This document shows positions 1-64,000 of a stretch of DNA of 64,000 bases, one piece after another. Every line of letters begins with the position of its first letter. Positions within the stretch are counted from its first letter, which is position 1. The translations under genes were made by a program, and so were the position numbers. Below the pieces are notes generated by a model. The model saw only the letters and a list, made by a program, of their open reading frames with translations, was not told where the DNA came from and made no database searches. This DNA is from an uncultured bacterium. GTDB lineage: Bacteria; Patescibacteriota; JACMRA01. The stretch is from positions 125,618 to 189,617 of the forward strand of contig CAWAQU010000007.1 of the NCBI GenBank assembly GCA_963784355.1, written 5' to 3'.

Positions 1-97
1 TTGTGCCAGATATGTCCTACTCCACCCCCCACCTGTAAATATACTGTAAATATTATACTATTACCTCCTTCTTAACTTACTCCAATCCCATATCCTT

Positions 98-3000
98 TTA
101 CCCAATCTCCACCTGCAACCCAGTAGCAGTAACAGTATAGGTGCCTTGAGGTAAATCAGTAAACTGGAACTTACCATCAACTGCTGTACTTGCTTGTCTA
201 TTTATTGTAATACCATTAGGCCCTGTACCGGATAGATTAACTTGTACACCACCTATTGGCTCATCGTTATCTTCTAAAGTATATATATCCTCATCAAGTC
301 CTGAAATATCAAAACTACCATTATTTTCCTTATCCCTAAATACTTTTCCTGTTATGGAAGAGTTGGAAGTGAGTACCGGAGTAAACTGGAAGAAGTTGAT
401 TGTTGATTTTTGATATATACTTGTATTTGTGATAGTTAGAGTTACCTCACTAACTGAACCTAAGTTGACAGTGGTTGGATCTTCTCTTTCTCCAGACCTA
501 CTTTTAGTTGTATTTGTGTTTAGTTTGCCGGTTAAGTTGTTGAGCTTTTTAATTATGTAAGTACCAGGTTCTAAATATGGGCCTGTATCAAAGTTACCAA
601 TAGTACTGTAAACTACTTCACCATTTTGTTTCTTAACTTCAAAGTTACAACCAGCTACCGGCCCATCAGCTGGGTTGTTGGGATAAGTACTAAGCTGTCC
701 GTCACCATTTTTATCATCAATACACTGCCCCTTTAATTTATTAGTATACACATAAATCAGATTATTTGTGATAACTGTACTATTATCTATATTGACACCA
801 GCTTTAACTATATCAGCATCGCTGTAGTCTACACCTCCAATCATAGTTGTACCCCATACCCACTTTTCACTAAGTATTTTCTTACATTTAATTGTAGTTA
901 AACACTGATCAACTACACCGGAAGCGTACTGAATTGGTATAATAGCGTTAGGAATAGGATTACTCTCCCCCTCGCCATCACTAAACTTATGCAATTTGTA
1001 ATTACCAGTTGGCAGTCCTGTAATTTCGTAGTCTCCGCTTGAGTTTGCTGTAGCTGTGTAGGTACCAAGAGGCCCTACCACAGAAACTACCGTACCTGCA
1101 AGTACCGTTTCCCCAGTATTATATTCATTCTCACCTTGCTCGTCGCGTTGGTTGATAAATACTTTACCCTTAATAATATTGTTAGTGAAAGGACTAAATG
1201 GATAGTTCTTTGCTAAATTTTCACTAGCCAAAATACCTATAGGATCAGGGTTAGATAAACCGCCGCCTAAGGTAATTCCGGATGGAATATTGTTAATACT
1301 AACTGAGTAATTTCCCGGCATCAAATTTCCAATTCCGGTTTGACCGCAACATGGATTTGGGCCAACGTTTGTAGCTACTACAGAGTTATCAGCTGTAGTT
1401 AAAGGATCACCTGTATAAGTCAGGGTAAATCTTATTGGGCCACCTTTTTCAGTTGCTAATTCAGACTCATCCCAGATACCATTGGCAATTGTGTCATGAA
1501 AGGCTCCTATAGTAAAGACTGCATTGTAGTCATAAGTAAAGTCTTGAGTAGTGTTGGTGTCTTGGTATACATATGTCCCTTCAGCAATGCACATTAAACA
1601 AGTTGTGCCACTTGGCGCCACGTCAGCAACTTGTACTCTGTAATATCCTTCAGCAAGGCCTGGGAAGTTGTACTCACCGTTTTGATTAGTATTTTGGGTA
1701 GCAATAAGTATATTATGCATATACAGCTGAATAATTTTTCCACTATATAGCTGTTCATTATCAAAAACAGTTGCCGGATTATTATCTAAACCATTTGCTT
1801 CATAATCAGTGCTGCCTCTGTTTAAATATACTTTTCCACTTATGCTACTATTGTTTGTTGGGATAAAGCCGTAAGTAAGACTAAAGTTTTTAGTGATGTT
1901 ATCAACTGTGAATTGTTTAGTAAGCTCGCTACCGGATAGTGGTGGATAAGGAGACTGCACTTGGGTAAATTCAACTTTGTAATCTTTATTAGGAAGTCTT
2001 TTGAATATGAGTGTAGCTGGGTCTGTATAATCTGTTTGTGAGCTTACATTACCCAGAATATTCCCAGTAACTGCATCTTTAAAGACATAGACTCCTGTAG
2101 TGATTATAGTTTGATCTCTTCTACCATTGCTTTCATCTCCGTCTTGTTGATTGTTATGATTTTGGTCGATATACAACTGATTGCCTACATTACCGGTGTA
2201 TCCAACAGCAAAGTCTCTATTTCTACTATCTACATTAGTTCCAGGAGTGATAGAACCATAATCTCCTCTATTGCGTAAGTTATTAAAGAAATACCAACCT
2301 TTGTCTCCAAGGTAACTATTACACACAGTACTAGGTAAGCCCGTTAAACTTCCTTCTTCAGGTAAAGTTGTGATTTTAACTACCTGATATGCTCCGGGTA
2401 CTATACCTGTAAAGCTGTATTTACCATCACTATCTGTTGTAGTAGTTGGTGGGTTTAGATTCCACTGATTGACGTCGGCTTGAGTTTCTCCATATCCTCC
2501 CTCACATTTTATCAATTTAAACTGAACGCCTGAATATCTAAAGTCATCATCAAAACCATAGTCATGTCCGTCTGAAATACCAGTTTGCCCGTTGTTACCT
2601 AGTGGCTCATAGCTACCGTCTCCATCCCTATCATTCCAGATGTAACTTGTGATTGAAGAAGATGACATATTTGGAACGTAAGCAGCACCAGGATAATATC
2701 TAAAGCTAACCTCAGAAGTACTTCCTAGGTATACTGTAGTATTTTGTTCTGTAGCTGATAGTTCTGAGTAGAGCTGCTGATCAAACGGACTTTGAGAGTC
2801 GGGAATTAGAATAACAGTATAGTCTCTAGGTGGTATTTCTCTAATACAAGGATTTGCTGTGTTTAGAGTATAGATTTCCGTAGTTTGAGTAGATAAATAG
2901 CTATTGTATCTTAGCTGTACTTTGACCCCATAATCCAGTAAATTGGTATCTGTTGAGTCCAAATCACCATCGTTATTTTTATCAACATAGACTAAAGGAC

Positions 3001-6000
3001 AAATCTTGGCGGTGTATTCAAATCCGAAGTTCTTATTTCTTATTTTTTCATTGGTTGTTACAGTACTAGCTAAAATTGAATTAGTCGGAAGCACTGCCTC
3101 AGTACCAAGTGGGGTAGGGACTCTTGTCTCGTAGTCACCCGGTTCAAGATTGATAAATTCATAATTACCATTAACATCAGTGATAGTATAGATAGGAGCA
3201 TCACTAAAGGCATTTGTGGTAGTATTTTTCTTGTATAACCTGACTTCTTTTTCAGTTAAAACTACATCGTTATCAAACACAGTGATTTCCAAAGTATCTT
3301 GACCGTACTTATCAAAAACTCCATTTCCGTTTCTATCAATATATACATTACCTCGAATAGCACCTTTATTGAAGCTAGAGTTATTTGTATAACCAAAGTT
3401 CAAGGTAGTGTAGCTAGATGAAGCTATTGTCACTGCAACATTGTTTCCTCCTGTAGTTGATGAATATCCATTTGGAATAGTCTGCACAACTTTGTAATTA
3501 TTTGGGAATAAATTATTGAAACAATCATTTCCACCACTGGAAGTACTAAAGCTTTTAATTACAGTATTAGGATCACTGGTTCTGTAAAGTTTAGTCAAAA
3601 CACCTGGTATTTGAGCCTCATTTTCATCTTTACTCTCGTTAAAGTTTAAATCGTTGTAAGTATTTACTAAACAGATACTAGAATTACCGTTGTAACCAAA
3701 TTCAATATTTTTAGTTTCATTTGGCTGCAATACGACCAGTTGGTCTCCACCTGTTGTGCTGCTGCTGCCATTAGGAGCATCTTGGGTAATCAAATATTGC
3801 CCTGGAGCTACTCCATTGAAACAAGTGCTATTTGAGTTTGATACAACATCAGTCACTTTAGTTTCTAATATTGTTCCGTCGGTTGATTTTCTGTAGGTTG
3901 TGATGTTATCCAGTAGTATATCCTGGCCACTATTAAATTGACCTGGGGTCACAACATCTTCAAAGGTTTTAGCGGCGCAGATATTACCATTACCATTGAA
4001 ACCGAATTTAGGCCCAGCTTCTACTCCAAAGCTTGTGGTGATTGTTAGGTTTAAAGGTGTGGTATTGCTGTAACCGGTTGGAATATTACTTGCACTCAGC
4101 TTATATTCACCTATTACTTGCGGATTGAAACATTGTTTAGTACTGCTGGTAGTTAGCTCACCGATTGTAATAGTTTCATTACTATTTTTCAGAGTTATTT
4201 TTACTCCACCAAGCCTTACTTCACCACTATCAAAATTACCATTACTATTATCATCTCTAAATACTAAAGGACAAATCTTCGGGTTTCCGTTGTAACCGAA
4301 TTTAACTGTTTTAGTTTCTCCTGAAGTAAAAGTACCAATGGATTGCTCCAGGCCTGTAGTTGAAATAGTATTTTCCAGTAGCGAAGCGGTTACTTTGTAG
4401 TAATTATTGAAAGCAATTATGTCAGTAAAACAGAGAGTGCCATTTGCTTGGAAAGAATTTACTTGATTACCATACTTATCTTTTAAGCTAACTGTAACAC
4501 GCCCGTCGTTTATGAGATTTTCCCCCAAGTCGTAATTTCCGTCGCTGTCATAGTCTTCAAAAATCTGATTAGGACAAATCTGACTATTTCCTTTGTAATT
4601 AAAGATAACATTTTGATCTTGAGCAAAGTTTACAGTCACATTTACTTTGGCAATGTTGGTAGTTTGAGTAAAGCCTCCTGTAGCATTTGTAATGGTAGCT
4701 CCGGTAGGTACAGTTTGCTCTATCCTATAATTACCCGGAATTACATCAGTAAAACAATTACCACTTCCACTTGGTAAATCAGCTCCAACTTGTTGGTTGT
4801 TAGAAACCTTGATTAATTTGCTAATTACACCATCAATTTCAGGCTCACCGGCATTGTTAGTACCATTTTTATTGTAATCATTTATGGCAACAGGGCAGAC
4901 TTTACTGTTACTGTAATAACCAAATTCAGCATTAGTTCCATCATTATTTACGAAGTTTTTAGTTTCCCCATTAGCTAAACTTATATTTCTGGTTTGCTCA
5001 CCTTGAGTTAAGCTTTTTGTGTTAGTGGTATTACCATCAGGAGACTGTTTAACCGTATAATTCCCCGGCATCAAATCTGCAAAACAGTTAGTGTTATTGG
5101 TGTTGAACTGCCTGACTACTTTAGCACTGTCAATTAGAGTTGTTGTATAGCCAGCTATTAAAGGCTCACCCACGTCTTGAATCTTGTTTTTATTATCATC
5201 TCTAAAGGTAGGATTTGGACAAATTTGCCCGGTACCTTTGTATCCGAAGTAGACAGATTTATCAGTTTCAGGATCTAAACTTACAGTCTGAGTTTGGATA
5301 TTTCCGGTTGTTGTACCTGTAGTTGAAACTCCACCAGTTGGAATAATCTGCTCAATAGTGTAAGTTTTGTTTGGACTAACGGCTGCAAAACACTTGGTAG
5401 AAGAACCATCAGAAGTAATAGTTTCAATTACTGATCCGTTATCTTTAAGAGTACTTACTACTCCAATCATTAATGGTTCGTTTTCAAAAGTACCAAAAAC
5501 GCTACTATTATTAATGTAGTCTCTAAATGGTAGGGGACAGACTTTTGCATTTCCTGTAAATACTTCAAAAGTAGAAGAGGCTTGTAAATTAGGGTTGGTG
5601 TCTCCGGCAGTTTGAGTAACTGCTGTATTTCCTGTACCGGCTTGATTTGGAATTGGGTCAACTGTACATACACCGTTTGCTACAACTCCAGTTTCAGTAA
5701 TTGGAGAGTTAAAGCTGGGCCCTGAAAATGTCATACTACAAGTAGCCCCATCCGTACCTTCCAGAGGCTCGTCGTTACCTGTATCTTCCAATCCGCTAGT
5801 TCTAGCTGTAAATTTGTATCCGGCGTATACCTTATTAATTATGGTATTGTTTGCTCCATATGTGGTACTTAAGACTGTGCCTGTATTTTTTAATACTGCA
5901 GTACTGTTAGTTGCCAGTTTAGCTTTACCGCTAGCAAGCAGTCTATAGCCAAAAGCTGTGTCTTGATTGACTCCGAAAGCTAATGTAATAGATTGTCTGA

Positions 6001-9000
6001 CTTTATTGCCAGCTACAGTTCCACCGGTTGAAGATTGTGAGTTGGTGACTAAGTCTTGCTCTACGGTATAGTTTCCTGGAGCAATAGGGCTGAAACAAAT
6101 CTGTCCACTTTGATCTGTAGATACTTGTTGTTTCAAAGTATTTAAATCGCTACTTAGATACAGTCTTGTTATTTTGCTGTTTATTGGTAAATCACTTCCA
6201 CCAAAGCTACCATATCCTGGTTGACCGGCTTTATCTTTTTCCAGATAAGTTCTGTTGATACAGATTTGAGCGTTTCCGTTGTAAGCGAAGTTTTTTGTTT
6301 CAGTTGTATTTACTCCTAAAACTATCTGGTATTTTACTTTTCTATTTAGATTATCTACAATTACCCCGTTATTAGTTGCCAGCGGGAAAGTAAGGGTGCC
6401 TCCTACCGGATAACTCTGCTCTACAAAATATGTATCATCAAAGAGACTATTAAAACAATTATCTATACTTGTATTAGTTCCGTTAGTACCATCTACTGTA
6501 GTCAATGTTTTTCCGGAAATCGGATTTTGATTAGCATCCAGTAATCTGGTAGCTACACCTGCCAGTAAAGGCTCAGTACTTTCTTTAGTACCGTTACTAT
6601 TATCATCTCTAAAGGTATTATTTACACAAATCTTAGAAGTTGGTGAGTACCTTACTTCAGTAGGAGTAGTAGCTGTTTCATAGGTATAGCTCGCGTTGAA
6701 ATCAGTATTAAACACACTTACTACTGTTTTTAAAGTAGCACTTCCCGTAGAGCCTACTTGAGCTGCGGTGAAGTTTGTTGCACATTGTCCTTGGCTATCT
6801 AGTGTTGAAGTAACTGCAACTTCAGGATTTGCTCCGATTTTTAGAATATTTTTACAAGTTTGCCCGGTTAAATTACCGTTATTAGCAAAATTTCTAATAT
6901 TTGGAGAGTAAATTATGGCAGATTGACCGGCAACAAGTGGGTTAGGGGAGAAGGTAAGAGTACCTGGAATAGTCCCTGTAAGACCATTATTACCTGTTAG
7001 GTACAAATCAAAGCGTCTACTAAAGTTTGTTGTGTTTGTAGTTAGGGTCGTGTCATCACCATTTGAATTTTTACCGGCAACAGAGACAGTAAAGCTATAG
7101 CTTCCTTTTAAGTAACCTAACTCACTTCCTGTTGGGCTAGAAGTGCAAGTACCATTACTTGCTGCAGCTGAAGTTAAGCTAAATTGACTACTGTCAGGTT
7201 TAGTGATTTTGAACTCACAAGTAGGCCCGTTTAAAGGTTGATTATTTGCAGAATCTGTAAGGCCTGAAACAGTTAAATTAACACTTGTACCAACAAAAGT
7301 TGTAGTAACAGTAGTAGATCCGTTTACTGTAGGGGAATTGGAGACCGGAGTAGTACCGGTAGCTACCTTTGCTTTGTTTGAAGGAAAGCCTGTAGTTGGT
7401 ATAGTAGTTTGGTTAGTTTCAAAAGGATAGTTTGTACTGCTATAGTTTAAAAGAACTATTGTTTTGACTTTCAAGACACCTGCAGTAATTACATTATTTG
7501 CAATTGTAGTCACACATTTTGAGCTTGCATCAAGAGTTGAAGCGTATTCTATTGGAGTCTGGCTATCAATTTGTACTAGGTTTTTACAAACTAGGCCTTG
7601 AGCTAAGTTAGTCGAGTTATCATATTTTTTGATAGTTGGAGAAGTTAGAGTAGGGTTAGCTCCGCCTGAAACAATCGGGCTACTGCTAGATGTAATACTT
7701 CCCGGTATCTTACCATTTACATCAAAACTAGTTCCATTTGTTAGGTAAATGTCAAAGTATCTGTTGAAATTAGATGTATCCGTAGTCAAGCTACTACTTG
7801 GCCCCGCTACCGAAATACTAGCTGAGTATGTACCTGCTACATATGGTAAATCAGAAGGGGTAAAAGTTTTTTTACACACACCACCAACAATGTTACTATC
7901 AGAAGCAAAGGTTTGGCTATAGCTATTTGGCCCCGTTATATTAAAAGTACAAGGTATACCATTTAAAGCTTGGTCGTTACCGGAGTCTTTTAATCCATCA
8001 AAAGTTAGGACTATATTACTACCGATAAAACCAGGATTAGGATTGGAAGTTAAAGAGTTGTAAATTGGTTTAGTTTGATTTGGTGAAGACTGAGCTTTTG
8101 CTTTATTGGAAGCAGAAGGGTAAACTGGAAAACCAACTACTTTTCCTTCCGTACTACCTCCACTAGTTACGCTTAAATTAGCTGTAAAGCTAGTAGCTTG
8201 AGTATCAACTGTATCGGGCGCAGGGAATGAAGCTGTAGTTACGCATGTACCCTGGCTTACAGTACCAGTTTTGGCTACTGGGGTAGAATAGTTTCCGGGG
8301 CCATTAATTGTAATTGTGCAAGTACCTGAATATACATCTCCTCCATATTTATTTTTAATATTACTTATACCACCTAGGAAAGTAGCTCCGGTTGATACTG
8401 GGTTAGGGTTTGGACTAAATAGAGCTGAAGTTAAATTAGTTTCAGGTGTATTAGGATCATAGATAGTACCAGTACAACCTGAAGTAGTAGCCGGGTAAGC
8501 AGCAGTAGCTGCCTCAGCGCAGTCACCGTTACCAGCTCCACCATTTACTGTAATTGAAGCCGTGGATGTGCCTTGTGACATAGTGCCTGTACGGTTGATG
8601 TAGTAAAGAGCAATACGGCCTCCTGCTCCGGCGCCACCATTTCCAGTAGAGTTTCCTCCTCCACTAGCACTAATACTACCACCACCTGCTAGAGTATTAG
8701 CTGTGAGCCAAATGCTACCTCCTGAGCCTCCTCCACTACCATAAGCACCACCGCTTACATTTCCATTAGCACTAATACTACCATTAACTGTAATAGTACC
8801 AGTTGCTACAAGTTTAATAGCTCCTCCTCCGTTTCCTCCATCTGCCGCACCTGAACAATATCCTCCACTTCCACTACCTCCTGAACCAAGATCAAGTGGT
8901 TCTGTAAGTGATCCATAACTGTTCCCCCCGATATTACCTGTATCAGAATCTCCTCCTTTTCCTCCATAACCTCCACCTGCTCCTCTTTGACCAGAACAAT

Positions 9001-12000
9001 TAGCGGTAGCCGCTCCACCACCAGTACCGTTACCAGGTTGACCTGCGTTGGCACCTCCACCCGTATAACCCCTTCCATTCACATCAATCTTAGCACCTGT
9101 ATCTAACGTAATATTATTTGAGTTAATTATGACACTATTATCATGAGTAGCTACATTAGCTCTATGAGTAATAGTACTACCACTATTAACAGTTAAAGTA
9201 TTAAAGTTATATGTGTTTTTAGTACCTAGAGTAACTAAACTACCTGATTTGACTAAGAAAGTATCTGTTACAGTAGGAGTATTAGTTGTAGTTAAGTCTA
9301 AATTAGCGTTTTCAATAGTTAAATTAATTACTGTAAAAGCTGAACTAATAGGTGTAGTAGCAATATTACTTGAAGCAGTAGTATTTCTAATAATCAAATC
9401 ACCATTAGTTTTATCAGCAGGCTTATCATATATTGTACCTGCTCCTCCAGTTTGAAATCCAGTTCCTCCTGAAGCTGTAACAGCTCCTGAGAAAGTTTTA
9501 CTTGCTGCTGTTGGGTAGTAAAGAGCAATACGGCCTCCTGCTCCGGCGCCACCATTTCCAGTAGAGTTTCCTCCTCCACTAGCACTAATACTACCACCAC
9601 CTGCTAGAGTATTAGCTGTGAGCCAAATGCTACCTCCTGAGCCTCCTCCACTACCATAAGCACCACCGCTTACATTTCCATTAGCACTAATACTACCATT
9701 AACTGTAATAGTACCAGTTGCTACAAGTTTAATAGCTCCTCCTCCGTTTCCTCCATCTGCCGCACCTGAACAATATCCTCCACTTCCACTACCTCCTGAA
9801 CCAAGATCAAGTGGTTCTGTAAGTGATCCATAACTGTTCCCCCCGATATTACCTGTATCAGAATCTCCTCCTTTTCCTCCATAACCTCCACCTGCTCCTC
9901 TTTGACCAGAACAATTAGCGGTAGCCGCTCCACCACCAGTACCGTTACCAGGTTGACCTGCGTTGGCACCTCCACCCGTATAACCCCTTCCATTCACATC
10001 AATCTTAGCACCTGTATCTAACGTAATATTATTTGAGTTAATTATGACACTATTATCATGAGTAGCTACATTAGCTCTATGAGTAATAGTACTACCACTA
10101 TTAACAGTTAAAGTATTAAAGTTATATGTGTTTTTAGTACCTAGAGTAACTAAACTACCTGATTTGACTAAGAAAGTATCTGTTACAGTAGGAGTATTAG
10201 TTGTAGTTAAGTCTAAATTAGCGTTTTCAATAGTTAAATTAATTACTGTAAAAGCTGAACTAATAGGTGTAGTAGCAATATTACTTGAAGCAGTAGTATT
10301 TCTAATAATCAAATCACCATTAGTTTTATCAGCAGGCTTATCATATATTGTACCTGCTCCTCCAGTTTGAAATCCAGTTCCTCCTGAAGCTGTAACAGCT
10401 CCTGAGAAAGTTTTACTTGCTGCTGTTGGGTAGTAAAGAGCAATACGGCCACCTGCTCCGGCGCCTGGAGTACCACCAGTACCAGCGTTACCACCATTAG
10501 CAGTAATACTACCACTACCTGCTAGAGTATTAGCTGTAAGCCAAATGCTACCTCCACTTCCACCTGCTCCTCCATAGCTGCTACTTCCACCATCATTTCC
10601 ATCAGCACTAATACTTCCATTTACTGTAATAGTACCTGTCACTTGTAATTTAATAGCTCCTCCTCCGTTTCCTCCATCTGCCGCACCTGAACAATATCCT
10701 CCACTTCCACTACCTCCTGAACCAAGATCAAGTGGTTCTGTAAGTGATCCATAACTGTTCCCCCCGATATTACCTGTATCAGAATCTCCTCCTTTTCCTC
10801 CATAACCTCCACCTGCTCCTCTTTGACCAGAACAATTAGCGGTAGCCGCTCCACCACCAGTACCGTTACCAGGTTGACCTGCGTTGGCACCTCCACCAGT
10901 ATAACCTCTCCCAACCCCATTAAGCGTACTACCCACACCTATATTCACACTACTTGCATACACTTTAAGTCCAACTCCCTGAGCTACATTTACAGTAGTT
11001 CCTGCTGCTACAGTAAACACTCCTACGTTACAATATCTTCCTGTTAGAGTATCTCCATTAGCTGGAGTAAGATTTGCTCCTTGAAGATCATTATCACAGT
11101 CTAGTTTATTTATACTTACTGTATTTGAGTCTACACTATTACCTGCTCCATTTGCAGCTATTATTTTAAATTGATAATCTTGACCTGGAGTAAGACCTGT
11201 TACTGTACTATTTGGATTTGTATTAACTCCATCATTATATATTGTTTCAGTAGTAAAATTATTTTGACTATATTTAATTATATAATCAGTAATACCACTT
11301 CCATTATCAAAAGGAGTTGTCCATTTTAAAAATACTTTATCTCCTTCTGTTTTATCTACAACTAAATCAGTAATAGGGTTAGCTTTACTAATACCTCCAT
11401 AAGTAAAACTATTAAATACAACTGAACTAGTCCCATCAGAGTTGGTAATCTTTACAGTTTGAGTACCTGTACCACTTGGAGTGTAAATTGTAGCTGTAGT
11501 AGAGTTGACAAGGTCAGCATATACCTCATTAGCTCCTATTTTAACTATGATACCTCTATTTTCAGAAGATAAGCTTGTAGTTGGCATGGAGCTGGTATTG
11601 TATAATCTATACTTGGTGTTTAGGTAGGATTCGATTGTTTGGCGGTCGGGGTTTGAGAGAGAAGAATTAAAAATTAAAGTTTCAGCTATATCTCCACTAT
11701 GATTACCATATGTATCACTACCCAACTGTTTTGGAGCGTACACTGTAGTTTTAGGTGAAGTTAGTCCAGTTCTTACACTTGAACCGTTAAGGTATATGGT
11801 TGGCTGTTTTGCAGTGTACTGTAATCCTATTAAATTGTTTACTGTTCCTACATTTCCATTATATACTGCCAAAGGCGGCATATAGCTGGCCCCATGCTCA
11901 TATATAGAAATACCGTTTGTACCAAGAGAAATACCAGCCCCCGCATCCATATTTGAAGGCCATAGTAAGTATCTTTGCCCACCTGTACCAGTGGCTGTAC

Positions 12001-15000
12001 CATTGCTTTCTGCATCAATCTCATGAGTGACATCAGTTTTTGCTACGGAAAAAACAGTAAAATCATTGGTTGCCGGATGATTAGCACTTGCAATAAAATC
12101 ATTACTACCATCAAACCTAACCACAGGCAACCCATTAATCACCCCACTCTTATACACAGGTTGATTAGCTGCAGTAGCTTGAACAGCATTATTGTTACTT
12201 CCACTTCTATCACTCCATTGACTGACAGCTTGTCCATCAGTACTAGTACCAGCTCCATCATTAGCTTTAAGCCATAACTTATTATTAGTACCACTTAGTA
12301 CTGAACCAAATGAAAAATTATTAAGATTGCTTTGTGAAGTTAAGCTAGGTTCATTATATCTAACAAAAACCTTTTTGCTGCTATTTGCTCCTATACTAGG
12401 TACCTTCACCCATACCACAGTACTACCACTACCACAACCTCCATCTATCCAATAGTTTAAATCAGTAGTTCCATCAGCATCCTTTATTCTTAAATCTCCA
12501 CAATCACTTCTCATTTTACCTGCTGATATTAAAGATTGAGTATCTAATACAAAACTAGTTTCATAGTTACTAAGAGCTGAGCCTGGGTTGGTGAGAGTTA
12601 GTGTTCTTTGGTAAAGATTAGACCCAAAATTGTTACCAGTAATAGTTAGAAAAGTACCTCCACTATTAGGACCTGTATTTGGAGAGATAGATGTAATACT
12701 TGGAGCTACATAACTAAAGCTAAAACTATTACTACCAGTTCCATCTGGATTTACTACTTTAAGCTGTACTGTACCCAAAGCATGAGCTGGTGTAATTACT
12801 TTAAGTTGGGTAGGGGAGATGTATTGGGTTTGAGATATGAGATTACCATCTATGTTGACGCCACCCCCAAAAGAACCTTCTGTATTTGATATTGATACAG
12901 TTGGCATGGAGCTGGTATTGTAGAGTTTGTATTTTGTGTTTAGGTAGGATTCTACCACTGAACTATTTTCCGGACTCAAATCACTACCCAAGCCTATTAT
13001 TTCTGCTATATCAACATTTAGATAGTATGTATTCTCAGTAGCAGCTAATTGCATTGATCTAATATCAGTAGGGCTAGCTGTTTTTAAATTCATCAACATT
13101 GGGCTATCAATAGGGGTAAGATTAAACGGATTCACTAAATCTGTACTATTTTTCCTAACTGCTCTTGGGTATGGGTTGAAATGAAGTATAGTATTCCCTG
13201 ATTCAAATAAACCCATCCTATTCCCGCCTGAGTTTCCAAGTATACCTCCATAACTAGTAAAGTTAGGAGTGTTTGATTTAAAAACTGTAAGATATTGAGA
13301 AATTGCTGCTGGATTTTGTATGTTAAGTGTATCATTACTACCATCAAACCTAATCACAGGTAATCCATTAATCACCCCACTCTTATACACAGGCTGATTA
13401 GCTGCAGTAGCTTGAACAGCATTATTGTTACTTCCACTTCTATCACTCCATTGACTGACAGCTTGTCCATCAGTACTAGTACCAACTCCATCATTGGCTT
13501 TTAACCATAACTTATTATTAGTACCACTTAGTACTGAACCGAATGAAAAATTATTAAGATTACTTTGGGAAGTTAAACTTGAATCTCCATAAGTAAGATA
13601 AACAGTCTTACTACTACTTGCTCCTATACTTGGAACTTTAAACCATACTAAAGTACTACCAGTATTACAACCACTTTCTATCCAATAACTAAGATCAGTA
13701 GTTCCATCAGCATCTTTTATTCTTAAGTCTCCACAATCACTTCTCATCTTTCCACTACTAATCAAACTAGCTGTATCAACCACCACACTTCCTTCATAGT
13801 TAGTTAGGGGAGTAGTTGATGGGTTGGTTATTGTGATTGTTTTTCTTATTCCTATAATACCAAAGTTACTTCCATTAACAATAATCTCTTTACCTCCTGT
13901 TGTAGGACTCTCACTAGAACTTAATGAACTAATACTAGGTGCAGCATAAGTAAAGTTAAGACTACTAGTTTCAGTTCCATCAGCATTAACTATTTTTACT
14001 GTAACTGTACCGGGAGCATGTTGAGGAGTTGTAAACTTGAATTGAGATTGGGAAAGTAACTGAGCGCCACTAACTATAGTTCCATCTAGCTTTACTTTAT
14101 TTAGGGATAATTCACTGCCTATTGTAGTGGTAGCTATACTAGAGGTGTTGTATAGCCTGTATTTAACGTTTAAAAACTTTTCTACATTCTGACGATCTGT
14201 ATTGGATAAAGATGAGTTAAACACCAATACCTCGGCAATTTGTGCATTTGAGTATTCTCCAAAAGAAGGGGTACCATTCAAAGAAATACCATTTGGGCCT
14301 GATAGTCCTCCCGCATTACTTGCTATCAAAGTACCGTTTCCATAAATACTTGAAATCGAACCTGTTCCCCCGCCGGAGTATAAATTCCAGGATGTATCTG
14401 AAGGTGTACTACCGTTAGCTACCCAGCCGTCAGGATGAAATTTATCTTTACCACCTCCCCAGTACCCAAACAACCAGTTATTATTCACACCTGCCATTAC
14501 TCGACTATTAGCCCCTCCAGTCTGCCTAGAGACATAAAGTACGCTATATGGCGGTTGGAAATTTGTATTATTTGTAAGAGTTTGTGAAGCTGCTGCTGAA
14601 AACTCGACTACCGGCAAACCATTTAAAATATTAGATTTAAATTTAGGTTGTCTAGTGGCTGTGGCTTGTGTAAAATTATTATTATTTCCACTCTTATCAC
14701 TCCATTGACTGATTGACTGTCCATCTGCAGTGGCTCCCACTCCGTCATTGGCTTTAATCCATGATTTTAAATTAGCACCCCCTAATATACTGCCAAAGCT
14801 AAAATTTGATATATTACTCTCACTAACCAAACTACTATTACCATAATTCAAATAAATACTCTTACTTGCTCCGGCTGAAATACTAGGTACTTTTGCCCAA
14901 ATTACAGTACTACCACTACCACAACCTCCATCTATCCAATAATTCAAACTAGTAGTTTTATCACTATCCTTTATTCTTAAATCCCCACAATCACTTTTCA

Positions 15001-17938
15001 TCTTACCTGTGCTTATCAAGCTAGCTGTATCTAAAGTAAAACTAACTTCGTAATCAGTTAAATTAGTTGCTCCAGCTCCACTATTATTAATCACTACTTC
15101 TCTCTCATAACCATTCCCAAAATTACTACCATCAATAACTACTTCAGTCCCTCCACTTGTAGCTCCACTACTAGGACTAAGACTAGTTATCTTAGTAACA
15201 AAAGTAACACTACTTGTATCACTAGCTACTCCACTACCACTTGAATTTGTTGCAACTACTCTAAAACTATAGTTAGGCCCAAACTTTAAATTATTTATTG
15301 TAGTACTTGTTCCTGTAATTGAATTTGAGTGAGTAAAAATATTATTGTTAAATCCATCATTACTATACTGAACACTATAACTACTTGCTCCACTTGTACT
15401 ATTCCAGCTTAAATTAGCACTAATCTCATCAGCATTTTTAACTGCACTAAGTCCTGTAACTTTATCAGGTACTCCTAAGGGAGAACTAGATTCATTAGAG
15501 GTAGCTAAAGTATAGTAACCATCTTGTAAATCAGCATTTGCTACAGAAAAGCTAATTTGATCACCATTAGCTAGGGTAGGGGTAGTATTTGCTACAGTAG
15601 AAAAACTACCTGTGTTACTAGATCTATAAAGCAATCTATAGTTACTAATGTTTCCGGGTAATCCACCTGTATATTTACTTAAATCAAAACTAACTTTAGC
15701 ATCTACTCCATCAGTAACAGTCTTTTTAATACCCCAGACTTTATTCCATCTTTTAGTTGTTCCTGAAGGTAGGTCAGAAGTTACTACTGTTTTACCAGCT
15801 CCATCATTACCTGCAAAAACATACTCTCCATCAGCTAAGCTGTTGTTGGATTGAGCTAGCTCTAATTCATCACTAAGATTGTTATTTACTCCTCCATCAG
15901 ACTCTTTACCAATACCGGCAAGGTTATTTGTAGCAGAGGTTAAGTTGTATTTACTGCTGGAAAGAGTTAGACCATACTTAGAAGCTAAGTAGTTTTCTAT
16001 GATTGTGCGTTCTGTGGTAGACAAAGCTTTTGGTAGGATTATTATTTCGGAGATGTCGCCTTTTAAATTGTAAGCTGAGTTAGCAGGGTAATTTCCTATC
16101 TTAGTAATATTGAATGCATCGGTAGCCATGCCTGAGTTTGTAGGACCCGCTGTGCCATTTAAATAGCTTATTGCAGTTGTCCCATTTTGAACTGAGCCCA
16201 TTACCGCATAGCTATTATCTAATGTGGATCCAGATTCTGCTACTCCTCCTGCACCGCTGCCGGCATCATTGTGGGCTATTACAAACTTATTTCTTTTGAT
16301 ATTTGAGTAAGTTCCGACTGTCGCAACTCCAAAATATTTATCTGATGGACCTGTTCCTAAATAAATACTACCTGTTGCAGAGTCATTATTATTGGCAACA
16401 ATGAAAGCTGATACCTTATCACTAAAGCTAACATTATTTAGGTCAAAGTTTTTTGTACCATCAAACCTAACAACCGGCTTACTATTTAAAGTATTATCAA
16501 CTAAGCTAGGTTGACTTGTAGCTGTAGCTTGAGTAGCATTATTCCCAATACCACTTTGATCTTGCCAGTTACTAATCTTTCCTGATCCGTCTTTAACTAT
16601 ACCACTATCAGCTTTAAGCCATAGACTTGTTTTAACTGTATCACAACCTGCAACAGGTAAATTATATTTTTTGGATAGGTAGCACTCGGCTTGTTTTCTT
16701 TCTGAATCTGATAGAGCTCGATCATAGATCAATACTTCAGAAATATCACCGTTAAAATCACCAGGGCCAATCGTCGTAGCTCCCGTAGTGGTATTGACTC
16801 CTGATGTAGAATTACTAATAGATTGATTTTGACCATTTACAAATAAACTCGCTGTGGCTCCATCTCTCATACCTGACCATAATTCCCAGTTAGTAGTAGC
16901 TGCACCATCACTCACCCAGGCTATACCAGCGTGGTGAATATTTCTTGTCCCTCCATTAAAATACAAACCAGCTCCATTTGCATTCTGTACAATACCTTTA
17001 GTTGATCCTGTATCATTAGTCTTAGCAACAGATATCATAGTATAAAAACCATTACCAACTACTACATTTGCAGTAGAAAGATTATCATTACTCCCATCAA
17101 ACCTAACCACTCCCTTCCCATTTAACCCACTACTCACCAACAACGGCTGACTACCCTCGCTACTCTGACTAGCATTATTACTATTCCCACCACTAACATC
17201 ATTCCAACTCTTCACATACTTAGTTCCGCCACTATCTCTAACCTGACTACTATCACTTGCATCAATTTGACTAGCATCTAATCTTAACTTTAATCCATCT
17301 GTAACTGTTAAATCATCAGGATCATTATTATAGTTTAATCCTGCGCTTCCTTTCTCAGCATCATCATCAAGTATAGTATAGGTAAAACTAGCAGTACTAC
17401 CTAAAACAACTCCACCGGTAGGACTAGACAGCGTAACTACAACAGTCTCATTACTTTCAACCCCACTATCATTAACTATCTTTAAAGGAACACTACCAAC
17501 TGTTTGGCCTGCTGGAATAACTAAACTTCCACTAGCTAAACTATAGTCAGCTCCATTACCTGTAGCCGTACCACCTGTGACAGTAAAATTAACTGAAGTA
17601 CTACTAGTAGTAGCCTGAGATAAATTAACAGTAACTGAAGGATTACTAGTAACTTCAAGACCTGCTGATGAACTAGTAAGAAACTGTATAGTACTACTAC
17701 TTGCCTTAGCATTATTTAAATTTAAAAGACTAGGTAATATAGCTGTGATAATTACTATTGTACCTAGACCAATTAAACTACCAAGGACTATTACTTTCTG
17801 TTTTTTTGATAGCTTAAAATTCTTTAGAGCTGGGAAAGAGAAAAAGGAAAGCCTACTGGCTATTACCAGTCTATTAAACTTAAGTCTTTTATTTAGATTT
17901 ACCTTAGCACTCTTTAATACTTTACTTAGAAAGTTCAT
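98..17938 (-). CDS. Giant (5946 aa) multidomain surface/adhesin protein: N-terminal basic region plus TM/signal, Calx-beta, 2 LamG-like, FN3, 3x IPT[DUF2341[LamG]], FN3, 3 Gly-rich units, Cys-containing Ig-like repeats, ~18 SdrD-B-like domains
   Basis: Uninterrupted ORF. Hydrophobic stretch VIVLGSLIGLGTIVIITAILPSLL followed by AKA. Calx-beta motifs (GTATGNGADY, VESNETVVVTLSSP, YTILDDD). LamG flanks (LWLKAD...W.DQSG..N.A.Q; GDISEIII). DUF2341 motif (LIS.GKM.SDCGDLRI.D...L.YWI...VW.KVPSI). IPT motif (ITSISP..GP..GGT...G.NFG). Repeated F.D.N.NG..D..E loops. Confidence 0.9.
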   Translation of the reverse strand: MNFLSKVLKSAKVNLNKRLKFNRLVIASRLSFFSFPALKNFKLSKKQKVIVLGSLIGLGTIVIITAILPSLLNLNNAKASSSTIQFLTSSSAGLEVTSNPSVTVNLSQATTSSTSVNFTVTGGTATGNGADYSLASGSLVIPAGQTVGSVPLKIVNDSGVESNETVVVTLSSPTGGVVLGSTASFTYTILDDDAEKGSAGLNYNNDPDDLTVTDGLKLRLDASQIDASDSSQVRDSGGTKYVKSWNDVSGGNSNNASQSSEGSQPLLVSSGLNGKGVVRFDGSNDNLSTANVVVGNGFYTMISVAKTNDTGSTKGIVQNANGAGLYFNGGTRNIHHAGIAWVSDGAATTNWELWSGMRDGATASLFVNGQNQSISNSTSGVNTTTGATTIGPGDFNGDISEVLIYDRALSDSERKQAECYLSKKYNLPVAGCDTVKTSLWLKADSGIVKDGSGKISNWQDQSGIGNNATQATATSQPSLVDNTLNSKPVVRFDGTKNFDLNNVSFSDKVSAFIVANNNDSATGSIYLGTGPSDKYFGVATVGTYSNIKRNKFVIAHNDAGSGAGGVAESGSTLDNSYAVMGSVQNGTTAISYLNGTAGPTNSGMATDAFNITKIGNYPANSAYNLKGDISEIIILPKALSTTERTIIENYLASKYGLTLSSSKYNLTSATNNLAGIGKESDGGVNNNLSDELELAQSNNSLADGEYVFAGNDGAGKTVVTSDLPSGTTKRWNKVWGIKKTVTDGVDAKVSFDLSKYTGGLPGNISNYRLLYRSSNTGSFSTVANTTPTLANGDQISFSVANADLQDGYYTLATSNESSSPLGVPDKVTGLSAVKNADEISANLSWNSTSGASSYSVQYSNDGFNNNIFTHSNSITGTSTTINNLKFGPNYSFRVVATNSSGSGVASDTSSVTFVTKITSLSPSSGATSGGTEVVIDGSNFGNGYEREVVINNSGAGATNLTDYEVSFTLDTASLISTGKMKSDCGDLRIKDSDKTTSLNYWIDGGCGSGSTVIWAKVPSISAGASKSIYLNYGNSSLVSESNISNFSFGSILGGANLKSWIKANDGVGATADGQSISQWSDKSGNNNNFTQATATRQPKFKSNILNGLPVVEFSAAASQTLTNNTNFQPPYSVLYVSRQTGGANSRVMAGVNNNWLFGYWGGGKDKFHPDGWVANGSTPSDTSWNLYSGGGTGSISSIYGNGTLIASNAGGLSGPNGISLNGTPSFGEYSNAQIAEVLVFNSSLSNTDRQNVEKFLNVKYRLYNTSSIATTTIGSELSLNKVKLDGTIVSGAQLLSQSQFKFTTPQHAPGTVTVKIVNADGTETSSLNFTYAAPSISSLSSSESPTTGGKEIIVNGSNFGIIGIRKTITITNPSTTPLTNYEGSVVVDTASLISSGKMRSDCGDLRIKDADGTTDLSYWIESGCNTGSTLVWFKVPSIGASSSKTVYLTYGDSSLTSQSNLNNFSFGSVLSGTNNKLWLKANDGVGTSTDGQAVSQWSDRSGSNNNAVQATAANQPVYKSGVINGLPVIRFDGSNDTLNIQNPAAISQYLTVFKSNTPNFTSYGGILGNSGGNRMGLFESGNTILHFNPYPRAVRKNSTDLVNPFNLTPIDSPMLMNLKTASPTDIRSMQLAATENTYYLNVDIAEIIGLGSDLSPENSSVVESYLNTKYKLYNTSSMPTVSISNTEGSFGGGVNIDGNLISQTQYISPTQLKVITPAHALGTVQLKVVNPDGTGSNSFSFSYVAPSITSISPNTGPNSGGTFLTITGNNFGSNLYQRTLTLTNPGSALSNYETSFVLDTQSLISAGKMRSDCGDLRIKDADGTTDLNYWIDGGCGSGSTVVWVKVPSIGANSSKKVFVRYNEPSLTSQSNLNNFSFGSVLSGTNNKLWLKANDGAGTSTDGQAVSQWSDRSGSNNNAVQATAANQPVYKSGVINGLPVVRFDGSNDFIASANHPATNDFTVFSVAKTDVTHEIDAESNGTATGTGGQRYLLWPSNMDAGAGISLGTNGISIYEHGASYMPPLAVYNGNVGTVNNLIGLQYTAKQPTIYLNGSSVRTGLTSPKTTVYAPKQLGSDTYGNHSGDIAETLIFNSSLSNPDRQTIESYLNTKYRLYNTSSMPTTSLSSENRGIIVKIGANEVYADLVNSTTATIYTPSGTGTQTVKITNSDGTSSVVFNSFTYGGISKANPITDLVVDKTEGDKVFLKWTTPFDNGSGITDYIIKYSQNNFTTETIYNDGVNTNPNSTVTGLTPGQDYQFKIIAANGAGNSVDSNTVSINKLDCDNDLQGANLTPANGDTLTGRYCNVGVFTVAAGTTVNVAQGVGLKVYASSVNIGVGSTLNGVGRGYTGGGANAGQPGNGTGGGAATANCSGQRGAGGGYGGKGGDSDTGNIGGNSYGSLTEPLDLGSGGSGSGGYCSGAADGGNGGGAIKLQVTGTITVNGSISADGNDGGSSSYGGAGGSGGSIWLTANTLAGSGSITANGGNAGTGGTPGAGAGGRIALYYPTAASKTFSGAVTASGGTGFQTGGAGTIYDKPADKTNGDLIIRNTTASSNIATTPISSAFTVINLTIENANLDLTTTNTPTVTDTFLVKSGSLVTLGTKNTYNFNTLTVNSGSTITHRANVATHDNSVIINSNNITLDTGAKIDVNGRGYTGGGANAGQPGNGTGGGAATANCSGQRGAGGGYGGKGGDSDTGNIGGNSYGSLTEPLDLGSGGSGSGGYCSGAADGGNGGGAIKLVATGTITVNGSISANGNVSGGAYGSGGGSGGSIWLTANTLAGGGSISASGGGNSTGNGGAGAGGRIALYYPTAASKTFSGAVTASGGTGFQTGGAGTIYDKPADKTNGDLIIRNTTASSNIATTPISSAFTVINLTIENANLDLTTTNTPTVTDTFLVKSGSLVTLGTKNTYNFNTLTVNSGSTITHRANVATHDNSVIINSNNITLDTGAKIDVNGRGYTGGGANAGQPGNGTGGGAATANCSGQRGAGGGYGGKGGDSDTGNIGGNSYGSLTEPLDLGSGGSGSGGYCSGAADGGNGGGAIKLVATGTITVNGSISANGNVSGGAYGSGGGSGGSIWLTANTLAGGGSISASGGGNSTGNGGAGAGGRIALYYINRTGTMSQGTSTASITVNGGAGNGDCAEAATAAYPATTSGCTGTIYDPNTPETNLTSALFSPNPNPVSTGATFLGGISNIKNKYGGDVYSGTCTITINGPGNYSTPVAKTGTVSQGTCVTTASFPAPDTVDTQATSFTANLSVTSGGSTEGKVVGFPVYPSASNKAKAQSSPNQTKPIYNSLTSNPNPGFIGSNIVLTFDGLKDSGNDQALNGIPCTFNITGPNSYSQTFASDSNIVGGVCKKTFTPSDLPYVAGTYSASISVAGPSSSLTTDTSNFNRYFDIYLTNGTSFDVNGKIPGSITSSSSPIVSGGANPTLTSPTIKKYDNSTNLAQGLVCKNLVQIDSQTPIEYASTLDASSKCVTTIANNVITAGVLKVKTIVLLNYSSTNYPFETNQTTIPTTGFPSNKAKVATGTTPVSNSPTVNGSTTVTTTFVGTSVNLTVSGLTDSANNQPLNGPTCEFKITKPDSSQFSLTSAAASNGTCTSSPTGSELGYLKGSYSFTVSVAGKNSNGDDTTLTTNTTNFSRRFDLYLTGNNGLTGTIPGTLTFSPNPLVAGQSAIIYSPNIRNFANNGNLTGQTCKNILKIGANPEVAVTSTLDSQGQCATNFTAAQVGSTGSATLKTVVSVFNTDFNASYTYETATTPTEVRYSPTSKICVNNTFRDDNSNGTKESTEPLLAGVATRLLDANQNPISGKTLTTVDGTNGTNTSIDNCFNSLFDDTYFVEQSYPVGGTLTFPLATNNGVIVDNLNRKVKYQIVLGVNTTETKNFAYNGNAQICINRTYLEKDKAGQPGYGSFGGSDLPINSKITRLYLSSDLNTLKQQVSTDQSGQICFSPIAPGNYTVEQDLVTNSQSSTGGTVAGNKVRQSITLAFGVNQDTAFGYRLLASGKAKLATNSTAVLKNTGTVLSTTYGANNTIINKVYAGYKFTARTSGLEDTGNDEPLEGTDGATCSMTFSGPSFNSPITETGVVANGVCTVDPIPNQAGTGNTAVTQTAGDTNPNLQASSTFEVFTGNAKVCPLPFRDYINNSSVFGTFENEPLMIGVVSTLKDNGSVIETITSDGSSTKCFAAVSPNKTYTIEQIIPTGGVSTTGTTTGNIQTQTVSLDPETDKSVYFGYKGTGQICPNPTFRDDNKNKIQDVGEPLIAGYTTTLIDSAKVVRQFNTNNTNCFADLMPGNYTVKQSPDGNTTNTKSLTQGEQTRNISLANGETKNFVNNDGTNAEFGYYSNSKVCPVAINDYNKNGTNNAGEPEIDGVISKLIKVSNNQQVGADLPSGSGNCFTDVIPGNYRIEQTVPTGATITNATGGFTQTTNIAKVNVTVNFAQDQNVIFNYKGNSQICPNQIFEDYDSDGNYDLGENLINDGRVTVSLKDKYGNQVNSFQANGTLCFTDIIAFNNYYKVTASLLENTISTTGLEQSIGTFTSGETKTVKFGYNGNPKICPLVFRDDNSNGNFDSGEVRLGGVKITLKNSNETITIGELTTSSTKQCFNPQVIGEYKLSASNIPTGYSNTTPLNLTITTSFGVEAGPKFGFNGNGNICAAKTFEDVVTPGQFNSGQDILLDNITTYRKSTDGTILETKVTDVVSNSNSTCFNGVAPGQYLITQDAPNGSSSTTGGDQLVVLQPNETKNIEFGYNGNSSICLVNTYNDLNFNESKDENEAQIPGVLTKLYRTSDPNTVIKSFSTSSGGNDCFNNLFPNNYKVVQTIPNGYSSTTGGNNVAVTIASSSYTTLNFGYTNNSSFNKGAIRGNVYIDRNGNGVFDKYGQDTLEITVFDNDVVLTEKEVRLYKKNTTTNAFSDAPIYTITDVNGNYEFINLEPGDYETRVPTPLGTEAVLPTNSILASTVTTNEKIRNKNFGFEYTAKICPLVYVDKNNDGDLDSTDTNLLDYGVKVQLRYNSYLSTQTTEIYTLNTANPCIREIPPRDYTVILIPDSQSPFDQQLYSELSATEQNTTVYLGSTSEVSFRYYPGAAYVPNMSSSSITSYIWNDRDGDGSYEPLGNNGQTGISDGHDYGFDDDFRYSGVQFKLIKCEGGYGETQADVNQWNLNPPTTTTDSDGKYSFTGIVPGAYQVVKITTLPEEGSLTGLPSTVCNSYLGDKGWYFFNNLRNRGDYGSITPGTNVDSRNRDFAVGYTGNVGNQLYIDQNHNNQQDGDESNGRRDQTIITTGVYVFKDAVTGNILGNVSSQTDYTDPATLIFKRLPNKDYKVEFTQVQSPYPPLSGSELTKQFTVDNITKNFSLTYGFIPTNNSSISGKVYLNRGSTDYEANGLDNNPATVFDNEQLYSGKIIQLYMHNILIATQNTNQNGEYNFPGLAEGYYRVQVADVAPSGTTCLMCIAEGTYVYQDTNTTQDFTYDYNAVFTIGAFHDTIANGIWDESELATEKGGPIRFTLTYTGDPLTTADNSVVATNVGPNPCCGQTGIGNLMPGNYSVSINNIPSGITLGGGLSNPDPIGILASENLAKNYPFSPFTNNIIKGKVFINQRDEQGENEYNTGETVLAGTVVSVVGPLGTYTATANSSGDYEITGLPTGNYKLHKFSDGEGESNPIPNAIIPIQYASGVVDQCLTTIKCKKILSEKWVWGTTMIGGVDYSDADIVKAGVNIDNSTVITNNLIYVYTNKLKGQCIDDKNGDGQLSTYPNNPADGPVAGCNFEVKKQNGEVVYSTIGNFDTGPYLEPGTYIIKKLNNLTGKLNTNTTKSRSGEREDPTTVNLGSVSEVTLTITNTSIYQKSTINFFQFTPVLTSNSSITGKVFRDKENNGSFDISGLDEDIYTLEDNDEPIGGVQVNLSGTGPNGITINRQASTAVDGKFQFTDLPQGTYTVTATGLQVEIG
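8600..10897 (-). repeat. Intragenic tandem repeat of Gly-rich unit, period 915 bp: 8600-9535 matches 9515-10450; partial third copy 10649-10897 matches 9728-9976
   Basis: Direct sequence comparison by eye. Off-frame ORFs are identical at 915-bp offset (8806/9721 and 9213/10128). Confidence 0.95.
12098..13576 (-). repeat. Dispersed intragenic repeat: 12098-12343 vs 13331-13576 (~246 bp, offset 1233)
   Basis: About 11 mismatches counted by eye. Encodes ...SNLNNFSFGSVLSGTNNKLWLKANDG.GTSTDGQAVSQWSDRSG...RFDGSND. Confidence 0.9.
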
Positions 17939-18176
17939 ACTTTGTTTTTATTTCTGTTTTTGTTTCTTTTTTATTTACCTAGTTTAGGTTTTTATCTTTT
18001 ACCTACTACCTAGTTAAGCTTTTGAAGATAGATGTTTTTTGTTGTGTAGTTGTGTTTAGTTGTTTTTGTTTGTAATTGTAGTGTGCTGTTTAGCTTTGAG
18101 TTGATGAGCTAGTTGTTTGCTTTGTTTAGTTATTATTTATTGTTATTCAGTTACTAGTTTCTACTGATTTTCCATG

Positions 18177-18205
18177 ATTATATTCTACTTTTTTATTTTA
18201 TGCAA
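18177..18205 (-). promoter_or_regulatory. Sigma70-type promoter of the giant gene (TTGCAT-N17-TATAAT)
   Basis: Minus strand reads TTGCAT aaaataaaaaagtagaa TATAAT, about 240 nt upstream of the ATG. Confidence 0.7.
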
Positions 18206-18356
18206 ATGTATGGGGGAAGCTAGCGCATTAGGGAGAGATGATAGGTGCATAAATTAAAACTACCAAATAGCTACATGTGTGGTACAGGGCATTATGGACA
18301 GCAGAGTATAACCTCCGTAAAAGATAAATGTATACTTGACTACAGGTCTCAAGCTT

Positions 18357-18572
18357 TTAAAACAGTGATTTCCTCATATCTACTCTAAATAAACTGTTTT
18401 CCATTCGATTTCTTCGTGGCAAAAATCCAAACCCTCTTCTTCGTTGAGTTTTACCCATACCCAAGCCAATTGGTAAAGCGATTCCTAACATCTTAGAAAT
18501 AACAAACAACCTTATAGAATATTTAAATATATTTTTGAAAAAATTGAATTTACTTTTTTTATTTTTAGTCAT
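18357..18572 (-). CDS. Small basic hypothetical protein with one hydrophobic segment
   Basis: 71-aa ORF with ATG in an A-rich context. No recognisable motif. Confidence 0.45.
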   Translation of the reverse strand: MTKNKKSKFNFFKNIFKYSIRLFVISKMLGIALPIGLGMGKTQRRRGFGFLPRRNRMENSLFRVDMRKSLF

Positions 18573-18590
18573 AACTTTTTTATTACTTAG

Positions 18591-18635
18591 CTAATCCATT
18601 ACAATATTAAAAGCTTGGTCAAGCTCATGTTTATT
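18591..18635 (-). pseudogene. Remnant of the 3' end of a csoR-like paralog
   Basis: Translates NKHELDQAFNIVMD*, compared with SKDELDQALNIIFKLDN* of the intact gene at 18872-19138. Confidence 0.55.
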
Positions 18636-18871
18636 CTTGATTATTAAATTTAGTCTATTTCGAGTTAATCTTTAATGAGTAAGATACGAATAGTTTTTTA
18701 ACAACAACTTATTAAACCCAGCCTTAATCAAATACTAATTGATTTTGTACTTTCATGTAATCCCAAATAATTTGCGCATATTTAAATAGGTGTAGATTCA
18801 TATTTTTCAAATTAAAACAAAGAATCACTGATTAGAATAGCTTTTAAGTCAGATTCTTTTGTAATGCTAAG

Positions 18872-19138
18872 CTAGTTATCCAACTTAAATATAATATTCA
18901 GAGCCTGATCAAGCTCGTCTTTACTATAATTACCAATGGAATTTAACACTCCTTTTGAAATTATTTCTTTACAGATTTTACTTGCGCCTCCCTTAACTGC
19001 CAATAATTGGGTAAAAGTTTGTTCTGAAATTTTATCATTCTCTATCTCAGTCGAAATCGCATGTAATTGGCCAACTATTCTTCTAATAGAAACCACTAAA
19101 GCATGTCTATCTTTTTGATCTAAATATATTTTTTTCAT
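18872..19138 (-). CDS. CsoR/RcnR-family transcriptional repressor with atypical ligand residues
   Basis: IRRIVGQLHAI...QLLAVKGG signature, 88 aa. A C/G-tract operator lies upstream. Confidence 0.85.
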   Translation of the reverse strand: MKKIYLDQKDRHALVVSIRRIVGQLHAISTEIENDKISEQTFTQLLAVKGGASKICKEIISKGVLNSIGNYSKDELDQALNIIFKLDN

Positions 19139-19211
19139 AATTTAAATTGTTGTTTAGTATTTGTTTAAGCTCTAGAGTAACCTATTAATACTTAATTGTC
19201 AATACGTGAAA

Positions 19212-19263
19212 ACCATATAGTATATGGTACTCTAGTGATACCCATACCCCCAGGGGGTTGACA
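19212..19263. promoter_or_regulatory. Operator region between divergent promoters: palindromes ACCATATA-G-TATATGGT (19212-19228) and ACCCCC-A-GGGGGT (19246-19258), the latter abutting the TTGACA -35 (19258-19263) of the fasciclin operon
   Basis: Both inverted repeats are perfect. C/G-tract palindromes are typical CsoR-family operators. The divergent TTGACA for csoR is at 19197-19202 on the minus strand. Confidence 0.75.
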
Positions 19264-19326
19264 AAAATAAAAATTTTATTTACAAATTAGATTACTTTTT
19301 GAATATAAAAAAGTTTATATATCTAT

Positions 19327-20397
19327 ATGCCCGAAACAAATTCAACAAACAATGGTAATAAAACAATGAGTATAGTTTTAGCTATTCTCGCTATCCTAGC
19401 ACTTGTAGGTGTAGGCAGCTATCTTCTAAATAGAAAAGATGATAACAATAACAACAATTCTAACTCCAGCATGATGAGCAGCGATTCTAATAAGGGTCAA
19501 GAAACTGTAAGTGTAGGAGGTGCAGCAATGTATAAAAACAAAAATATAATTGATAACGTTGTAAACGCTCCTAACTTAAGTACTTTAGTTACTGCAGTTA
19601 AAGCTGCAGACTTAGTTGAGACTTTAAAGGGAGATGGTCCTTTCACAGTATTTGGTCCTGACAATGATGCTTTTGCTAAATTGCCAGCTGGAACAGTAGA
19701 CACGCTTTTAAAACCTGAAAACAAAGAAAAATTAAAAAATATCTTAACTTACCATGTAGTTCAAGGTACTTACAAAACTTCTGATTTAAAGGAAGGACAA
19801 GTATTGAAAACAGTAAATGGTCAATCACTAACTGTTAAAAAAAGTGGAAACAATGTAATGATTAATGGAGCAATGATCAAAACTCCTGATGTATTACAAA
19901 GCAATGGTGTAGCTCACGTTATAGACAGCGTTATGATTCCTGATGAGATAAGTATGGTAGGTGGTGCAGCAATGTATAAATCTAAAACTTTAGCTCAAAA
20001 TGTTGTAAACGCTCCTAACTTAACTACTTTAGTTACTGCAGTTAAAGCTGCTGGTTTAGTAGACACATTAAACGCACCTGGTCCTTTCACAGTATTTGGT
20101 CCTGACAATGATGCTTTTGCTAAATTACCTTCTACAACAATAGAAGATATACTTAAGCCTGAAAATAAAGCTAAATTAGTTGCAATCTTAACTTACCATG
20201 TAGTTCCTGGAACATACAAAGTTGCTGACTTAAAAGATGGCCAAGAACTTACAACAGTTCAAGGACAAAAACTTAAGATCACTAAAAAAGATGGTAAAAC
20301 AATGATTAACGATGCAACTATTACTACTCCTGATGTTATGCAAAGCAATGGTATAGCTCACGTTGTAGACACTGTTTTAATGCCAATCGCAAAATAA
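19327..20397 (+). CDS. Membrane-anchored protein with two fasciclin (FAS1) domains
   Basis: Two copies of TLVTAVKAA.LV.TL...GPFTVFGPDNDAFAKLP...ILTYHVV...QSNG.AHV.D.V. N-terminal TM helix. Confidence 0.95.
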   Translation: MPETNSTNNGNKTMSIVLAILAILALVGVGSYLLNRKDDNNNNNSNSSMMSSDSNKGQETVSVGGAAMYKNKNIIDNVVNAPNLSTLVTAVKAADLVETLKGDGPFTVFGPDNDAFAKLPAGTVDTLLKPENKEKLKNILTYHVVQGTYKTSDLKEGQVLKTVNGQSLTVKKSGNNVMINGAMIKTPDVLQSNGVAHVIDSVMIPDEISMVGGAAMYKSKTLAQNVVNAPNLTTLVTAVKAAGLVDTLNAPGPFTVFGPDNDAFAKLPSTTIEDILKPENKAKLVAILTYHVVPGTYKVADLKDGQELTTVQGQKLKITKKDGKTMINDATITTPDVMQSNGIAHVVDTVLMPIAK

Positions 20398-20452
20398 TAT
20401 AAATACCCAATTTTATAAATTCACATTTTATAACATAAACCTAAATAATAAC

Positions 20453-20487
20453 AAGCCCCTTTCTACTTTTTAGGTAGTTTGGGGCTT
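20453..20487 (+). terminator. Intercistronic stem-loop between fasciclin and dipZ
   Basis: AAGCCCC...GGGGCTT outer stem with inner CTAC/GTAG pairing. No U-tract, so it may stabilise RNA rather than terminate. Confidence 0.45.
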
Positions 20488-20505
20488 AAACTATACCCAA
20501 ATTTT

Positions 20506-22218
20506 ATGACCTATTTTTTAATCTCATTTCTAGCCGGAGTTTTAACCGTGCTGGCCCCGTGTGTTTTCTCACTACTTCCTGTAATTATAGGTAGCTCAGT
20601 GGGATCCAAAGACAAATACAAACCTGCAATAATTATTGTATCACTAGCTATTTCACTATTTATTTTCACGTTACTTTTGAAAGCTACTACACTATTTATT
20701 GATATTGATCCTCGCTTTCTCAACTACTTTTCAGGAGCTATTATTATATTCTTTGGTCTAATATCAGTTTTCCCTAATGTTTGGGACGCTCTATCTCTAA
20801 AATTAAATCTTTCATCAAACTCAGACAAACTACTTGAAAAATCTAGAAAAAGACAAGATATTTTTGGCACAATTCTTACAGGTGCAGCTCTTGGCCCAGT
20901 ATTTTCAAGCTGTAGCCCTACCTATGCTATTATTGTAGCAACAGTACTTAGAGCTAATATTTTAGAAGGTCTAGTCTATATTTTTGCATATATTTTAGGT
21001 CTGTCATTAATTTTGCTTTTAGTAGCAGTACTTGGACAAAGATTTACTAAAAAACTTAGATGGGCTACCAATCCAAACGGTATCTTCAAAAAAGTAATCG
21101 GAGTAATTTTTATAATTGTTGGTTTATCAATTTTATTTGGACTTGATAAAAAAATAATTGCCTCTTTGCCTGAAAACTCACTTTTGAGCAGTAGCAGTCT
21201 TGAAAATCAATTAGCAGGTAATTTCAAGAAAAATTCTACACAAAATTTGGATAGTTCTCAGATTTTAAATGTTAAAGAACCCAAAAAAGCTCCAGAAATA
21301 ACAGGTATAAAAACTTGGATCAACTCTGATGGCGAAAGTTTAGAGAAATTGAAAGGAAAAGTAGTGCTAGTAGATTTTTGGACTTACTCATGTATAAACT
21401 GTCAAAGGACTTTACCGTACCTAACAAAATGGTATGATACTTATAAGGACGACGGATTTGTGATATTGGGTATGCATGCTCCAGAATTCAGTTTTGAACA
21501 GAAAAAAGAAAATGTGCAGAAAGCTGTAAATGATAGTAAAATAAAATATCCTGTTGGATTAGACAATGACTTTGCTACATGGAATGCTTATGAAAACCAA
21601 TCTTGGCCTGCAAAATACTTAATTGATAAAGAAGGTAATCTACGTATGATTCATTTTGGTGAGGGAAAATATGAGGAAACTGAACAGGCAATTAGATTAT
21701 TACTGGAAGAAAAAGGTACAAAGCTAAATACTGAAACTGTTAGTAACAAAGTAGACAATACAGGAAATGTTTCGAGTATGCAAACACCAGAGACGTATTT
21801 GGGATTTTCTAGAAGTGAAAAATTTACTAATAGGGCAGAGCTTTTAGACAATAATGCTTACAATAAACCATTTGTTTATTCCGGTTCAGCTGGAAAAGCT
21901 TTGGAAAGTGATTTTTGGACTCTAGAAGGTAATTGGACTATATCTAATGAAAATATAACTTCAGCTGATAATAATGCCAAATTCAAGATGAAATACAATG
22001 CAAAGGAAGTCTATATTGTTATGAGTACAGATAATCCTTCTGAGATTAAGTTTGTGGGCAATAATAAAGGAGAAGATGTTAATGAACAGGGAGTTATTAA
22101 AGTCTCTGAATCTAAACTTTACCGAATAGTAAAAGCCAGTGAACTTGTTAAAGATGGTGAATTTGAATTAGTTGTACCAAAAGGAGTAAGCTTAAATGCT
22201 TTAACTTTTGGAAGCTAA
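20506..22218 (+). CDS. dipZ: DipZ-like fusion: CcdA/DsbD TM domain + TlpA thioredoxin + C-terminal beta domain
   Basis: LAPCVFSLLP and FSSCSP cysteine pair, DFWTYSCINC, HAPEF, TPETYLG. ATG 20506 preferred over TTG 20479. Confidence 0.9.
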   Translation: MTYFLISFLAGVLTVLAPCVFSLLPVIIGSSVGSKDKYKPAIIIVSLAISLFIFTLLLKATTLFIDIDPRFLNYFSGAIIIFFGLISVFPNVWDALSLKLNLSSNSDKLLEKSRKRQDIFGTILTGAALGPVFSSCSPTYAIIVATVLRANILEGLVYIFAYILGLSLILLLVAVLGQRFTKKLRWATNPNGIFKKVIGVIFIIVGLSILFGLDKKIIASLPENSLLSSSSLENQLAGNFKKNSTQNLDSSQILNVKEPKKAPEITGIKTWINSDGESLEKLKGKVVLVDFWTYSCINCQRTLPYLTKWYDTYKDDGFVILGMHAPEFSFEQKKENVQKAVNDSKIKYPVGLDNDFATWNAYENQSWPAKYLIDKEGNLRMIHFGEGKYEETEQAIRLLLEEKGTKLNTETVSNKVDNTGNVSSMQTPETYLGFSRSEKFTNRAELLDNNAYNKPFVYSGSAGKALESDFWTLEGNWTISNENITSADNNAKFKMKYNAKEVYIVMSTDNPSEIKFVGNNKGEDVNEQGVIKVSESKLYRIVKASELVKDGEFELVVPKGVSLNALTFGS

Positions 22219-22926
22219 TTAATCTACTAAGCTTTTAGAAGATGGACCGGAATTGGTATGAATGCTTACTTTACCCTGTTTTATTTTAGTAAAATCAATA
22301 TCCTTTAAATCATGGACAAGTAAATCTGCTAAGTAACCTGTATCATTTATGTTTTCAACTAGCCCTATGCATTGCATATGAGCATTCTTAGCAGCTTTCA
22401 TACCATTCTTGGCATCTTCAATAACTAGACAATTTTCGGGGCTTATTCTTAATCTGTGCGCAGCCAGTAAATAAATCTCGGGATTTGGCTTTGCCTCTTC
22501 AACTTCATCAGAATAAGCGATAGTATCAAGCTTTTTACGAATATCAGTCTTTTTTGTTATTTTATCTACCCATTCTCTAGAGCCTCCTGAGGCTAAACCG
22601 ACTTTAATATTTTGGCCTTTTAAAAAATCAATAATTTCTAAAGATCCGGGTATTAAAGGTATACCCAAGTCGACTTCGGCATCAATTTCTTGGACTCTAA
22701 AATCAATAAAAGCGTCTACATCATCTTCAATATTGTATCTTGTAAATATATCTTTAAAAATGGCCCTAGTTTTTCTACCGGCATATCTTTCTTCATAGTC
22801 TTCGGGTGTGAGTTCAACTCCATACTTCTCAAACAGTAAGTCAATACTTATTTGGGTTTTTATTTTTTGGGTGTCTGTGATTACCCCATCTAGGTCAAAG
22901 ATTACTGCTTTTATATTTTCTAACAT
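22219..22926 (-). CDS. HAD-superfamily phosphatase (beta-PGM/CbbY-like)
   Basis: FDLDGVITDT, AKPNPEIYL and CLVIEDAKNG motifs. Confidence 0.9.
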   Translation of the reverse strand: MLENIKAVIFDLDGVITDTQKIKTQISIDLLFEKYGVELTPEDYEERYAGRKTRAIFKDIFTRYNIEDDVDAFIDFRVQEIDAEVDLGIPLIPGSLEIIDFLKGQNIKVGLASGGSREWVDKITKKTDIRKKLDTIAYSDEVEEAKPNPEIYLLAAHRLRISPENCLVIEDAKNGMKAAKNAHMQCIGLVENINDTGYLADLLVHDLKDIDFTKIKQGKVSIHTNSGPSSKSLVD

Positions 22927-23244
22927 GGTTTTATAAATTAAGATCAAATATATTTTATCGATTCAATGATTTCCAAACTATAGATTTTTTTGTTGGATTG
23001 AATTTTATGTAAAATTTCATAGAATACTTCATCACAATTTCACGTTTTTGACAAGTCAGATAATTAAACTAGAAAATTAGAACACATTTAATATGTCTGT
23101 TAAGGCCAATTTTTAAAATAAAAAACTCTCTTTAAAACAAAATTAATCCTAATTGAAAGTAACTAGGATTTTCTTTTGCGCTAACTATTAGCAATTCATG
23201 CATGATTTAGAATACTATGGGTTTAGGTGCTTTGTCAATACCAA

Positions 23245-25032
23245 TTAGCTATTTTTTGTATCTCTACTCATCCTGATTAAATTTGGCTTAACCATTTTGC
23301 GGTAGATAGCAGGCATTACATAAACTAAAATCCAAATGATAACATATAAAGCATTTATTGCAATATTAATTATACTAGGTAAAATCAATGTATTTAAGAA
23401 TGAAATAATAAATCCTGCGAGTAACATTCCTGGTGCTAGCTTAGCTAAACCAATTCTGAGTTTATGATAAAATGAAGCTACTTTGTCCTGCCACTTGTAG
23501 TCGTCTAGTGTAACTTGTCCTAACTTTTTAACTGGTTTAACTTCAGGTACTATAACCATTTCAGACCAACGGTAACCATTATAGTCTATTATAAATTCAT
23601 AATTACCTGGTAATAAATGGAAAATGTATTTTCCGCCTTCCTTTGTTTCTTTTCTATCTACAAGTTCTTTTGTTGTTAAGTCATAGATATCTACAGGAAC
23701 AAATTCAAATGGTAATCCAGTCTGAATATCAATTGCAAATCCGGTGACTAATCTATGTCTATTTACTAATAATAAATCTAAAATTATAAATAACCACAAA
23801 GCAAAGGCTAAAATAATGTAAGGTAAGATATTATTTACGGAAATTAACTTATTTGTTGTAGGGGTTGTAGCTAATTGATCAAGTAAACTACCTTTTAAAT
23901 TGGTATTTGTAAGAACACTTGAATTATTTGGAGTTAAGTTTTCAGTTGTAGAATTTTGTGTATTGCTTTGAGTATTGTTTTGTGTTGTATTTTGATTATT
24001 TGTATTTTCGGTTTTTGTCTCGGTTGTCGGATTTACTTCAGTTGTCTCATTTGTGACTTCAGTTACTTGAGTTGTGGTTGTAGTGTTTTTAACATCAGGT
24101 GGATTAACAATTGTAGTTGTAGTATCAGGGTCATTTATACATACAAAAGGTGGGTCAAACATGATCTGACCATTACCTCTGTTTCCTGCAAAGTCTTTTG
24201 CGGTAGCTTTAATGGTTGAGCTATCTTCAGTAAAAAATTTATTTCTAGGTTTGATAGTAAATTTGTAACCTAAATTGTTTGGTTTGCTACTAACATATCT
24301 TACTTCACTGCTGTTAGGTGTATATTTGTCTCCGTTAATATCAAATTCAACAGTACTTAAATCTACTCCACTTAAATTATCAGTAACTTCAATCTCAACT
24401 TGGGAATCGATAGGTACCTTTTTGTCTCTGTCTTTTGGATTAATAAAATTAAATTTAGGCGCTTCTTTTTCACACCAACCATCAGCAAAAGTATAAGTTC
24501 CATTAGTTACGGATTTTAACAAGTCTTTACTTGTATTTGTGTCAGCTACATTACTATCAAAAGTTACTTCCGGTCCAACTCCGTCGATTCTAATCTGAAA
24601 ACTTGTTGAGTTAATTCCTGTTTTAGGTTCAAAAGGGATAGTAGCAAAAACTTTTTTGGATGTTAATGTACTATTTACTGAGACTGCTGCAAGAAATATT
24701 TTACTCTGACTTGGTTCAGTACGGTTTTCAACGAAACTTTCGTAAGCGCTACCCGGTCTAACTTGAATTCCACTAAGGCCTGAATTTGCATCTAGTATAT
24801 TGATTTCATTCGGATTATAAATAATCTCCATGTCAGCTGCATTTGAACTTTCATTTGTAGCGTTAACTTCAATATCTATTTCATATTTACACCCTAAGCC
24901 TCGGACATACTCTTTAGATGGTGGGCTAAAATCTATAGTGGCGGGATAAGCCGGAATGTTGTATCCGAAACTAAGTATAACTATAAAAATAGCAGTAAAT
25001 AGGTTTTTGATTAAGTGTTTTGTTGGAAACAT
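23245..25032 (-). CDS. Cohesin-domain surface protein with Ig-like domain, Thr/Asn-rich linker and C-terminal membrane segments
   Basis: Signal peptide. Cohesin-like pattern IDIEVNA...AADMEIIYNPNEI...FATIPF...TNGTYTF. DNLSGVDLSTV Ig-like motif. Three hydrophobic segments near the C terminus. Confidence 0.75.
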   Translation of the reverse strand: MFPTKHLIKNLFTAIFIVILSFGYNIPAYPATIDFSPPSKEYVRGLGCKYEIDIEVNATNESSNAADMEIIYNPNEINILDANSGLSGIQVRPGSAYESFVENRTEPSQSKIFLAAVSVNSTLTSKKVFATIPFEPKTGINSTSFQIRIDGVGPEVTFDSNVADTNTSKDLLKSVTNGTYTFADGWCEKEAPKFNFINPKDRDKKVPIDSQVEIEVTDNLSGVDLSTVEFDINGDKYTPNSSEVRYVSSKPNNLGYKFTIKPRNKFFTEDSSTIKATAKDFAGNRGNGQIMFDPPFVCINDPDTTTTIVNPPDVKNTTTTTQVTEVTNETTEVNPTTETKTENTNNQNTTQNNTQSNTQNSTTENLTPNNSSVLTNTNLKGSLLDQLATTPTTNKLISVNNILPYIILAFALWLFIILDLLLVNRHRLVTGFAIDIQTGLPFEFVPVDIYDLTTKELVDRKETKEGGKYIFHLLPGNYEFIIDYNGYRWSEMVIVPEVKPVKKLGQVTLDDYKWQDKVASFYHKLRIGLAKLAPGMLLAGFIISFLNTLILPSIINIAINALYVIIWILVYVMPAIYRKMVKPNLIRMSRDTKNS

Positions 25033-25051
25033 AATGTTTATTTTTGTTTTT

Positions 25052-25681
25052 TTAGTCACCTGATTTTCTAAAATTAAATGCAGTATTTGATATATCTAAA
25101 CCATTTACAATCCCATCCCTGTTTAAATCATTTTTTTCAAATTCATTAATAGCACCGTTGGTTTTTCTAAAATTTAAAGCTTGAGTCGATAAATCTAAAG
25201 AGTTAATATAATTATCAAAGTAACCGCTTGTTTCACCAGCTAAGAGCTCTTTATTTTCTCCTGTAAAATCATTTATATAACTTACTCCCAGTTTGATTGA
25301 AAAGTTTGAAAAGTATTTACGTAGGTGCGAAAGACCTTTAATATAGAAATTATAAGTTGTATTGTTTTCAAGAGCTATCTCTCTTTCACAAATATCAATC
25401 TCTGCAGCACCGGTATTATCTGTACGTACATCATTAATGGTTGCTATCTTAGGACCGTTTGGTTCGGAAACTTCTATTGAAAGTAAAGTGCTCCAATTAT
25501 CTTCTGAGGGAATTCTTTTTTCCGGCTTTACCAAAATATTAAATATGCAAATATTATCTTGCACAACCAGATTCAAATCTGCTGAGTCGGTATTATTAGC
25601 TAGTACAAGAGTATTACTAACTAGTAGGATAAAAGCAAAGATTAAAGCAGCAAGAGTTGATATTTTCAGCTTTTTTTGCAT
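25052..25681 (-). CDS. Secreted protein with C-terminal dockerin-like duplicated Ca-binding loop
   Basis: Signal peptide. IKGLSHLRK...LLAGETSGYFDNYINSLDLS...DLNRDGIVNGLDIS at the extreme C terminus. Confidence 0.75.
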   Translation of the reverse strand: MQKKLKISTLAALIFAFILLVSNTLVLANNTDSADLNLVVQDNICIFNILVKPEKRIPSEDNWSTLLSIEVSEPNGPKIATINDVRTDNTGAAEIDICEREIALENNTTYNFYIKGLSHLRKYFSNFSIKLGVSYINDFTGENKELLAGETSGYFDNYINSLDLSTQALNFRKTNGAINEFEKNDLNRDGIVNGLDISNTAFNFRKSGD

Positions 25682-25714
25682 ATTTATTTTTATTTTTTGT
25701 TTAACTTCAATCTA

Positions 25715-25743
25715 ATTATATAACACATTTTTTGTTTATGCAA
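25715..25743 (-). promoter_or_regulatory. Sigma70-type promoter of the dockerin-cohesin operon (TTGCAT-N17-TATAAT)
   Basis: Minus strand reads TTGCAT aaacaaaaaatgtgtta TATAAT. Confidence 0.7.
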
Positions 25744-25863
25744 ATTTCTAATTAATTAAACGGTCCAGATAAGCTTTTGTAACCAGAAAATGATTTACCT
25801 ATAACGTGTTAAATTTTGTTTAGGTAAATTGACATTGCGCAGTTTTTAAGGTTTTTTGTGTAT

Positions 25864-26631
25864 ATGATTGAAATTAAAGATTTAAAATTTACCGCAGGAG
25901 ATACAAAAATTATAGATGGCTTAAATTTAAATATTGGGGTAGGGGAAGTACATATAATTATCGGTTCTAACGGATCAGGAAAAACTAGTTTGGCTCAAAT
26001 CCTAGTTGGAAATCCAAGTTATCAGGCATATTCGGGCGAAATTCTAGTAAACTTAGGAAATTTTTACTCAAAAGATAATAACCCAATAAATATAGATAGT
26101 TTACCAATAGAACTACGCTCTAAAATAGGACTCTTTTTAGCTTATCAAAATCCTATTGATTTGCCGGGAATAGCGCCAATTAGTTATTTAAAAACGATAG
26201 CAAATGAACACAAAAAATATAGAGGTGAGGTAGAATACTTAAGCAAAGACTTTCTGGATTTAATAGACGGGCTGGTTTCAAAATATAAATTTAGTAAAAA
26301 GATTATTCAGAGAAGCTTTATAGAGGGGATTTCCGGTGGAGAAAAAAAGATGTTTGAACTTATGCAAATGCTTTTGCTCGATCCCAAGCTTATTATACTT
26401 GATGAAATTGATTCAGGGCTAGATTTAGACGCTTTAAATAGATTTTATAAAATATTTGAATCATCTAATCGAAAAGATAAAAGCTGGATCATTATCAGCC
26501 ACAATCCTGAGTTTATTAAAAAACTAAATCCCACTCAAGTGCATATTATGCAAAATGGTAAAATTGTAAGATCCGGTCAGTTGGAGGTCTTGGAAAATAT
26601 AATACAATCAGGCTTTAATCAGTATGTTTGA
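25864..26631 (+). CDS. sufC: Fe-S cluster assembly ATPase SufC
   Basis: GSNGSGKT, GLFLAYQNP, EGISGGEKK, ILDEIDSGLD. Confidence 0.9.
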   Translation: MIEIKDLKFTAGDTKIIDGLNLNIGVGEVHIIIGSNGSGKTSLAQILVGNPSYQAYSGEILVNLGNFYSKDNNPINIDSLPIELRSKIGLFLAYQNPIDLPGIAPISYLKTIANEHKKYRGEVEYLSKDFLDLIDGLVSKYKFSKKIIQRSFIEGISGGEKKMFELMQMLLLDPKLIILDEIDSGLDLDALNRFYKIFESSNRKDKSWIIISHNPEFIKKLNPTQVHIMQNGKIVRSGQLEVLENIIQSGFNQYV

Positions 26632-27334
26632 GGATTTTGATGAAAATAATTTTTTAAAATTAGACCTATTCAGTGCAGGCCGGGTTGAAAGCAATTTTAT
26701 TAAATCGGAAGTTGAGGCAGATAATTTGAAATATGATGAAAGCAACTTATCTTGGGATTTTAAACATAATTTAAACAAATTTATATTGCTCAAAACAGAT
26801 TACAGCGTATTGAATATAACTATTAATGTAGAAAAAAATTGTAATTTGAAGATTTTTACTTATCATGAATCAACTACTGATTTTAAAGTGAATATAAATT
26901 TGATAGGTAGTGATAGTTCGTGTGAGTTAATAAATATATTTATACTAGGATCTGCTTGTTCGATAAAGTACAATCTGTTGGTCAATCATAGTGCTGACTA
27001 TACAAGTAGCAAAGTACTATCTAAGCATATACTGACAAACTACTCACATCTGGAATTTGAGGGTATTTTAAATATTGCTGAAGCGGTGCAGTATGCTGAT
27101 TCAGATATGCAAAGTAATACACTACTTTTATCTCCAAATGCCCAAGTAATTTCTAAACCTGGGCTGAAAATTGCTAGCAAAAATATTAAGTCGGTACATG
27201 GCAATACAATATCCGGACCTAATGAAGACCTACTTTTATATCTCAAATCAAGAGGACTATCCGAATCTGAAGCAATTAAATTTATCAAAAACAGCTTTGT
27301 GGCTGAATCATTTAACCTACTAAAACCTACTTGA
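26624..27334 (+). CDS. sufD: SufD-like Fe-S assembly protein (short)
   Basis: TLLLSPNAQVISKPGLKI...SVHGNTI...LLYLKSRGLSESEA, a SufBD C-terminal motif. Overlaps sufC. Confidence 0.8.
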   Translation: MFEDFDENNFLKLDLFSAGRVESNFIKSEVEADNLKYDESNLSWDFKHNLNKFILLKTDYSVLNITINVEKNCNLKIFTYHESTTDFKVNINLIGSDSSCELINIFILGSACSIKYNLLVNHSADYTSSKVLSKHILTNYSHLEFEGILNIAEAVQYADSDMQSNTLLLSPNAQVISKPGLKIASKNIKSVHGNTISGPNEDLLLYLKSRGLSESEAIKFIKNSFVAESFNLLKPT

Positions 27335-27351
27335 TTTACTGTTTCGGACTT

Positions 27352-28446
27352 CTATAAATCCGTGCGAATGACGTAAAGTTCTAAACTTTCTGGGTTGATT
27401 GGTAAATCTCTATCCGTTAATTTTTTAAATATTTCAATTGCATTTTGTTGGTGATTTGTATTTGCAGCAAAAATAATAATCGGATATGAATTTTTTTCAA
27501 AGTGGGTTGTACCCCAACCGTGTTTTCCTGAAGCAATGGCAATAGAGAGCTCAACATTTTTTACAGTTGCCTCATTTAATTTTTCTTGAACAGTTTCATC
27601 TTCATTACAAAATCCAAATATATCAAAGAAATTGGCATGACTAATTTGGTCAAAATTATATATTTTTACACTTGGATCCAAACATACAGCTGTACCAATT
27701 GCATTGTGCATTTCTATTGGTCTAATTGCGTTCATTTGTTTGCTACTTATGTAAGCAACGGTAACTTCAAGTGGATATTTAATTTCAAGAGCCTTACTCT
27801 CTATAGTTGCTGCCATTTGCTTTGCACAACTTTTTGCAACTTCTAACTCATCTCCACTACAAAGCTCAGGATGATCATTGATCCTTTTTTGTATAGCTCC
27901 ACAACCTTGATGATAGGTTACTGTAAATTTTATAATTTTATTGTTTTTACACCAATCTGCAATATAACCGGCAATCTTTTGGAGTTCTACTTTTTCTGTT
28001 TCACAATTACATTCTTCTTTGTTGTAGTCTAAAGCAAGTGCGCCTGATCCAGGCAAATCAATTATATATCTTGGTATTTTAGGATTGCATATTGTACCAA
28101 GTTTAATACCACCAATAGTCTCTTCATCAATAAATTCACCAGTTTGTGCCCCCTCATCTATACAACACATTTCGGCAATAAACGTATCTTCTGGTACTAG
28201 AATCTCCTTTTTTATTTCAGAGACTTTTAGTTTTCTTCCCAATTCGTCTAGGCTAACCAATTTTACTTCCAGGTCATATTCAGTATTTACTTTAACCTTT
28301 TGGTAACTAAAATTATCTAAATCGTTGATCAATTTTTTATAGTAATCCTTGTATATTTTCCACTGATTTTTTCTGATATCTTCAATTTGAGGGTGTAAAT
28401 TACGATTAATGAAATTTAACCCTGGCTTAAATCTTAACTTAAACAT
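27352..28446 (-). CDS. Hypothetical protein with beta/zeta-carbonic-anhydrase-like Cys-x-Asp...His-x2-Cys motif
   Basis: CCIDEG, LPGSG and VTYHQGCGA. Confidence 0.55.
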   Translation of the reverse strand: MFKLRFKPGLNFINRNLHPQIEDIRKNQWKIYKDYYKKLINDLDNFSYQKVKVNTEYDLEVKLVSLDELGRKLKVSEIKKEILVPEDTFIAEMCCIDEGAQTGEFIDEETIGGIKLGTICNPKIPRYIIDLPGSGALALDYNKEECNCETEKVELQKIAGYIADWCKNNKIIKFTVTYHQGCGAIQKRINDHPELCSGDELEVAKSCAKQMAATIESKALEIKYPLEVTVAYISSKQMNAIRPIEMHNAIGTAVCLDPSVKIYNFDQISHANFFDIFGFCNEDETVQEKLNEATVKNVELSIAIASGKHGWGTTHFEKNSYPIIIFAANTNHQQNAIEIFKKLTDRDLPINPESLELYVIRTDL

Positions 28447-28572
28447 ACAAGTATTATTGGTATGGAACCTTTATAGAATAACATATTGATTTATATTGTC
28501 AATACCTAAACATTTTATAATCTCTACATAATCTTGACACTTAATTTTTTTTTAGACAAGTTGGAATACATA

Positions 28573-29241
28573 ATGTCTTCAGGCGTCAATTTTCAATCAC
28601 TACCTAATGACTATGAGATCAAACGGCATATACATCCTAGCCTGTGGCAAGAGTTGCGAGAATATGTAATTTATTTTTTCAAAGTTTTTGCATCTGTAGC
28701 AATAATTTACCTTTTTTTGAGAACGAGTGTTTTTGATGCTATTGGTGTGAGTGGAGAGTCCATGTTTCCGACTTATCACAATAAAGATCAAATCTATATT
28801 GATCAACTTACCCCAAAGTTTGGTGATTATCAACGTGGAGATGTGGTTGTATTTTTATCTCCTAAGCAGTTTGATGGGAAAAGGGAATTGTTTATAAAAA
28901 GAATAATTGGAAAACCCGGTGAGAAAATAATTATACAGAATGGTAAAGTATCCATTCAAAGTGATGAATTTCCTGAGCCTGTTGAAATAGATGAAAAAAG
29001 CTATTTAGGTCCTACGGTATATACTTATAAAAAAATAATTTCTGGTAGTGAAAAATATGAAGAAGAGAAATTAGGTCCAAATGAATATTTTGTAATGGGT
29101 GATAATAGAACTGGAAGTACTGATTCAAGAGCTTTTGGAAAAATAACTAAGCAAGATATTTTAGGTAAGGAGTTTTATCGTATATTTCCACCTGAAAAAT
29201 CCGGATTTTATAAATTGCCGAAGTATAATATTAGCAACTGA
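28573..29241 (+). CDS. lepB: Signal peptidase I
   Basis: SGESMFPT (catalytic Ser), FIKRIIG (Lys), VMGDNRTGSTDSR. Confidence 0.95.
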   Translation: MSSGVNFQSLPNDYEIKRHIHPSLWQELREYVIYFFKVFASVAIIYLFLRTSVFDAIGVSGESMFPTYHNKDQIYIDQLTPKFGDYQRGDVVVFLSPKQFDGKRELFIKRIIGKPGEKIIIQNGKVSIQSDEFPEPVEIDEKSYLGPTVYTYKKIISGSEKYEEEKLGPNEYFVMGDNRTGSTDSRAFGKITKQDILGKEFYRIFPPEKSGFYKLPKYNISN

Positions 29242-29243
29242 TT

Positions 29244-30281
29244 ATGCAGATATCTAAAATTGAGGATAGCAATATCTGGCAAAGTTTTATTGAAAAACTA
29301 AATTTAAATACTTTTTTGCATTCATTAGAGTGGCAAAACTTTAATACTTTACAAAACTTTAAGACGTGGAAACTTGGCCTTTTTGATAGTGATAATAAGC
29401 TTATATCTGTAGCCTTAATCATCAAAGTTGAAGCTAGGAGAGGACATTTTTTGTTCTGCCCGCATGGTCCACAAAGTGTGAATAATGATAATGAGTCTCA
29501 ATATAAAGCAGAATTGACAGAGTGGACTAAATTTTTAAAGAACTTGGCTAAAGAGGAAAATTGTTGTTTTTTCAGGATTCAGCCAATTGTAGAGAGCAAT
29601 CAACAAAATAGTAAGGTTTTTGCTGATGTAGGCTTTCGAAAATCTCCGATTCACATGCACACCGAATTGAGTTCGGTACTAAATATTGATAAGACCGAAG
29701 AAGAAATACTATTAGGGATGCGTAAAACTACTAGGCAGATGATTAAAAAAGGTTTGAAAATGATTGCCGATGGAGAGGTTGAAATTAAAAACTTTGATCA
29801 GGTAGATGATAAATTGTATAGAGTATATCAAGAAACAGGTAGTAGAGGAAACTTTGTGATTTTTTCAAAAAAGTATTTGATGGATGAATTCAACTCTTTC
29901 AATGCCAGCGGTAAAACAAAACTGTACGGAATTTACTATAAAAAAGAACTTTTATCTTGGGGTATGGTATTATTTTGTGGCAAAAGAGCATTTTACCATC
30001 AAGGGGCAAATATTTTAAACAAAGATGTACCTGCCTCATATCTGTGCCAATGGACCGGTATCAAATTTGCAAGAGATTATGGGTGTGAGACTTACGATTT
30101 TTGGGGTGTTTCACCTGTAGATGCAGTAAATCATCCTTGGGGCAATATAAGTATCTTTAAGAGGGGTTTTGGAGGCCAGGATGTGGTATTATTACATGCA
30201 CAGGACTATATTTTAGATTTTAGATATTGGTTGACTTACGCAATTGAGACTTTTAGAGCCAAAAAAAGAGGGTTTGTTTAG
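29244..30281 (+). CDS. FemABX-family peptidoglycan bridge aminoacyltransferase
   Basis: FLHSLEW, MRKTTRQMIKK, YDFWGV, FKRGFGG. Confidence 0.9.
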   Translation: MQISKIEDSNIWQSFIEKLNLNTFLHSLEWQNFNTLQNFKTWKLGLFDSDNKLISVALIIKVEARRGHFLFCPHGPQSVNNDNESQYKAELTEWTKFLKNLAKEENCCFFRIQPIVESNQQNSKVFADVGFRKSPIHMHTELSSVLNIDKTEEEILLGMRKTTRQMIKKGLKMIADGEVEIKNFDQVDDKLYRVYQETGSRGNFVIFSKKYLMDEFNSFNASGKTKLYGIYYKKELLSWGMVLFCGKRAFYHQGANILNKDVPASYLCQWTGIKFARDYGCETYDFWGVSPVDAVNHPWGNISIFKRGFGGQDVVLLHAQDYILDFRYWLTYAIETFRAKKRGFV

Positions 30282-30339
30282 ATAAATCAGCCTACAATCT
30301 TACCATGAACCCGTCCCAAATCTCCACTATCCTCTCCAT

Positions 30340-30644
30340 AAAGATCAACCAATAATATCTCCTGCTGGAATCTATGGCTACTGGACTGAGCCAGTAACAA
30401 ACCAAAGTTTAACAACTTTTAGTATAATTACTACAGAAGTTAACAAAGAAATGCAAAGTCTGCACGATAGAATGCCTGTAATTATAAACCCTAAAGATGA
30501 AGAAAAGTACTTAGAAGCTGATGTAGATGCAGCTTACAGCTTACTTAGGCCAAGTGACGAAAAACTAGACACTTACGAGATTAGTAGGCTTGTGAATAGT
30601 CCTCAAAATAAAATAGTGAGGAACTTTTAAAACAAGTAGCCTAG
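30340..30644 (+). pseudogene. SOS response-associated peptidase (SRAP/YedK) remnant, C-terminal half
   Basis: Not in the ORF track. Translates KDQPIISPAGIYGYW...FSIITTEVNKEMQSLHDRMPVII...YEISRLVNSPQN. It lacks a start and the N-terminal MCGR. A frameshift near 30610 precedes SEELLKQVA*. Confidence 0.85.
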
Positions 30645-30822
30645 CTATAAAGTTATTTGCAGAGCCTAAAAAAGTATGCTATAAGATAATATGTTGGGAT
30701 TGAGTTTCAAACTCTCTTAACCATTTAACAGTTAAAAAGGAGAAAATCAATGGGAATACAAATTTAAGTAGGACACTAAATTGACAATCAAACAGATTTT
30801 AGTTAGAACAATTAAAATTTAT

Positions 30823-30963
30823 ATGCTTTTAAAACATAATAAGTTCAAAACTTCCTATTATTATCAAAAATTCAAGGTTGCTATTGTTATTGCTACTGTT
30901 ATTATTTTACTTGTGGGTACCTTAATTATTTACTTAGCTCGTAAGATGTACAATTTTGATTAG
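30823..30963 (+). CDS. Small single-TM hypothetical protein (46 aa)
   Basis: VAIVIATVIILLVGTLIIYL hydrophobic helix. Promoter-like TTGCAG-N17-TATAAG upstream near 30657-30685. Confidence 0.4.
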   Translation: MLLKHNKFKTSYYYQKFKVAIVIATVIILLVGTLIIYLARKMYNFD

Positions 30964-31050
30964 AACTAGAAGAAAATTCTGTGTTTAGTAATAATGGGTT
31001 TGCTATAAATATTTATTGGCCTAACTGAGAGTCTTTATTTTTTAACACAT

Positions 31051-32340
31051 TTAAACCTTCAACAACTCACTCCATACAGTTGTGTATCTAGGACTCCTCA
31101 TCTCCGCTTTAATCTGCCACTTTTGATTGTTTCCAAGAACAGCTAATTTAACACTATTTTTACCGTACTTGTTGTTTAATTTATCTACTGTTTGCATTAT
31201 TCTATCCTGTCTTTGAAACTCAGGGCTTGGCTCGTCAAACAAACTTAATTGTATAGAGGAATCAGAAGTAATATTTTGAACCATAACCCCGGCTTTCTGG
31301 TATTCGTAGCCCTCTTTGTAAATACTTTTTAAAAGCTTTATAGCATGATTTATTAGGGTAGGGGTGTAAGCAGTTTGTATAGGCAAAGCCAGGCTTGCTG
31401 AATTGTAATACATGTTGTCTTTAAATCTGTTAGCCATCAGGAAAACGTAGATAATTCCTGCTGCTGAATTTTGTTTACGAAGTTTTTCTCCAATGCGGGT
31501 GGTGTAGGTAGCTACAGCTTCACTTAACTCATTGAAATCTGAAACTTTAGTACCAAAACTACGTGATGAAACAATACCCTTCTTTGGATCAGCTACTTGT
31601 TCAATATCTATACACTTAATTCCCCTCAATTCCTGTACCATTTTAAGCCCTTGAATTGTTAGGTGTTTCTTGACCCAATCGTTATTGCACTGAGTAAGCT
31701 TATATGCATTTTCTATGTAGTAAGATTTAAGTTTTTTAGCGTATTGCCTTCCTATTCCCCAAATGTCTCTTACCTCAAATTGTTTAAGAAATTCATCTCT
31801 ATAGGGGTTTTGGTAAAGATTTAACACACCCTTGTACTTACCAACTCCATCATCAGATTTTCTAACCTCTTTTTTGGCTATTTCATTGGCAACTTTGGCT
31901 AAGGTCTTTGTTTCAGCTATTCCAATCGATACAGGAATACCAGTGTCTTTGCATATCCGCTCTTTGATCTCCTTCCCAAAATCTAATAATTGGCTAGGGT
32001 GAACATGACTTAGATCCAGAAAAGCTTCATCTATTGAATAAACTTCAAGATTAGAACCAAATTCAATAAGAGTTTTCATTACACGGTCGCTCATGTCACC
32101 GTAGAGGGCATAATTACTGGATAACACCTCACAACCCATTTCTTTAAGTTGATCTTTTACTTGAAACAAAGGAATGCCCATTGGAATACCAGCGTTTTTT
32201 ACCTCATTACTTCTAGCTACAATACAACCATCATTGTTTGATAACACTACCACTGGTTTATTCCTCAAATCAGGTCTAAATACTCGCTCACAAGAAACGT
32301 AGAAGTTATTACAATCAATTAGAGCAATGGCATTAGACAT
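31051..32340 (-). CDS. umuC: Y-family DNA polymerase V subunit UmuC
   Basis: [31 protein letters not shown]-terminal RSPRYTT.W.EL. Confidence 0.95.
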
Positions 32341-32348
32341 AACATAAT

Positions 32349-32765
32349 TTAAAACTTTCTAATTATTGATGAGACAACACCCCAAACTTCAAAATATGTA
32401 TTGTCAGTGATTAAAATAGGTTTATAAGCTGTATTCTCAGATATAAGGTATACTTCATCTTTATTTTTTTTAAATCTTTTTACAGTAAATTCTGAATTAA
32501 CAACTGCTAAAATAATATCTCCATTTTTTGCTATTTTGCTTCGATCTACTACAATCATATCTCCAGCGAATATACCTGCGTCTTTCATTGATTCTCCTTC
32601 TATTTTTAGAAAAAATGTAGAAGCCGGATGTTCTATCAAAAACTCATTCAAATCTAGCTTTTCATTAATATAGTCATCTGCAGGTGAAGGAAACCCAGCC
32701 TGCACCAAGCTCGAAAAATACGGTAGTGTAATCTTTTTTCCTATTTTTGTTTTGAAAATCTGCAT
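32349..32765 (-). CDS. umuD: DNA polymerase V subunit UmuD (S24 peptidase)
   Basis: [27 protein letters not shown]. Confidence 0.95.
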
Positions 32766-32897
32766 AATTTAGCTAATAACACATAACTGTAGATTTAGCA
32801 AGTAAAGAGGAACTAAAGAAGCAAATAGAGCTATTAATAAATTTGCATAGATAATAAAAGTATGCTAACGTAAAATAGCAAACGTTGAGGAAATATA

Positions 32898-33185
32898 ATG
32901 GGTTTTGTATCTTCTGGTGGATGTATAGATTACGATCCTGATAGGCTAACAAACGCACTGATAGTAAAAAGCACTAATTATACAATATTAAGTGCAGACT
33001 ATATCAAATTGATTTTTAGTTTGGTACATAATATATATGCTGATAAACCTTACCAAGCTTTAAATCAGGAACCGTTTGACTATATTTTCCAAAGAATACC
33101 AGCCCCTAGGATGTTAACTCAGGAGGCTTGGAAACAGTTTCTGACGGATGTACATGAAATTTGGTTACAGTATGTTATAATGTAA
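32898..33185 (+). CDS. Hypothetical protein (95 aa)
   Basis: ORF with GAGG SD-like motif 7 nt before the ATG. Confidence 0.55.
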   Translation: MGFVSSGGCIDYDPDRLTNALIVKSTNYTILSADYIKLIFSLVHNIYADKPYQALNQEPFDYIFQRIPAPRMLTQEAWKQFLTDVHEIWLQYVIM

Positions 33186-33290
33186 TTATTTGTAATCGTT
33201 TCTTGTTAAGCAGATAGCGTGTAACAACCTTTCTGCTTTTTTGTAGCCAAATTAATTTAAAGCTTTATTTTAAATCCATAATTTTGACCC

Positions 33291-33327
33291 AATAACAAGC
33301 CAGCAATTTAGCTGGTCTTTTGTTATT
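33291..33327. terminator. Probable bidirectional intrinsic terminator
   Basis: AATAACAA-G-CCAGC aattta GCTGG-TCTT-TTGTTATT hairpin between convergent genes. Confidence 0.55.
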
Positions 33328-33539
33328 TCTACCGCCCACCCTTTTAATTTATGAATGGATTTTATTACCCTGCTTTTGCCTGGCTTTTTTTATCTGGACT
33401 AGACGGTTCTATCAAGACGTATTTTCTATTTTCTCACTCACATCACCACCCCTGCTGCTCGTAAGAAAACCGCAATTTCCTTGAAATTACTTAAAAAATA
33501 GTCTATGACAGAACTTGCTAGTACTAATTTATATCAGCT

Positions 33540-34724
33540 TTATTCTACTGCTGTAAAAGGCCAAAGATTATCTTGATAAATTATTGGTTGAATTGATTTA
33601 TTTTCTTTGAAATCTTTGATTTTGTTGTAAAATTTCCAACCGCTTAAAATATTTTTGTTAGTTACAAATCTCTCAAAATTGTGTTCAAGCAAATCTTCAA
33701 ATAAATTTGTGTGATCCATTTTTTCATTATCTGATAGGTCTTGGAATAATTTCTGACTGCCTTTAATTAGTTCAAGATAACTTTCAGGATTAATTCTCCA
33801 TACCAACTTACTATCATCAGTAAAATACATCGTAATTTCAGTATTTTTTAGACCCAAACTCTTGCCAGATTCAAATTCCAGCTCAATATTTTTGTTATTT
33901 ATTTTAAGCTCAGAATTTATTTTGAAATATGTATCGGTATTTGAGCTATCCAAATTTGAGTCAGAAATATAAGAGCTATACTGTCCCAAAATTAAATCCC
34001 TAACCTCAAAATTTTCTACATTGCTCCAATCTGAGTCCTCAGAGTAATATTTTAAACCTAAATCTAGAAGTGAATACAAGTGGACAAAAATATCCTTTAA
34101 AGCACCAGTTTGCTCATAATAACCAGCCCTGTCTTTAACCCCGATTGATTCTAAAGCTTTGATTTCAATTTTATTAAGTTCTTTATTTTCAATTTCTTTA
34201 AACCTTTGCCAATCTGATTTCGTAATTATGGTGGGGCTTTTAAACAAATAGTGGTCCGAAAAATGAATATGACCGTGAAGATCACAAGCAGTTATGATAT
34301 CCAGCATTCTTTCGGCTTCTTCCAAAATTCTGCCAAATGGCTTTTCAATAATTAGGTCAATTTCTTTTGTGCTATAAGGGCATGAGTTTTTTAAGATATC
34401 TGTAAATAACTCTGGTGGGATTGCCAAATAAAGCACTAGTCGCTCATTTTCTTTCAAATCAGATATAAAGTTGAAAAATATTTTACTATCAGAGTAATTG
34501 CCCTGAACATAACTTATTTTTTGGACAACATGTTTTTTTGTTGAAGTATTTTCATTTAGAATATCTAGGACCTTTTCTTCATCGGGTTTAGATCTAGAGT
34601 ATCCAATCAGCTCTATTACTACTTTTTCTTGATTTAACTCTGCAAATTGGGCTACTGCAGGTAAAATTTTTCTTTTTGCTAAATCACCAGTTATACCATA
34701 AATTACCAATTTCCAAGTTTGCAT
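33540..34724 (-). CDS. zwf: Glucose-6-phosphate 1-dehydrogenase (divergent, short)
   Basis: IYGITGDLAKRKILPA, IIEKPFG, DHYLFK, RAGYYEQTGALKD, LGQY. Confidence 0.85.
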   Translation of the reverse strand: MQTWKLVIYGITGDLAKRKILPAVAQFAELNQEKVVIELIGYSRSKPDEEKVLDILNENTSTKKHVVQKISYVQGNYSDSKIFFNFISDLKENERLVLYLAIPPELFTDILKNSCPYSTKEIDLIIEKPFGRILEEAERMLDIITACDLHGHIHFSDHYLFKSPTIITKSDWQRFKEIENKELNKIEIKALESIGVKDRAGYYEQTGALKDIFVHLYSLLDLGLKYYSEDSDWSNVENFEVRDLILGQYSSYISDSNLDSSNTDTYFKINSELKINNKNIELEFESGKSLGLKNTEITMYFTDDSKLVWRINPESYLELIKGSQKLFQDLSDNEKMDHTNLFEDLLEHNFERFVTNKNILSGWKFYNKIKDFKENKSIQPIIYQDNLWPFTAVE

Positions 34725-34853
34725 AAATCTTATGTATAATTAAATTATTAATTGTCAGTTTTTATACTACTCTTATTATTGCAATAATGTAAAGAAAGCA
34801 GCTCAATATTCTTGACAAAACCAGACAAATCATCTTTTAATTCAGTTGAAGTC

Positions 34854-34929
34854 GCCAACATAGCTCAGTTGGTAGAGCATCTCCATGGTAAGGAGAAGGT
34901 CACCAGTTCGATTCTGGTTGTTGGCTCCA
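34854..34929 (+). tRNA. tRNA-Thr (GGT)
   Basis: GCCAACA/TGTTGGC acceptor stem, TCTCC-ATGGTAA-GGAGA anticodon arm, TTCGATT T-loop, encoded CCA. Confidence 0.97.
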
Positions 34930-34962
34930 GTTTATTCAATTTAAGCCCCTATTCGGGGAGTT

Positions 34963-35262
34963 TTATATTTCACCAGATTGTTTTGATTCGGGTTTGGATT
35001 TCTTCAATTTTTGCAAATTAGCGTTTTGAGATGTTGCGTCAACCTGTAGTAATTTGTTTGAATTATCAACTTTTTTGACCTCATCAGTAAGCTCTTGTTT
35101 TTCTAATTCCACTAAAATATTTCCAAGTTTGGGCCCTTGATTTAACATTACTGTAGGTATCCCAATCATTACTGCATTAATCATTCCAAATGTTAAAATT
35201 CTTTGGGCAGGCCCCATTTTATTTTCAAGTATATTTTGATGATTACTCTTAACTTTTTCCAT
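34963..35262 (-). CDS. Hypothetical protein with one hydrophobic segment
   Basis: 99-aa ORF with TTGACA upstream on the minus strand. Confidence 0.55.
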   Translation of the reverse strand: MEKVKSNHQNILENKMGPAQRILTFGMINAVMIGIPTVMLNQGPKLGNILVELEKQELTDEVKKVDNSNKLLQVDATSQNANLQKLKKSKPESKQSGEI

Positions 35263-35324
35263 AAAATTGTATTAAATTAAATTAACTGTAAATAACACTA
35301 CTGAAATAAGTTTTTGTCAAATAT

Positions 35325-36014
35325 ATGCTTTATATAGTCCCCACTCCAATAGGAAATTTAGAAGATATTACAATACGTAGTGTAAGGCTTTTCCGCGAAG
35401 CCCATGCTATCATTTGTGAAGATGGGAGAACGACCCGCAAACTAATGGATTTGTTGCAGATTGAAAATAAACCTAAAATGATAAATATCACTAAAAGCCA
35501 TGTATTTAATCAGTTTCAAGTAAATGAGGTGCTGGAAAATCTCAAAAAAAGTGAAATGGAAGAAGTGGAAACTAAAATTTTGTTGGTTTCTGATGCGGGT
35601 ACACCAGGAATTAGTGATCCTGGTTGGGAAGTAATTGATTTAGCAATCAAAAAAGATATAAAATTTAGTGTAATTCCAGGGCCTGTGGCATTTGTGCCTG
35701 CAGCAATATCTAGCGGACTTATATCAAAAGATTTTGTATTTTTAGGATTTTTACCCTTGAAAAAAGGTAGGCAGACTGCCTGGAAAGAGATTCAAACTTG
35801 TGACAAACCAATAATTATATATGAATCGGTGCACAGAATCAAAAAATTTCTTGAGGAATGTAACGTGTATTTGGAACCTGAAAGACGAATTTGTATTTGT
35901 AACGATTTGACCAAATTTTACGAGAAAATATGGAGAGTTAGGGTAGGGGAGATAGACACACTTGAAATACCTGAAAAAGGTGAGTTTTGTGTTGTAATCC
36001 AGGCTAAAAAATAG
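35325..36014 (+). CDS. rsmI: 16S rRNA C1402 2'-O-methyltransferase
   Basis: MLYIVPTPIGNLEDIT, LVSDAGTPGISDPG, IYESVHR. Confidence 0.95.
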   Translation: MLYIVPTPIGNLEDITIRSVRLFREAHAIICEDGRTTRKLMDLLQIENKPKMINITKSHVFNQFQVNEVLENLKKSEMEEVETKILLVSDAGTPGISDPGWEVIDLAIKKDIKFSVIPGPVAFVPAAISSGLISKDFVFLGFLPLKKGRQTAWKEIQTCDKPIIIYESVHRIKKFLEECNVYLEPERRICICNDLTKFYEKIWRVRVGEIDTLEIPEKGEFCVVIQAKK

Positions 36015-36020
36015 CAATTA

Positions 36021-36383
36021 CTATTCTGCGTTTTCTTCAATCCTGTTTACAAGACTATTACCAAGGGCTAAGGCTAAAGTAATTATAAAGGCTGTAAATA
36101 AATTTTCACCAAATGTACCTCTTAATTCTACTCCCTTGATTGTATTTGCTACAAGAATTACTGCAAACAAGTTTAGAAAAATATTAAAAAATCCAAGCGT
36201 AAGGATGCTAATTGGCAAGGTTAAAATTTTGATAATCGGTAAAATAGTCCAATTTAGTACAGTAAGAATAAATATAAAAGCTACCGCTGGAAAAATTCCG
36301 TTTACCTCAAAATTCGGCAATAGGGCGGAAAGACCTAAAATAATTAAAATATTGACTAGTAAGTGAAACAGTGCGCGTAACAT
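36021..36383 (-). CDS. YvlD-like (phage holin family 4-2) membrane protein
   Basis: LN..ILPIIKILTLPISILTLGFF motif, four TM segments. Confidence 0.85.
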   Translation of the reverse strand: MLRALFHLLVNILIILGLSALLPNFEVNGIFPAVAFIFILTVLNWTILPIIKILTLPISILTLGFFNIFLNLFAVILVANTIKGVELRGTFGENLFTAFIITLALALGNSLVNRIEENAE

Positions 36384-36477
36384 GTTTTTTGTTTAAATGG
36401 TTTCTTGAAATTAGTCAATATATATGGATGGTAGTCTTGACAAAATTTGGCTTTCCGGCCTTGTTTTTAACATAAAT

Positions 36478-36552
36478 CGGGACGTGGTGCACCGGTAGCA
36501 TGCTCGCATGGGGTGCGAGTGGTAGTGGGTTCAATTCCCGCCGTCCCGACCA
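36478..36552 (+). tRNA. tRNA-Pro (GGG)
   Basis: CGGGACG/CGTCCCG acceptor stem, CTCGC-ATGGGGT-GCGAG anticodon arm, TTCAATT T-loop, encoded CCA. Confidence 0.95.
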
Positions 36553-36571
36553 TAAAAATTTATTTTTACAT

Positions 36572-37018
36572 ATGCCAACCAAAGCTAAAAAAGAAGATCT
36601 AAAAAATGTTTTAAAGCTTGTATTGGAGTTTAAAAATTTTGATCATCCCAAAGTAATTGAACAAACTGAAGTTGATAGAATAGAGAAGAATCTTGAAGAT
36701 ATTTTGGATTTGGGCCACACTCAAATTTTATTATTAGTGGAGGATAGTGAGGTGATCGGTTATGCCACCGCAGTTGTATATGATAGTGTAACTGACTGTG
36801 AGAAAAATGTTTATATTGATGAGCTTTTTATAAGTAGTAATTATCAAAATAAAGGGCTTGGTAGTAAATTTTTAGAAGAGATTAAAAATTGGTGTAGAGA
36901 GCAAAATGCAACTAAAATGAAGCTGGTTACAAGGTCTGATAATTCGAGAGCTCAGTATTTTTACGAAAAAAACTTAGGTATAAAAAAAGACAAAATCAAT
37001 TATACTTTTGAATTGTAG
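36572..37018 (+). CDS. GNAT family N-acetyltransferase
   Basis: YIDELFIS..YQNKGLGSK and N..AQYFYEK. Start moved downstream of the tRNA. Confidence 0.9.
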   Translation: MPTKAKKEDLKNVLKLVLEFKNFDHPKVIEQTEVDRIEKNLEDILDLGHTQILLLVEDSEVIGYATAVVYDSVTDCEKNVYIDELFISSNYQNKGLGSKFLEEIKNWCREQNATKMKLVTRSDNSRAQYFYEKNLGIKKDKINYTFEL

Positions 37019-37061
37019 CAAGTCTTTACAAATTCACTTTTTTAATTTTAACTAGAGTCAT

Positions 37062-37138
37062 GGTTCCCTAGCTCAATTGGATAGAGCAGTTCCGTCCTAA
37101 GGAAAAGGTTGTGCGTTCGATTCGCGCGGGGACCACCA
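37062..37138 (+). tRNA. tRNA-Arg (CCT)
   Basis: GGTTCCC/GGGGACC acceptor stem, TTCC-GTCCTAA-GGAA anticodon arm, TTCGATT T-loop, encoded CCA. Confidence 0.95.
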
Positions 37139-37237
37139 TATTTAAACTTTTTGCAGACGCCAGGCTGTTTTTTGTTGGTAAAATTCTAAACTATAGACAC
37201 CCACTACTAAATTAAAATAGTAAGCACGATTCGATTA

Positions 37238-37297
37238 AACTCAAAATATGAAATGCCAACTCAAAATTTTGACCATATCTACAAAATATGATATAAT
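37238..37297 (+). promoter_or_regulatory. Promoter TTGACC-N17-TATAAT (extended -10) overlapped by three CAAAAT direct repeats at 20-bp spacing
   Basis: -35 at 37269-37274, -10 at 37292-37297. CAAAAT at 37242, 37262 and 37282. Confidence 0.65.
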
Positions 37298-37311
37298 TAG
37301 GGTATACAAAC

Positions 37312-37599
37312 ATGTCTACTTCCGCAAATACCGCTGTTAAAAATACAAATGATCCTAGCTCTAGGTTGGCTATTTTGCAGTCGGGCTATAGAAGTTTTGT
37401 TGGTAGTGTAAGAGTACCTATTCCTGCAGATACCAAGTGGCTTTTAGAAATAGTATGTAGCCATGGTGCCCCACATCAACTTAAACATGGAGCAACAATA
37501 TACGATCAGGCAGATAGTTATTTGAAAAGCTTTGTTTGGAAGCATCAAAATAGTCTAAATAAGCAAAGACAAGATTGGGTTAAATCAATGAAAACTTAA
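37312..37599 (+). CDS. Hypothetical protein (95 aa)
   Basis: ORF directly downstream of a near-consensus promoter. Confidence 0.7.
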   Translation: MSTSANTAVKNTNDPSSRLAILQSGYRSFVGSVRVPIPADTKWLLEIVCSHGAPHQLKHGATIYDQADSYLKSFVWKHQNSLNKQRQDWVKSMKT

Positions 37600-37649
37600 G
37601 TAAAGCAATTTTTGACCAAAACCAAAACTTAGAGTATTATTTAAGTATA

Positions 37650-39053
37650 ATGGCAGATAACGATAACTTATGTTATATCGGTACCGTAGATGTAGACAAC
37701 AGTTTTAAGTCTTTCGGAATGCTGCAAGAAGATAGGCGTAGACATGTCTATATATTAGGAAAATCCGGAATGGGGAAAAGTACTTTGCTTGAAAATATGG
37801 TACTTCAGGACATTTATGCCGGGCATGGGGTTTGCTATTTGGATCCACTTGGTGACTCTGCAGAAAGCATTTTAGATCAGATTCCTGCTTATAGACAAAA
37901 AGATGTGATTTATTTTAATCCGGTAGATATGGATTTCCCAATTGGTCTTAATATGCTTGAAAGTAAGGGTGAGCCGGATTTTTTGATTGCCTCAAGCTTG
38001 ATGACTGTATTAAAGAGAATTTGGGAAGGTACTTGGTCTTCAAGAATGGAATATATTTTAAATAACACAATATTGGCGTTGTTGGAAACACCGGGAAGTA
38101 CTCTGCTTGGGGTGGTTAAACTATTGACTGATAAACCCTTTAGAGATATTATAATCAAAAACTGTGACAATATTTTAGTTAAAAATTTTTGGGAACAAGA
38201 ATTTCCGAGGCTCAGTCCACAATATCAAAGTGAAGCCATTGCTCCAATTCTGAATAAAATTGGTCAGTTTTTCTCTACGGGAATGATTAGAAATATACTG
38301 GGTCAGAGTAAAAGCACAATCAACTTTAGAGAAATTATGGATGGGCAGAAGATTTTGATTGCAAATTTAGCTAAAGGTAAGATTGGCGAAGACAATTCTA
38401 GTCTGCTTGGAAGTATGCTTGTGACTAAATTCCAACTTGCAGCCATGAGCAGAACTGACATGCCGGAAAATGAACGTAAAGATTTTTATTTATATGTTGA
38501 TGAGTTTCAAAATTTTATTACAGATAGTTTTGCAACAATTTTAAGCGAGGCTAGAAAATATAGACTTTGTTTGAATATTGCCCATCAGTATATTGCTCAA
38601 CTCACCACGCTTGAAAGTGAGAAAATTAAGAATGCAATTTTTGGTAATGTAGGTACAATTATTACTTTTAGGGTAGGGGCTTCAGATAGTGAAATCTTGG
38701 AGCTTGAGCTTCAGCCAGTCCCAAAAGAAAGCTTTTTAAATCTGGATAGGGGCCAAATAATTGTAAAATTATCTGTGAGTAATAGAACTTTAGCTCCCTT
38801 TGTGGCAATGACTATACCACCTATTTATTCTGGACTAAAGGGTAGTAAACAAACTCTTATAAATTACTCTAGATCCAGGTGGGGAACGCCTAGAGATATA
38901 ATAGAAGGGGAAATTAAAGATTATTTTACAAAAGGGTTGATTACTAATGTTGAAACCGGGGAAGTGGTTGTAGCTGCTAAGAAAAAGCGAAAGCGTAAAA
39001 AGAAACCGGGTGAAGGTTTGGATGTGGCTCAAACTGATAGTCCAGTGAATTAG
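37650..39053 (+). CDS. VirD4/TraG/TrwB-like (HerA/FtsK) ATPase, stand-alone
   Basis: DRRRHVYILGKSGMGKST, LDPLGD, YVDEFQNF, LSEARKYRL, AHQY, FGNVGT. Confidence 0.9.
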   Translation: MADNDNLCYIGTVDVDNSFKSFGMLQEDRRRHVYILGKSGMGKSTLLENMVLQDIYAGHGVCYLDPLGDSAESILDQIPAYRQKDVIYFNPVDMDFPIGLNMLESKGEPDFLIASSLMTVLKRIWEGTWSSRMEYILNNTILALLETPGSTLLGVVKLLTDKPFRDIIIKNCDNILVKNFWEQEFPRLSPQYQSEAIAPILNKIGQFFSTGMIRNILGQSKSTINFREIMDGQKILIANLAKGKIGEDNSSLLGSMLVTKFQLAAMSRTDMPENERKDFYLYVDEFQNFITDSFATILSEARKYRLCLNIAHQYIAQLTTLESEKIKNAIFGNVGTIITFRVGASDSEILELELQPVPKESFLNLDRGQIIVKLSVSNRTLAPFVAMTIPPIYSGLKGSKQTLINYSRSRWGTPRDIIEGEIKDYFTKGLITNVETGEVVVAAKKKRKRKKKPGEGLDVAQTDSPVN

Positions 39054-39199
39054 CCCTGATAAATGCTGAATACGGGATCTAGTGTATAAGCTTTGCCTGG
39101 TATTGACATATTTATAAATACTCATGATATTCTGTTTGATTTACAAAAAGATAAAATAACAATACAATTCAAGTAACAATCTTACTTTACAGCTAAAAT

Positions 39200-41374
39200 A
39201 TGCCAAATTCTTCATATCCTGACCAAAATCATATTTTTCCTGAAAATCCTAATACCCAACCACACCAAAATGGTTATAGCCCAGTTTTAGGGGATGAAAA
39301 TAATCTTGAAAATCAAGGTCAACAACTACCTACAAATTCTCAAGCGCCTCACTATCCATCAGGGCAAGGAAACGAAATATACAATCGAGCACCTGTTTAC
39401 ACACCGCCTTTTGCTACAACTAATTCTACTCAAACTCCTAATTCTAATAATACTCAAAATTTTGAGCCACATATTAATTTAAACAACAATCAGTCGCACG
39501 GTTCTACGATGCAAGAACAGGATGTAATGGGCCCGAATCAATATTTTCAAGTGGCAGGTAAGCCAAATCCTGAACAAATGAAGCGCAATGGAAAGCAAGG
39601 TCCTAATAAATTTTTAAATTTTATACTAAATAAATGGTGGCTGGTATTAATTTTAATATTGGGTGTTGCTTTGACAGCAGTGGGATTGTATGGATACACA
39701 CGTAAAAAACCGACTCAAGTTGTAGGCGCATTTGATAAGCTGGAAACTAAAATTGAAGCTCCAAAAAGTTCACCTTCAGGCTCACCAGCTAATTGGAAAA
39801 TTACTCTTAAAAATAGGGAGGATGTATCTCTTACCAATGTAGTTTTGAGTTTAAATTTTGATCGGACTTTTAAATTTTCTCAAGTAATAAATCCTACGCC
39901 CTCAAAACCTGATGGTAGCGAATTCAAAATTGCTAGACTTGATCCGGCCGGAATGGATGGCTCTGAAATAATAATTCAATTTGAAGGGATTTTGACAGGA
40001 AATATTGATGAAGAAACTTTGATTAACGGTAGCGTGAGTTTTATACCTGAGCCTTTGATTGGACAAGAAAATAATAGGCGTGTAGTGCAGGTAGCTGCGG
40101 CAAAAACTAAAATTACTCAACAGCAAGTCAAAATTTCTATTTTACCTACTGAAAATGAAGTACAAAATGGTGGGGAAGCTGAGATTAATATTGTATTTCA
40201 AAACACTTCGGAAAGAGAGATAAAAGATATTAGAATTCGTACGATTTATCCGGATAAAGGTGGATTTAGCTATACAAGTTCTATTTTGCAGACAAGTTCT
40301 GACACTGAGCCGAAAACCAAACCTGATGATGGAAATAATACTTGGTATATAACTACTTTACCTAGGTTGAAGGACCAGACTTTAAAAATTAAAGGAAAGG
40401 TATTTGGACAAGATGGGGTAAATTTGACTTTTGGAGTAAGCCTTGATATTAAAGCAGCAAATAGCGATTATCTTACCTTAGCTCAAACTTCAAGAGATAT
40501 CAAAGTTATATCGCAGCCTTTGGCAATTACAACTAGAATCGAAAACAGGGAATCCGACAAGCTATTTTCACCCGGAGAGACATTGAGCTTTGTAATTGAT
40601 TATAAAAATATGGGAGCGGCTACACTTAGAAATGTGGAGATATTGGCATCTGTAGATGATCCAGCAAATATCATTGACTATAATAGCTTTTCTTATACAG
40701 GCGGTGAACGTGGAAATGTTTCAAATAGAACAGTGCAATGGAGAGGTAATAATATACCGAAACTAGTAAATCTGTCTCCTCAAGATGGAGGCCAACTCCG
40801 ATATACTTTGAGAGTAATAGATGCAGATGCTTTACTTAAATCAGGTTTGCCACAAAATACTTTTGTAGTAACCCCCAAAGTGTCAGCTAGAGCTCAGAAT
40901 TTGCAGCCGGTAGATTTTTCAGGTAGTAGCTATAAAGCCCTAGGTCTTTTGATTTACGAACAAAAAGTGGTCTCAAAAGGCATAGATCCGTTAAATAAAA
41001 ATAAGGAAACTTTCACTGTTACGTTTACTCTAAAAACAAGGCAGACGCAAGTTAATGATATTACAATTAAAACGATTACTCCGCTTAGGACAAACACTTG
41101 GCAACCAGCTAGTATACTACCTGCAAAAGACGCAAGTAAAATTACTTATAATCAAGAAACTGGTGAAATAATTTGGAGGCCTGGAAATGTACCTGGTTAT
41201 GCAGGTCTAAATAATAATCCCGCTGTAAGTATTTCTTTTGATCTTGTTGTAGAGGCCGAACAAAACACGTCTACAAAAGGCGCTACATTATTTAATCCAC
41301 CGCTTATATCTGGAGTTGATGATTTTACCGGCCAAAAGTACGATTTAATTGGACAACAGGGAGTTAGTGCATAG
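39200..41374 (+). CDS. Membrane-anchored protein: disordered N/Q/P-rich N-terminus, TM helix, several DUF11-like Ig domains
   Basis: TM WWLVLILILGVALTAVGLY. Repeated G....I.Y.N.....L.NV.I patterns. GEIIWRPG. Confidence 0.7.
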   Translation: MPNSSYPDQNHIFPENPNTQPHQNGYSPVLGDENNLENQGQQLPTNSQAPHYPSGQGNEIYNRAPVYTPPFATTNSTQTPNSNNTQNFEPHINLNNNQSHGSTMQEQDVMGPNQYFQVAGKPNPEQMKRNGKQGPNKFLNFILNKWWLVLILILGVALTAVGLYGYTRKKPTQVVGAFDKLETKIEAPKSSPSGSPANWKITLKNREDVSLTNVVLSLNFDRTFKFSQVINPTPSKPDGSEFKIARLDPAGMDGSEIIIQFEGILTGNIDEETLINGSVSFIPEPLIGQENNRRVVQVAAAKTKITQQQVKISILPTENEVQNGGEAEINIVFQNTSEREIKDIRIRTIYPDKGGFSYTSSILQTSSDTEPKTKPDDGNNTWYITTLPRLKDQTLKIKGKVFGQDGVNLTFGVSLDIKAANSDYLTLAQTSRDIKVISQPLAITTRIENRESDKLFSPGETLSFVIDYKNMGAATLRNVEILASVDDPANIIDYNSFSYTGGERGNVSNRTVQWRGNNIPKLVNLSPQDGGQLRYTLRVIDADALLKSGLPQNTFVVTPKVSARAQNLQPVDFSGSSYKALGLLIYEQKVVSKGIDPLNKNKETFTVTFTLKTRQTQVNDITIKTITPLRTNTWQPASILPAKDASKITYNQETGEIIWRPGNVPGYAGLNNNPAVSISFDLVVEAEQNTSTKGATLFNPPLISGVDDFTGQKYDLIGQQGVSA

Positions 41375-41483
41375 TGTTTTATCTCCATCTGAAATAGTGC
41401 TGCTAGACATTATTTTGCTTTCAAAGATGTTAAAAAGCTTTACAAAAAGTAATTCCACATTTAAGTTAGGCAAAAGGTAAAAA

Positions 41484-43046
41484 ATGTCGCTAACTACACA
41501 GTTAACCAACTTTATTAAAAATATAGTTCCTAATCTAAAAGTTAGTTTAAATAATATTGACCGCGAAAATTTAGACACTGCAAGCACCCAGCTTTGGTCT
41601 ATACTCGAACCTAAAATACAGTATTTAAGCAAAGAAGATCAAGGAATCATTGAATTAGCTTTTACTCAAATGGTAATGGCTCATGGAGAGTTAAGGCGTA
41701 AAAGTGGAGACTTTTATATTATTCATCCTGTAGCGGCTTGTTTAATTTTGGCTGAGATAGGTTTGGATAAAGATGCACTAGCTGCTTGTCTACTTCACGA
41801 TGTTCCTGAAGATACAGAAGTTAGTTTAAAAGATTTATCTGAAGATTTTAGTCCTGAAGTGGTGTTTTTAGTTGAAGGGGTAACTAAATTAAGCATGATT
41901 AAATATCAGGGCGAGGATAGATATGCAGAAAATTTACGAAGAATGTTTGTAGCTATGAGCAAGGATTTGAGGGTAATTTTCATAAAACTGGCTGATAGAC
42001 TACACAATTTGAAAACCTTAAAACATGTAAAACCTGAAAAGCAAAGAAGAATAGCACTGGAAAGTCTGGAAATCTATGCACCAATTGCTGAGAGGCTCGG
42101 AATGGGCTATTTTAGAGGGGAGATCGAGGATGCAGCTTTTCCTTGTGTATATCCTGAAGAATACAAAAAAATTATCTCAATCTCAGATTTGGAAATTCAA
42201 AAACGAACTAAGCAGGTAAATAGAATTATTAAAAAAGTAGAAAAAATTTTACACCAAGAAAAAACCCCCTATTTGCAAATTTTAGGACGGGCTAAAAAAT
42301 ATTACTCAATCTTTAAAAAAATTAACACTAAGGCCAAAAGTATTGATGAGGTGTATGATTTAGTTGCCCTTAGGATAGTCACGGATACTGTTGATAACTG
42401 CTATCAGATTTTATCAATTTTACATAAAAATTTTGAGCCTATTGAGGGTAGAGTAAAGGACTATATCGCCCAGCCTAAACCCAATGGCTATCGTAGTATT
42501 CACACAGTGGTTTGCGATGCACAGACTAAATTAGGATTTGAGTTTCAGATCCGCACAAAAGAAATGCATGAATATGCCGAATTTGGTGTGGCTGCACACT
42601 GGGCATATAAAGATGCTGAGCAAAAAGTAAAATATGAGCAGTTTTTGGACGAGGAAAATTTGAAATGGATAAGTGAAATGGTTGAGATAGGCAAGCAAAA
42701 ACTGAGCCAGGAAGAATATTTAAATCATTTAAAACTTAATTTATTTCAAGACAGGATTTTTGTTTTAACTCCCAAGCATGATGTAATTGATTTACCAAAA
42801 GATGGAACTGCCCTTGACTTTGCTTTTAAAATACATGAAGAAGTAGGATTACATGCTGCTATGGCAAAAGTAAATGGTGAAATAATCAAGTTTAATCAAC
42901 CTTTGACAAGTGGATCTGTAGTAGAAATTTTAACAGATAAACGAAAAAAGCCTTCAGCAGATTGGCTCAAGTGGGTAAAGACAAGTGGGGCTAAAAAACA
43001 CATCAAAAGCTTCCTAAAAAAACAAGATGCAGAAGAAAAAAAATAA
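41484..43046 (+). CDS. relA: RelA/SpoT (p)ppGpp synthetase/hydrolase (HD, SYNTH and TGS domains; no ACT)
   Basis: RKSGDFYIIHP, LLHDVPED, KLADRLHN, KPNGYRSIH, EFQIRT, DFAFKIH. Confidence 0.92.
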   Translation: MSLTTQLTNFIKNIVPNLKVSLNNIDRENLDTASTQLWSILEPKIQYLSKEDQGIIELAFTQMVMAHGELRRKSGDFYIIHPVAACLILAEIGLDKDALAACLLHDVPEDTEVSLKDLSEDFSPEVVFLVEGVTKLSMIKYQGEDRYAENLRRMFVAMSKDLRVIFIKLADRLHNLKTLKHVKPEKQRRIALESLEIYAPIAERLGMGYFRGEIEDAAFPCVYPEEYKKIISISDLEIQKRTKQVNRIIKKVEKILHQEKTPYLQILGRAKKYYSIFKKINTKAKSIDEVYDLVALRIVTDTVDNCYQILSILHKNFEPIEGRVKDYIAQPKPNGYRSIHTVVCDAQTKLGFEFQIRTKEMHEYAEFGVAAHWAYKDAEQKVKYEQFLDEENLKWISEMVEIGKQKLSQEEYLNHLKLNLFQDRIFVLTPKHDVIDLPKDGTALDFAFKIHEEVGLHAAMAKVNGEIIKFNQPLTSGSVVEILTDKRKKPSADWLKWVKTSGAKKHIKSFLKKQDAEEKK

Positions 43047-43049
43047 CTT

Positions 43050-43826
43050 ATGGGTAATAACTATACGATAAATTTTGAGGGTATAAATCTTTTGTGTAGA
43101 GAGTATGGTGATTTTAATGCACCAAAAAAAATATTGATTTTACATGGTTGGACTAGTACAGGAGCAACTTCCTGGGAAAATTTTATAAATAGCAAGTTTC
43201 AAAATGATATTGAAAAGGGAAATGTTTATATTTTGGTACCTGATATGCCGGGATTTGGACAAAGTAGTGCTCCTGGAGAGGTTTGGAATGCGGAAAAATA
43301 TGCTGATTTTATGGCAGGATTTATAAAACAAAAATTCGTTGTTGGAGAACTAATTACACTTTTAGGCCACTCTTTTGGTGGGGCAGTAGCTTCTATAATT
43401 AGTGCTAAGTATTCTGAACTTATAAATAAATTAGTTTTGGCAGCTCCCGCAATAGTTCGCCCTGAGATAAATGAAAGGCAAAAGCTGACCACTGAAATCA
43501 CTAAATACGGAAAAAAAGTTGTAAAGGGTGAGTTTGTTAAAAAAGTGTGGTATAAATTGATCGGATCCCCTGATTATGGCCTAACAAATGGAATAATGAA
43601 AGAAATCATGCAGACGGTGATTAGGCAGGATTTGCAGTATGTTTTACCTGAAATTAAGCAAAACACAACGATTTTGTGGGGGACGGAAGACACTTATACG
43701 CCTTATTATCAAGCTGAAATAGTAAATCAAGGTATAAAAAACTCAAAGTTGATTACTTTAAATGGGGTTAATCACGGAATTCATCTATATGCTCAGGGGG
43801 ATTTGTATCGGGTTTTGATGAGTTAA
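43050..43826 (+). CDS. Alpha/beta fold hydrolase
   Basis: LHGW, DMPGFG, GHSFGG, WGTED and the catalytic His. Confidence 0.9.
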   Translation: MGNNYTINFEGINLLCREYGDFNAPKKILILHGWTSTGATSWENFINSKFQNDIEKGNVYILVPDMPGFGQSSAPGEVWNAEKYADFMAGFIKQKFVVGELITLLGHSFGGAVASIISAKYSELINKLVLAAPAIVRPEINERQKLTTEITKYGKKVVKGEFVKKVWYKLIGSPDYGLTNGIMKEIMQTVIRQDLQYVLPEIKQNTTILWGTEDTYTPYYQAEIVNQGIKNSKLITLNGVNHGIHLYAQGDLYRVLMS

Positions 43827-45006
43827 TTTTTACATTACCACCAAGATTCATTCTATACTTGACCACTTTTGTGAGGAAATCTTCATTGAAAATAGGTAAA
43901 AGGTATTTATAGACGCTCTCAGCCGTACGTATTTGAGTGTTTAGATGAGAAAATGCTAAGTTTGTAATAGTGTAATTAGAGGCACCTTCGTTTAATTTAA
44001 ATTCATTTAGAAAGTAATATATTTTTTCGATAACAAATAAAAATTTAATGTGGTCCCCAGATTCAATATCTAAACTACTATTTTGATGAATTGTAATTAG
44101 TGTGTTTATCAAATGTTTTGCTGTTTGTGAGTTGTATATTTGCTTGCAATCGTAAATAAATGATGTCCATAATTTGCTATTGGTATTTAATGCAACTAAA
44201 CAATATTGTTTTAAGAGATCTGAAGAAAATAATTTCAGTAATGGACACTGACTTCGCTCTAGATAATTATCAATCTCATCTTTAGGAAACAAATTTATAT
44301 CACTAGCCCAAAGTTTATATCTCAATATATCGTTCTCCTCTTTATATTTTAGTAATTTACCCTCAAGGAATGTGTTTTCTCTAATTTTATGACTTATTTT
44401 TGTTTCCAGCGCATTATAACGAACTTTTGATTCTGCACATTCTTTGTCTTTATGATAGATTTCTGATTCCAACTCGAGTGTTCTTTCATGTAATGCTTCA
44501 TTAGTCTCAAGCAATATATTAACTCTGTTTTCAAATAATTCTTTTTCTCTAGATGATTGATATTTTATTAATATAGTATCTTTATATAATTTCTCTCTTA
44601 AATCACCACTTTCTTTGATAATTGCGTAATAGTGTTTGATAAGTTTTTTGAGCTCCTCGATTTCTATTTTTAAATTCTGAAACTCTGAAGACTTATTCAT
44701 AATCTCAGCCTTTAAACTAGAATTTTCATTTGTTAGAACATTGTTTGTATGATTTTTTAATCTAATAATCCCGGAAAAATTTTCAATAATTTTTTTAAGT
44801 TCTTTGATTTCCTCTTTTAATTTATAATATTCTGCAGCTTGTATGTTTCCTTGTGATTCACGTACTCTTTTCTCTCTTGCGCTTTCTTTAAAATCGGGCC
44901 TACTTGCTTTTTTTTCTGCTAGTATTTCAGCTGCTGTTTTATAATTCTCCAGCTCTTCTGGAGTAAGCAAACGAGGCTTTTGTTTTTCATCCATATCTTT
45001 TTGCAT
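43768..45006 (-). CDS. Hypothetical coiled-coil protein
   Basis: 412-aa ORF with E/K/L heptad-rich N-terminal half. Confidence 0.7.
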   Translation of the reverse strand: MQKDMDEKQKPRLLTPEELENYKTAAEILAEKKASRPDFKESAREKRVRESQGNIQAAEYYKLKEEIKELKKIIENFSGIIRLKNHTNNVLTNENSSLKAEIMNKSSEFQNLKIEIEELKKLIKHYYAIIKESGDLREKLYKDTILIKYQSSREKELFENRVNILLETNEALHERTLELESEIYHKDKECAESKVRYNALETKISHKIRENTFLEGKLLKYKEENDILRYKLWASDINLFPKDEIDNYLERSQCPLLKLFSSDLLKQYCLVALNTNSKLWTSFIYDCKQIYNSQTAKHLINTLITIHQNSSLDIESGDHIKFLFVIEKIYYFLNEFKLNEGASNYTITNLAFSHLNTQIRTAESVYKYLLPIFNEDFLTKVVKYRMNLGGNVKINSSKPDTNPPEHIDEFRD

Positions 45007-45057
45007 TAAATAAGTTAAAGAGGATTAAAGCACAAAATTACTTTCTAGGCAATAAAC

Positions 45058-46002
45058 TTATTTCTTCACTTTTTCATGCTTTAGCAAACCTAATTGCTCA
45101 ATGCTTAGTAAGGCCTGCATTATGTTGTTTTTAGTTTTTTGATTAGGTAGAGTTGATTTATTCTCTTTGATTGAGTCTATAGTAGCTTGAACAAAGCCAG
45201 GTAAGCTAATATTTGGATCAATCTTTGAATAATTTGAAATATTTAATAATTTGATAAAATCTCTAGGCTCAATACTCGGATTGTAAGGTGTAAGTTTATT
45301 ATATTCTTTACATAACTGATCAATAAAGTTTATTGTGGGGATATTGCACTTTAAAACATTGTTGTGATAATTAAAACCTTCTTCTATTAAACTTTCATGT
45401 CTTTGTAAATAGTTAATAAGATGGCTGATTTTCTCATCTGCAATAATTTTGGGTATGGTAAACAGTTCATGCTTGGCAACTTCATCTAATAAATCTGTTG
45501 AACCTAATAAAATGATAACTTTTTTCCAAACTTCAGTATTTCTGTTGTAAGATTTAATATTATCAGTTTTTTCTATTAAATCAAAAATTTCTCCTAAGTA
45601 TTTTGTGACTGAGTTGTAATTTTCAGATTTGGCTAATTGTCTTACTAGCCCATTTAAGTGACTACGAATAGATTTCAACTCATATCCAGTAGATTTTACC
45701 AAAGTTTCCACGAGACTTCTTATAAAATAGTTAATAGGAGTCAAATCAGTAATAGCATTTATATTTTTAGTTTGTGCAACTCTAAGCCAAAAATTATCTA
45801 CTGTTAGCTTGTTTTCTCCTGAATGGTCAATTAAAAGAAGCTCAGAATTGGAATCTAATTCTATAGTATGATTTTGAATTTGATCTAAATGACGTTGTTC
45901 TAAAGTAGCATCAGCAGCTATTTCGAATATATTATCCAACCCAGAACTGATATCAATAAGATCTTTGTTTATAATTTTTTTTGATTTGATTTCCTCTTTC
46001 AT
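45058..46002 (-). CDS. Hypothetical protein
   Basis: 314-aa ORF with no recognisable motif. Confidence 0.7.
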   Translation of the reverse strand: MKEEIKSKKIINKDLIDISSGLDNIFEIAADATLEQRHLDQIQNHTIELDSNSELLLIDHSGENKLTVDNFWLRVAQTKNINAITDLTPINYFIRSLVETLVKSTGYELKSIRSHLNGLVRQLAKSENYNSVTKYLGEIFDLIEKTDNIKSYNRNTEVWKKVIILLGSTDLLDEVAKHELFTIPKIIADEKISHLINYLQRHESLIEEGFNYHNNVLKCNIPTINFIDQLCKEYNKLTPYNPSIEPRDFIKLLNISNYSKIDPNISLPGFVQATIDSIKENKSTLPNQKTKNNIMQALLSIEQLGLLKHEKVKK

Positions 46003-46123
46003 AATTATTTGCTGATCTAATTAAAGTAAAGTTAGCTAAGCATAAAAATAAGTTTTAAGCAATAATTGATTAACTTCTTTTAAAATTGACCAGAATACAG
46101 GATTTGATTATGGTTTAATTGGT

Positions 46124-48565
46124 ATGCAGCAGAATTTTACTGAGACTTTTACTGGAATTGTAAAAAGAGTGACTTTTCATAGTGTTGAGTCCGGTTGGAG
46201 TGTGCTTAAAGTAGTTAAATCTGAAAATGATCCTGATGAAGTTGCTGTAACCGTCCACCAATCCAAGGTTTTTGCTGGAGCCACCATGAAATTTACCGGT
46301 ACTTGGAGTAACCATCCAAAATTTGGTTTGCAATTTAAAGCCGAAAAAGCCGAAGAGCTTCAACCTGCTTCCGCTGGTGCTATTGAAAAATACTTAGGCT
46401 CGGGGCTTATTAAAGGTGTGGGACCTGCTACAGCCAAAAAAATTGTAGAGCATTTCAAAGAACAAACTCTAGAGGTTTTTGATAAAGAGATTGATAGACT
46501 AACAGAAGTCCCAGGAATTGCTAAAAATAAGCTAAAAATGATAGTTAAGGCTTGGGATGAGCATAAAGACATAAAGGATGTGATGATTTTTTTACAATCT
46601 CACGAAATAAGCACTTTATTTGCAGTAAAAATTTATAAAAGTTATGGTAAGGATTCGATCAAAATAGTATCGGAAAATCCATACAAATTAGCTCAGGATA
46701 TTTATGGAATAGGTTTTTTCTCAGCTGACAAGGTGGCGCTTAGCTTGGGTTTTGAAGAATCTTCAGACAAACGTATCAATGCAGCAATCAGACAAGTGTT
46801 AGCAGCCAGCCGCGAAGAAGGACACTGTTATTTGACAATTGATCAGATTATTAAAGGAGTAAATGAACTTTTAAGTAATGATTTAACATCCAAAATTGAG
46901 CCATTATTGCTTGAACTAGAAAAACAAAATGAGTTTAAAACTAGACTGCTCACTGAAGAAAATACCACAACTAAATGCTACTATGCTAATTCAGTATATT
47001 TTGATGAAAGCTACATAGCTAAAAGAATGAGGCAAATGATAAGCCAAAAAATTCCACTCCAAACCGATAAATTAGAAGATTGGGTATCAAAATATTGTGA
47101 GCTTAAGAAAATCAGCCTTAGTGATGAGCAGGCTAGTGCTGTGATAAGTGTGGTCCAAGAAAGATTTAGTATCCTAACAGGGGGTCCTGGATGCGGCAAG
47201 ACTACTACCACAAAAGTAATTGTAAAACTACTCCAAGCTCTTAAAAAACACGTTTTACTTGCGGCTCCTACAGGTAGAGCGAGTCAGAGGATGACTGAGG
47301 TAATTGGATTACAAGCTACTACAATACACAGGCTTTTAAAGTGGCAACCAGACAAAGGTGGTTTTGAAAAAAATGAACTAGATACTCTCGAAACAGATTT
47401 TTTAATAATTGATGAAACTTCTATGCTAGATGTGCACTTGGCCGCGGCACTTCTGAGAGCAGTAAATCCGAAAACTCAGGTGCTATTTATTGGAGATAGT
47501 GATCAATTGCCATCGGTTGGTGCCGGAAATATTTTAAAAGATTTGATTAATTCAGAAAAAATAAGGGTATTTGCTCTCACCAAAGTGTTTCGCCAAGCCC
47601 AAGAATCTTTGATTATTAGATACGCTCACCAAATCAACAAAGGTCAGCTGCCGGAAATTGATACCCCTTTTAAAAATCCCGAACTTTGGAAAAATAAGCA
47701 AGATTGTATGTTTATTGATTCTGAGGAAGCTACTCAAGATCAGGTTAAATTTATCAACAAAGTACATTACTTAGCTGAGAAGAGGGCTACTTACAACGTA
47801 GGCACGGAAAACTTAGATAAAGAAATTGAAATCACTGATAAATTTAAACATGTTGATATTGATAGACTGATTTTGGCTGAAAATAGAGCAGAAGAGCTAA
47901 AAGAGGTGGTGAAAAAAGTCCATCCTTGGTCTTCTCTAAATTATGGTTTAAGTGCAACTGATTTAATTACTAAAATTTATAAGGAAAGTATACCCAAATA
48001 TTTTGGTAGGGCTACGGAAATCCAAATTTTGACGCCTATGACTAAAGGTACGCTTGGGACAGTTAATCTCAATAAAATTATTCAAAAAGCTATAAATCCC
48101 ACTAGATTCGGAGTTGCTGAATTGCAATTGGGTGAAAGAATATTTAGAGTCGGAGATCGAGTTATTCAAAAGAAAAATAATTATGATCTAGAAGTTTTTA
48201 ATGGTGATATCGGTAAAATTAGCCAAATTGACAATGAGGAAATGCTTTTGACCGTAGAATATAGTACTGGAGATGAGATTAGGGAAGTGGTTTATGAAAG
48301 AGAAAGTTTGGCTGAAATTGATTTGGCCTATGCAATCACGATTCATAAATCTCAAGGTAGTGAATTTGGTGCTGTGATAATTCCTGTTACCATGCAACAC
48401 TTCAACATGCTATTTAGAAATTTGATTTACACTGGTTTAACTAGGGCTAAAAAGCTGGCCGTTTTTATCGGTAGTCGCAAGGCTCTGGCTATGAGTATAA
48501 GTAATACCAATTCTGCCAAAAGACAAACAACATTAGAGTGGCTACTTAGAAACGAGGAGAAATAG
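46124..48565 (+). CDS. recD2: ATP-dependent RecD-like helicase RecD2
   Basis: HhH region YLGSGLIKGVG, TGGPGCGKTT, IDETSM, GDSDQLPSVG, AITIHKSQGSEF, YTGLTRAK. Confidence 0.95.
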   Translation: MQQNFTETFTGIVKRVTFHSVESGWSVLKVVKSENDPDEVAVTVHQSKVFAGATMKFTGTWSNHPKFGLQFKAEKAEELQPASAGAIEKYLGSGLIKGVGPATAKKIVEHFKEQTLEVFDKEIDRLTEVPGIAKNKLKMIVKAWDEHKDIKDVMIFLQSHEISTLFAVKIYKSYGKDSIKIVSENPYKLAQDIYGIGFFSADKVALSLGFEESSDKRINAAIRQVLAASREEGHCYLTIDQIIKGVNELLSNDLTSKIEPLLLELEKQNEFKTRLLTEENTTTKCYYANSVYFDESYIAKRMRQMISQKIPLQTDKLEDWVSKYCELKKISLSDEQASAVISVVQERFSILTGGPGCGKTTTTKVIVKLLQALKKHVLLAAPTGRASQRMTEVIGLQATTIHRLLKWQPDKGGFEKNELDTLETDFLIIDETSMLDVHLAAALLRAVNPKTQVLFIGDSDQLPSVGAGNILKDLINSEKIRVFALTKVFRQAQESLIIRYAHQINKGQLPEIDTPFKNPELWKNKQDCMFIDSEEATQDQVKFINKVHYLAEKRATYNVGTENLDKEIEITDKFKHVDIDRLILAENRAEELKEVVKKVHPWSSLNYGLSATDLITKIYKESIPKYFGRATEIQILTPMTKGTLGTVNLNKIIQKAINPTRFGVAELQLGERIFRVGDRVIQKKNNYDLEVFNGDIGKISQIDNEEMLLTVEYSTGDEIREVVYERESLAEIDLAYAITIHKSQGSEFGAVIIPVTMQHFNMLFRNLIYTGLTRAKKLAVFIGSRKALAMSISNTNSAKRQTTLEWLLRNEEK

Positions 48566-48661
48566 TTAAAAGCAGAGCTAATCTTTAATCATAGCACATA
48601 ATCTACATTTAGGCAATCCCATTGACTTTGGAATTATATTTTTTAGCTCAAACTAAAACTA

Positions 48662-49954
48662 CTAATATCTAACCCATTTCCAGATTTGAGATAAATTTGC
48701 TTTTTTGCCGTAAGTAAGAATGCCGTTTTTGTAAATTTTTGCAGCAATCCAAACACTGCCTATAAAACCCGATGCCAGTAGTATCACAGATAAAATTAGT
48801 TGCCACCAAGGTACTCCAAAAGGAATACGTGCAAGCATAACAATTGGGCTTGTAAATGGGAAAAGTGAGAAGAAAACAGACAAGCCGCCGTTGGGATCTG
48901 AGATTATTTGATTCATAAAAACCATGGCAATAACTATGGGTCCAGATATTATCCAGGCTAGTCCTGAATTGTTAGCTTGTTGAGTATTTTCAGCCGACGC
49001 ACCAATTGCCGCAAACCAAGCTGCATACAATAAATAACCAAGTATAAAATATACAATAAACATGACCAAAAGTAATGGCAGATTTAAATCCGTAATAATT
49101 TGCATTATACTGTTTAAATCTTGACTAGAAACACCTTGACTAGTGTTCAAATTCAAGTTTTGAGTTGGCTGATTAATTTGATTACTGAAAAACAAAAACC
49201 CTAAAATATTTATCCCAAAAAACAAAATTATCCACATACCGAGCTGAATCAATCCCACTAAAGCTAAACCCAGAATTTTACCCATAATTAATTCAAATAC
49301 CTTCACACTTGATAACAAAACTTCAGAAATACGACTACTTTTTTCCTCAAGTACTCCTATGGTTATCATAGTGCCAAAAATGAAAATCGTGATATAAAGT
49401 GCAAATGCGATTCCCATGGATATTCCTAAAACTATAGAAGCGTTTCCCTGTTTTTCTCTACCTTCGGAAAACAACACATTTTTAAGAGGAATATTTTTAT
49501 TGATTTTATCTAAATCTGATCTACTTACCTGTAATTGATCTAATTGGTAGCTTTTATAGCTGATATTTAAACTATTTTCTATATAGTTAGTTGTCTGAGG
49601 TTCTAGTGTTGTGTCAGAGTAAATTAGTGCTTCATTCAAGTTATTCAGACTTTGATCAGGTATATACAGTATTGCTTTATATCCTTTATTGGTAAAATTT
49701 TGTTTTAAATCTTCAATATTATTTTCTTTTGTAAATTCATATCGGTCTTGATTTTTTAAGCTATTATAAATTTGTCCGGAATTATCCACTACAGCAATTT
49801 TATCAGTTTTATTTTGATCAAGCATGTTGAGTAGGATCGGAGCAACAATTAGCATAACTGTAATAAGCGGAAGTCCTAAAGTAGCTATCCAAAACCAGAT
49901 ATTGCTTAGTTTAACTTTGATTTCTCTAGAGGCAATTAGTAATATTTTAGACAT
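48662..49954 (-). CDS. ABC-2 type exporter permease (NatB/YhaP-like)
   Basis: EEKSSRISEVLLSS, GKILG, PFTSPIVM, multiple TM segments. Confidence 0.9.
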   Translation of the reverse strand: MSKILLIASREIKVKLSNIWFWIATLGLPLITVMLIVAPILLNMLDQNKTDKIAVVDNSGQIYNSLKNQDRYEFTKENNIEDLKQNFTNKGYKAILYIPDQSLNNLNEALIYSDTTLEPQTTNYIENSLNISYKSYQLDQLQVSRSDLDKINKNIPLKNVLFSEGREKQGNASIVLGISMGIAFALYITIFIFGTMITIGVLEEKSSRISEVLLSSVKVFELIMGKILGLALVGLIQLGMWIILFFGINILGFLFFSNQINQPTQNLNLNTSQGVSSQDLNSIMQIITDLNLPLLLVMFIVYFILGYLLYAAWFAAIGASAENTQQANNSGLAWIISGPIVIAMVFMNQIISDPNGGLSVFFSLFPFTSPIVMLARIPFGVPWWQLILSVILLASGFIGSVWIAAKIYKNGILTYGKKANLSQIWKWVRY

Positions 49955-49955
49955 A

Positions 49956-50855
49956 TTATTTACTATGAGTTTGGACTTGTTCGATAAAAATTTCATTTAA
50001 AGTTGGCAAGATTTCATTTACCCCTGTAATTTGCAATCCTTCATCAATCAAATATTTTATAAGTAGGGTAGGGGTCTGTCCCTGGTTTAACTGAAATATG
50101 AGATGTGTTCGAGTTACTTCCTTTATAGTAAAATTACTCTTCAATAATCTGGCTGGTGTGGTGCCTACATAGTCTACCTTGAACAAATTTTTCTTAAAAT
50201 GACTTTTGATTTCCTGTACATTTCCATCCAATACTTTTTTGCCTTCATCTATTAGGACAATGTTCTGGCAAATCTCCTCAACCTGCTCCATACGATGCGT
50301 AGAAAATATAACTGTAGTACCTTTTTTCTGTAGAGCATTTATTTCTGAGTTGATTAAATTTGCATTGATCGGATCTAGTCCACTAAGCGGTTCATCTAAA
50401 ATAAGTAGTTTCGGCTCATGAATAACTGTAGTAATAAATTGGATTTTTTGCTGCATTCCCTTGCTCAGCTCAGTGATTTTTTTATTGGACCAATCTTTAA
50501 TATCAAATTTGTCGAGCCAAAAATTAGTTTTTTGTTTAGCTTGTTTATAATTCAAACCTTTCAGCTGAGCTAAATATATAATTTGTTCTGCAACCTTCAT
50601 CTGAGGGTACAAACCTCTTTCCTCGGGCATATAGCCTATCATGCCGATATGTTTTGGACCAAGCTTCTCTTCATTCAAATAAATTTCACCACTATCAGGA
50701 AAAAATATTTGGTTAATCATTCTAATCAGAGTTGTTTTCCCGGCCCCATTTGGTCCCAAAAGCCCAAAAATTGAACCTTGAGCAACTTCAAAACTAACAT
50801 GGTCTACGGCAGCTTTTTTTTGATAGGATTTAGTTACGTTCAAAATTTTTAACAT
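49956..50855 (-). CDS. ABC exporter ATP-binding protein
   Basis: GPNGAGKTT, YMPEERGLY, LSKGMQQK, LDEPLSGLD. Confidence 0.95.
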   Translation of the reverse strand: MLKILNVTKSYQKKAAVDHVSFEVAQGSIFGLLGPNGAGKTTLIRMINQIFFPDSGEIYLNEEKLGPKHIGMIGYMPEERGLYPQMKVAEQIIYLAQLKGLNYKQAKQKTNFWLDKFDIKDWSNKKITELSKGMQQKIQFITTVIHEPKLLILDEPLSGLDPINANLINSEINALQKKGTTVIFSTHRMEQVEEICQNIVLIDEGKKVLDGNVQEIKSHFKKNLFKVDYVGTTPARLLKSNFTIKEVTRTHLIFQLNQGQTPTLLIKYLIDEGLQITGVNEILPTLNEIFIEQVQTHSK

Positions 50856-50936
50856 AAAGTTTTCTATTTTAACAAATTTTAGGATTGATATATTTTACTT
50901 GTGTACTAAGCAATGATAACATCTTTAGCTTATGTC

Positions 50937-51522
50937 TTAGTCAAGCTTGAAACCTCCTGAAATCCAAAAAAATGCAAATAAAGATGTGTAAATAACAGCA
51001 AATACTAATAATCCGATTTTGGAATACTTATTATGTAGTTTTTTATAAGCAACTATAGAGGAAATAAGGAGTAAAATAATTTCAACTAAAGATATAATTC
51101 TACCAAAATGATGCAAATCATAGTATGAAATGGGTGAATGGAATTTCCACATGCTAAATGGTGTAAAATGAGCATAAGCATCATCTGCATGTACAAAAAA
51201 GTCGAGTCCAATATGTAAAAGCATGCTTGAAAAAAAATACTGAAGCCAGACTTTTCTTTTTATAATAGCTATTAGTAGACAAAGTGGCCACAACCATAAT
51301 GAGTGTGTTAGACCAAAAATGTATTGCCAAAAAGGTTCATAGTAGACTTGTCCACTAACTTTTTCAAAAGGTATTTTCAAAATCAAAATTTGCACAGGAA
51401 AAAAAAGCCAAGTCAAAAAATCAGGTAAAATGGCTCCTATTAAAATTGCTGAATTGTACTGAGGTTTGTTTTTTTCTAGCTAGAATGGCTAAATTATAAA
51501 TGGCATGGCTAGGAGTTGTCAT
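50937..51522 (-). pseudogene. Membrane metal-dependent hydrolase-like gene with a frameshift in an A7 run (T7 at 51469-51475 on the + strand)
   Basis: ATG 51522 gives MTTPSHAIYNLAILARK. Removing one A continues into NKPQYNSAILIGAILPD...THS...LHIGLDFFVH...SPISYYD. Confidence 0.75.
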
Positions 51523-51524
51523 AA

Positions 51525-52229
51525 TTAACTATTTCTTGCTTTATACTTTTTTCTCCAATACTCTTCTATAACTACGGACACTACAGCAATTCCCATCAGT
51601 ATTAAAAATACTCTTAAACCAATATTTCCCGGCTCTATTAAACTTGCACCAATTGCTACGTAAATCGGCACATTGATGCTTGAGCTGATTAAGACTGCAA
51701 TAATAAATCTCCTGTACTCAATTTTGGTTAGTCCTATTGTATAACATAGCATATTGAAAGCTGCGGAAGACAAAAAAGGTACTAATAATAAAGGATTACT
51801 TGAGTTAATTTTGCTTGCCAAAAAATTTAGTCTCTTAAAAGCCTTATTTACTGAATCTCTACTAAATAAATGTGTAATGAGCTGTTGTCCATATTGCCTT
51901 GCAATCCAGAAATTTAAACTAGCCCCCATAGCTGCAGAAAGTATAGAATAAAAAATACCTTCCCAAAAACCAAACAACGCGCCTGAGGATAAAATTAATA
52001 CACTTCCTCCACCTGTAGGCGAGATCATGATAGTTACAATATGAAAAAGTATAAATAAAATCGGTCCAAGCGGTCCTGATTGTACTATAATATCTTTTAC
52101 TTTATCAATGCCCACAGTGCGAGTAATGATAGAAAAAGCTATACCCAATATTACAAGGGGTAATAGACCTATGATAATAGATTTAACTTGAAATTGTGGT
52201 TTGGTTTTAAGGTTATTAAGTTCGGTCAA
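51525..52229 (-). CDS. TVP38/TMEM64 (DedA/VTT) membrane protein
   Basis: GALFGFWEG, GASLNFWIARQYG, GLTKIEYRRF. Confidence 0.85.
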   Translation of the reverse strand: MTELNNLKTKPQFQVKSIIIGLLPLVILGIAFSIITRTVGIDKVKDIIVQSGPLGPILFILFHIVTIMISPTGGGSVLILSSGALFGFWEGIFYSILSAAMGASLNFWIARQYGQQLITHLFSRDSVNKAFKRLNFLASKINSSNPLLLVPFLSSAAFNMLCYTIGLTKIEYRRFIIAVLISSSINVPIYVAIGASLIEPGNIGLRVFLILMGIAVVSVVIEEYWRKKYKARNS

Positions 52230-52346
52230 AAAGCAATTTAGTTATATTAAGATAACAGTTACAAATTAATTCTGTTATGGCAATATAAAAAAATGAGAAA
52301 TAGTAAATTTATACCTGAATTCTTTGATTAACTTGAATACAATTGA

Positions 52347-53420
52347 CTAATTTTCAAGTCTCTCAAAATACATTTTAGCAGCGATTGTCCATAGTTGTGG
52401 ATCGCAACCGACTTTGGTAAATTTTTGATCACCAATGAAGTACAATTCCGGAGCACTATCCAAATAGTTGTTTATTCTGCTACTAACTTCACAAATATCA
52501 CCTAGTCCAAAATTTTTAGCTCCTTGGTGGATAATAGCCTGCTCAAAAGGCCACAAAGTGCAAGAATGATAGGAATCCTTTATATCACAATAATCTGCAC
52601 TCATGGTCCTATATCCCAGCTCAGTTTCCAAATTTTTAGCCATGGCTTGGATTGACCTTAATTCTACATCATTTAAATCTCCCTTTTCCAAATAGTACAG
52701 TCCATGAAGCATGTCACTTGAAGCTAAGCAAATACTGCCCTCATCATCCTTAACTACTGCAAATAAATCTTTTTTTTCATCAAATAGGATGTGTAGTCGT
52801 TGTACCATTTGATCTATTTTTTGGTGTAGATCTTGAGTTTTCAGCAAAATTTGAGCACACCTCAAAGCTTTTAAATTTTGAATGTGGGCAAGTGTGTAGG
52901 TAATCGGGTATTTTGGCTCTCCATTGGTTCTACCTGTCAAACTTGAATCCTTCCAATAAGTTACTTTCAAACCAAATTTAGTACTACCACTAAATTCCGG
53001 AGATTCTACAAACAAATTTTCAGGAGTATGTTTTAGAATATATTCCACACTTTTTTCAATGTGAATTTTGAACTTCTCAATAAACAAATTATTATTTACA
53101 AATTTTTGATAATACTCTAATCCGATTAAAAATAAAGCAGTGGTATCACAAGCATTATATTCTGTGGAAAGTCCAGCTATTTCTACTCCTGGATACTCAT
53201 GAAAAATTTTACCAGGCTCTTCTCCAGTGTAGGAGTTATTTGCTTTGCCCTGTTTTTCTGCACAAAATAGTAATTGAGTTTTCAGCGTTACTAGATCGTG
53301 CATGAGCATAGCTGAGATAATTCCGTCGCGTGTGAAGTTTCGGGGGAAATGCGGTAATCCGGCTTTGTACAGACCGTTTTCTAATTTCAAAGATTCTAGT
53401 GATTGTAAATTTTGGTCCAT
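52347..53420 (-). CDS. Amylo-alpha-1,6-glucosidase-like (six-hairpin) glycoside hydrolase
   Basis: AGLPHFPRNFTRD, EEPGKIFHE, DTTALF, WKDS, YHSCTLWPFE, CDPQLW. Confidence 0.85.
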   Translation of the reverse strand: MDQNLQSLESLKLENGLYKAGLPHFPRNFTRDGIISAMLMHDLVTLKTQLLFCAEKQGKANNSYTGEEPGKIFHEYPGVEIAGLSTEYNACDTTALFLIGLEYYQKFVNNNLFIEKFKIHIEKSVEYILKHTPENLFVESPEFSGSTKFGLKVTYWKDSSLTGRTNGEPKYPITYTLAHIQNLKALRCAQILLKTQDLHQKIDQMVQRLHILFDEKKDLFAVVKDDEGSICLASSDMLHGLYYLEKGDLNDVELRSIQAMAKNLETELGYRTMSADYCDIKDSYHSCTLWPFEQAIIHQGAKNFGLGDICEVSSRINNYLDSAPELYFIGDQKFTKVGCDPQLWTIAAKMYFERLEN

Positions 53421-53617
53421 TATAATACAATTCTACTTTAAAAATTATGATTTGTAAAATTGTGTCACGCGTACGTACTATGTTAATGTAGGTTTATACT
53501 ATTATTTTAGATTAAAATGCTAATTATAAGTAGCAATACCTTGACCAAAAGCAACAATTATGTTTTAAAGTTGTTTATTTACTGCCTGTGCCTCACCAAA
53601 ATTAATTTAAAATTACT

Positions 53618-53643
53618 ACCCGTACCACTGGTATTGGGTTTTT
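53618..53643 (+). terminator. Terminator-like hairpin in the leader of the GT4 gene
   Basis: ACCC-GTACC-act-GGTAT-t-GGGT followed by a T run, about 30 nt before the ATG. Confidence 0.4.
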
Positions 53644-53674
53644 ACTCTGTTGTTATTAAATAATAAAAAAATAT

Positions 53675-54805
53675 ATGAAAATTGCTATAGTGTCGTCACC
53701 TTATTTACCGGTTCCACCAAAAAAATATGGAGGCACGGAAAGAATCGTGGAATTTTTAACACATGGTTTATTGGAGCTCGGACACGAACCTATTCTACTG
53801 GCTCCCGGTGATTCTGAAATAGATTGTGAAATAATTCCGATTTGCGAAAAAGCCTTATATTTCCCTAAAAACAAAGAAGAAAAAGTAATAATGCAACCTA
53901 TTTTTGATGCGGCTATAGAAAAAACTAGGCAAGAGCTTGGCAAATTGACTGAAAGAGTCGATATAATCCATTCACACGGTTTTGATTTAGAAGAGTTTCA
54001 AAACTTTCCGAATTTAACTACACTTCATAATCGTATTGATTTGCCTGAGATATCTTACTTTTTAGAGCGAAAAGGTCTTTACTACGCATCAATTTCTAAA
54101 AATCAACAAGAAACTTTTCCTGATTTGCAATATGTAGGTGCGGTTTACAACGGTTTGGATCCTGAGCCGTTTACTTTTGTAGAGGAACCTGAAGACTATT
54201 TATGTTTTTTAGGTAGATTTGATAGAGATAAATTACCTCATCTTGCTATGCAAATGGCTATTACACTTGGTAAAAAAATCAAGCTTGCCGGTAAAATAGA
54301 TTATGTAGGCAATGAATACTTTGAAAGAGAATGCAAGCCATTATTTGATCATCCACTTGTAGAATATTTAGGTGAGCTTGGAATGGAAGAGAAGGTTGAA
54401 CTCATTAGCAAAGCTAAATGTAATTTACATCCTACCGGCTTTCGTGAGCCATTTGGCTTAAGTGTACTTGAAGCTGCCTACTGCGGCACTCCTACGATGG
54501 CTATCGATAGAGGTTCAATGCCTGAATTGATTGAGCATGAAAGAACCGGTATTTTGGTAGAAGATTTTGCAGAGGGGTACCATTTGATCAATAAATGCTA
54601 TGAAATGGATAGAGGGTATATTTCTCAAAGAGCAAAGAGACTATTTAACTATAAAATCATGGCCAAACAGTATGTAATGGCCTATGAAAAAGTGACTGAG
54701 ATTTTTAAGAAAAAACATCACGAAGACGAGGCAGAGAAAGCAAAAATTTTACAGGAAACAAAAGGCCAATTAAAAGGCTATTGGAAAGGTGTTACCCAAA
54801 AGTAG
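53675..54805 (+). CDS. Glycosyltransferase family 4
   Basis: VPPKKYGGTE, FLGRF, REPFGLSVLEAAYCGTP. Confidence 0.92.
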   Translation: MKIAIVSSPYLPVPPKKYGGTERIVEFLTHGLLELGHEPILLAPGDSEIDCEIIPICEKALYFPKNKEEKVIMQPIFDAAIEKTRQELGKLTERVDIIHSHGFDLEEFQNFPNLTTLHNRIDLPEISYFLERKGLYYASISKNQQETFPDLQYVGAVYNGLDPEPFTFVEEPEDYLCFLGRFDRDKLPHLAMQMAITLGKKIKLAGKIDYVGNEYFERECKPLFDHPLVEYLGELGMEEKVELISKAKCNLHPTGFREPFGLSVLEAAYCGTPTMAIDRGSMPELIEHERTGILVEDFAEGYHLINKCYEMDRGYISQRAKRLFNYKIMAKQYVMAYEKVTEIFKKKHHEDEAEKAKILQETKGQLKGYWKGVTQK

Positions 54806-54845
54806 TTCAACAAGTAATATCAAGTGTTAAATTACTCATCTATTT

Positions 54846-55391
54846 TTAAAAATCAGTAAGTTGTTTGCCCGAATAGTGTTGAACTGCGAATCCGTAAGTT
54901 AACTTAAAAAAGTAAATAAATGGAAACCAACTAAAACCGCTTGGTAGAGTAAAAAATAGACTAAAAATAATAGTACTTATTACAACACAGGCTGCGGCGA
55001 CCTGTTTTTGATATTCGAGCTTTGTTAAAAATCTTATAATTAAACTCGTAATCAACATAATTATATACAAAAACCAAAAGGAGAGCCAGTTAGTACCAAA
55101 AAATATTACTAAAAGCAGCGGTTGAATAAAATGTACAAGTAAAAAAGTAATACTGAGCTTGGTTGAGTTATGGTAAAATGTATTTACAGATTTAGTAAGG
55201 TTGGCACTTACTCCGCCGACCAAATCAGCAATTATTAAAAAAGCTATTAATGATTGAATTATTGACCAATTTAGACCTTGTATTCTTGCAGTAATTAGTA
55301 CTAAACAGGCTACCAAAAAACCAGAGGTGTAACTAATAATTTGGTCTTTTAATTTTGGGTTTGGGCCTTCCAGTAAAATTGAAAAATTCAT
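54846..55391 (-). CDS. Hypothetical integral membrane protein
   Basis: Several TM segments. DLVGGVSANLT and FLLVH motifs. Confidence 0.75.
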   Translation of the reverse strand: MNFSILLEGPNPKLKDQIISYTSGFLVACLVLITARIQGLNWSIIQSLIAFLIIADLVGGVSANLTKSVNTFYHNSTKLSITFLLVHFIQPLLLVIFFGTNWLSFWFLYIIMLITSLIIRFLTKLEYQKQVAAACVVISTIIFSLFFTLPSGFSWFPFIYFFKLTYGFAVQHYSGKQLTDF

Positions 55392-55427
55392 ATATCGTTT
55401 AATAAAGACAAGGTGGCAATTGATAAA

Positions 55428-55898
55428 TTAGGATTTGCTTTGTTGCTCAAGTAGAGCTCTAAGATTTTTTAATTCTTCCTGCAATATTCCAATTTCAGCT
55501 TTTATACTAGAAGTCTTTTTAACGTGGGAGGTGATAGCCTGCACTTCTTGTTGTATTATTTCAATTTGTTTCTCAGCTATAAGATTTACCTGAAAATCAG
55601 CTTCAGCTCGCTTTCTGTCTTTTTCTTCTTGCCTATTTTGGCTCATCATAATAATTGGCGCAGTGTATGCAGCCTGAAATGAGAGTGTTAAATTAAGTAA
55701 GATAAAAGGGTAGGGGTCCCAGGTTAAGATACCAGTGCTGTTTAGAGTAATCCAAATTGAAATAATAATTGATTGAATAATAATAAATTTCCAACTTCCT
55801 ACCGTTTCCGCTACCCTATCAGCTACCCTTTGGCCCATGCTAAATTTTTCATCATCTTGGCTTGATACAATATCGTAGATTGGACTTTTGCTTTTCAT
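55428..55898 (-). CDS. DUF1003 domain membrane protein
   Basis: GQRVADRVA..VGSWKF, DPYPFILLNL, AYTAPIIMMSQNRQ. Confidence 0.92.
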   Translation of the reverse strand: MKSKSPIYDIVSSQDDEKFSMGQRVADRVAETVGSWKFIIIQSIIISIWITLNSTGILTWDPYPFILLNLTLSFQAAYTAPIIMMSQNRQEEKDRKRAEADFQVNLIAEKQIEIIQQEVQAITSHVKKTSSIKAEIGILQEELKNLRALLEQQSKS

Positions 55899-55993
55899 AC
55901 TACTTATTATACCCTGTATATTTGTTATAGTCAAAACAGAAAAAAATATATAAATAACAAGAAACTTAGGGTAGAATTGTAATGTTTAAGTGT

Positions 55994-56040
55994 TTGACAA
56001 ACATAAGTTAATATGCTATACTACCTTGTATAGCCAAGTA
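55994..56040 (+). promoter_or_regulatory. padR promoter (TTGACA-N17-TATACT) with adjacent imperfect inverted repeat TACCTTG-tatag-CCAAGTA (candidate autoregulatory operator)
   Basis: Near-consensus promoter with extended -10 TG. Inverted repeat at 56022-56040. Confidence 0.65.
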
Positions 56041-56042
56041 CT

Positions 56043-56375
56043 ATGGAAATAAATGAACTAGAAAATCTGAAGTCACAATCAAGAAAGGGTATGCTCGAGT
56101 TTTGTATTTTGCTTTTAGCTGATAAAGAAGCAGTGTATGTACTTGATATTCTCGAAAAATTAAAAACATCCGGTTTAAAAGTTGCAGAGGGTACGTTGTA
56201 TCCTTTACTAAATCGCCTGAAAAAACAGGGATGGCTTACTTATGAATGGCAAGAATCTAAAAGTGGACCACCACGAAAATATTATAGAATTACGGAAAAC
56301 GGAAAAACTGCTTTAGAGGCTTTACATAAAAATTGGCTGGAGTTAAATCAAACAATCATTTTACTCAAAAAATAA
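56043..56375 (+). CDS. PadR family transcriptional regulator
   Basis: RKGMLEFCIL, EGTLYPLLNRL, GPPRKYYRIT..G. Confidence 0.95.
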   Translation: MEINELENLKSQSRKGMLEFCILLLADKEAVYVLDILEKLKTSGLKVAEGTLYPLLNRLKKQGWLTYEWQESKSGPPRKYYRITENGKTALEALHKNWLELNQTIILLKK

Positions 56376-56434
56376 CTTTTATAATGACATTTGGGCACTA
56401 ACTGATATCCTGCTTTAAAATTTTAAATGTGAAA

Positions 56435-56812
56435 TTAACTAATAAATACCTCTTTTTCCTGCACGTTTGATTCGTCAATATCGTTATAAATTAGCCTAGC
56501 TTTGATTGGCTTCACGTTAAAATCTCTAAGTGTCGGTCTTATCAATTCAAATAATTCATCAGCATTTGAGGTAGAAAAGTATAATTCTGCATCTCCAATC
56601 CCAAAGCCCTCACCGTCAAATTCCCCTAAACCACTACTTTCGGCAATTTCCTCCAGAGTTTCTACTAGTTCTATAATATTTTGTTTGTCTTTGCTGTTTC
56701 CTGTTCCGTACATATCTAAAGTAAAAACTAAAGCAATTGCTTGGGGGTAAGTATCTTGTGAAATAAGTTGTGATTGCTTTGTATTAATTAAAAAATTTAG
56801 GTTTTCTGTCAT
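56435..56812 (-). CDS. Hypothetical acidic protein
   Basis: 125-aa ORF with LEE...SGLGEFDG.GFG...ELYF...NADELFELIRP. Confidence 0.75.
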   Translation of the reverse strand: MTENLNFLINTKQSQLISQDTYPQAIALVFTLDMYGTGNSKDKQNIIELVETLEEIAESSGLGEFDGEGFGIGDAELYFSTSNADELFELIRPTLRDFNVKPIKARLIYNDIDESNVQEKEVFIS

Positions 56813-56980
56813 AAATTTGGTTTTTTATTGTTATTAATATTTCAGATTGTTGGTCTAAAAAGGGTAGAAATGTATTTAGGGATTTGTAAGTTTGAGTCAA
56901 GTAGATTTTAGATACAGAGCACAATTTAGCCCCAGATAGGGACTTTTAAGATATAATAGAAATTGAGTTAAGTAAATAAT

Positions 56981-57751
56981 CTATAAGTATTTATTCAGGT
57001 GCTCTTCAGCTATAGTTATAAAATTTTGTATAGTAGGATTTTCAATACCTGTAAAATCAATATCAGATTGTAAAAGATAATACAAAATGGAAATAAACTT
57101 TCCTAAATATCTTTCAAGTAATTCTAATTCAGGGCGCTCAGTTACATTTAAAATAAAACTCTTAAATCCTCTATTTTCTAAATGTCCTCTGGTACTTTGA
57201 TTGAAGGACATTGGGGTACTGAGATCTATTTTTACTATATTTGTTACTGCCCTAGATTCTTGATTTGTGCTTGCTTTAATAAAATTAATATGCTCCCGTA
57301 AAATAGTTGCTATTTCTTGTTTACTCATTTTTGACTTATTAGAATTGATCTCAACTAAATTTTCGTACATAGCCTTTAAACCTGCATAATGCTCAACTAT
57401 CTCCTTATTATTTTCTCTAATTATGGCGTACTCTTTTGCTACTTCCAGCTTTACAATTTTTTTCCTCAGGTCCATTTTCCTCAGCTTATCTACTTCTGCA
57501 ACAATTTTAGCAAATGGCATACCAGTTTGAGCTTCCAACTCTTTAATCTTGCTAATTGCTTCACTAGCGATTTCCTCAAATTTTTTAGAGATATTTGGTT
57601 GGTAACTATCCTCGCTCCCTCCATTTTTTAAAGATGTCTTCTCTTTTTGTTGATTAGGTTTATTTAAAAATGTAAGTGTAGTTGAAATTGCTTGTTTTTC
57701 TAACTGCTCTCTTATATTTTTATTATCTTCAATTTTTGTACGTTCTATCAT
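56981..57751 (-). CDS. Hypothetical helical protein
   Basis: 256-aa ORF with no recognisable motif. Confidence 0.65.
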   Translation of the reverse strand: MIERTKIEDNKNIREQLEKQAISTTLTFLNKPNQQKEKTSLKNGGSEDSYQPNISKKFEEIASEAISKIKELEAQTGMPFAKIVAEVDKLRKMDLRKKIVKLEVAKEYAIIRENNKEIVEHYAGLKAMYENLVEINSNKSKMSKQEIATILREHINFIKASTNQESRAVTNIVKIDLSTPMSFNQSTRGHLENRGFKSFILNVTERPELELLERYLGKFISILYYLLQSDIDFTGIENPTIQNFITIAEEHLNKYL

Positions 57752-57919
57752 ATAAATTTCTTTATAGCATAAAAAAAGGCCTTGGTCAAAATTGGGAGTT
57801 AGTTAGTTTTGATAAGCGTACTAAAATTCATAATATTCAAATTACAGACTTGACTATAAACTAAAACAAATTCACTTAGCTAACATAATATATTTATATA
57901 CAAATTTTATTTCATTTTT

Positions 57920-58612
57920 ATGTTCAATAATAAAAGCAGGTTAATACCTCTAATTGCAGTTTTAGTTCTAGTCTTGGGTTTATTTGCCTATTTTACAATG
58001 GGTAATAATGCTAAAAATTCAGACAGCAAGTCGAATTCTACCACAAACAGCAATTCTTCTAATCAATCATCACAATCTCAGTTATCTACAGTTTCGTCTA
58101 ATCAAAGCAGCCAAGCGGAAAAACTTGATATCACTAAAGCTGTAGGATCGTACAGTGGAACCGGAACTATTTTAACTTCAAGTTTGGTTTTTCCAAAAAC
58201 TACTTTTACACTTACTGCTGATAGCAAATTTGTACTTGATGCAAAAGGTTTGGATTTAGCTTTGTTAAATGATGAAGCTTTGAAAGTACAAGGACAGTTT
58301 CCTGTTGCCGGAGTAAAGGTAAACGGTACTGCACTTCCAAAAGCAGATGGTACCGTTGATATGAGAGCTACTGCAGTAAGCCCGATGTTTACCGTTGGTG
58401 GCCAAGTTCTACCTGAGTCAGCTACTCCACAGATTTTGGAAGGTTTAAAGAAATATGGGATTATATTACCAGTAGTTTCTGAAACACAACCATTAATAGT
58501 GGCTACTGAAGTAGAAAAACAGGACACTAAATTGGTTATAAATAATTTGCCTGATAGCAATTTTGTTGTGAAGTTCAGTGGAAATCCTAGTACAAGTTCT
58601 TCCGCAAACTAA
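57920..58612 (+). CDS. Membrane-anchored hypothetical protein with Ser/Asn/Gln linker
   Basis: N-terminal TM, low-complexity linker, beta-rich domain. Confidence 0.75.
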   Translation: MFNNKSRLIPLIAVLVLVLGLFAYFTMGNNAKNSDSKSNSTTNSNSSNQSSQSQLSTVSSNQSSQAEKLDITKAVGSYSGTGTILTSSLVFPKTTFTLTADSKFVLDAKGLDLALLNDEALKVQGQFPVAGVKVNGTALPKADGTVDMRATAVSPMFTVGGQVLPESATPQILEGLKKYGIILPVVSETQPLIVATEVEKQDTKLVINNLPDSNFVVKFSGNPSTSSSAN

Positions 58613-58627
58613 CTAACTATACTTAAT

Positions 58628-58653
58628 CATTTCTACTAGCCCCTATGTGGGGT
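58628..58653 (+). terminator. Intrinsic terminator
   Basis: AGCCCC-tatgt-GGGGTT followed by TTTCTTTTT directly after the stop of the 57920 gene. Confidence 0.65.
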
Positions 58654-58769
58654 TTTTCTTTTTCACTGATTGACACAAACAGCAATTAATAATTAACTGG
58701 CTCATAACTAAAATATAAACAATTCTAAGTTTATCATAATTCTCGTACCACAAATATAAAAACAATAAT

Positions 58770-59426
58770 ATGTACTTTGGACCATATAATTTAAATAGAC
58801 TCCCCAGCCTAATTATCCAAAATCTAGAAGTACCTATAACGTCTTCGATTACTCATATCTGGGGTCCTAATGGTGTTGGTAAATCTACTTTAATGAGCTT
58901 AATTTTGGAAGAGATAAAGTCTAAAAAACTAAAATTTGCCTATATAAATCAAAATTACAGAAGCAATTGGCTTTGGTGGTTTAGTGTGCGAAAAAATCTG
59001 GAAATGGCCGCCAAAAAAACAAATTTTACAATGCTTGAGGATTTGCCTGTAATTCAAAAAAATATTAGTTGGTTAAAACCGTTTTTGGATGATGAAACTA
59101 AGCAAGTGAATTTTGCTAAGGAAAATGAGTTTAACACAATGAACTTAAGTGGGGGTCAACTGCAAAGACTAATATTGCTTAGAGAATTGCTACACAATCC
59201 GGATTTTTTGCTACTAGATGAGTCATTTTCTGCACTTGATAAAAATGTATCTTTGGAAATTATTGATTGGCTACTAAAAGAGCAAGAATTGTCAGGATTC
59301 AAGATTATTTCTATTGTACATGATAAAAGCCTACTAAAATCAATGCCCGGGCAAATCTTGGAGTTGAGCTTAGGTGAAGGAAAAGTTTTACAATTAAATG
59401 AGAAAGATTATGAGAAATTTATTTAA
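58770..59426 (+). CDS. ABC importer ATP-binding protein (SsuB/TauB-like)
   Basis: GPNGVGKST, LSGGQLQR, LLDESFSALD. Confidence 0.85.
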   Translation: MYFGPYNLNRLPSLIIQNLEVPITSSITHIWGPNGVGKSTLMSLILEEIKSKKLKFAYINQNYRSNWLWWFSVRKNLEMAAKKTNFTMLEDLPVIQKNISWLKPFLDDETKQVNFAKENEFNTMNLSGGQLQRLILLRELLHNPDFLLLDESFSALDKNVSLEIIDWLLKEQELSGFKIISIVHDKSLLKSMPGQILELSLGEGKVLQLNEKDYEKFI

Positions 59427-61143
59427 AACCAAAAATATATCCATTATTGCTTGGATTTCGCTTGGTCTTTTATGGTTTGTTTTGTCTCGAGCAAAAGTTT
59501 TGAACAGTGCATTTTTTTCTTCGCCTGAAGATATTATTTCCAATTTTGGGCAAGCAGAATTTTGGCAGGTATTTTCAACTGATTTGATGGCCACTGTAAG
59601 TAGGTTGATAACTAGCTTGGTACTGGGGTTTGTACTCTCGTATTGTTTTATATTTGTGAGCTTATTTGTACCCAAATTACAAGATTTTATCAGACAGTTT
59701 AACCAGTTACTTAAATACGTCCCGGTCCCTGTGATTATACCGATTTCAATTTTGTTGTTTGGGACTTCGGACTTATCAAAAATTTTTATTGCTACTTTTA
59801 CTGTTTTTACGATTTATTTAAATTATTTATTAAATGTTTTGGATAAAGAAGAGAGTCAATATAAAAATCTACAAACTTCCTGGGAGATAAATAAAATTAC
59901 TAGATTTAAAGAATTTTTTTGGCCAATAAGCAATTATTTAAATTACAGAATTATTACTACCTTGATTAGCTGGAGTCTTAGTATCGTTTTGATCAGTGAA
60001 ATAATTTTAGGTGGAGCACAAGGACTTGGAATTCGTATTTTACAGCTTCAACAACTTTATAAAACCAGCACCTTGTATGGCTATCTGGTATTAATTTTAG
60101 TCTTTACTTTTTTGCTTGAGAAAATATTTTTAAACTTTTTTGCCAGGTTCAAATGGGATATTGTTAAATTTATCAATTTTGCTTTGATAGTATTCTTAAT
60201 TTTGTTTAGTTTTATTTATCAAGCCGGTCCATTGGTCCAAAATATTGGAGAAAAAAGGCTATCTATATTGAGCTACAAAGCGGTAATTAACCTACCTGTA
60301 CTTGTTTATATAGAAAAATATAATGAGCTGAATCTGAAACTTGAAATGTCGAGTTCAGGATTGCAAGTTATGGATATTCTGCAGTCTGAAAAAGGGTTTA
60401 TAGGTGGCTATAGTGATATGCCAAATGTACTTGCCGGGCAGTTGAAAAACAAACAATTAAAAATATTGTCCCAAGTTGTGGAAAAACCTGACTATCCTAC
60501 ACTTTTTTTAATAAGCAGCCGAGAGCTCAAACAAGGAAATTATTCTGCTATAAACAATTCTAAAATTGGATACTATCCCAACAATCCTATCATCCAAAAA
60601 GGTCTAGACGCAGTACTTTTTAGCAACAAGACAAATACCTCCTCTGTAGAATTTGTAAATAGTAATGATCCTTTGGTATTGTCACAAGCTTTAACAGCGG
60701 GTCAAATTCAAAGCCTTTTAAGTATTGAACCATATATTACTGAAGTAGAGCAGAAAATGGGTATAAAAAGAATAAATCCAAGTACTACAGCTGTTTCAGG
60801 GATAAAATTTGAATCACTTCCACTTGCAGGAATGGTTGTAAATACACAAAAATTGGACAAAAATCAGATTAGTTCAATTGAGCAGGGTATGAAAAAGAGC
60901 ATTGATTTTATAAGAGAAAATACTGATGAAGCTCATAAAGCCAAACCTGAACTCAAAAAAATAATGCAAAAATACGATTTAAATCCTGACTCAAACCTAT
61001 CTGCTTTTGAAACAGAAGATGAAATTGACCCCAAAAACCTGGGGATTTTGTTAAAATTACTGTCTTACTATCAAATTGAAGGGTTTGAAGATTCGGTAAA
61101 TAATGAAAATGAGTTTTATTACAATTACTCGACAAATAACTAA
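59398..61143 (+). CDS. Fused ABC permease (SsuC/TauC-like) + substrate-binding domain (SsuA/NMT1-like)
   Basis: N-half TM with ATVSRL, VPVPVIIP, SEIILGGAQGLG. C-half soluble with QALTAGQIQSLLSIEPYIT. Confidence 0.75.
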   Translation: MRKIMRNLFKTKNISIIAWISLGLLWFVLSRAKVLNSAFFSSPEDIISNFGQAEFWQVFSTDLMATVSRLITSLVLGFVLSYCFIFVSLFVPKLQDFIRQFNQLLKYVPVPVIIPISILLFGTSDLSKIFIATFTVFTIYLNYLLNVLDKEESQYKNLQTSWEINKITRFKEFFWPISNYLNYRIITTLISWSLSIVLISEIILGGAQGLGIRILQLQQLYKTSTLYGYLVLILVFTFLLEKIFLNFFARFKWDIVKFINFALIVFLILFSFIYQAGPLVQNIGEKRLSILSYKAVINLPVLVYIEKYNELNLKLEMSSSGLQVMDILQSEKGFIGGYSDMPNVLAGQLKNKQLKILSQVVEKPDYPTLFLISSRELKQGNYSAINNSKIGYYPNNPIIQKGLDAVLFSNKTNTSSVEFVNSNDPLVLSQALTAGQIQSLLSIEPYITEVEQKMGIKRINPSTTAVSGIKFESLPLAGMVVNTQKLDKNQISSIEQGMKKSIDFIRENTDEAHKAKPELKKIMQKYDLNPDSNLSAFETEDEIDPKNLGILLKLLSYYQIEGFEDSVNNENEFYYNYSTNN

Positions 61144-61198
61144 GCTAGTTTTCAACTTTCTTTAGTGTATTTAAATCAATCTTTATCCCCAAATCCCC

Positions 61199-64000
61199 CT
61201 ACCTAACCCTAACCTGAAAACTAACACTTCCACTATTTCCACTTCCTCCTGTACCTCCAGTACTACTTCCACTTCCAGCAAGGCTAGGTATATTCCATTT
61301 AACACTCCTATCATTTCCATAACCTGTAGTATCGCAGCTAACACCTCCAGTTCCACTACAAGAATTTAAAACAAAGTCAGCATTAATATTAACAATATCT
61401 GTAATCACTACATTACTTAAACTATTTGTTGTAGTATTAGTATACTGAATAGTAAAAGTAATAATATCATCTTTCACTACAGTACTACCACTTGCTAAAC
61501 TAACTCCATTTCTAGTAGCTGATTTTACAAGTATAACATTACCTCCTCCTGTACCTGAGGTAGAACCTGAAGTAGAAGAAGAACCAGTAGTACTACCAGT
61601 TGAAGAGCTTGAGGTTCCAGATGTTGAGCTAGATGTTGAAGTTCCAGACGTGCTTGTTGATGTGGTAGTACCTGATGTAGCTGTACTTGTTGATGTAGAG
61701 GTATTTGTATTAGTTCCGGTAGTAGTACTTGTTGAAGTTCCAGATGTACCTGAAGTTGTTGTACTCGTTGATGTGGTACCTGAAGTAGCTGTAGAAGTTG
61801 AACCAGCTGTTCCACTTGTTGTAGAAGTTGTTGTTGAACTAGTAGTCCCTGAAGTTGAACCAGTTGATGTTGAACTATCACTTGTAGAGCTAGATGTTGA
61901 ACTAGTAGTATTAGTTCCAGTTCCCGGATCTACAGGAGGTGGATTATTAATAGTTACAGTGGGACAACCAAAAGCACAAGGATTAGTTCCACCACCAGGA
62001 GGAGTAGAAGGGGTACCGGGTGGAGTAGGAGTAGTACAACCACTACCTACACAACCAGGATCACTACAACTAGCAGTACTACAAGGCCCGCCAGGAGGAG
62101 GATTGCCACCAGTTGTATCACCACAGATTCCAGCTTGAGTACAATCTGAATTACCACCAGGAGGGTTACCGCCAGGGCCAGGAGTAGTACAACCACTACC
62201 TACACAACCAGGATCACTACAGTTAGAAGTACTACATCCAGGAGGAGGAGTACAACCACTACCTGTACATCCAGGTGGGTTTCCACAACTCGTAGTACAA
62301 CTAGGAGGCTTAGGACAAGTACCTGTTGTTGTGCAATTAGGGTTAGGATCAGGAGTATCAGCCTCAGCCTGAGTCTTAGGACAATATATTTTTCCAATAG
62401 TCTGGTCTAAATTGTTTTCTGTTCTACTTCCATTCTTGTAGTAGATAACTTGATTCTCTAGATCAAAGACTACTTTATCCATATATCCTGTATTAGAAGA
62501 GATAAAATCTTTATCTACTGGGTGGTTGTTAGAATAAGTAATGGTATTATCTTTGTTTACTCTTCCAAGACTTGGTCTTATCTGACTTCCATATCCAATA
62601 GTATAGTAAGCAAAGTTATTACCTTGTAAGTCTAGTCCATTTCCAGTTCCACCAGTCCCGTTCTGTCCTCCTTCATACGTAGTATCAGCTTTAGCTACTT
62701 CCAGGTCTCCTCCATCATAAGGATGCATTAAAGACAAGTTCATGAACTGAGCGCTACCACTTCCATCAATAGAATAGATATCTGTTCCATAGTTTTGAAT
62801 ACTATTTGGCCCTACAAAGGAAAGACTCTTTCCATCATCTCTTGAAGCGATATCTAAAAAGGTATTCTCAGGTAAGGTAGAAAAACTAGGATTAGGAGTA
62901 AGAGCAGAAGCTGGAGTGGGGGCGCTACTAGCTCCCTTTTGAATATACTTGTAAGTATTAGGAGTAAAGGCAGAGGAGCCACTGGTACTATCTTGCACCT
63001 GTCCTCCGGCTTGATGTCTTGTATCGTCAATGAATACTTCACCATTTTGATTTACTGAAATATCACCAAAGTCTTTAGCAAACCCTGCTGCTTTAAATCC
63101 TCCTTGAGTACCTATCACATTACCAGTGGCAATATCAATTTTAGTAACAAAGCCTTCTACTTGACCTGTAATATCTGCGTCGTGGGGAATAGCATCATTA
63201 TTAGGATCAGAGTCAGCTAAGGAAACAGTAAGAGAAGACTCTAAGTCAGAACCTGGTTTTACTCTTAACCCAAAGGTATACAAAGTATTGTTAGAGACAA
63301 GACTCTTAAATCCAGGAGTATCTAAATCCATTGGTCTTCCCCAATTAGAAATAGTTTTCCAGTTAGGAGTAATACTAGAAGGAATCTTAGGGGTAGCAGT
63401 TACAGAAGGAGCAAGTTTAGTAATAGAAAGATCAGAAGAATAAAGAGCTGGGTTAGACCGGGAATCAGCATCAGGGTAGTAAATAGATCTACCTGTTGAA
63501 GAAGAGTCGCGAGGTGCTTTAAGTACATACAAGTTAGAATCTTTATCTAGAGTAAGACCAAAAATATCATGATTTACTTTAGCATACTCAGGAACAATGA
63601 TTGGAGCTACTGGTTTAGGAGTAGAAGCTGGGTCAAGTGGGTTTGAAGGTAACCTGCAGTCTAGGATGCGGGAGGGGGTTGTGGAGGTTGTGGCGAAGGT
63701 GTAGGCGTTGGAATAACTTGATGAGTATATACTACCAATGTCGGATAAATTAGTATTTACGTTTGGTGACTTTACTTTAACGGGAGCTGGATAGAATTTT
63801 GTGCTGTTCCAAGCTTCTTGCCCCTGTCCTATCTGACCGACATTGTTGTCACCCCAAGCCCAAACTTCTCCATCTTCATCAAGCACTGTGTAGTTGATAC
63901 TTCCATTGGCAATACTTTTAATTTTTTTACCTCCAAAAAAAGAAGAGGAGATGCTCACAGGTGTCCTAACATCTGAACTATAGTTTGATAAGGTTGCTGT
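61199..64000 (-). CDS. Large surface protein, 5' end outside the window: RCC1-like repeat, beta-propeller-like region, Cys/Pro/Gly repeats, Ser/Thr stalk, C-terminal DUF11
   Basis: The frame stays open to the window edge. DGEVWAWGDNNVGQIG (RCC1). DIITFTIQYTN...LSNVVITD...VKWNIPSL...VSFQVRV (DUF11). Confidence 0.85.
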   Translation of the reverse strand, partial: TATLSNYSSDVRTPVSISSSFFGGKKIKSIANGSINYTVLDEDGEVWAWGDNNVGQIGQGQEAWNSTKFYPAPVKVKSPNVNTNLSDIGSIYSSSYSNAYTFATTSTTPSRILDCRLPSNPLDPASTPKPVAPIIVPEYAKVNHDIFGLTLDKDSNLYVLKAPRDSSSTGRSIYYPDADSRSNPALYSSDLSITKLAPSVTATPKIPSSITPNWKTISNWGRPMDLDTPGFKSLVSNNTLYTFGLRVKPGSDLESSLTVSLADSDPNNDAIPHDADITGQVEGFVTKIDIATGNVIGTQGGFKAAGFAKDFGDISVNQNGEVFIDDTRHQAGGQVQDSTSGSSAFTPNTYKYIQKGASSAPTPASALTPNPSFSTLPENTFLDIASRDDGKSLSFVGPNSIQNYGTDIYSIDGSGSAQFMNLSLMHPYDGGDLEVAKADTTYEGGQNGTGGTGNGLDLQGNNFAYYTIGYGSQIRPSLGRVNKDNTITYSNNHPVDKDFISSNTGYMDKVVFDLENQVIYYKNGSRTENNLDQTIGKIYCPKTQAEADTPDPNPNCTTTGTCPKPPSCTTSCGNPPGCTGSGCTPPPGCSTSNCSDPGCVGSGCTTPGPGGNPPGGNSDCTQAGICGDTTGGNPPPGGPCSTASCSDPGCVGSGCTTPTPPGTPSTPPGGGTNPCAFGCPTVTINNPPPVDPGTGTNTTSSTSSSTSDSSTSTGSTSGTTSSTTTSTTSGTAGSTSTATSGTTSTSTTTSGTSGTSTSTTTGTNTNTSTSTSTATSGTTTSTSTSGTSTSSSTSGTSSSSTGSTTGSSSTSGSTSGTGGGNVILVKSATRNGVSLASGSTVVKDDIITFTIQYTNTTTNSLSNVVITDIVNINADFVLNSCSGTGGVSCDTTGYGNDRSVKWNIPSLAGSGSSTGGTGGSGNSGSVSFQVRVR
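62027..62221 (-). repeat. 42-bp exact intragenic repeat (62027-62068 = 62180-62221) encoding CSDPGCVGSGCTTP
   Basis: Direct comparison, offset 153. Confidence 0.9.

Follow-up and report, generated by a model that had tools for sequence, protein, structure and literature searches.

A mosaic pair of predicted giant multi-lectin proteins in a CPR bacterium, with old cores set in frames probably homogenised by recombination

The analysed stretch of DNA, 64,000 nucleotides long and referred to as the window, contains gene A, a single open reading frame of 5946 amino acids on the minus strand (98..17938); all gene A features given below lie on the same strand. The encoded protein, a predicted giant surface protein, begins with a TM/signal segment, Calx-beta, two LamG-like units and FN3, followed by three TIG-DUF2341-LamG modules, a further FN3, Gly-rich repeats and an SdrD_B/SpaA-like stalk. 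The two LamG units are N1 (16643..17278, aa 221-432, with its core at about 16751-17083) and N2 (15947..16633, aa 436-664). Module M1 (13937..15190, aa 917-1334), of TIG-DUF2341-LamG-TIG-like composition, has its LamG frame at 14585-14767, its core at 14246-14584 and its C-terminal frame at 14129-14245. Module M2 (12701..13936, aa 1335-1746) is divided into an N-terminal LamG frame running from KLWLKANDG to RFDGSND (13331..13513), a core (13016..13330, aa 1537-1641), and a C-terminal frame comprising the last strand and helix, DIAE...YLNTKYKLYNTSSMPT (12899..13015). Module M3 (11396..12700, aa 1747-2181) follows the same plan, with an N-terminal frame at 12098..12280, a core at 11696..12097 (aa 1948-2081) and a C-terminal frame, GDIAETLIFNSSLS...YLNTKYRLYNTSSMPT, at 11579..11695. 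A direct-repeat search additionally located three copies of a Gly-rich repeat of 915-921 nt at 8600..10893, two of which are 100% identical over the compared stretches. Tandem Repeats Finder returned no repeat in window positions 1-18000 with a longest period of 500, which the 915-nt unit exceeds.

The initial annotation described three DUF2341-LamG modules, and the DUF2341 part of that description holds: PF10102 matched M1, M2 and M3 with 56, 63.4 and 51.1 bits (cut-off 23.4), although over model positions 1-62 of 84 only, compared with positions 1-83 in the first module of the paralogous gene B. The LamG part rests on homology to N1 rather than on a Pfam profile. Laminin_G_3 (PF13385) recognized N1 (37.1 bits, cut-off 27.6) and gave no match to N2, M1, M2 or M3 at E up to 0.1, while tblastn aligned N1 with N2 and M1-M3 over 194-227 aa (E 4e-9 to 8e-17), by which these units are classed as LamG-like. 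The assignment of M3 is also supported by its predicted ConA-like fold. An AlphaFold model of the M3 unit, the only unit folded, shows one beta-sandwich plus a helix (pLDDT 80.3, pTM 0.83), with the frame blocks above 90 pLDDT and the weak segments falling in the core. Foldseek matched this model to 283 PDB entries at E up to 0.001; its neighbours are ConA-like lectin domains, and the top matches include a phage tailspike (first, E 1.3e-7), trans-sialidase lectin domains and the PilC lectin module. Extending the M3 model to the other units, each lectin-like unit is predicted to be a single ConA/LamG-type beta-sandwich. Its frame would consist of the first four strands, ending at PVVRFDGSND, together with the last strand and the C-terminal helix (GDIAE...YLNTKY), and the core is the middle 105-138 residues. 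From domain content we infer ligand or glycan binding and a surface location for the gene A and gene B proteins, and the host bacterium is presumably episymbiotic. CPR bacteria depend on attachment to other cells, and to our knowledge the way in which they recognize their hosts is largely unknown.

Within gene A, the boundary between frame and core is abrupt. As first noticed by eye, M2 and M3 share near-identical DNA that ends at RFDGSND, and a repeat search delimited this repeat to 12098-12397 and 13331-13630 (300 nt, 91%); identity rises to 96% over an inner stretch of 162 nt, and the low-coordinate end falls exactly on the D codon of the motif. In codon alignment, the linker plus frame of M2 (231 nt) shares 93% of its positions with M3 and 97.8% with the third module of gene B (B-M3). 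The two modules reconverge at the C-terminal helix (11579-11632 versus 12899-12952, 89% over 54 nt), and the cores in between are unrelated, with 22% protein identity and 38.5% identity in codon-aligned DNA. The M1 core is likewise a third type, 17-22% identical to the other cores. A similar divergence had been proposed for N1 and N2 directly after VVRFDG. The PVVRFDG DNA motif is indeed present there, occurring at 12095, 13328, 16445 and 17081 (34 nt, 79-88%), but protein identity between the frames of N1 and N2 reaches only 43%, so that at these positions the motif alone is conserved and the DNA around it is not near-identical. The impression that frames and cores differ in codon usage was not borne out: GC3 was 0.29 over the 299 codons taken from frames, against 0.25 over the 353 from cores (p = 0.31), and the choice among synonymous codons of S, T, G, N, A and V was alike in both (p = 0.12 or more). 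A foreign origin of the cores, considered as a candidate, is unsupported by base and codon composition.

The same genome (G000) encodes a second giant paralog, gene B, on the minus strand of contig C10 (about 20844 to 3712). A and B are predicted to encode giant surface proteins with multiple lectin-like units, and the CPR bacterium that carries them has a Saccharimonadia MAG as its nearest named record. Within this genome, the frames and the entire chassis of A and B are near-identical. The two genes are 99.6% identical over 8.4 kb: between nt 9400 and 17838, 19 substitutions and 17 indel columns occur in 8439 positions, and the longest identical run is 2108 nt. At the other end, gene B shares the start codon and about 57 nt of upstream region with gene A, and nt 146-806 match exactly except for one extra A, which breaks the reading frame of gene B near codon 153 within an otherwise identical 660-nt stretch. 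Between these ends, gene B differs from gene A in the core or domain present at four of the five lectin positions. At N1, the DNA identity on the 5' side stops at gene nt 806 and the B core is unrelated to that of A (23% aa); N2 alone has the same core in both genes (92% aa). At the M1 position, the whole LamG is swapped for a different ConA-like domain, and the M2-M3 region is unrelated or mosaic. There, the TIG start and the TIG-like end track position (95% and 86% for A-M2/B-M2, 90% and 81% for A-M3/B-M3), whereas the interior from TIG_b to the core pairs A-M2 with B-M3 (79, 89, 97.8 and 61%), so that the DUF2341-to-core interior occupies module position 2 in A and position 3 in B. Exchanged units range from a sub-domain core through a whole ConA-like domain to a DUF2341-to-core block, so a single, fixed pair of sites cannot account for the handles.

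Since this genome is a MAG, consensus building could be a source of some of the near-identity between the paralogs, and collapsed or cross-polished reads of co-occurring strains might in principle yield both the shared tracts and the second gene. The ends of contigs C8 and C10 remain unmerged and overlap at 99.4% with differing indels, and the 3' 5 kb of gene B contains 16 small frameshifting indel events. All four of the gene B frameshift indels that lie in the twice-assembled stretch are missing from the C8 copy and are possibly consensus errors; the proposal that gene B is a pseudogene or silent archive was accordingly set aside as unproven. Against an artefact, the M2/M3 frame repeat lies inside an intact 5946-aa reading frame and is 93-96%, not 100%, identical, and the flanks of A and B are not homologous on either side. 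A soil metagenome DNA run (X1) contained 7% of the sampled words and gave six short contigs at a depth of about 3, with no joints and no information on variants, and is thus silent on switching. X1 contigs from another assembler hold A-type pieces without differences (three records) as well as B-type sequence across two A/B break points, although X1 may be the source sample and its match is then not independent support. An artefactual origin of the mosaic is consequently regarded as quite improbable.

Divergence at synonymous sites separates the two compartments sharply. In comparisons among M2, M3 and B-M3, the N-terminal frame gives a dS of 0.06-0.16 and the cores give saturated values of 2.0-2.7, a jump beyond what selection alone would produce and one that points to recombination or gene conversion as the origin of the pattern. 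The A-M2 and B-M3 cores are homologous, and their dN of 0.38 with a dS of 2.7 suggests that they parted long ago and have since evolved under purifying selection rather than by hypermutation. Separate trees of frames and cores, proposed at the outset, proved incongruent in both directions. For 21 of the 35 units, with the tested groups named after pairwise identities had already been seen, the frame tree united A-M2, A-M3 and B-M3 (96/94) and rejected a core-type clade (AU p = 1e-4), while the core tree grouped by type (99/98) and rejected the frame clade (AU p = 3e-19). Together with the different cores that gene B carries between identical DNA, the dS jump and the reciprocal AU tests bear out recombination at the frame/core junction; they support separate histories of frame and core, with breakpoints at the junction. 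In another genus (G004 versus G019), this junction likewise parts a conserved frame from an unalignable core. The initial view of the flanks as exchange handles survives in this respect, but its claim of contrasting codon usage does not. Of the observations listed beforehand as counting against that view, equal codon usage was made, while full-length alignment of the cores and congruent trees were not.

Comparison with other genomes indicates that the cores themselves are ancient. The A-M2 core type is shared with B-M3 (53-55% aa), G018 (56%) and G022 (50%), and against G018_u2 the cores are 56% identical and the frames 31%. The A-M1 core has a counterpart in G025_u2 (53% identity), and of the 35 units only G007_u6 is related to the A-M3 core (38-43% aa). 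Core types therefore appear to be old lineages spanning genera. A history free of recombination, in which purifying selection preserves the frames and diversifying selection drives the cores very fast, would agree with the protein-level conservation of the frame motifs, which extends over the entire family and to phage proteins. Fast divergence may also account for the contrast between G004_u2 and G019_u2. Such a history is scarcely credible for A and B, whose synonymous sites are near-identical in the frame and saturated in the cores and whose trees conflict in both directions; moreover, core types conserved at 50-56% across genera are not evolving ultra-fast. Frames within one genome were at most 55% identical in the eight other genomes examined, and strong frame homogenisation has so far been seen only in the genome of A and B. 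Searches for close strains found none, with best identities outside G000 of 47-48% in 41 genomes (16 with a match), 56%, on the frame, in 55 metagenome loci, and 45% in 45 giant proteins.

The A/B mosaic is thus likely to consist of old cores set in frames that have been homogenised by homologous recombination, within the gene and between A and B. RecA is encoded in the genome, and RecA-type recombination would repeatedly homogenise every sufficiently similar stretch. Conversion tracts would end where homology ends, which is the frame/core junction, and the same events could carry core-containing blocks such as the DUF2341-to-core interior. Chimeras joined at this point are probably retained because their frames and cores remain able to fold as a unit. 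The probable result would be two identical stalks that between them carry nine distinct lectin-like heads, reshuffled over evolutionary time. The identity between copies of the Gly-rich repeat may be read as a further sign of recent intragenic homogenisation.

A more purposeful variant holds that specificity varies in a programmed manner, with B, or A and B reciprocally, donating cores that gene conversion through the frame arms would often copy into the expressed gene, which would switch host or surface recognition as in bab, pilE/pilS or MgPa. The proposal fits a pair of loci whose ends are near-identical while their binding heads differ; moreover, the extra A near codon 153 of gene B could represent an OFF state, the junction recurs in another genus, and antigenic variation in giant CPR proteins has been speculated upon (PMC11809585). 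Nonetheless, programmed variation is considered unlikely. The initial annotation raised the prospect of silent or paralogous cassettes with the same flanks, but tblastn with frames and cores across the 1.14-Mb assembly (81% complete) retrieved nothing beyond A, B and a single phage LamG protein, so there is a single other copy and no truncated donor set, and the cores of M1 and M3 each occur just once in that assembly. Gene B possesses the upstream region and start codon of gene A and in this does not resemble a silent cassette, and its checkable frameshifts may be consensus errors. No inverted repeats of 30 nt or more occur in window positions 1-20000, and the scanned neighbours of gene A (fasciclin, DsbD-thioredoxin, HAD and hypotheticals) include no recombinase. 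A bolder version, for which we see only a slim chance, takes the frame/core junction as a selected recombination joint within a two-locus switch: one copy would be turned OFF as an archive by a one-base slip in an A-run, and RecA conversion would move cores between loci and positions within the population. If true, it would change which host cell surfaces can be attached to and would provide a DGR-free, sub-domain cassette route to host-range variation in CPR bacteria.

DGRs diversify lectin-fold ligand-binding domains on a conserved scaffold through adenine-specific substitutions. The aim would be the same in A and B, but their cores differ by whole unalignable segments and indels, and A-biased point differences were not seen between the cores, which cannot be aligned. 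The absence of a DGR reverse transcriptase, as initially proposed, is confirmed to the extent that PF00078 had no match in the 81% complete genome. An invertase shufflon of the hsdS or pilV type differs in its bracketing inverted repeats and adjacent site-specific recombinase, which were not found at gene A in window positions 1-20000 and among the scanned neighbours, respectively. In silent-cassette variation, as in Neisseria pilE/pilS and Anaplasma msp2/p44, a single expression site is served by many truncated, promoterless donors. Such systems share with A and B conserved sequence that brackets variable segments and gives homology for gene conversion (see also PMC11946796). Unlike them, A and B form a pair of full-length paralogs, the second of which has a start and an upstream region of its own, and the 81% complete assembly yielded no additional cassettes.

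The A/B pattern resembles known mosaic adhesin families, and by analogy its closest counterpart would be H. pylori bab, where gene conversion takes place between the adhesin loci babA, babB and babC. According to PMC4552749, bab resembles A and B in a divergent middle thought to carry binding specificity, in chimeric genes produced by intragenomic homologous recombination, and in a frame-shifting tract that may switch one copy off. A and B show two bab-type traits, near-identical ends with divergent, putatively binding parts and mosaicism explained by intragenomic recombination. The bab genes measure about 2 kb with one variable middle and belong to a human pathogen with exchange among isolates, whereas A and B measure 17 kb with five lectin-like positions, have some breakpoints inside a single beta-sandwich and belong to a CPR host. 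VARTIG of Thermococcales (PMC8416519) is a large surface protein in which recombination has made a binding-type domain hypervariable; it shares with A and B the variable binding-type domain and variants scattered relative to the species tree. In VARTIG, it is the C-terminal Ig domain that varies, small donor-like genes lie downstream, and exchange is reported between strains or species, not within a genome, and is presented without nucleotide breakpoints. Giant FhaB/DUF2341 proteins of Patescibacteria, above 4000 aa and of the same phylum and protein class as A and B, have been suggested to be reshuffled by homologous recombination with possible antigenic variation; PMC11809585 argues from absent full-length homologues and gives no breakpoints. 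To this, A and B add junctions, a dS contrast, a second paralog and conflicting trees, all in one genome. The novelty lies in a second paralog and in nucleotide-level breakpoints for an idea so far merely speculated upon for giant CPR proteins (PMC11809585).

The exchangeable unit can evidently be the inner part of one lectin-like beta-sandwich, with the outer strands and helix kept as a frame, if the M3 model is a fair guide. Nine natural core variants on one chassis constitute a ready set for binding and chimera-folding tests. Should exchange be frequent, A and B would offer a route to host-range variation that needs no retroelement; should it be infrequent, they would be a clear if rather ordinary example of a repeat-rich adhesin family evolving in concert.

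The LamG protein of the prophage was also considered as a source of cores, and its core matched none of the 35 cores (best E 0.48). Separately, one serine recombinase is encoded 4.8 kb upstream of gene B, at the edge of a prophage-like region.

Gene A, the giant surface-protein gene, occupies window 98..17938 on the minus strand as one ORF of 5946 aa, with Pfam domains comprising Calx-beta, Laminin_G_3, FN3, three TIG and DUF2341 pairs, and a long SdrD_B/SpaA/CarboxypepD_reg stalk. Residues 221-664 contain two lectin-like units, N1 and N2, and residues 917-2181 contain three modules, M1 to M3, each running from TIG through DUF2341 and a lectin-like unit to a TIG-like end. Among these five units, the Laminin_G_3 Pfam cut-off is reached by N1 only; N2 and the M1-M3 units are LamG-like via homology to N1. 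The structure of the M3 unit was predicted from an alignment of 35 units, yielding a single beta-sandwich followed by a helix (pLDDT 80.3, pTM 0.83), whose PDB neighbours are ConA-like lectin domains. In this model, strands 1-4 (residues 1-61, pLDDT above 90) and the last strand with the helix (residues 195-224) form the frame, whose N-terminal part ends in PVVRFDGSND. The conserved flanks described in the initial annotation are thereby predicted to belong to the lectin-like domain itself, with the core between them providing the remaining strands and, in M3, low-confidence loops.

A repeat search reproduced the repeat coordinates that had been assigned to modules 2 and 3, identifying a 300-nt repeat at 91% (window 12098-12397 and 13331-13630), whose inner 162 nt match at 96%, and a 54-nt repeat at 89% (11579-11632 and 12899-12952), as well as the PVVRFDG DNA motif, 34 nt long and 79-88% identical in four places. 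The shared M2/M3 tract stops at RFDGSND, exactly on the D codon, past which the cores are unalignable, with 22% protein identity and 38.5% codon-aligned DNA identity, and M1 carries a third core type, as had been noted. Identity between M2 and M3 rises stepwise to the junction, from 55% in the TIG_b segment to 79% in DUF2341 and 93-100% in the frame, then drops abruptly, a gradient that would fit nested conversion tracts stopping at a non-homology block. The observation behind the initial annotation is real except for its claim of distinct codon usage: GC3 is 0.29 in 299 frame codons versus 0.25 in 353 core codons (p = 0.31), and codon choice differs for none of the amino acids tested.

Searching the genome with tblastn and blastn revealed a paralog, gene B, on contig C10, flanked by an AhpC-family peroxiredoxin gene and a 113-aa ORF without family match and, on the other side, by an M3 (oligopeptidase F-type) peptidase gene; the neighbours of gene A, a fasciclin-domain gene and a DsbD-thioredoxin gene, differ from these. 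The two genes are identical over gene nt 146-806 save one extra A in B, and 96% identical over nt 1186-3126; across the 8439 columns of nt 9400-17838 they show 19 substitutions and 17 indel columns, with identical runs of up to 2108 nt. The lectin positions are a mosaic. N2 alone is alike in both (92%). The N1 cores are unrelated (23% aa), identity ending at nt 806, about 20 nt ahead of the VVRFDG codons; in gene B a different ConA-like domain stands in place of the entire M1 lectin unit; the B-M2 core is of another kind, and an extra domain of ~150 aa is inserted within the N-terminal frame of this module; and the B-M3 core is of the A-M2 type (53-55% aa identity). By position, the TIG start and TIG-like end pair A-M2 with B-M2 (95%, 86%) and A-M3 with B-M3 (90%, 81%), whereas inside the module, from TIG_b through the core, A-M2 is nearest to B-M3 (79, 89, 97.8 and 61%), and TIG_b and the C-terminal frame pair A-M3 with B-M2 (81%, 79%). 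These segment-wise switches of neighbour indicate that a block of DUF2341 and lectin unit occupies different positions in A and B, and the exchanged pieces vary in size.

The extra domain of B-M2 (C10 about 15200-15700), which lies between KLWLKAN and SxWxDxSGNNNN and carries the motifs GNGYVSA..MFGL..DIDFAIY..VYESG..YKKNG, had no match in a Pfam search; it also occurs in units G018_u2, G004_u4 and G019_u1 of other genomes. In a tree of frames these four established carriers cluster with G007_u6 (89/97).

Misassembly of similar sequences could in principle create such patterns. In its assembled form gene B carries a single inserted base close to codon 153, its 3' 5 kb contain 16 small indel events, and C10:1-5790 was assembled again, in opposite orientation, as C8:5797-1 (99.4%, with differing small indels). 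All four gene B indels within this overlap are absent from the C8 copy, so the gene B frameshifts are taken as unproven. One public sequencing run, which may derive from the source sample, yielded low-depth fragments only, among them A-type pieces and fragments that span two A/B break points with B-type sequence. An artefact is judged improbable for the intragenic repeat, and less firmly so for the A/B identity. The C8 and C10 ends were left unmerged, and the 3' end of gene B has a poor consensus. The inserted base near codon 153 is the extra A within 660 otherwise identical nucleotides (gene nt about 458, in the region of window 17481; C10 about 20405); this difference, where A reads TTTAAAG and B reads TTTAAAAG with a shifted frame, may be a consensus error or slip.

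Nei-Gojobori estimates on a codon alignment of the six modules separate frame from core: dS in the N-terminal frame versus the core is 0.06 versus 2.7 for A-M2/B-M3, 0.12 versus 2.3 for A-M3/B-M3, and 0.16 versus 2.0 for A-M2/A-M3, the core values being saturated. That selection without recombination produced conserved frames around variable cores is contradicted and very improbable, since synonymous sites are near-identical in the frame and purifying selection on protein cannot hold these; frame and core therefore differ in age. A-M2 and B-M3 have homologous cores (dN 0.38, dS 2.7), whose divergence is old and under constraint and does not reflect hypermutation.

Related sequences were found in 16 of 41 genomes searched; within the same family, 13 of the 24 other genomes gave a match. 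Two small HMMs, run on 11 open frames from 9 genomes, gave 45 N-frame and 43 C-frame hits; 36 N-frame hits passed filtering and 35 were paired with a C-frame as units, one partnerless hit in G012 being dropped. The core type of A-M2 and B-M3 recurs in G018_u2 (56% and 55%) and G022_u2 (50% and 48%), the A-M1 core groups with G025_u2 (53%), and the A-M3 core with G007_u6 (40-43%), while none of the 35 units has a core related to that of B-N1 or B-M2. Core types thus cross genera: the A-M2 core lies no closer to B-M3, from the same genome, than to another genus, whereas the A-M2 frame is 98% identical to that of B-M3 and 31% to that of G018_u2. Trees were built for 21 of the 35 units, with units chosen and test groups named after pairwise identities were known. 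The frame tree united A-M2, A-M3 and B-M3 (96/94) and rejected the core-type clade (AU p = 1e-4); the core tree united core types (99/98, 98/98, 100/99) and rejected the frame clade (AU p = 3e-19). Within-genome frame identity is at most 55% in eight other genomes, so strong homogenisation is seen in the source genome only. Decoupling recurs between G004_u2 and G019_u2 of one genus, which share TIG, DUF2341 and frame at about 68%, become unalignable right past RFD..ND and reconverge at GDISE; fast divergence is also possible for that pair.

Homologous recombination and gene conversion, acting inside and between a pair of paralogous multi-lectin adhesin genes, probably best account for the pattern. 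Such exchange would keep chassis and lectin frames near-identical while retaining and reshuffling old core types, with breakpoints falling at the ends of homology and where chimeras could still fold. The dS contrast, the tree conflict and the gene B mosaic support the recombination proposed in the initial annotation on an evolutionary scale; a working receptor-swapping system goes beyond this and is possible. RecA is present, and no reverse transcriptase was found in the genome (81% complete), as anticipated. A programmed, frequent switch with gene B as donor is conceivable, if rather unlikely, and finds no support. A large serine recombinase does lie 4.8 kb upstream of gene B, at the edge of a prophage-like region; no recombinase was found among the scanned gene A neighbours and no inverted repeats of at least 30 nt in window 1-20000. 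A stock of silent cassettes was not borne out, the M1 and M3 cores having no further copy in the 81% complete assembly. No close strain was found among the 41 genomes, metagenome loci and giant proteins compared.

The nearest described system is the Helicobacter pylori bab family, whose members share near-identical ends around a divergent middle for binding and form chimeras by intragenomic gene conversion (PMC4552749). For giant CPR proteins with DUF2341, an earlier report suggests that homologous recombination reshuffles them and that antigenic variation may result, without giving breakpoints (PMC11809585), and VARTIG of Thermococcales, whose Ig domain is described as hypervariable through recombination, is an archaeal analogue (PMC8416519). 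In the literature passages covered, no description was found of inner-part exchange in a single lectin-like sandwich with outer strands as homology arms, of several lectin positions affected at once, or of the twin-gene arrangement; their absence from print is unproven.

The bacterium has a small genome of 1.14 Mb in 13 contigs, with a marker-based completeness of 81%, and its RecD2 has its nearest relative in a Candidatus Saccharimonadia MAG (56% identity); from this placement it would be an episymbiont. The best giant homologue, P0002 (45% identity), is labelled 'candidate division SR1' by NCBI. Translation table 11 leaves gene A uninterrupted over 5946 codons, which makes a code-25 lineage look unlikely for its family, and the label may be loose.

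The prophage-like region (C10:25657-48000; L082, L081) encodes a large serine recombinase, AAA_24, ParA, a DNA methyltransferase, a terminase large subunit and a tail spike. It also holds a stand-alone LamG protein of 251 aa (C10:43530-44285) matching the phage virion structural family phrog_10356 (1.6e-26), which shares the adhesin frame motifs and has a core unlike all 35 cores. Gene A further contains a Gly-rich repeat of 915-921 nt in three copies (window 8600-10893), copies 2 and 3 being 100% identical over the compared stretches, and gene B has its own exact internal repeat of 433 nt (C10 12204-12636 and 13074-13506). Further downstream in the window are a homologue of TrwB/TraG-type coupling proteins (window 37650-39053) and the RecD2 helicase (window 46124-48565), with tRNA-Thr, tRNA-Pro and tRNA-Arg at window 34854-37138.
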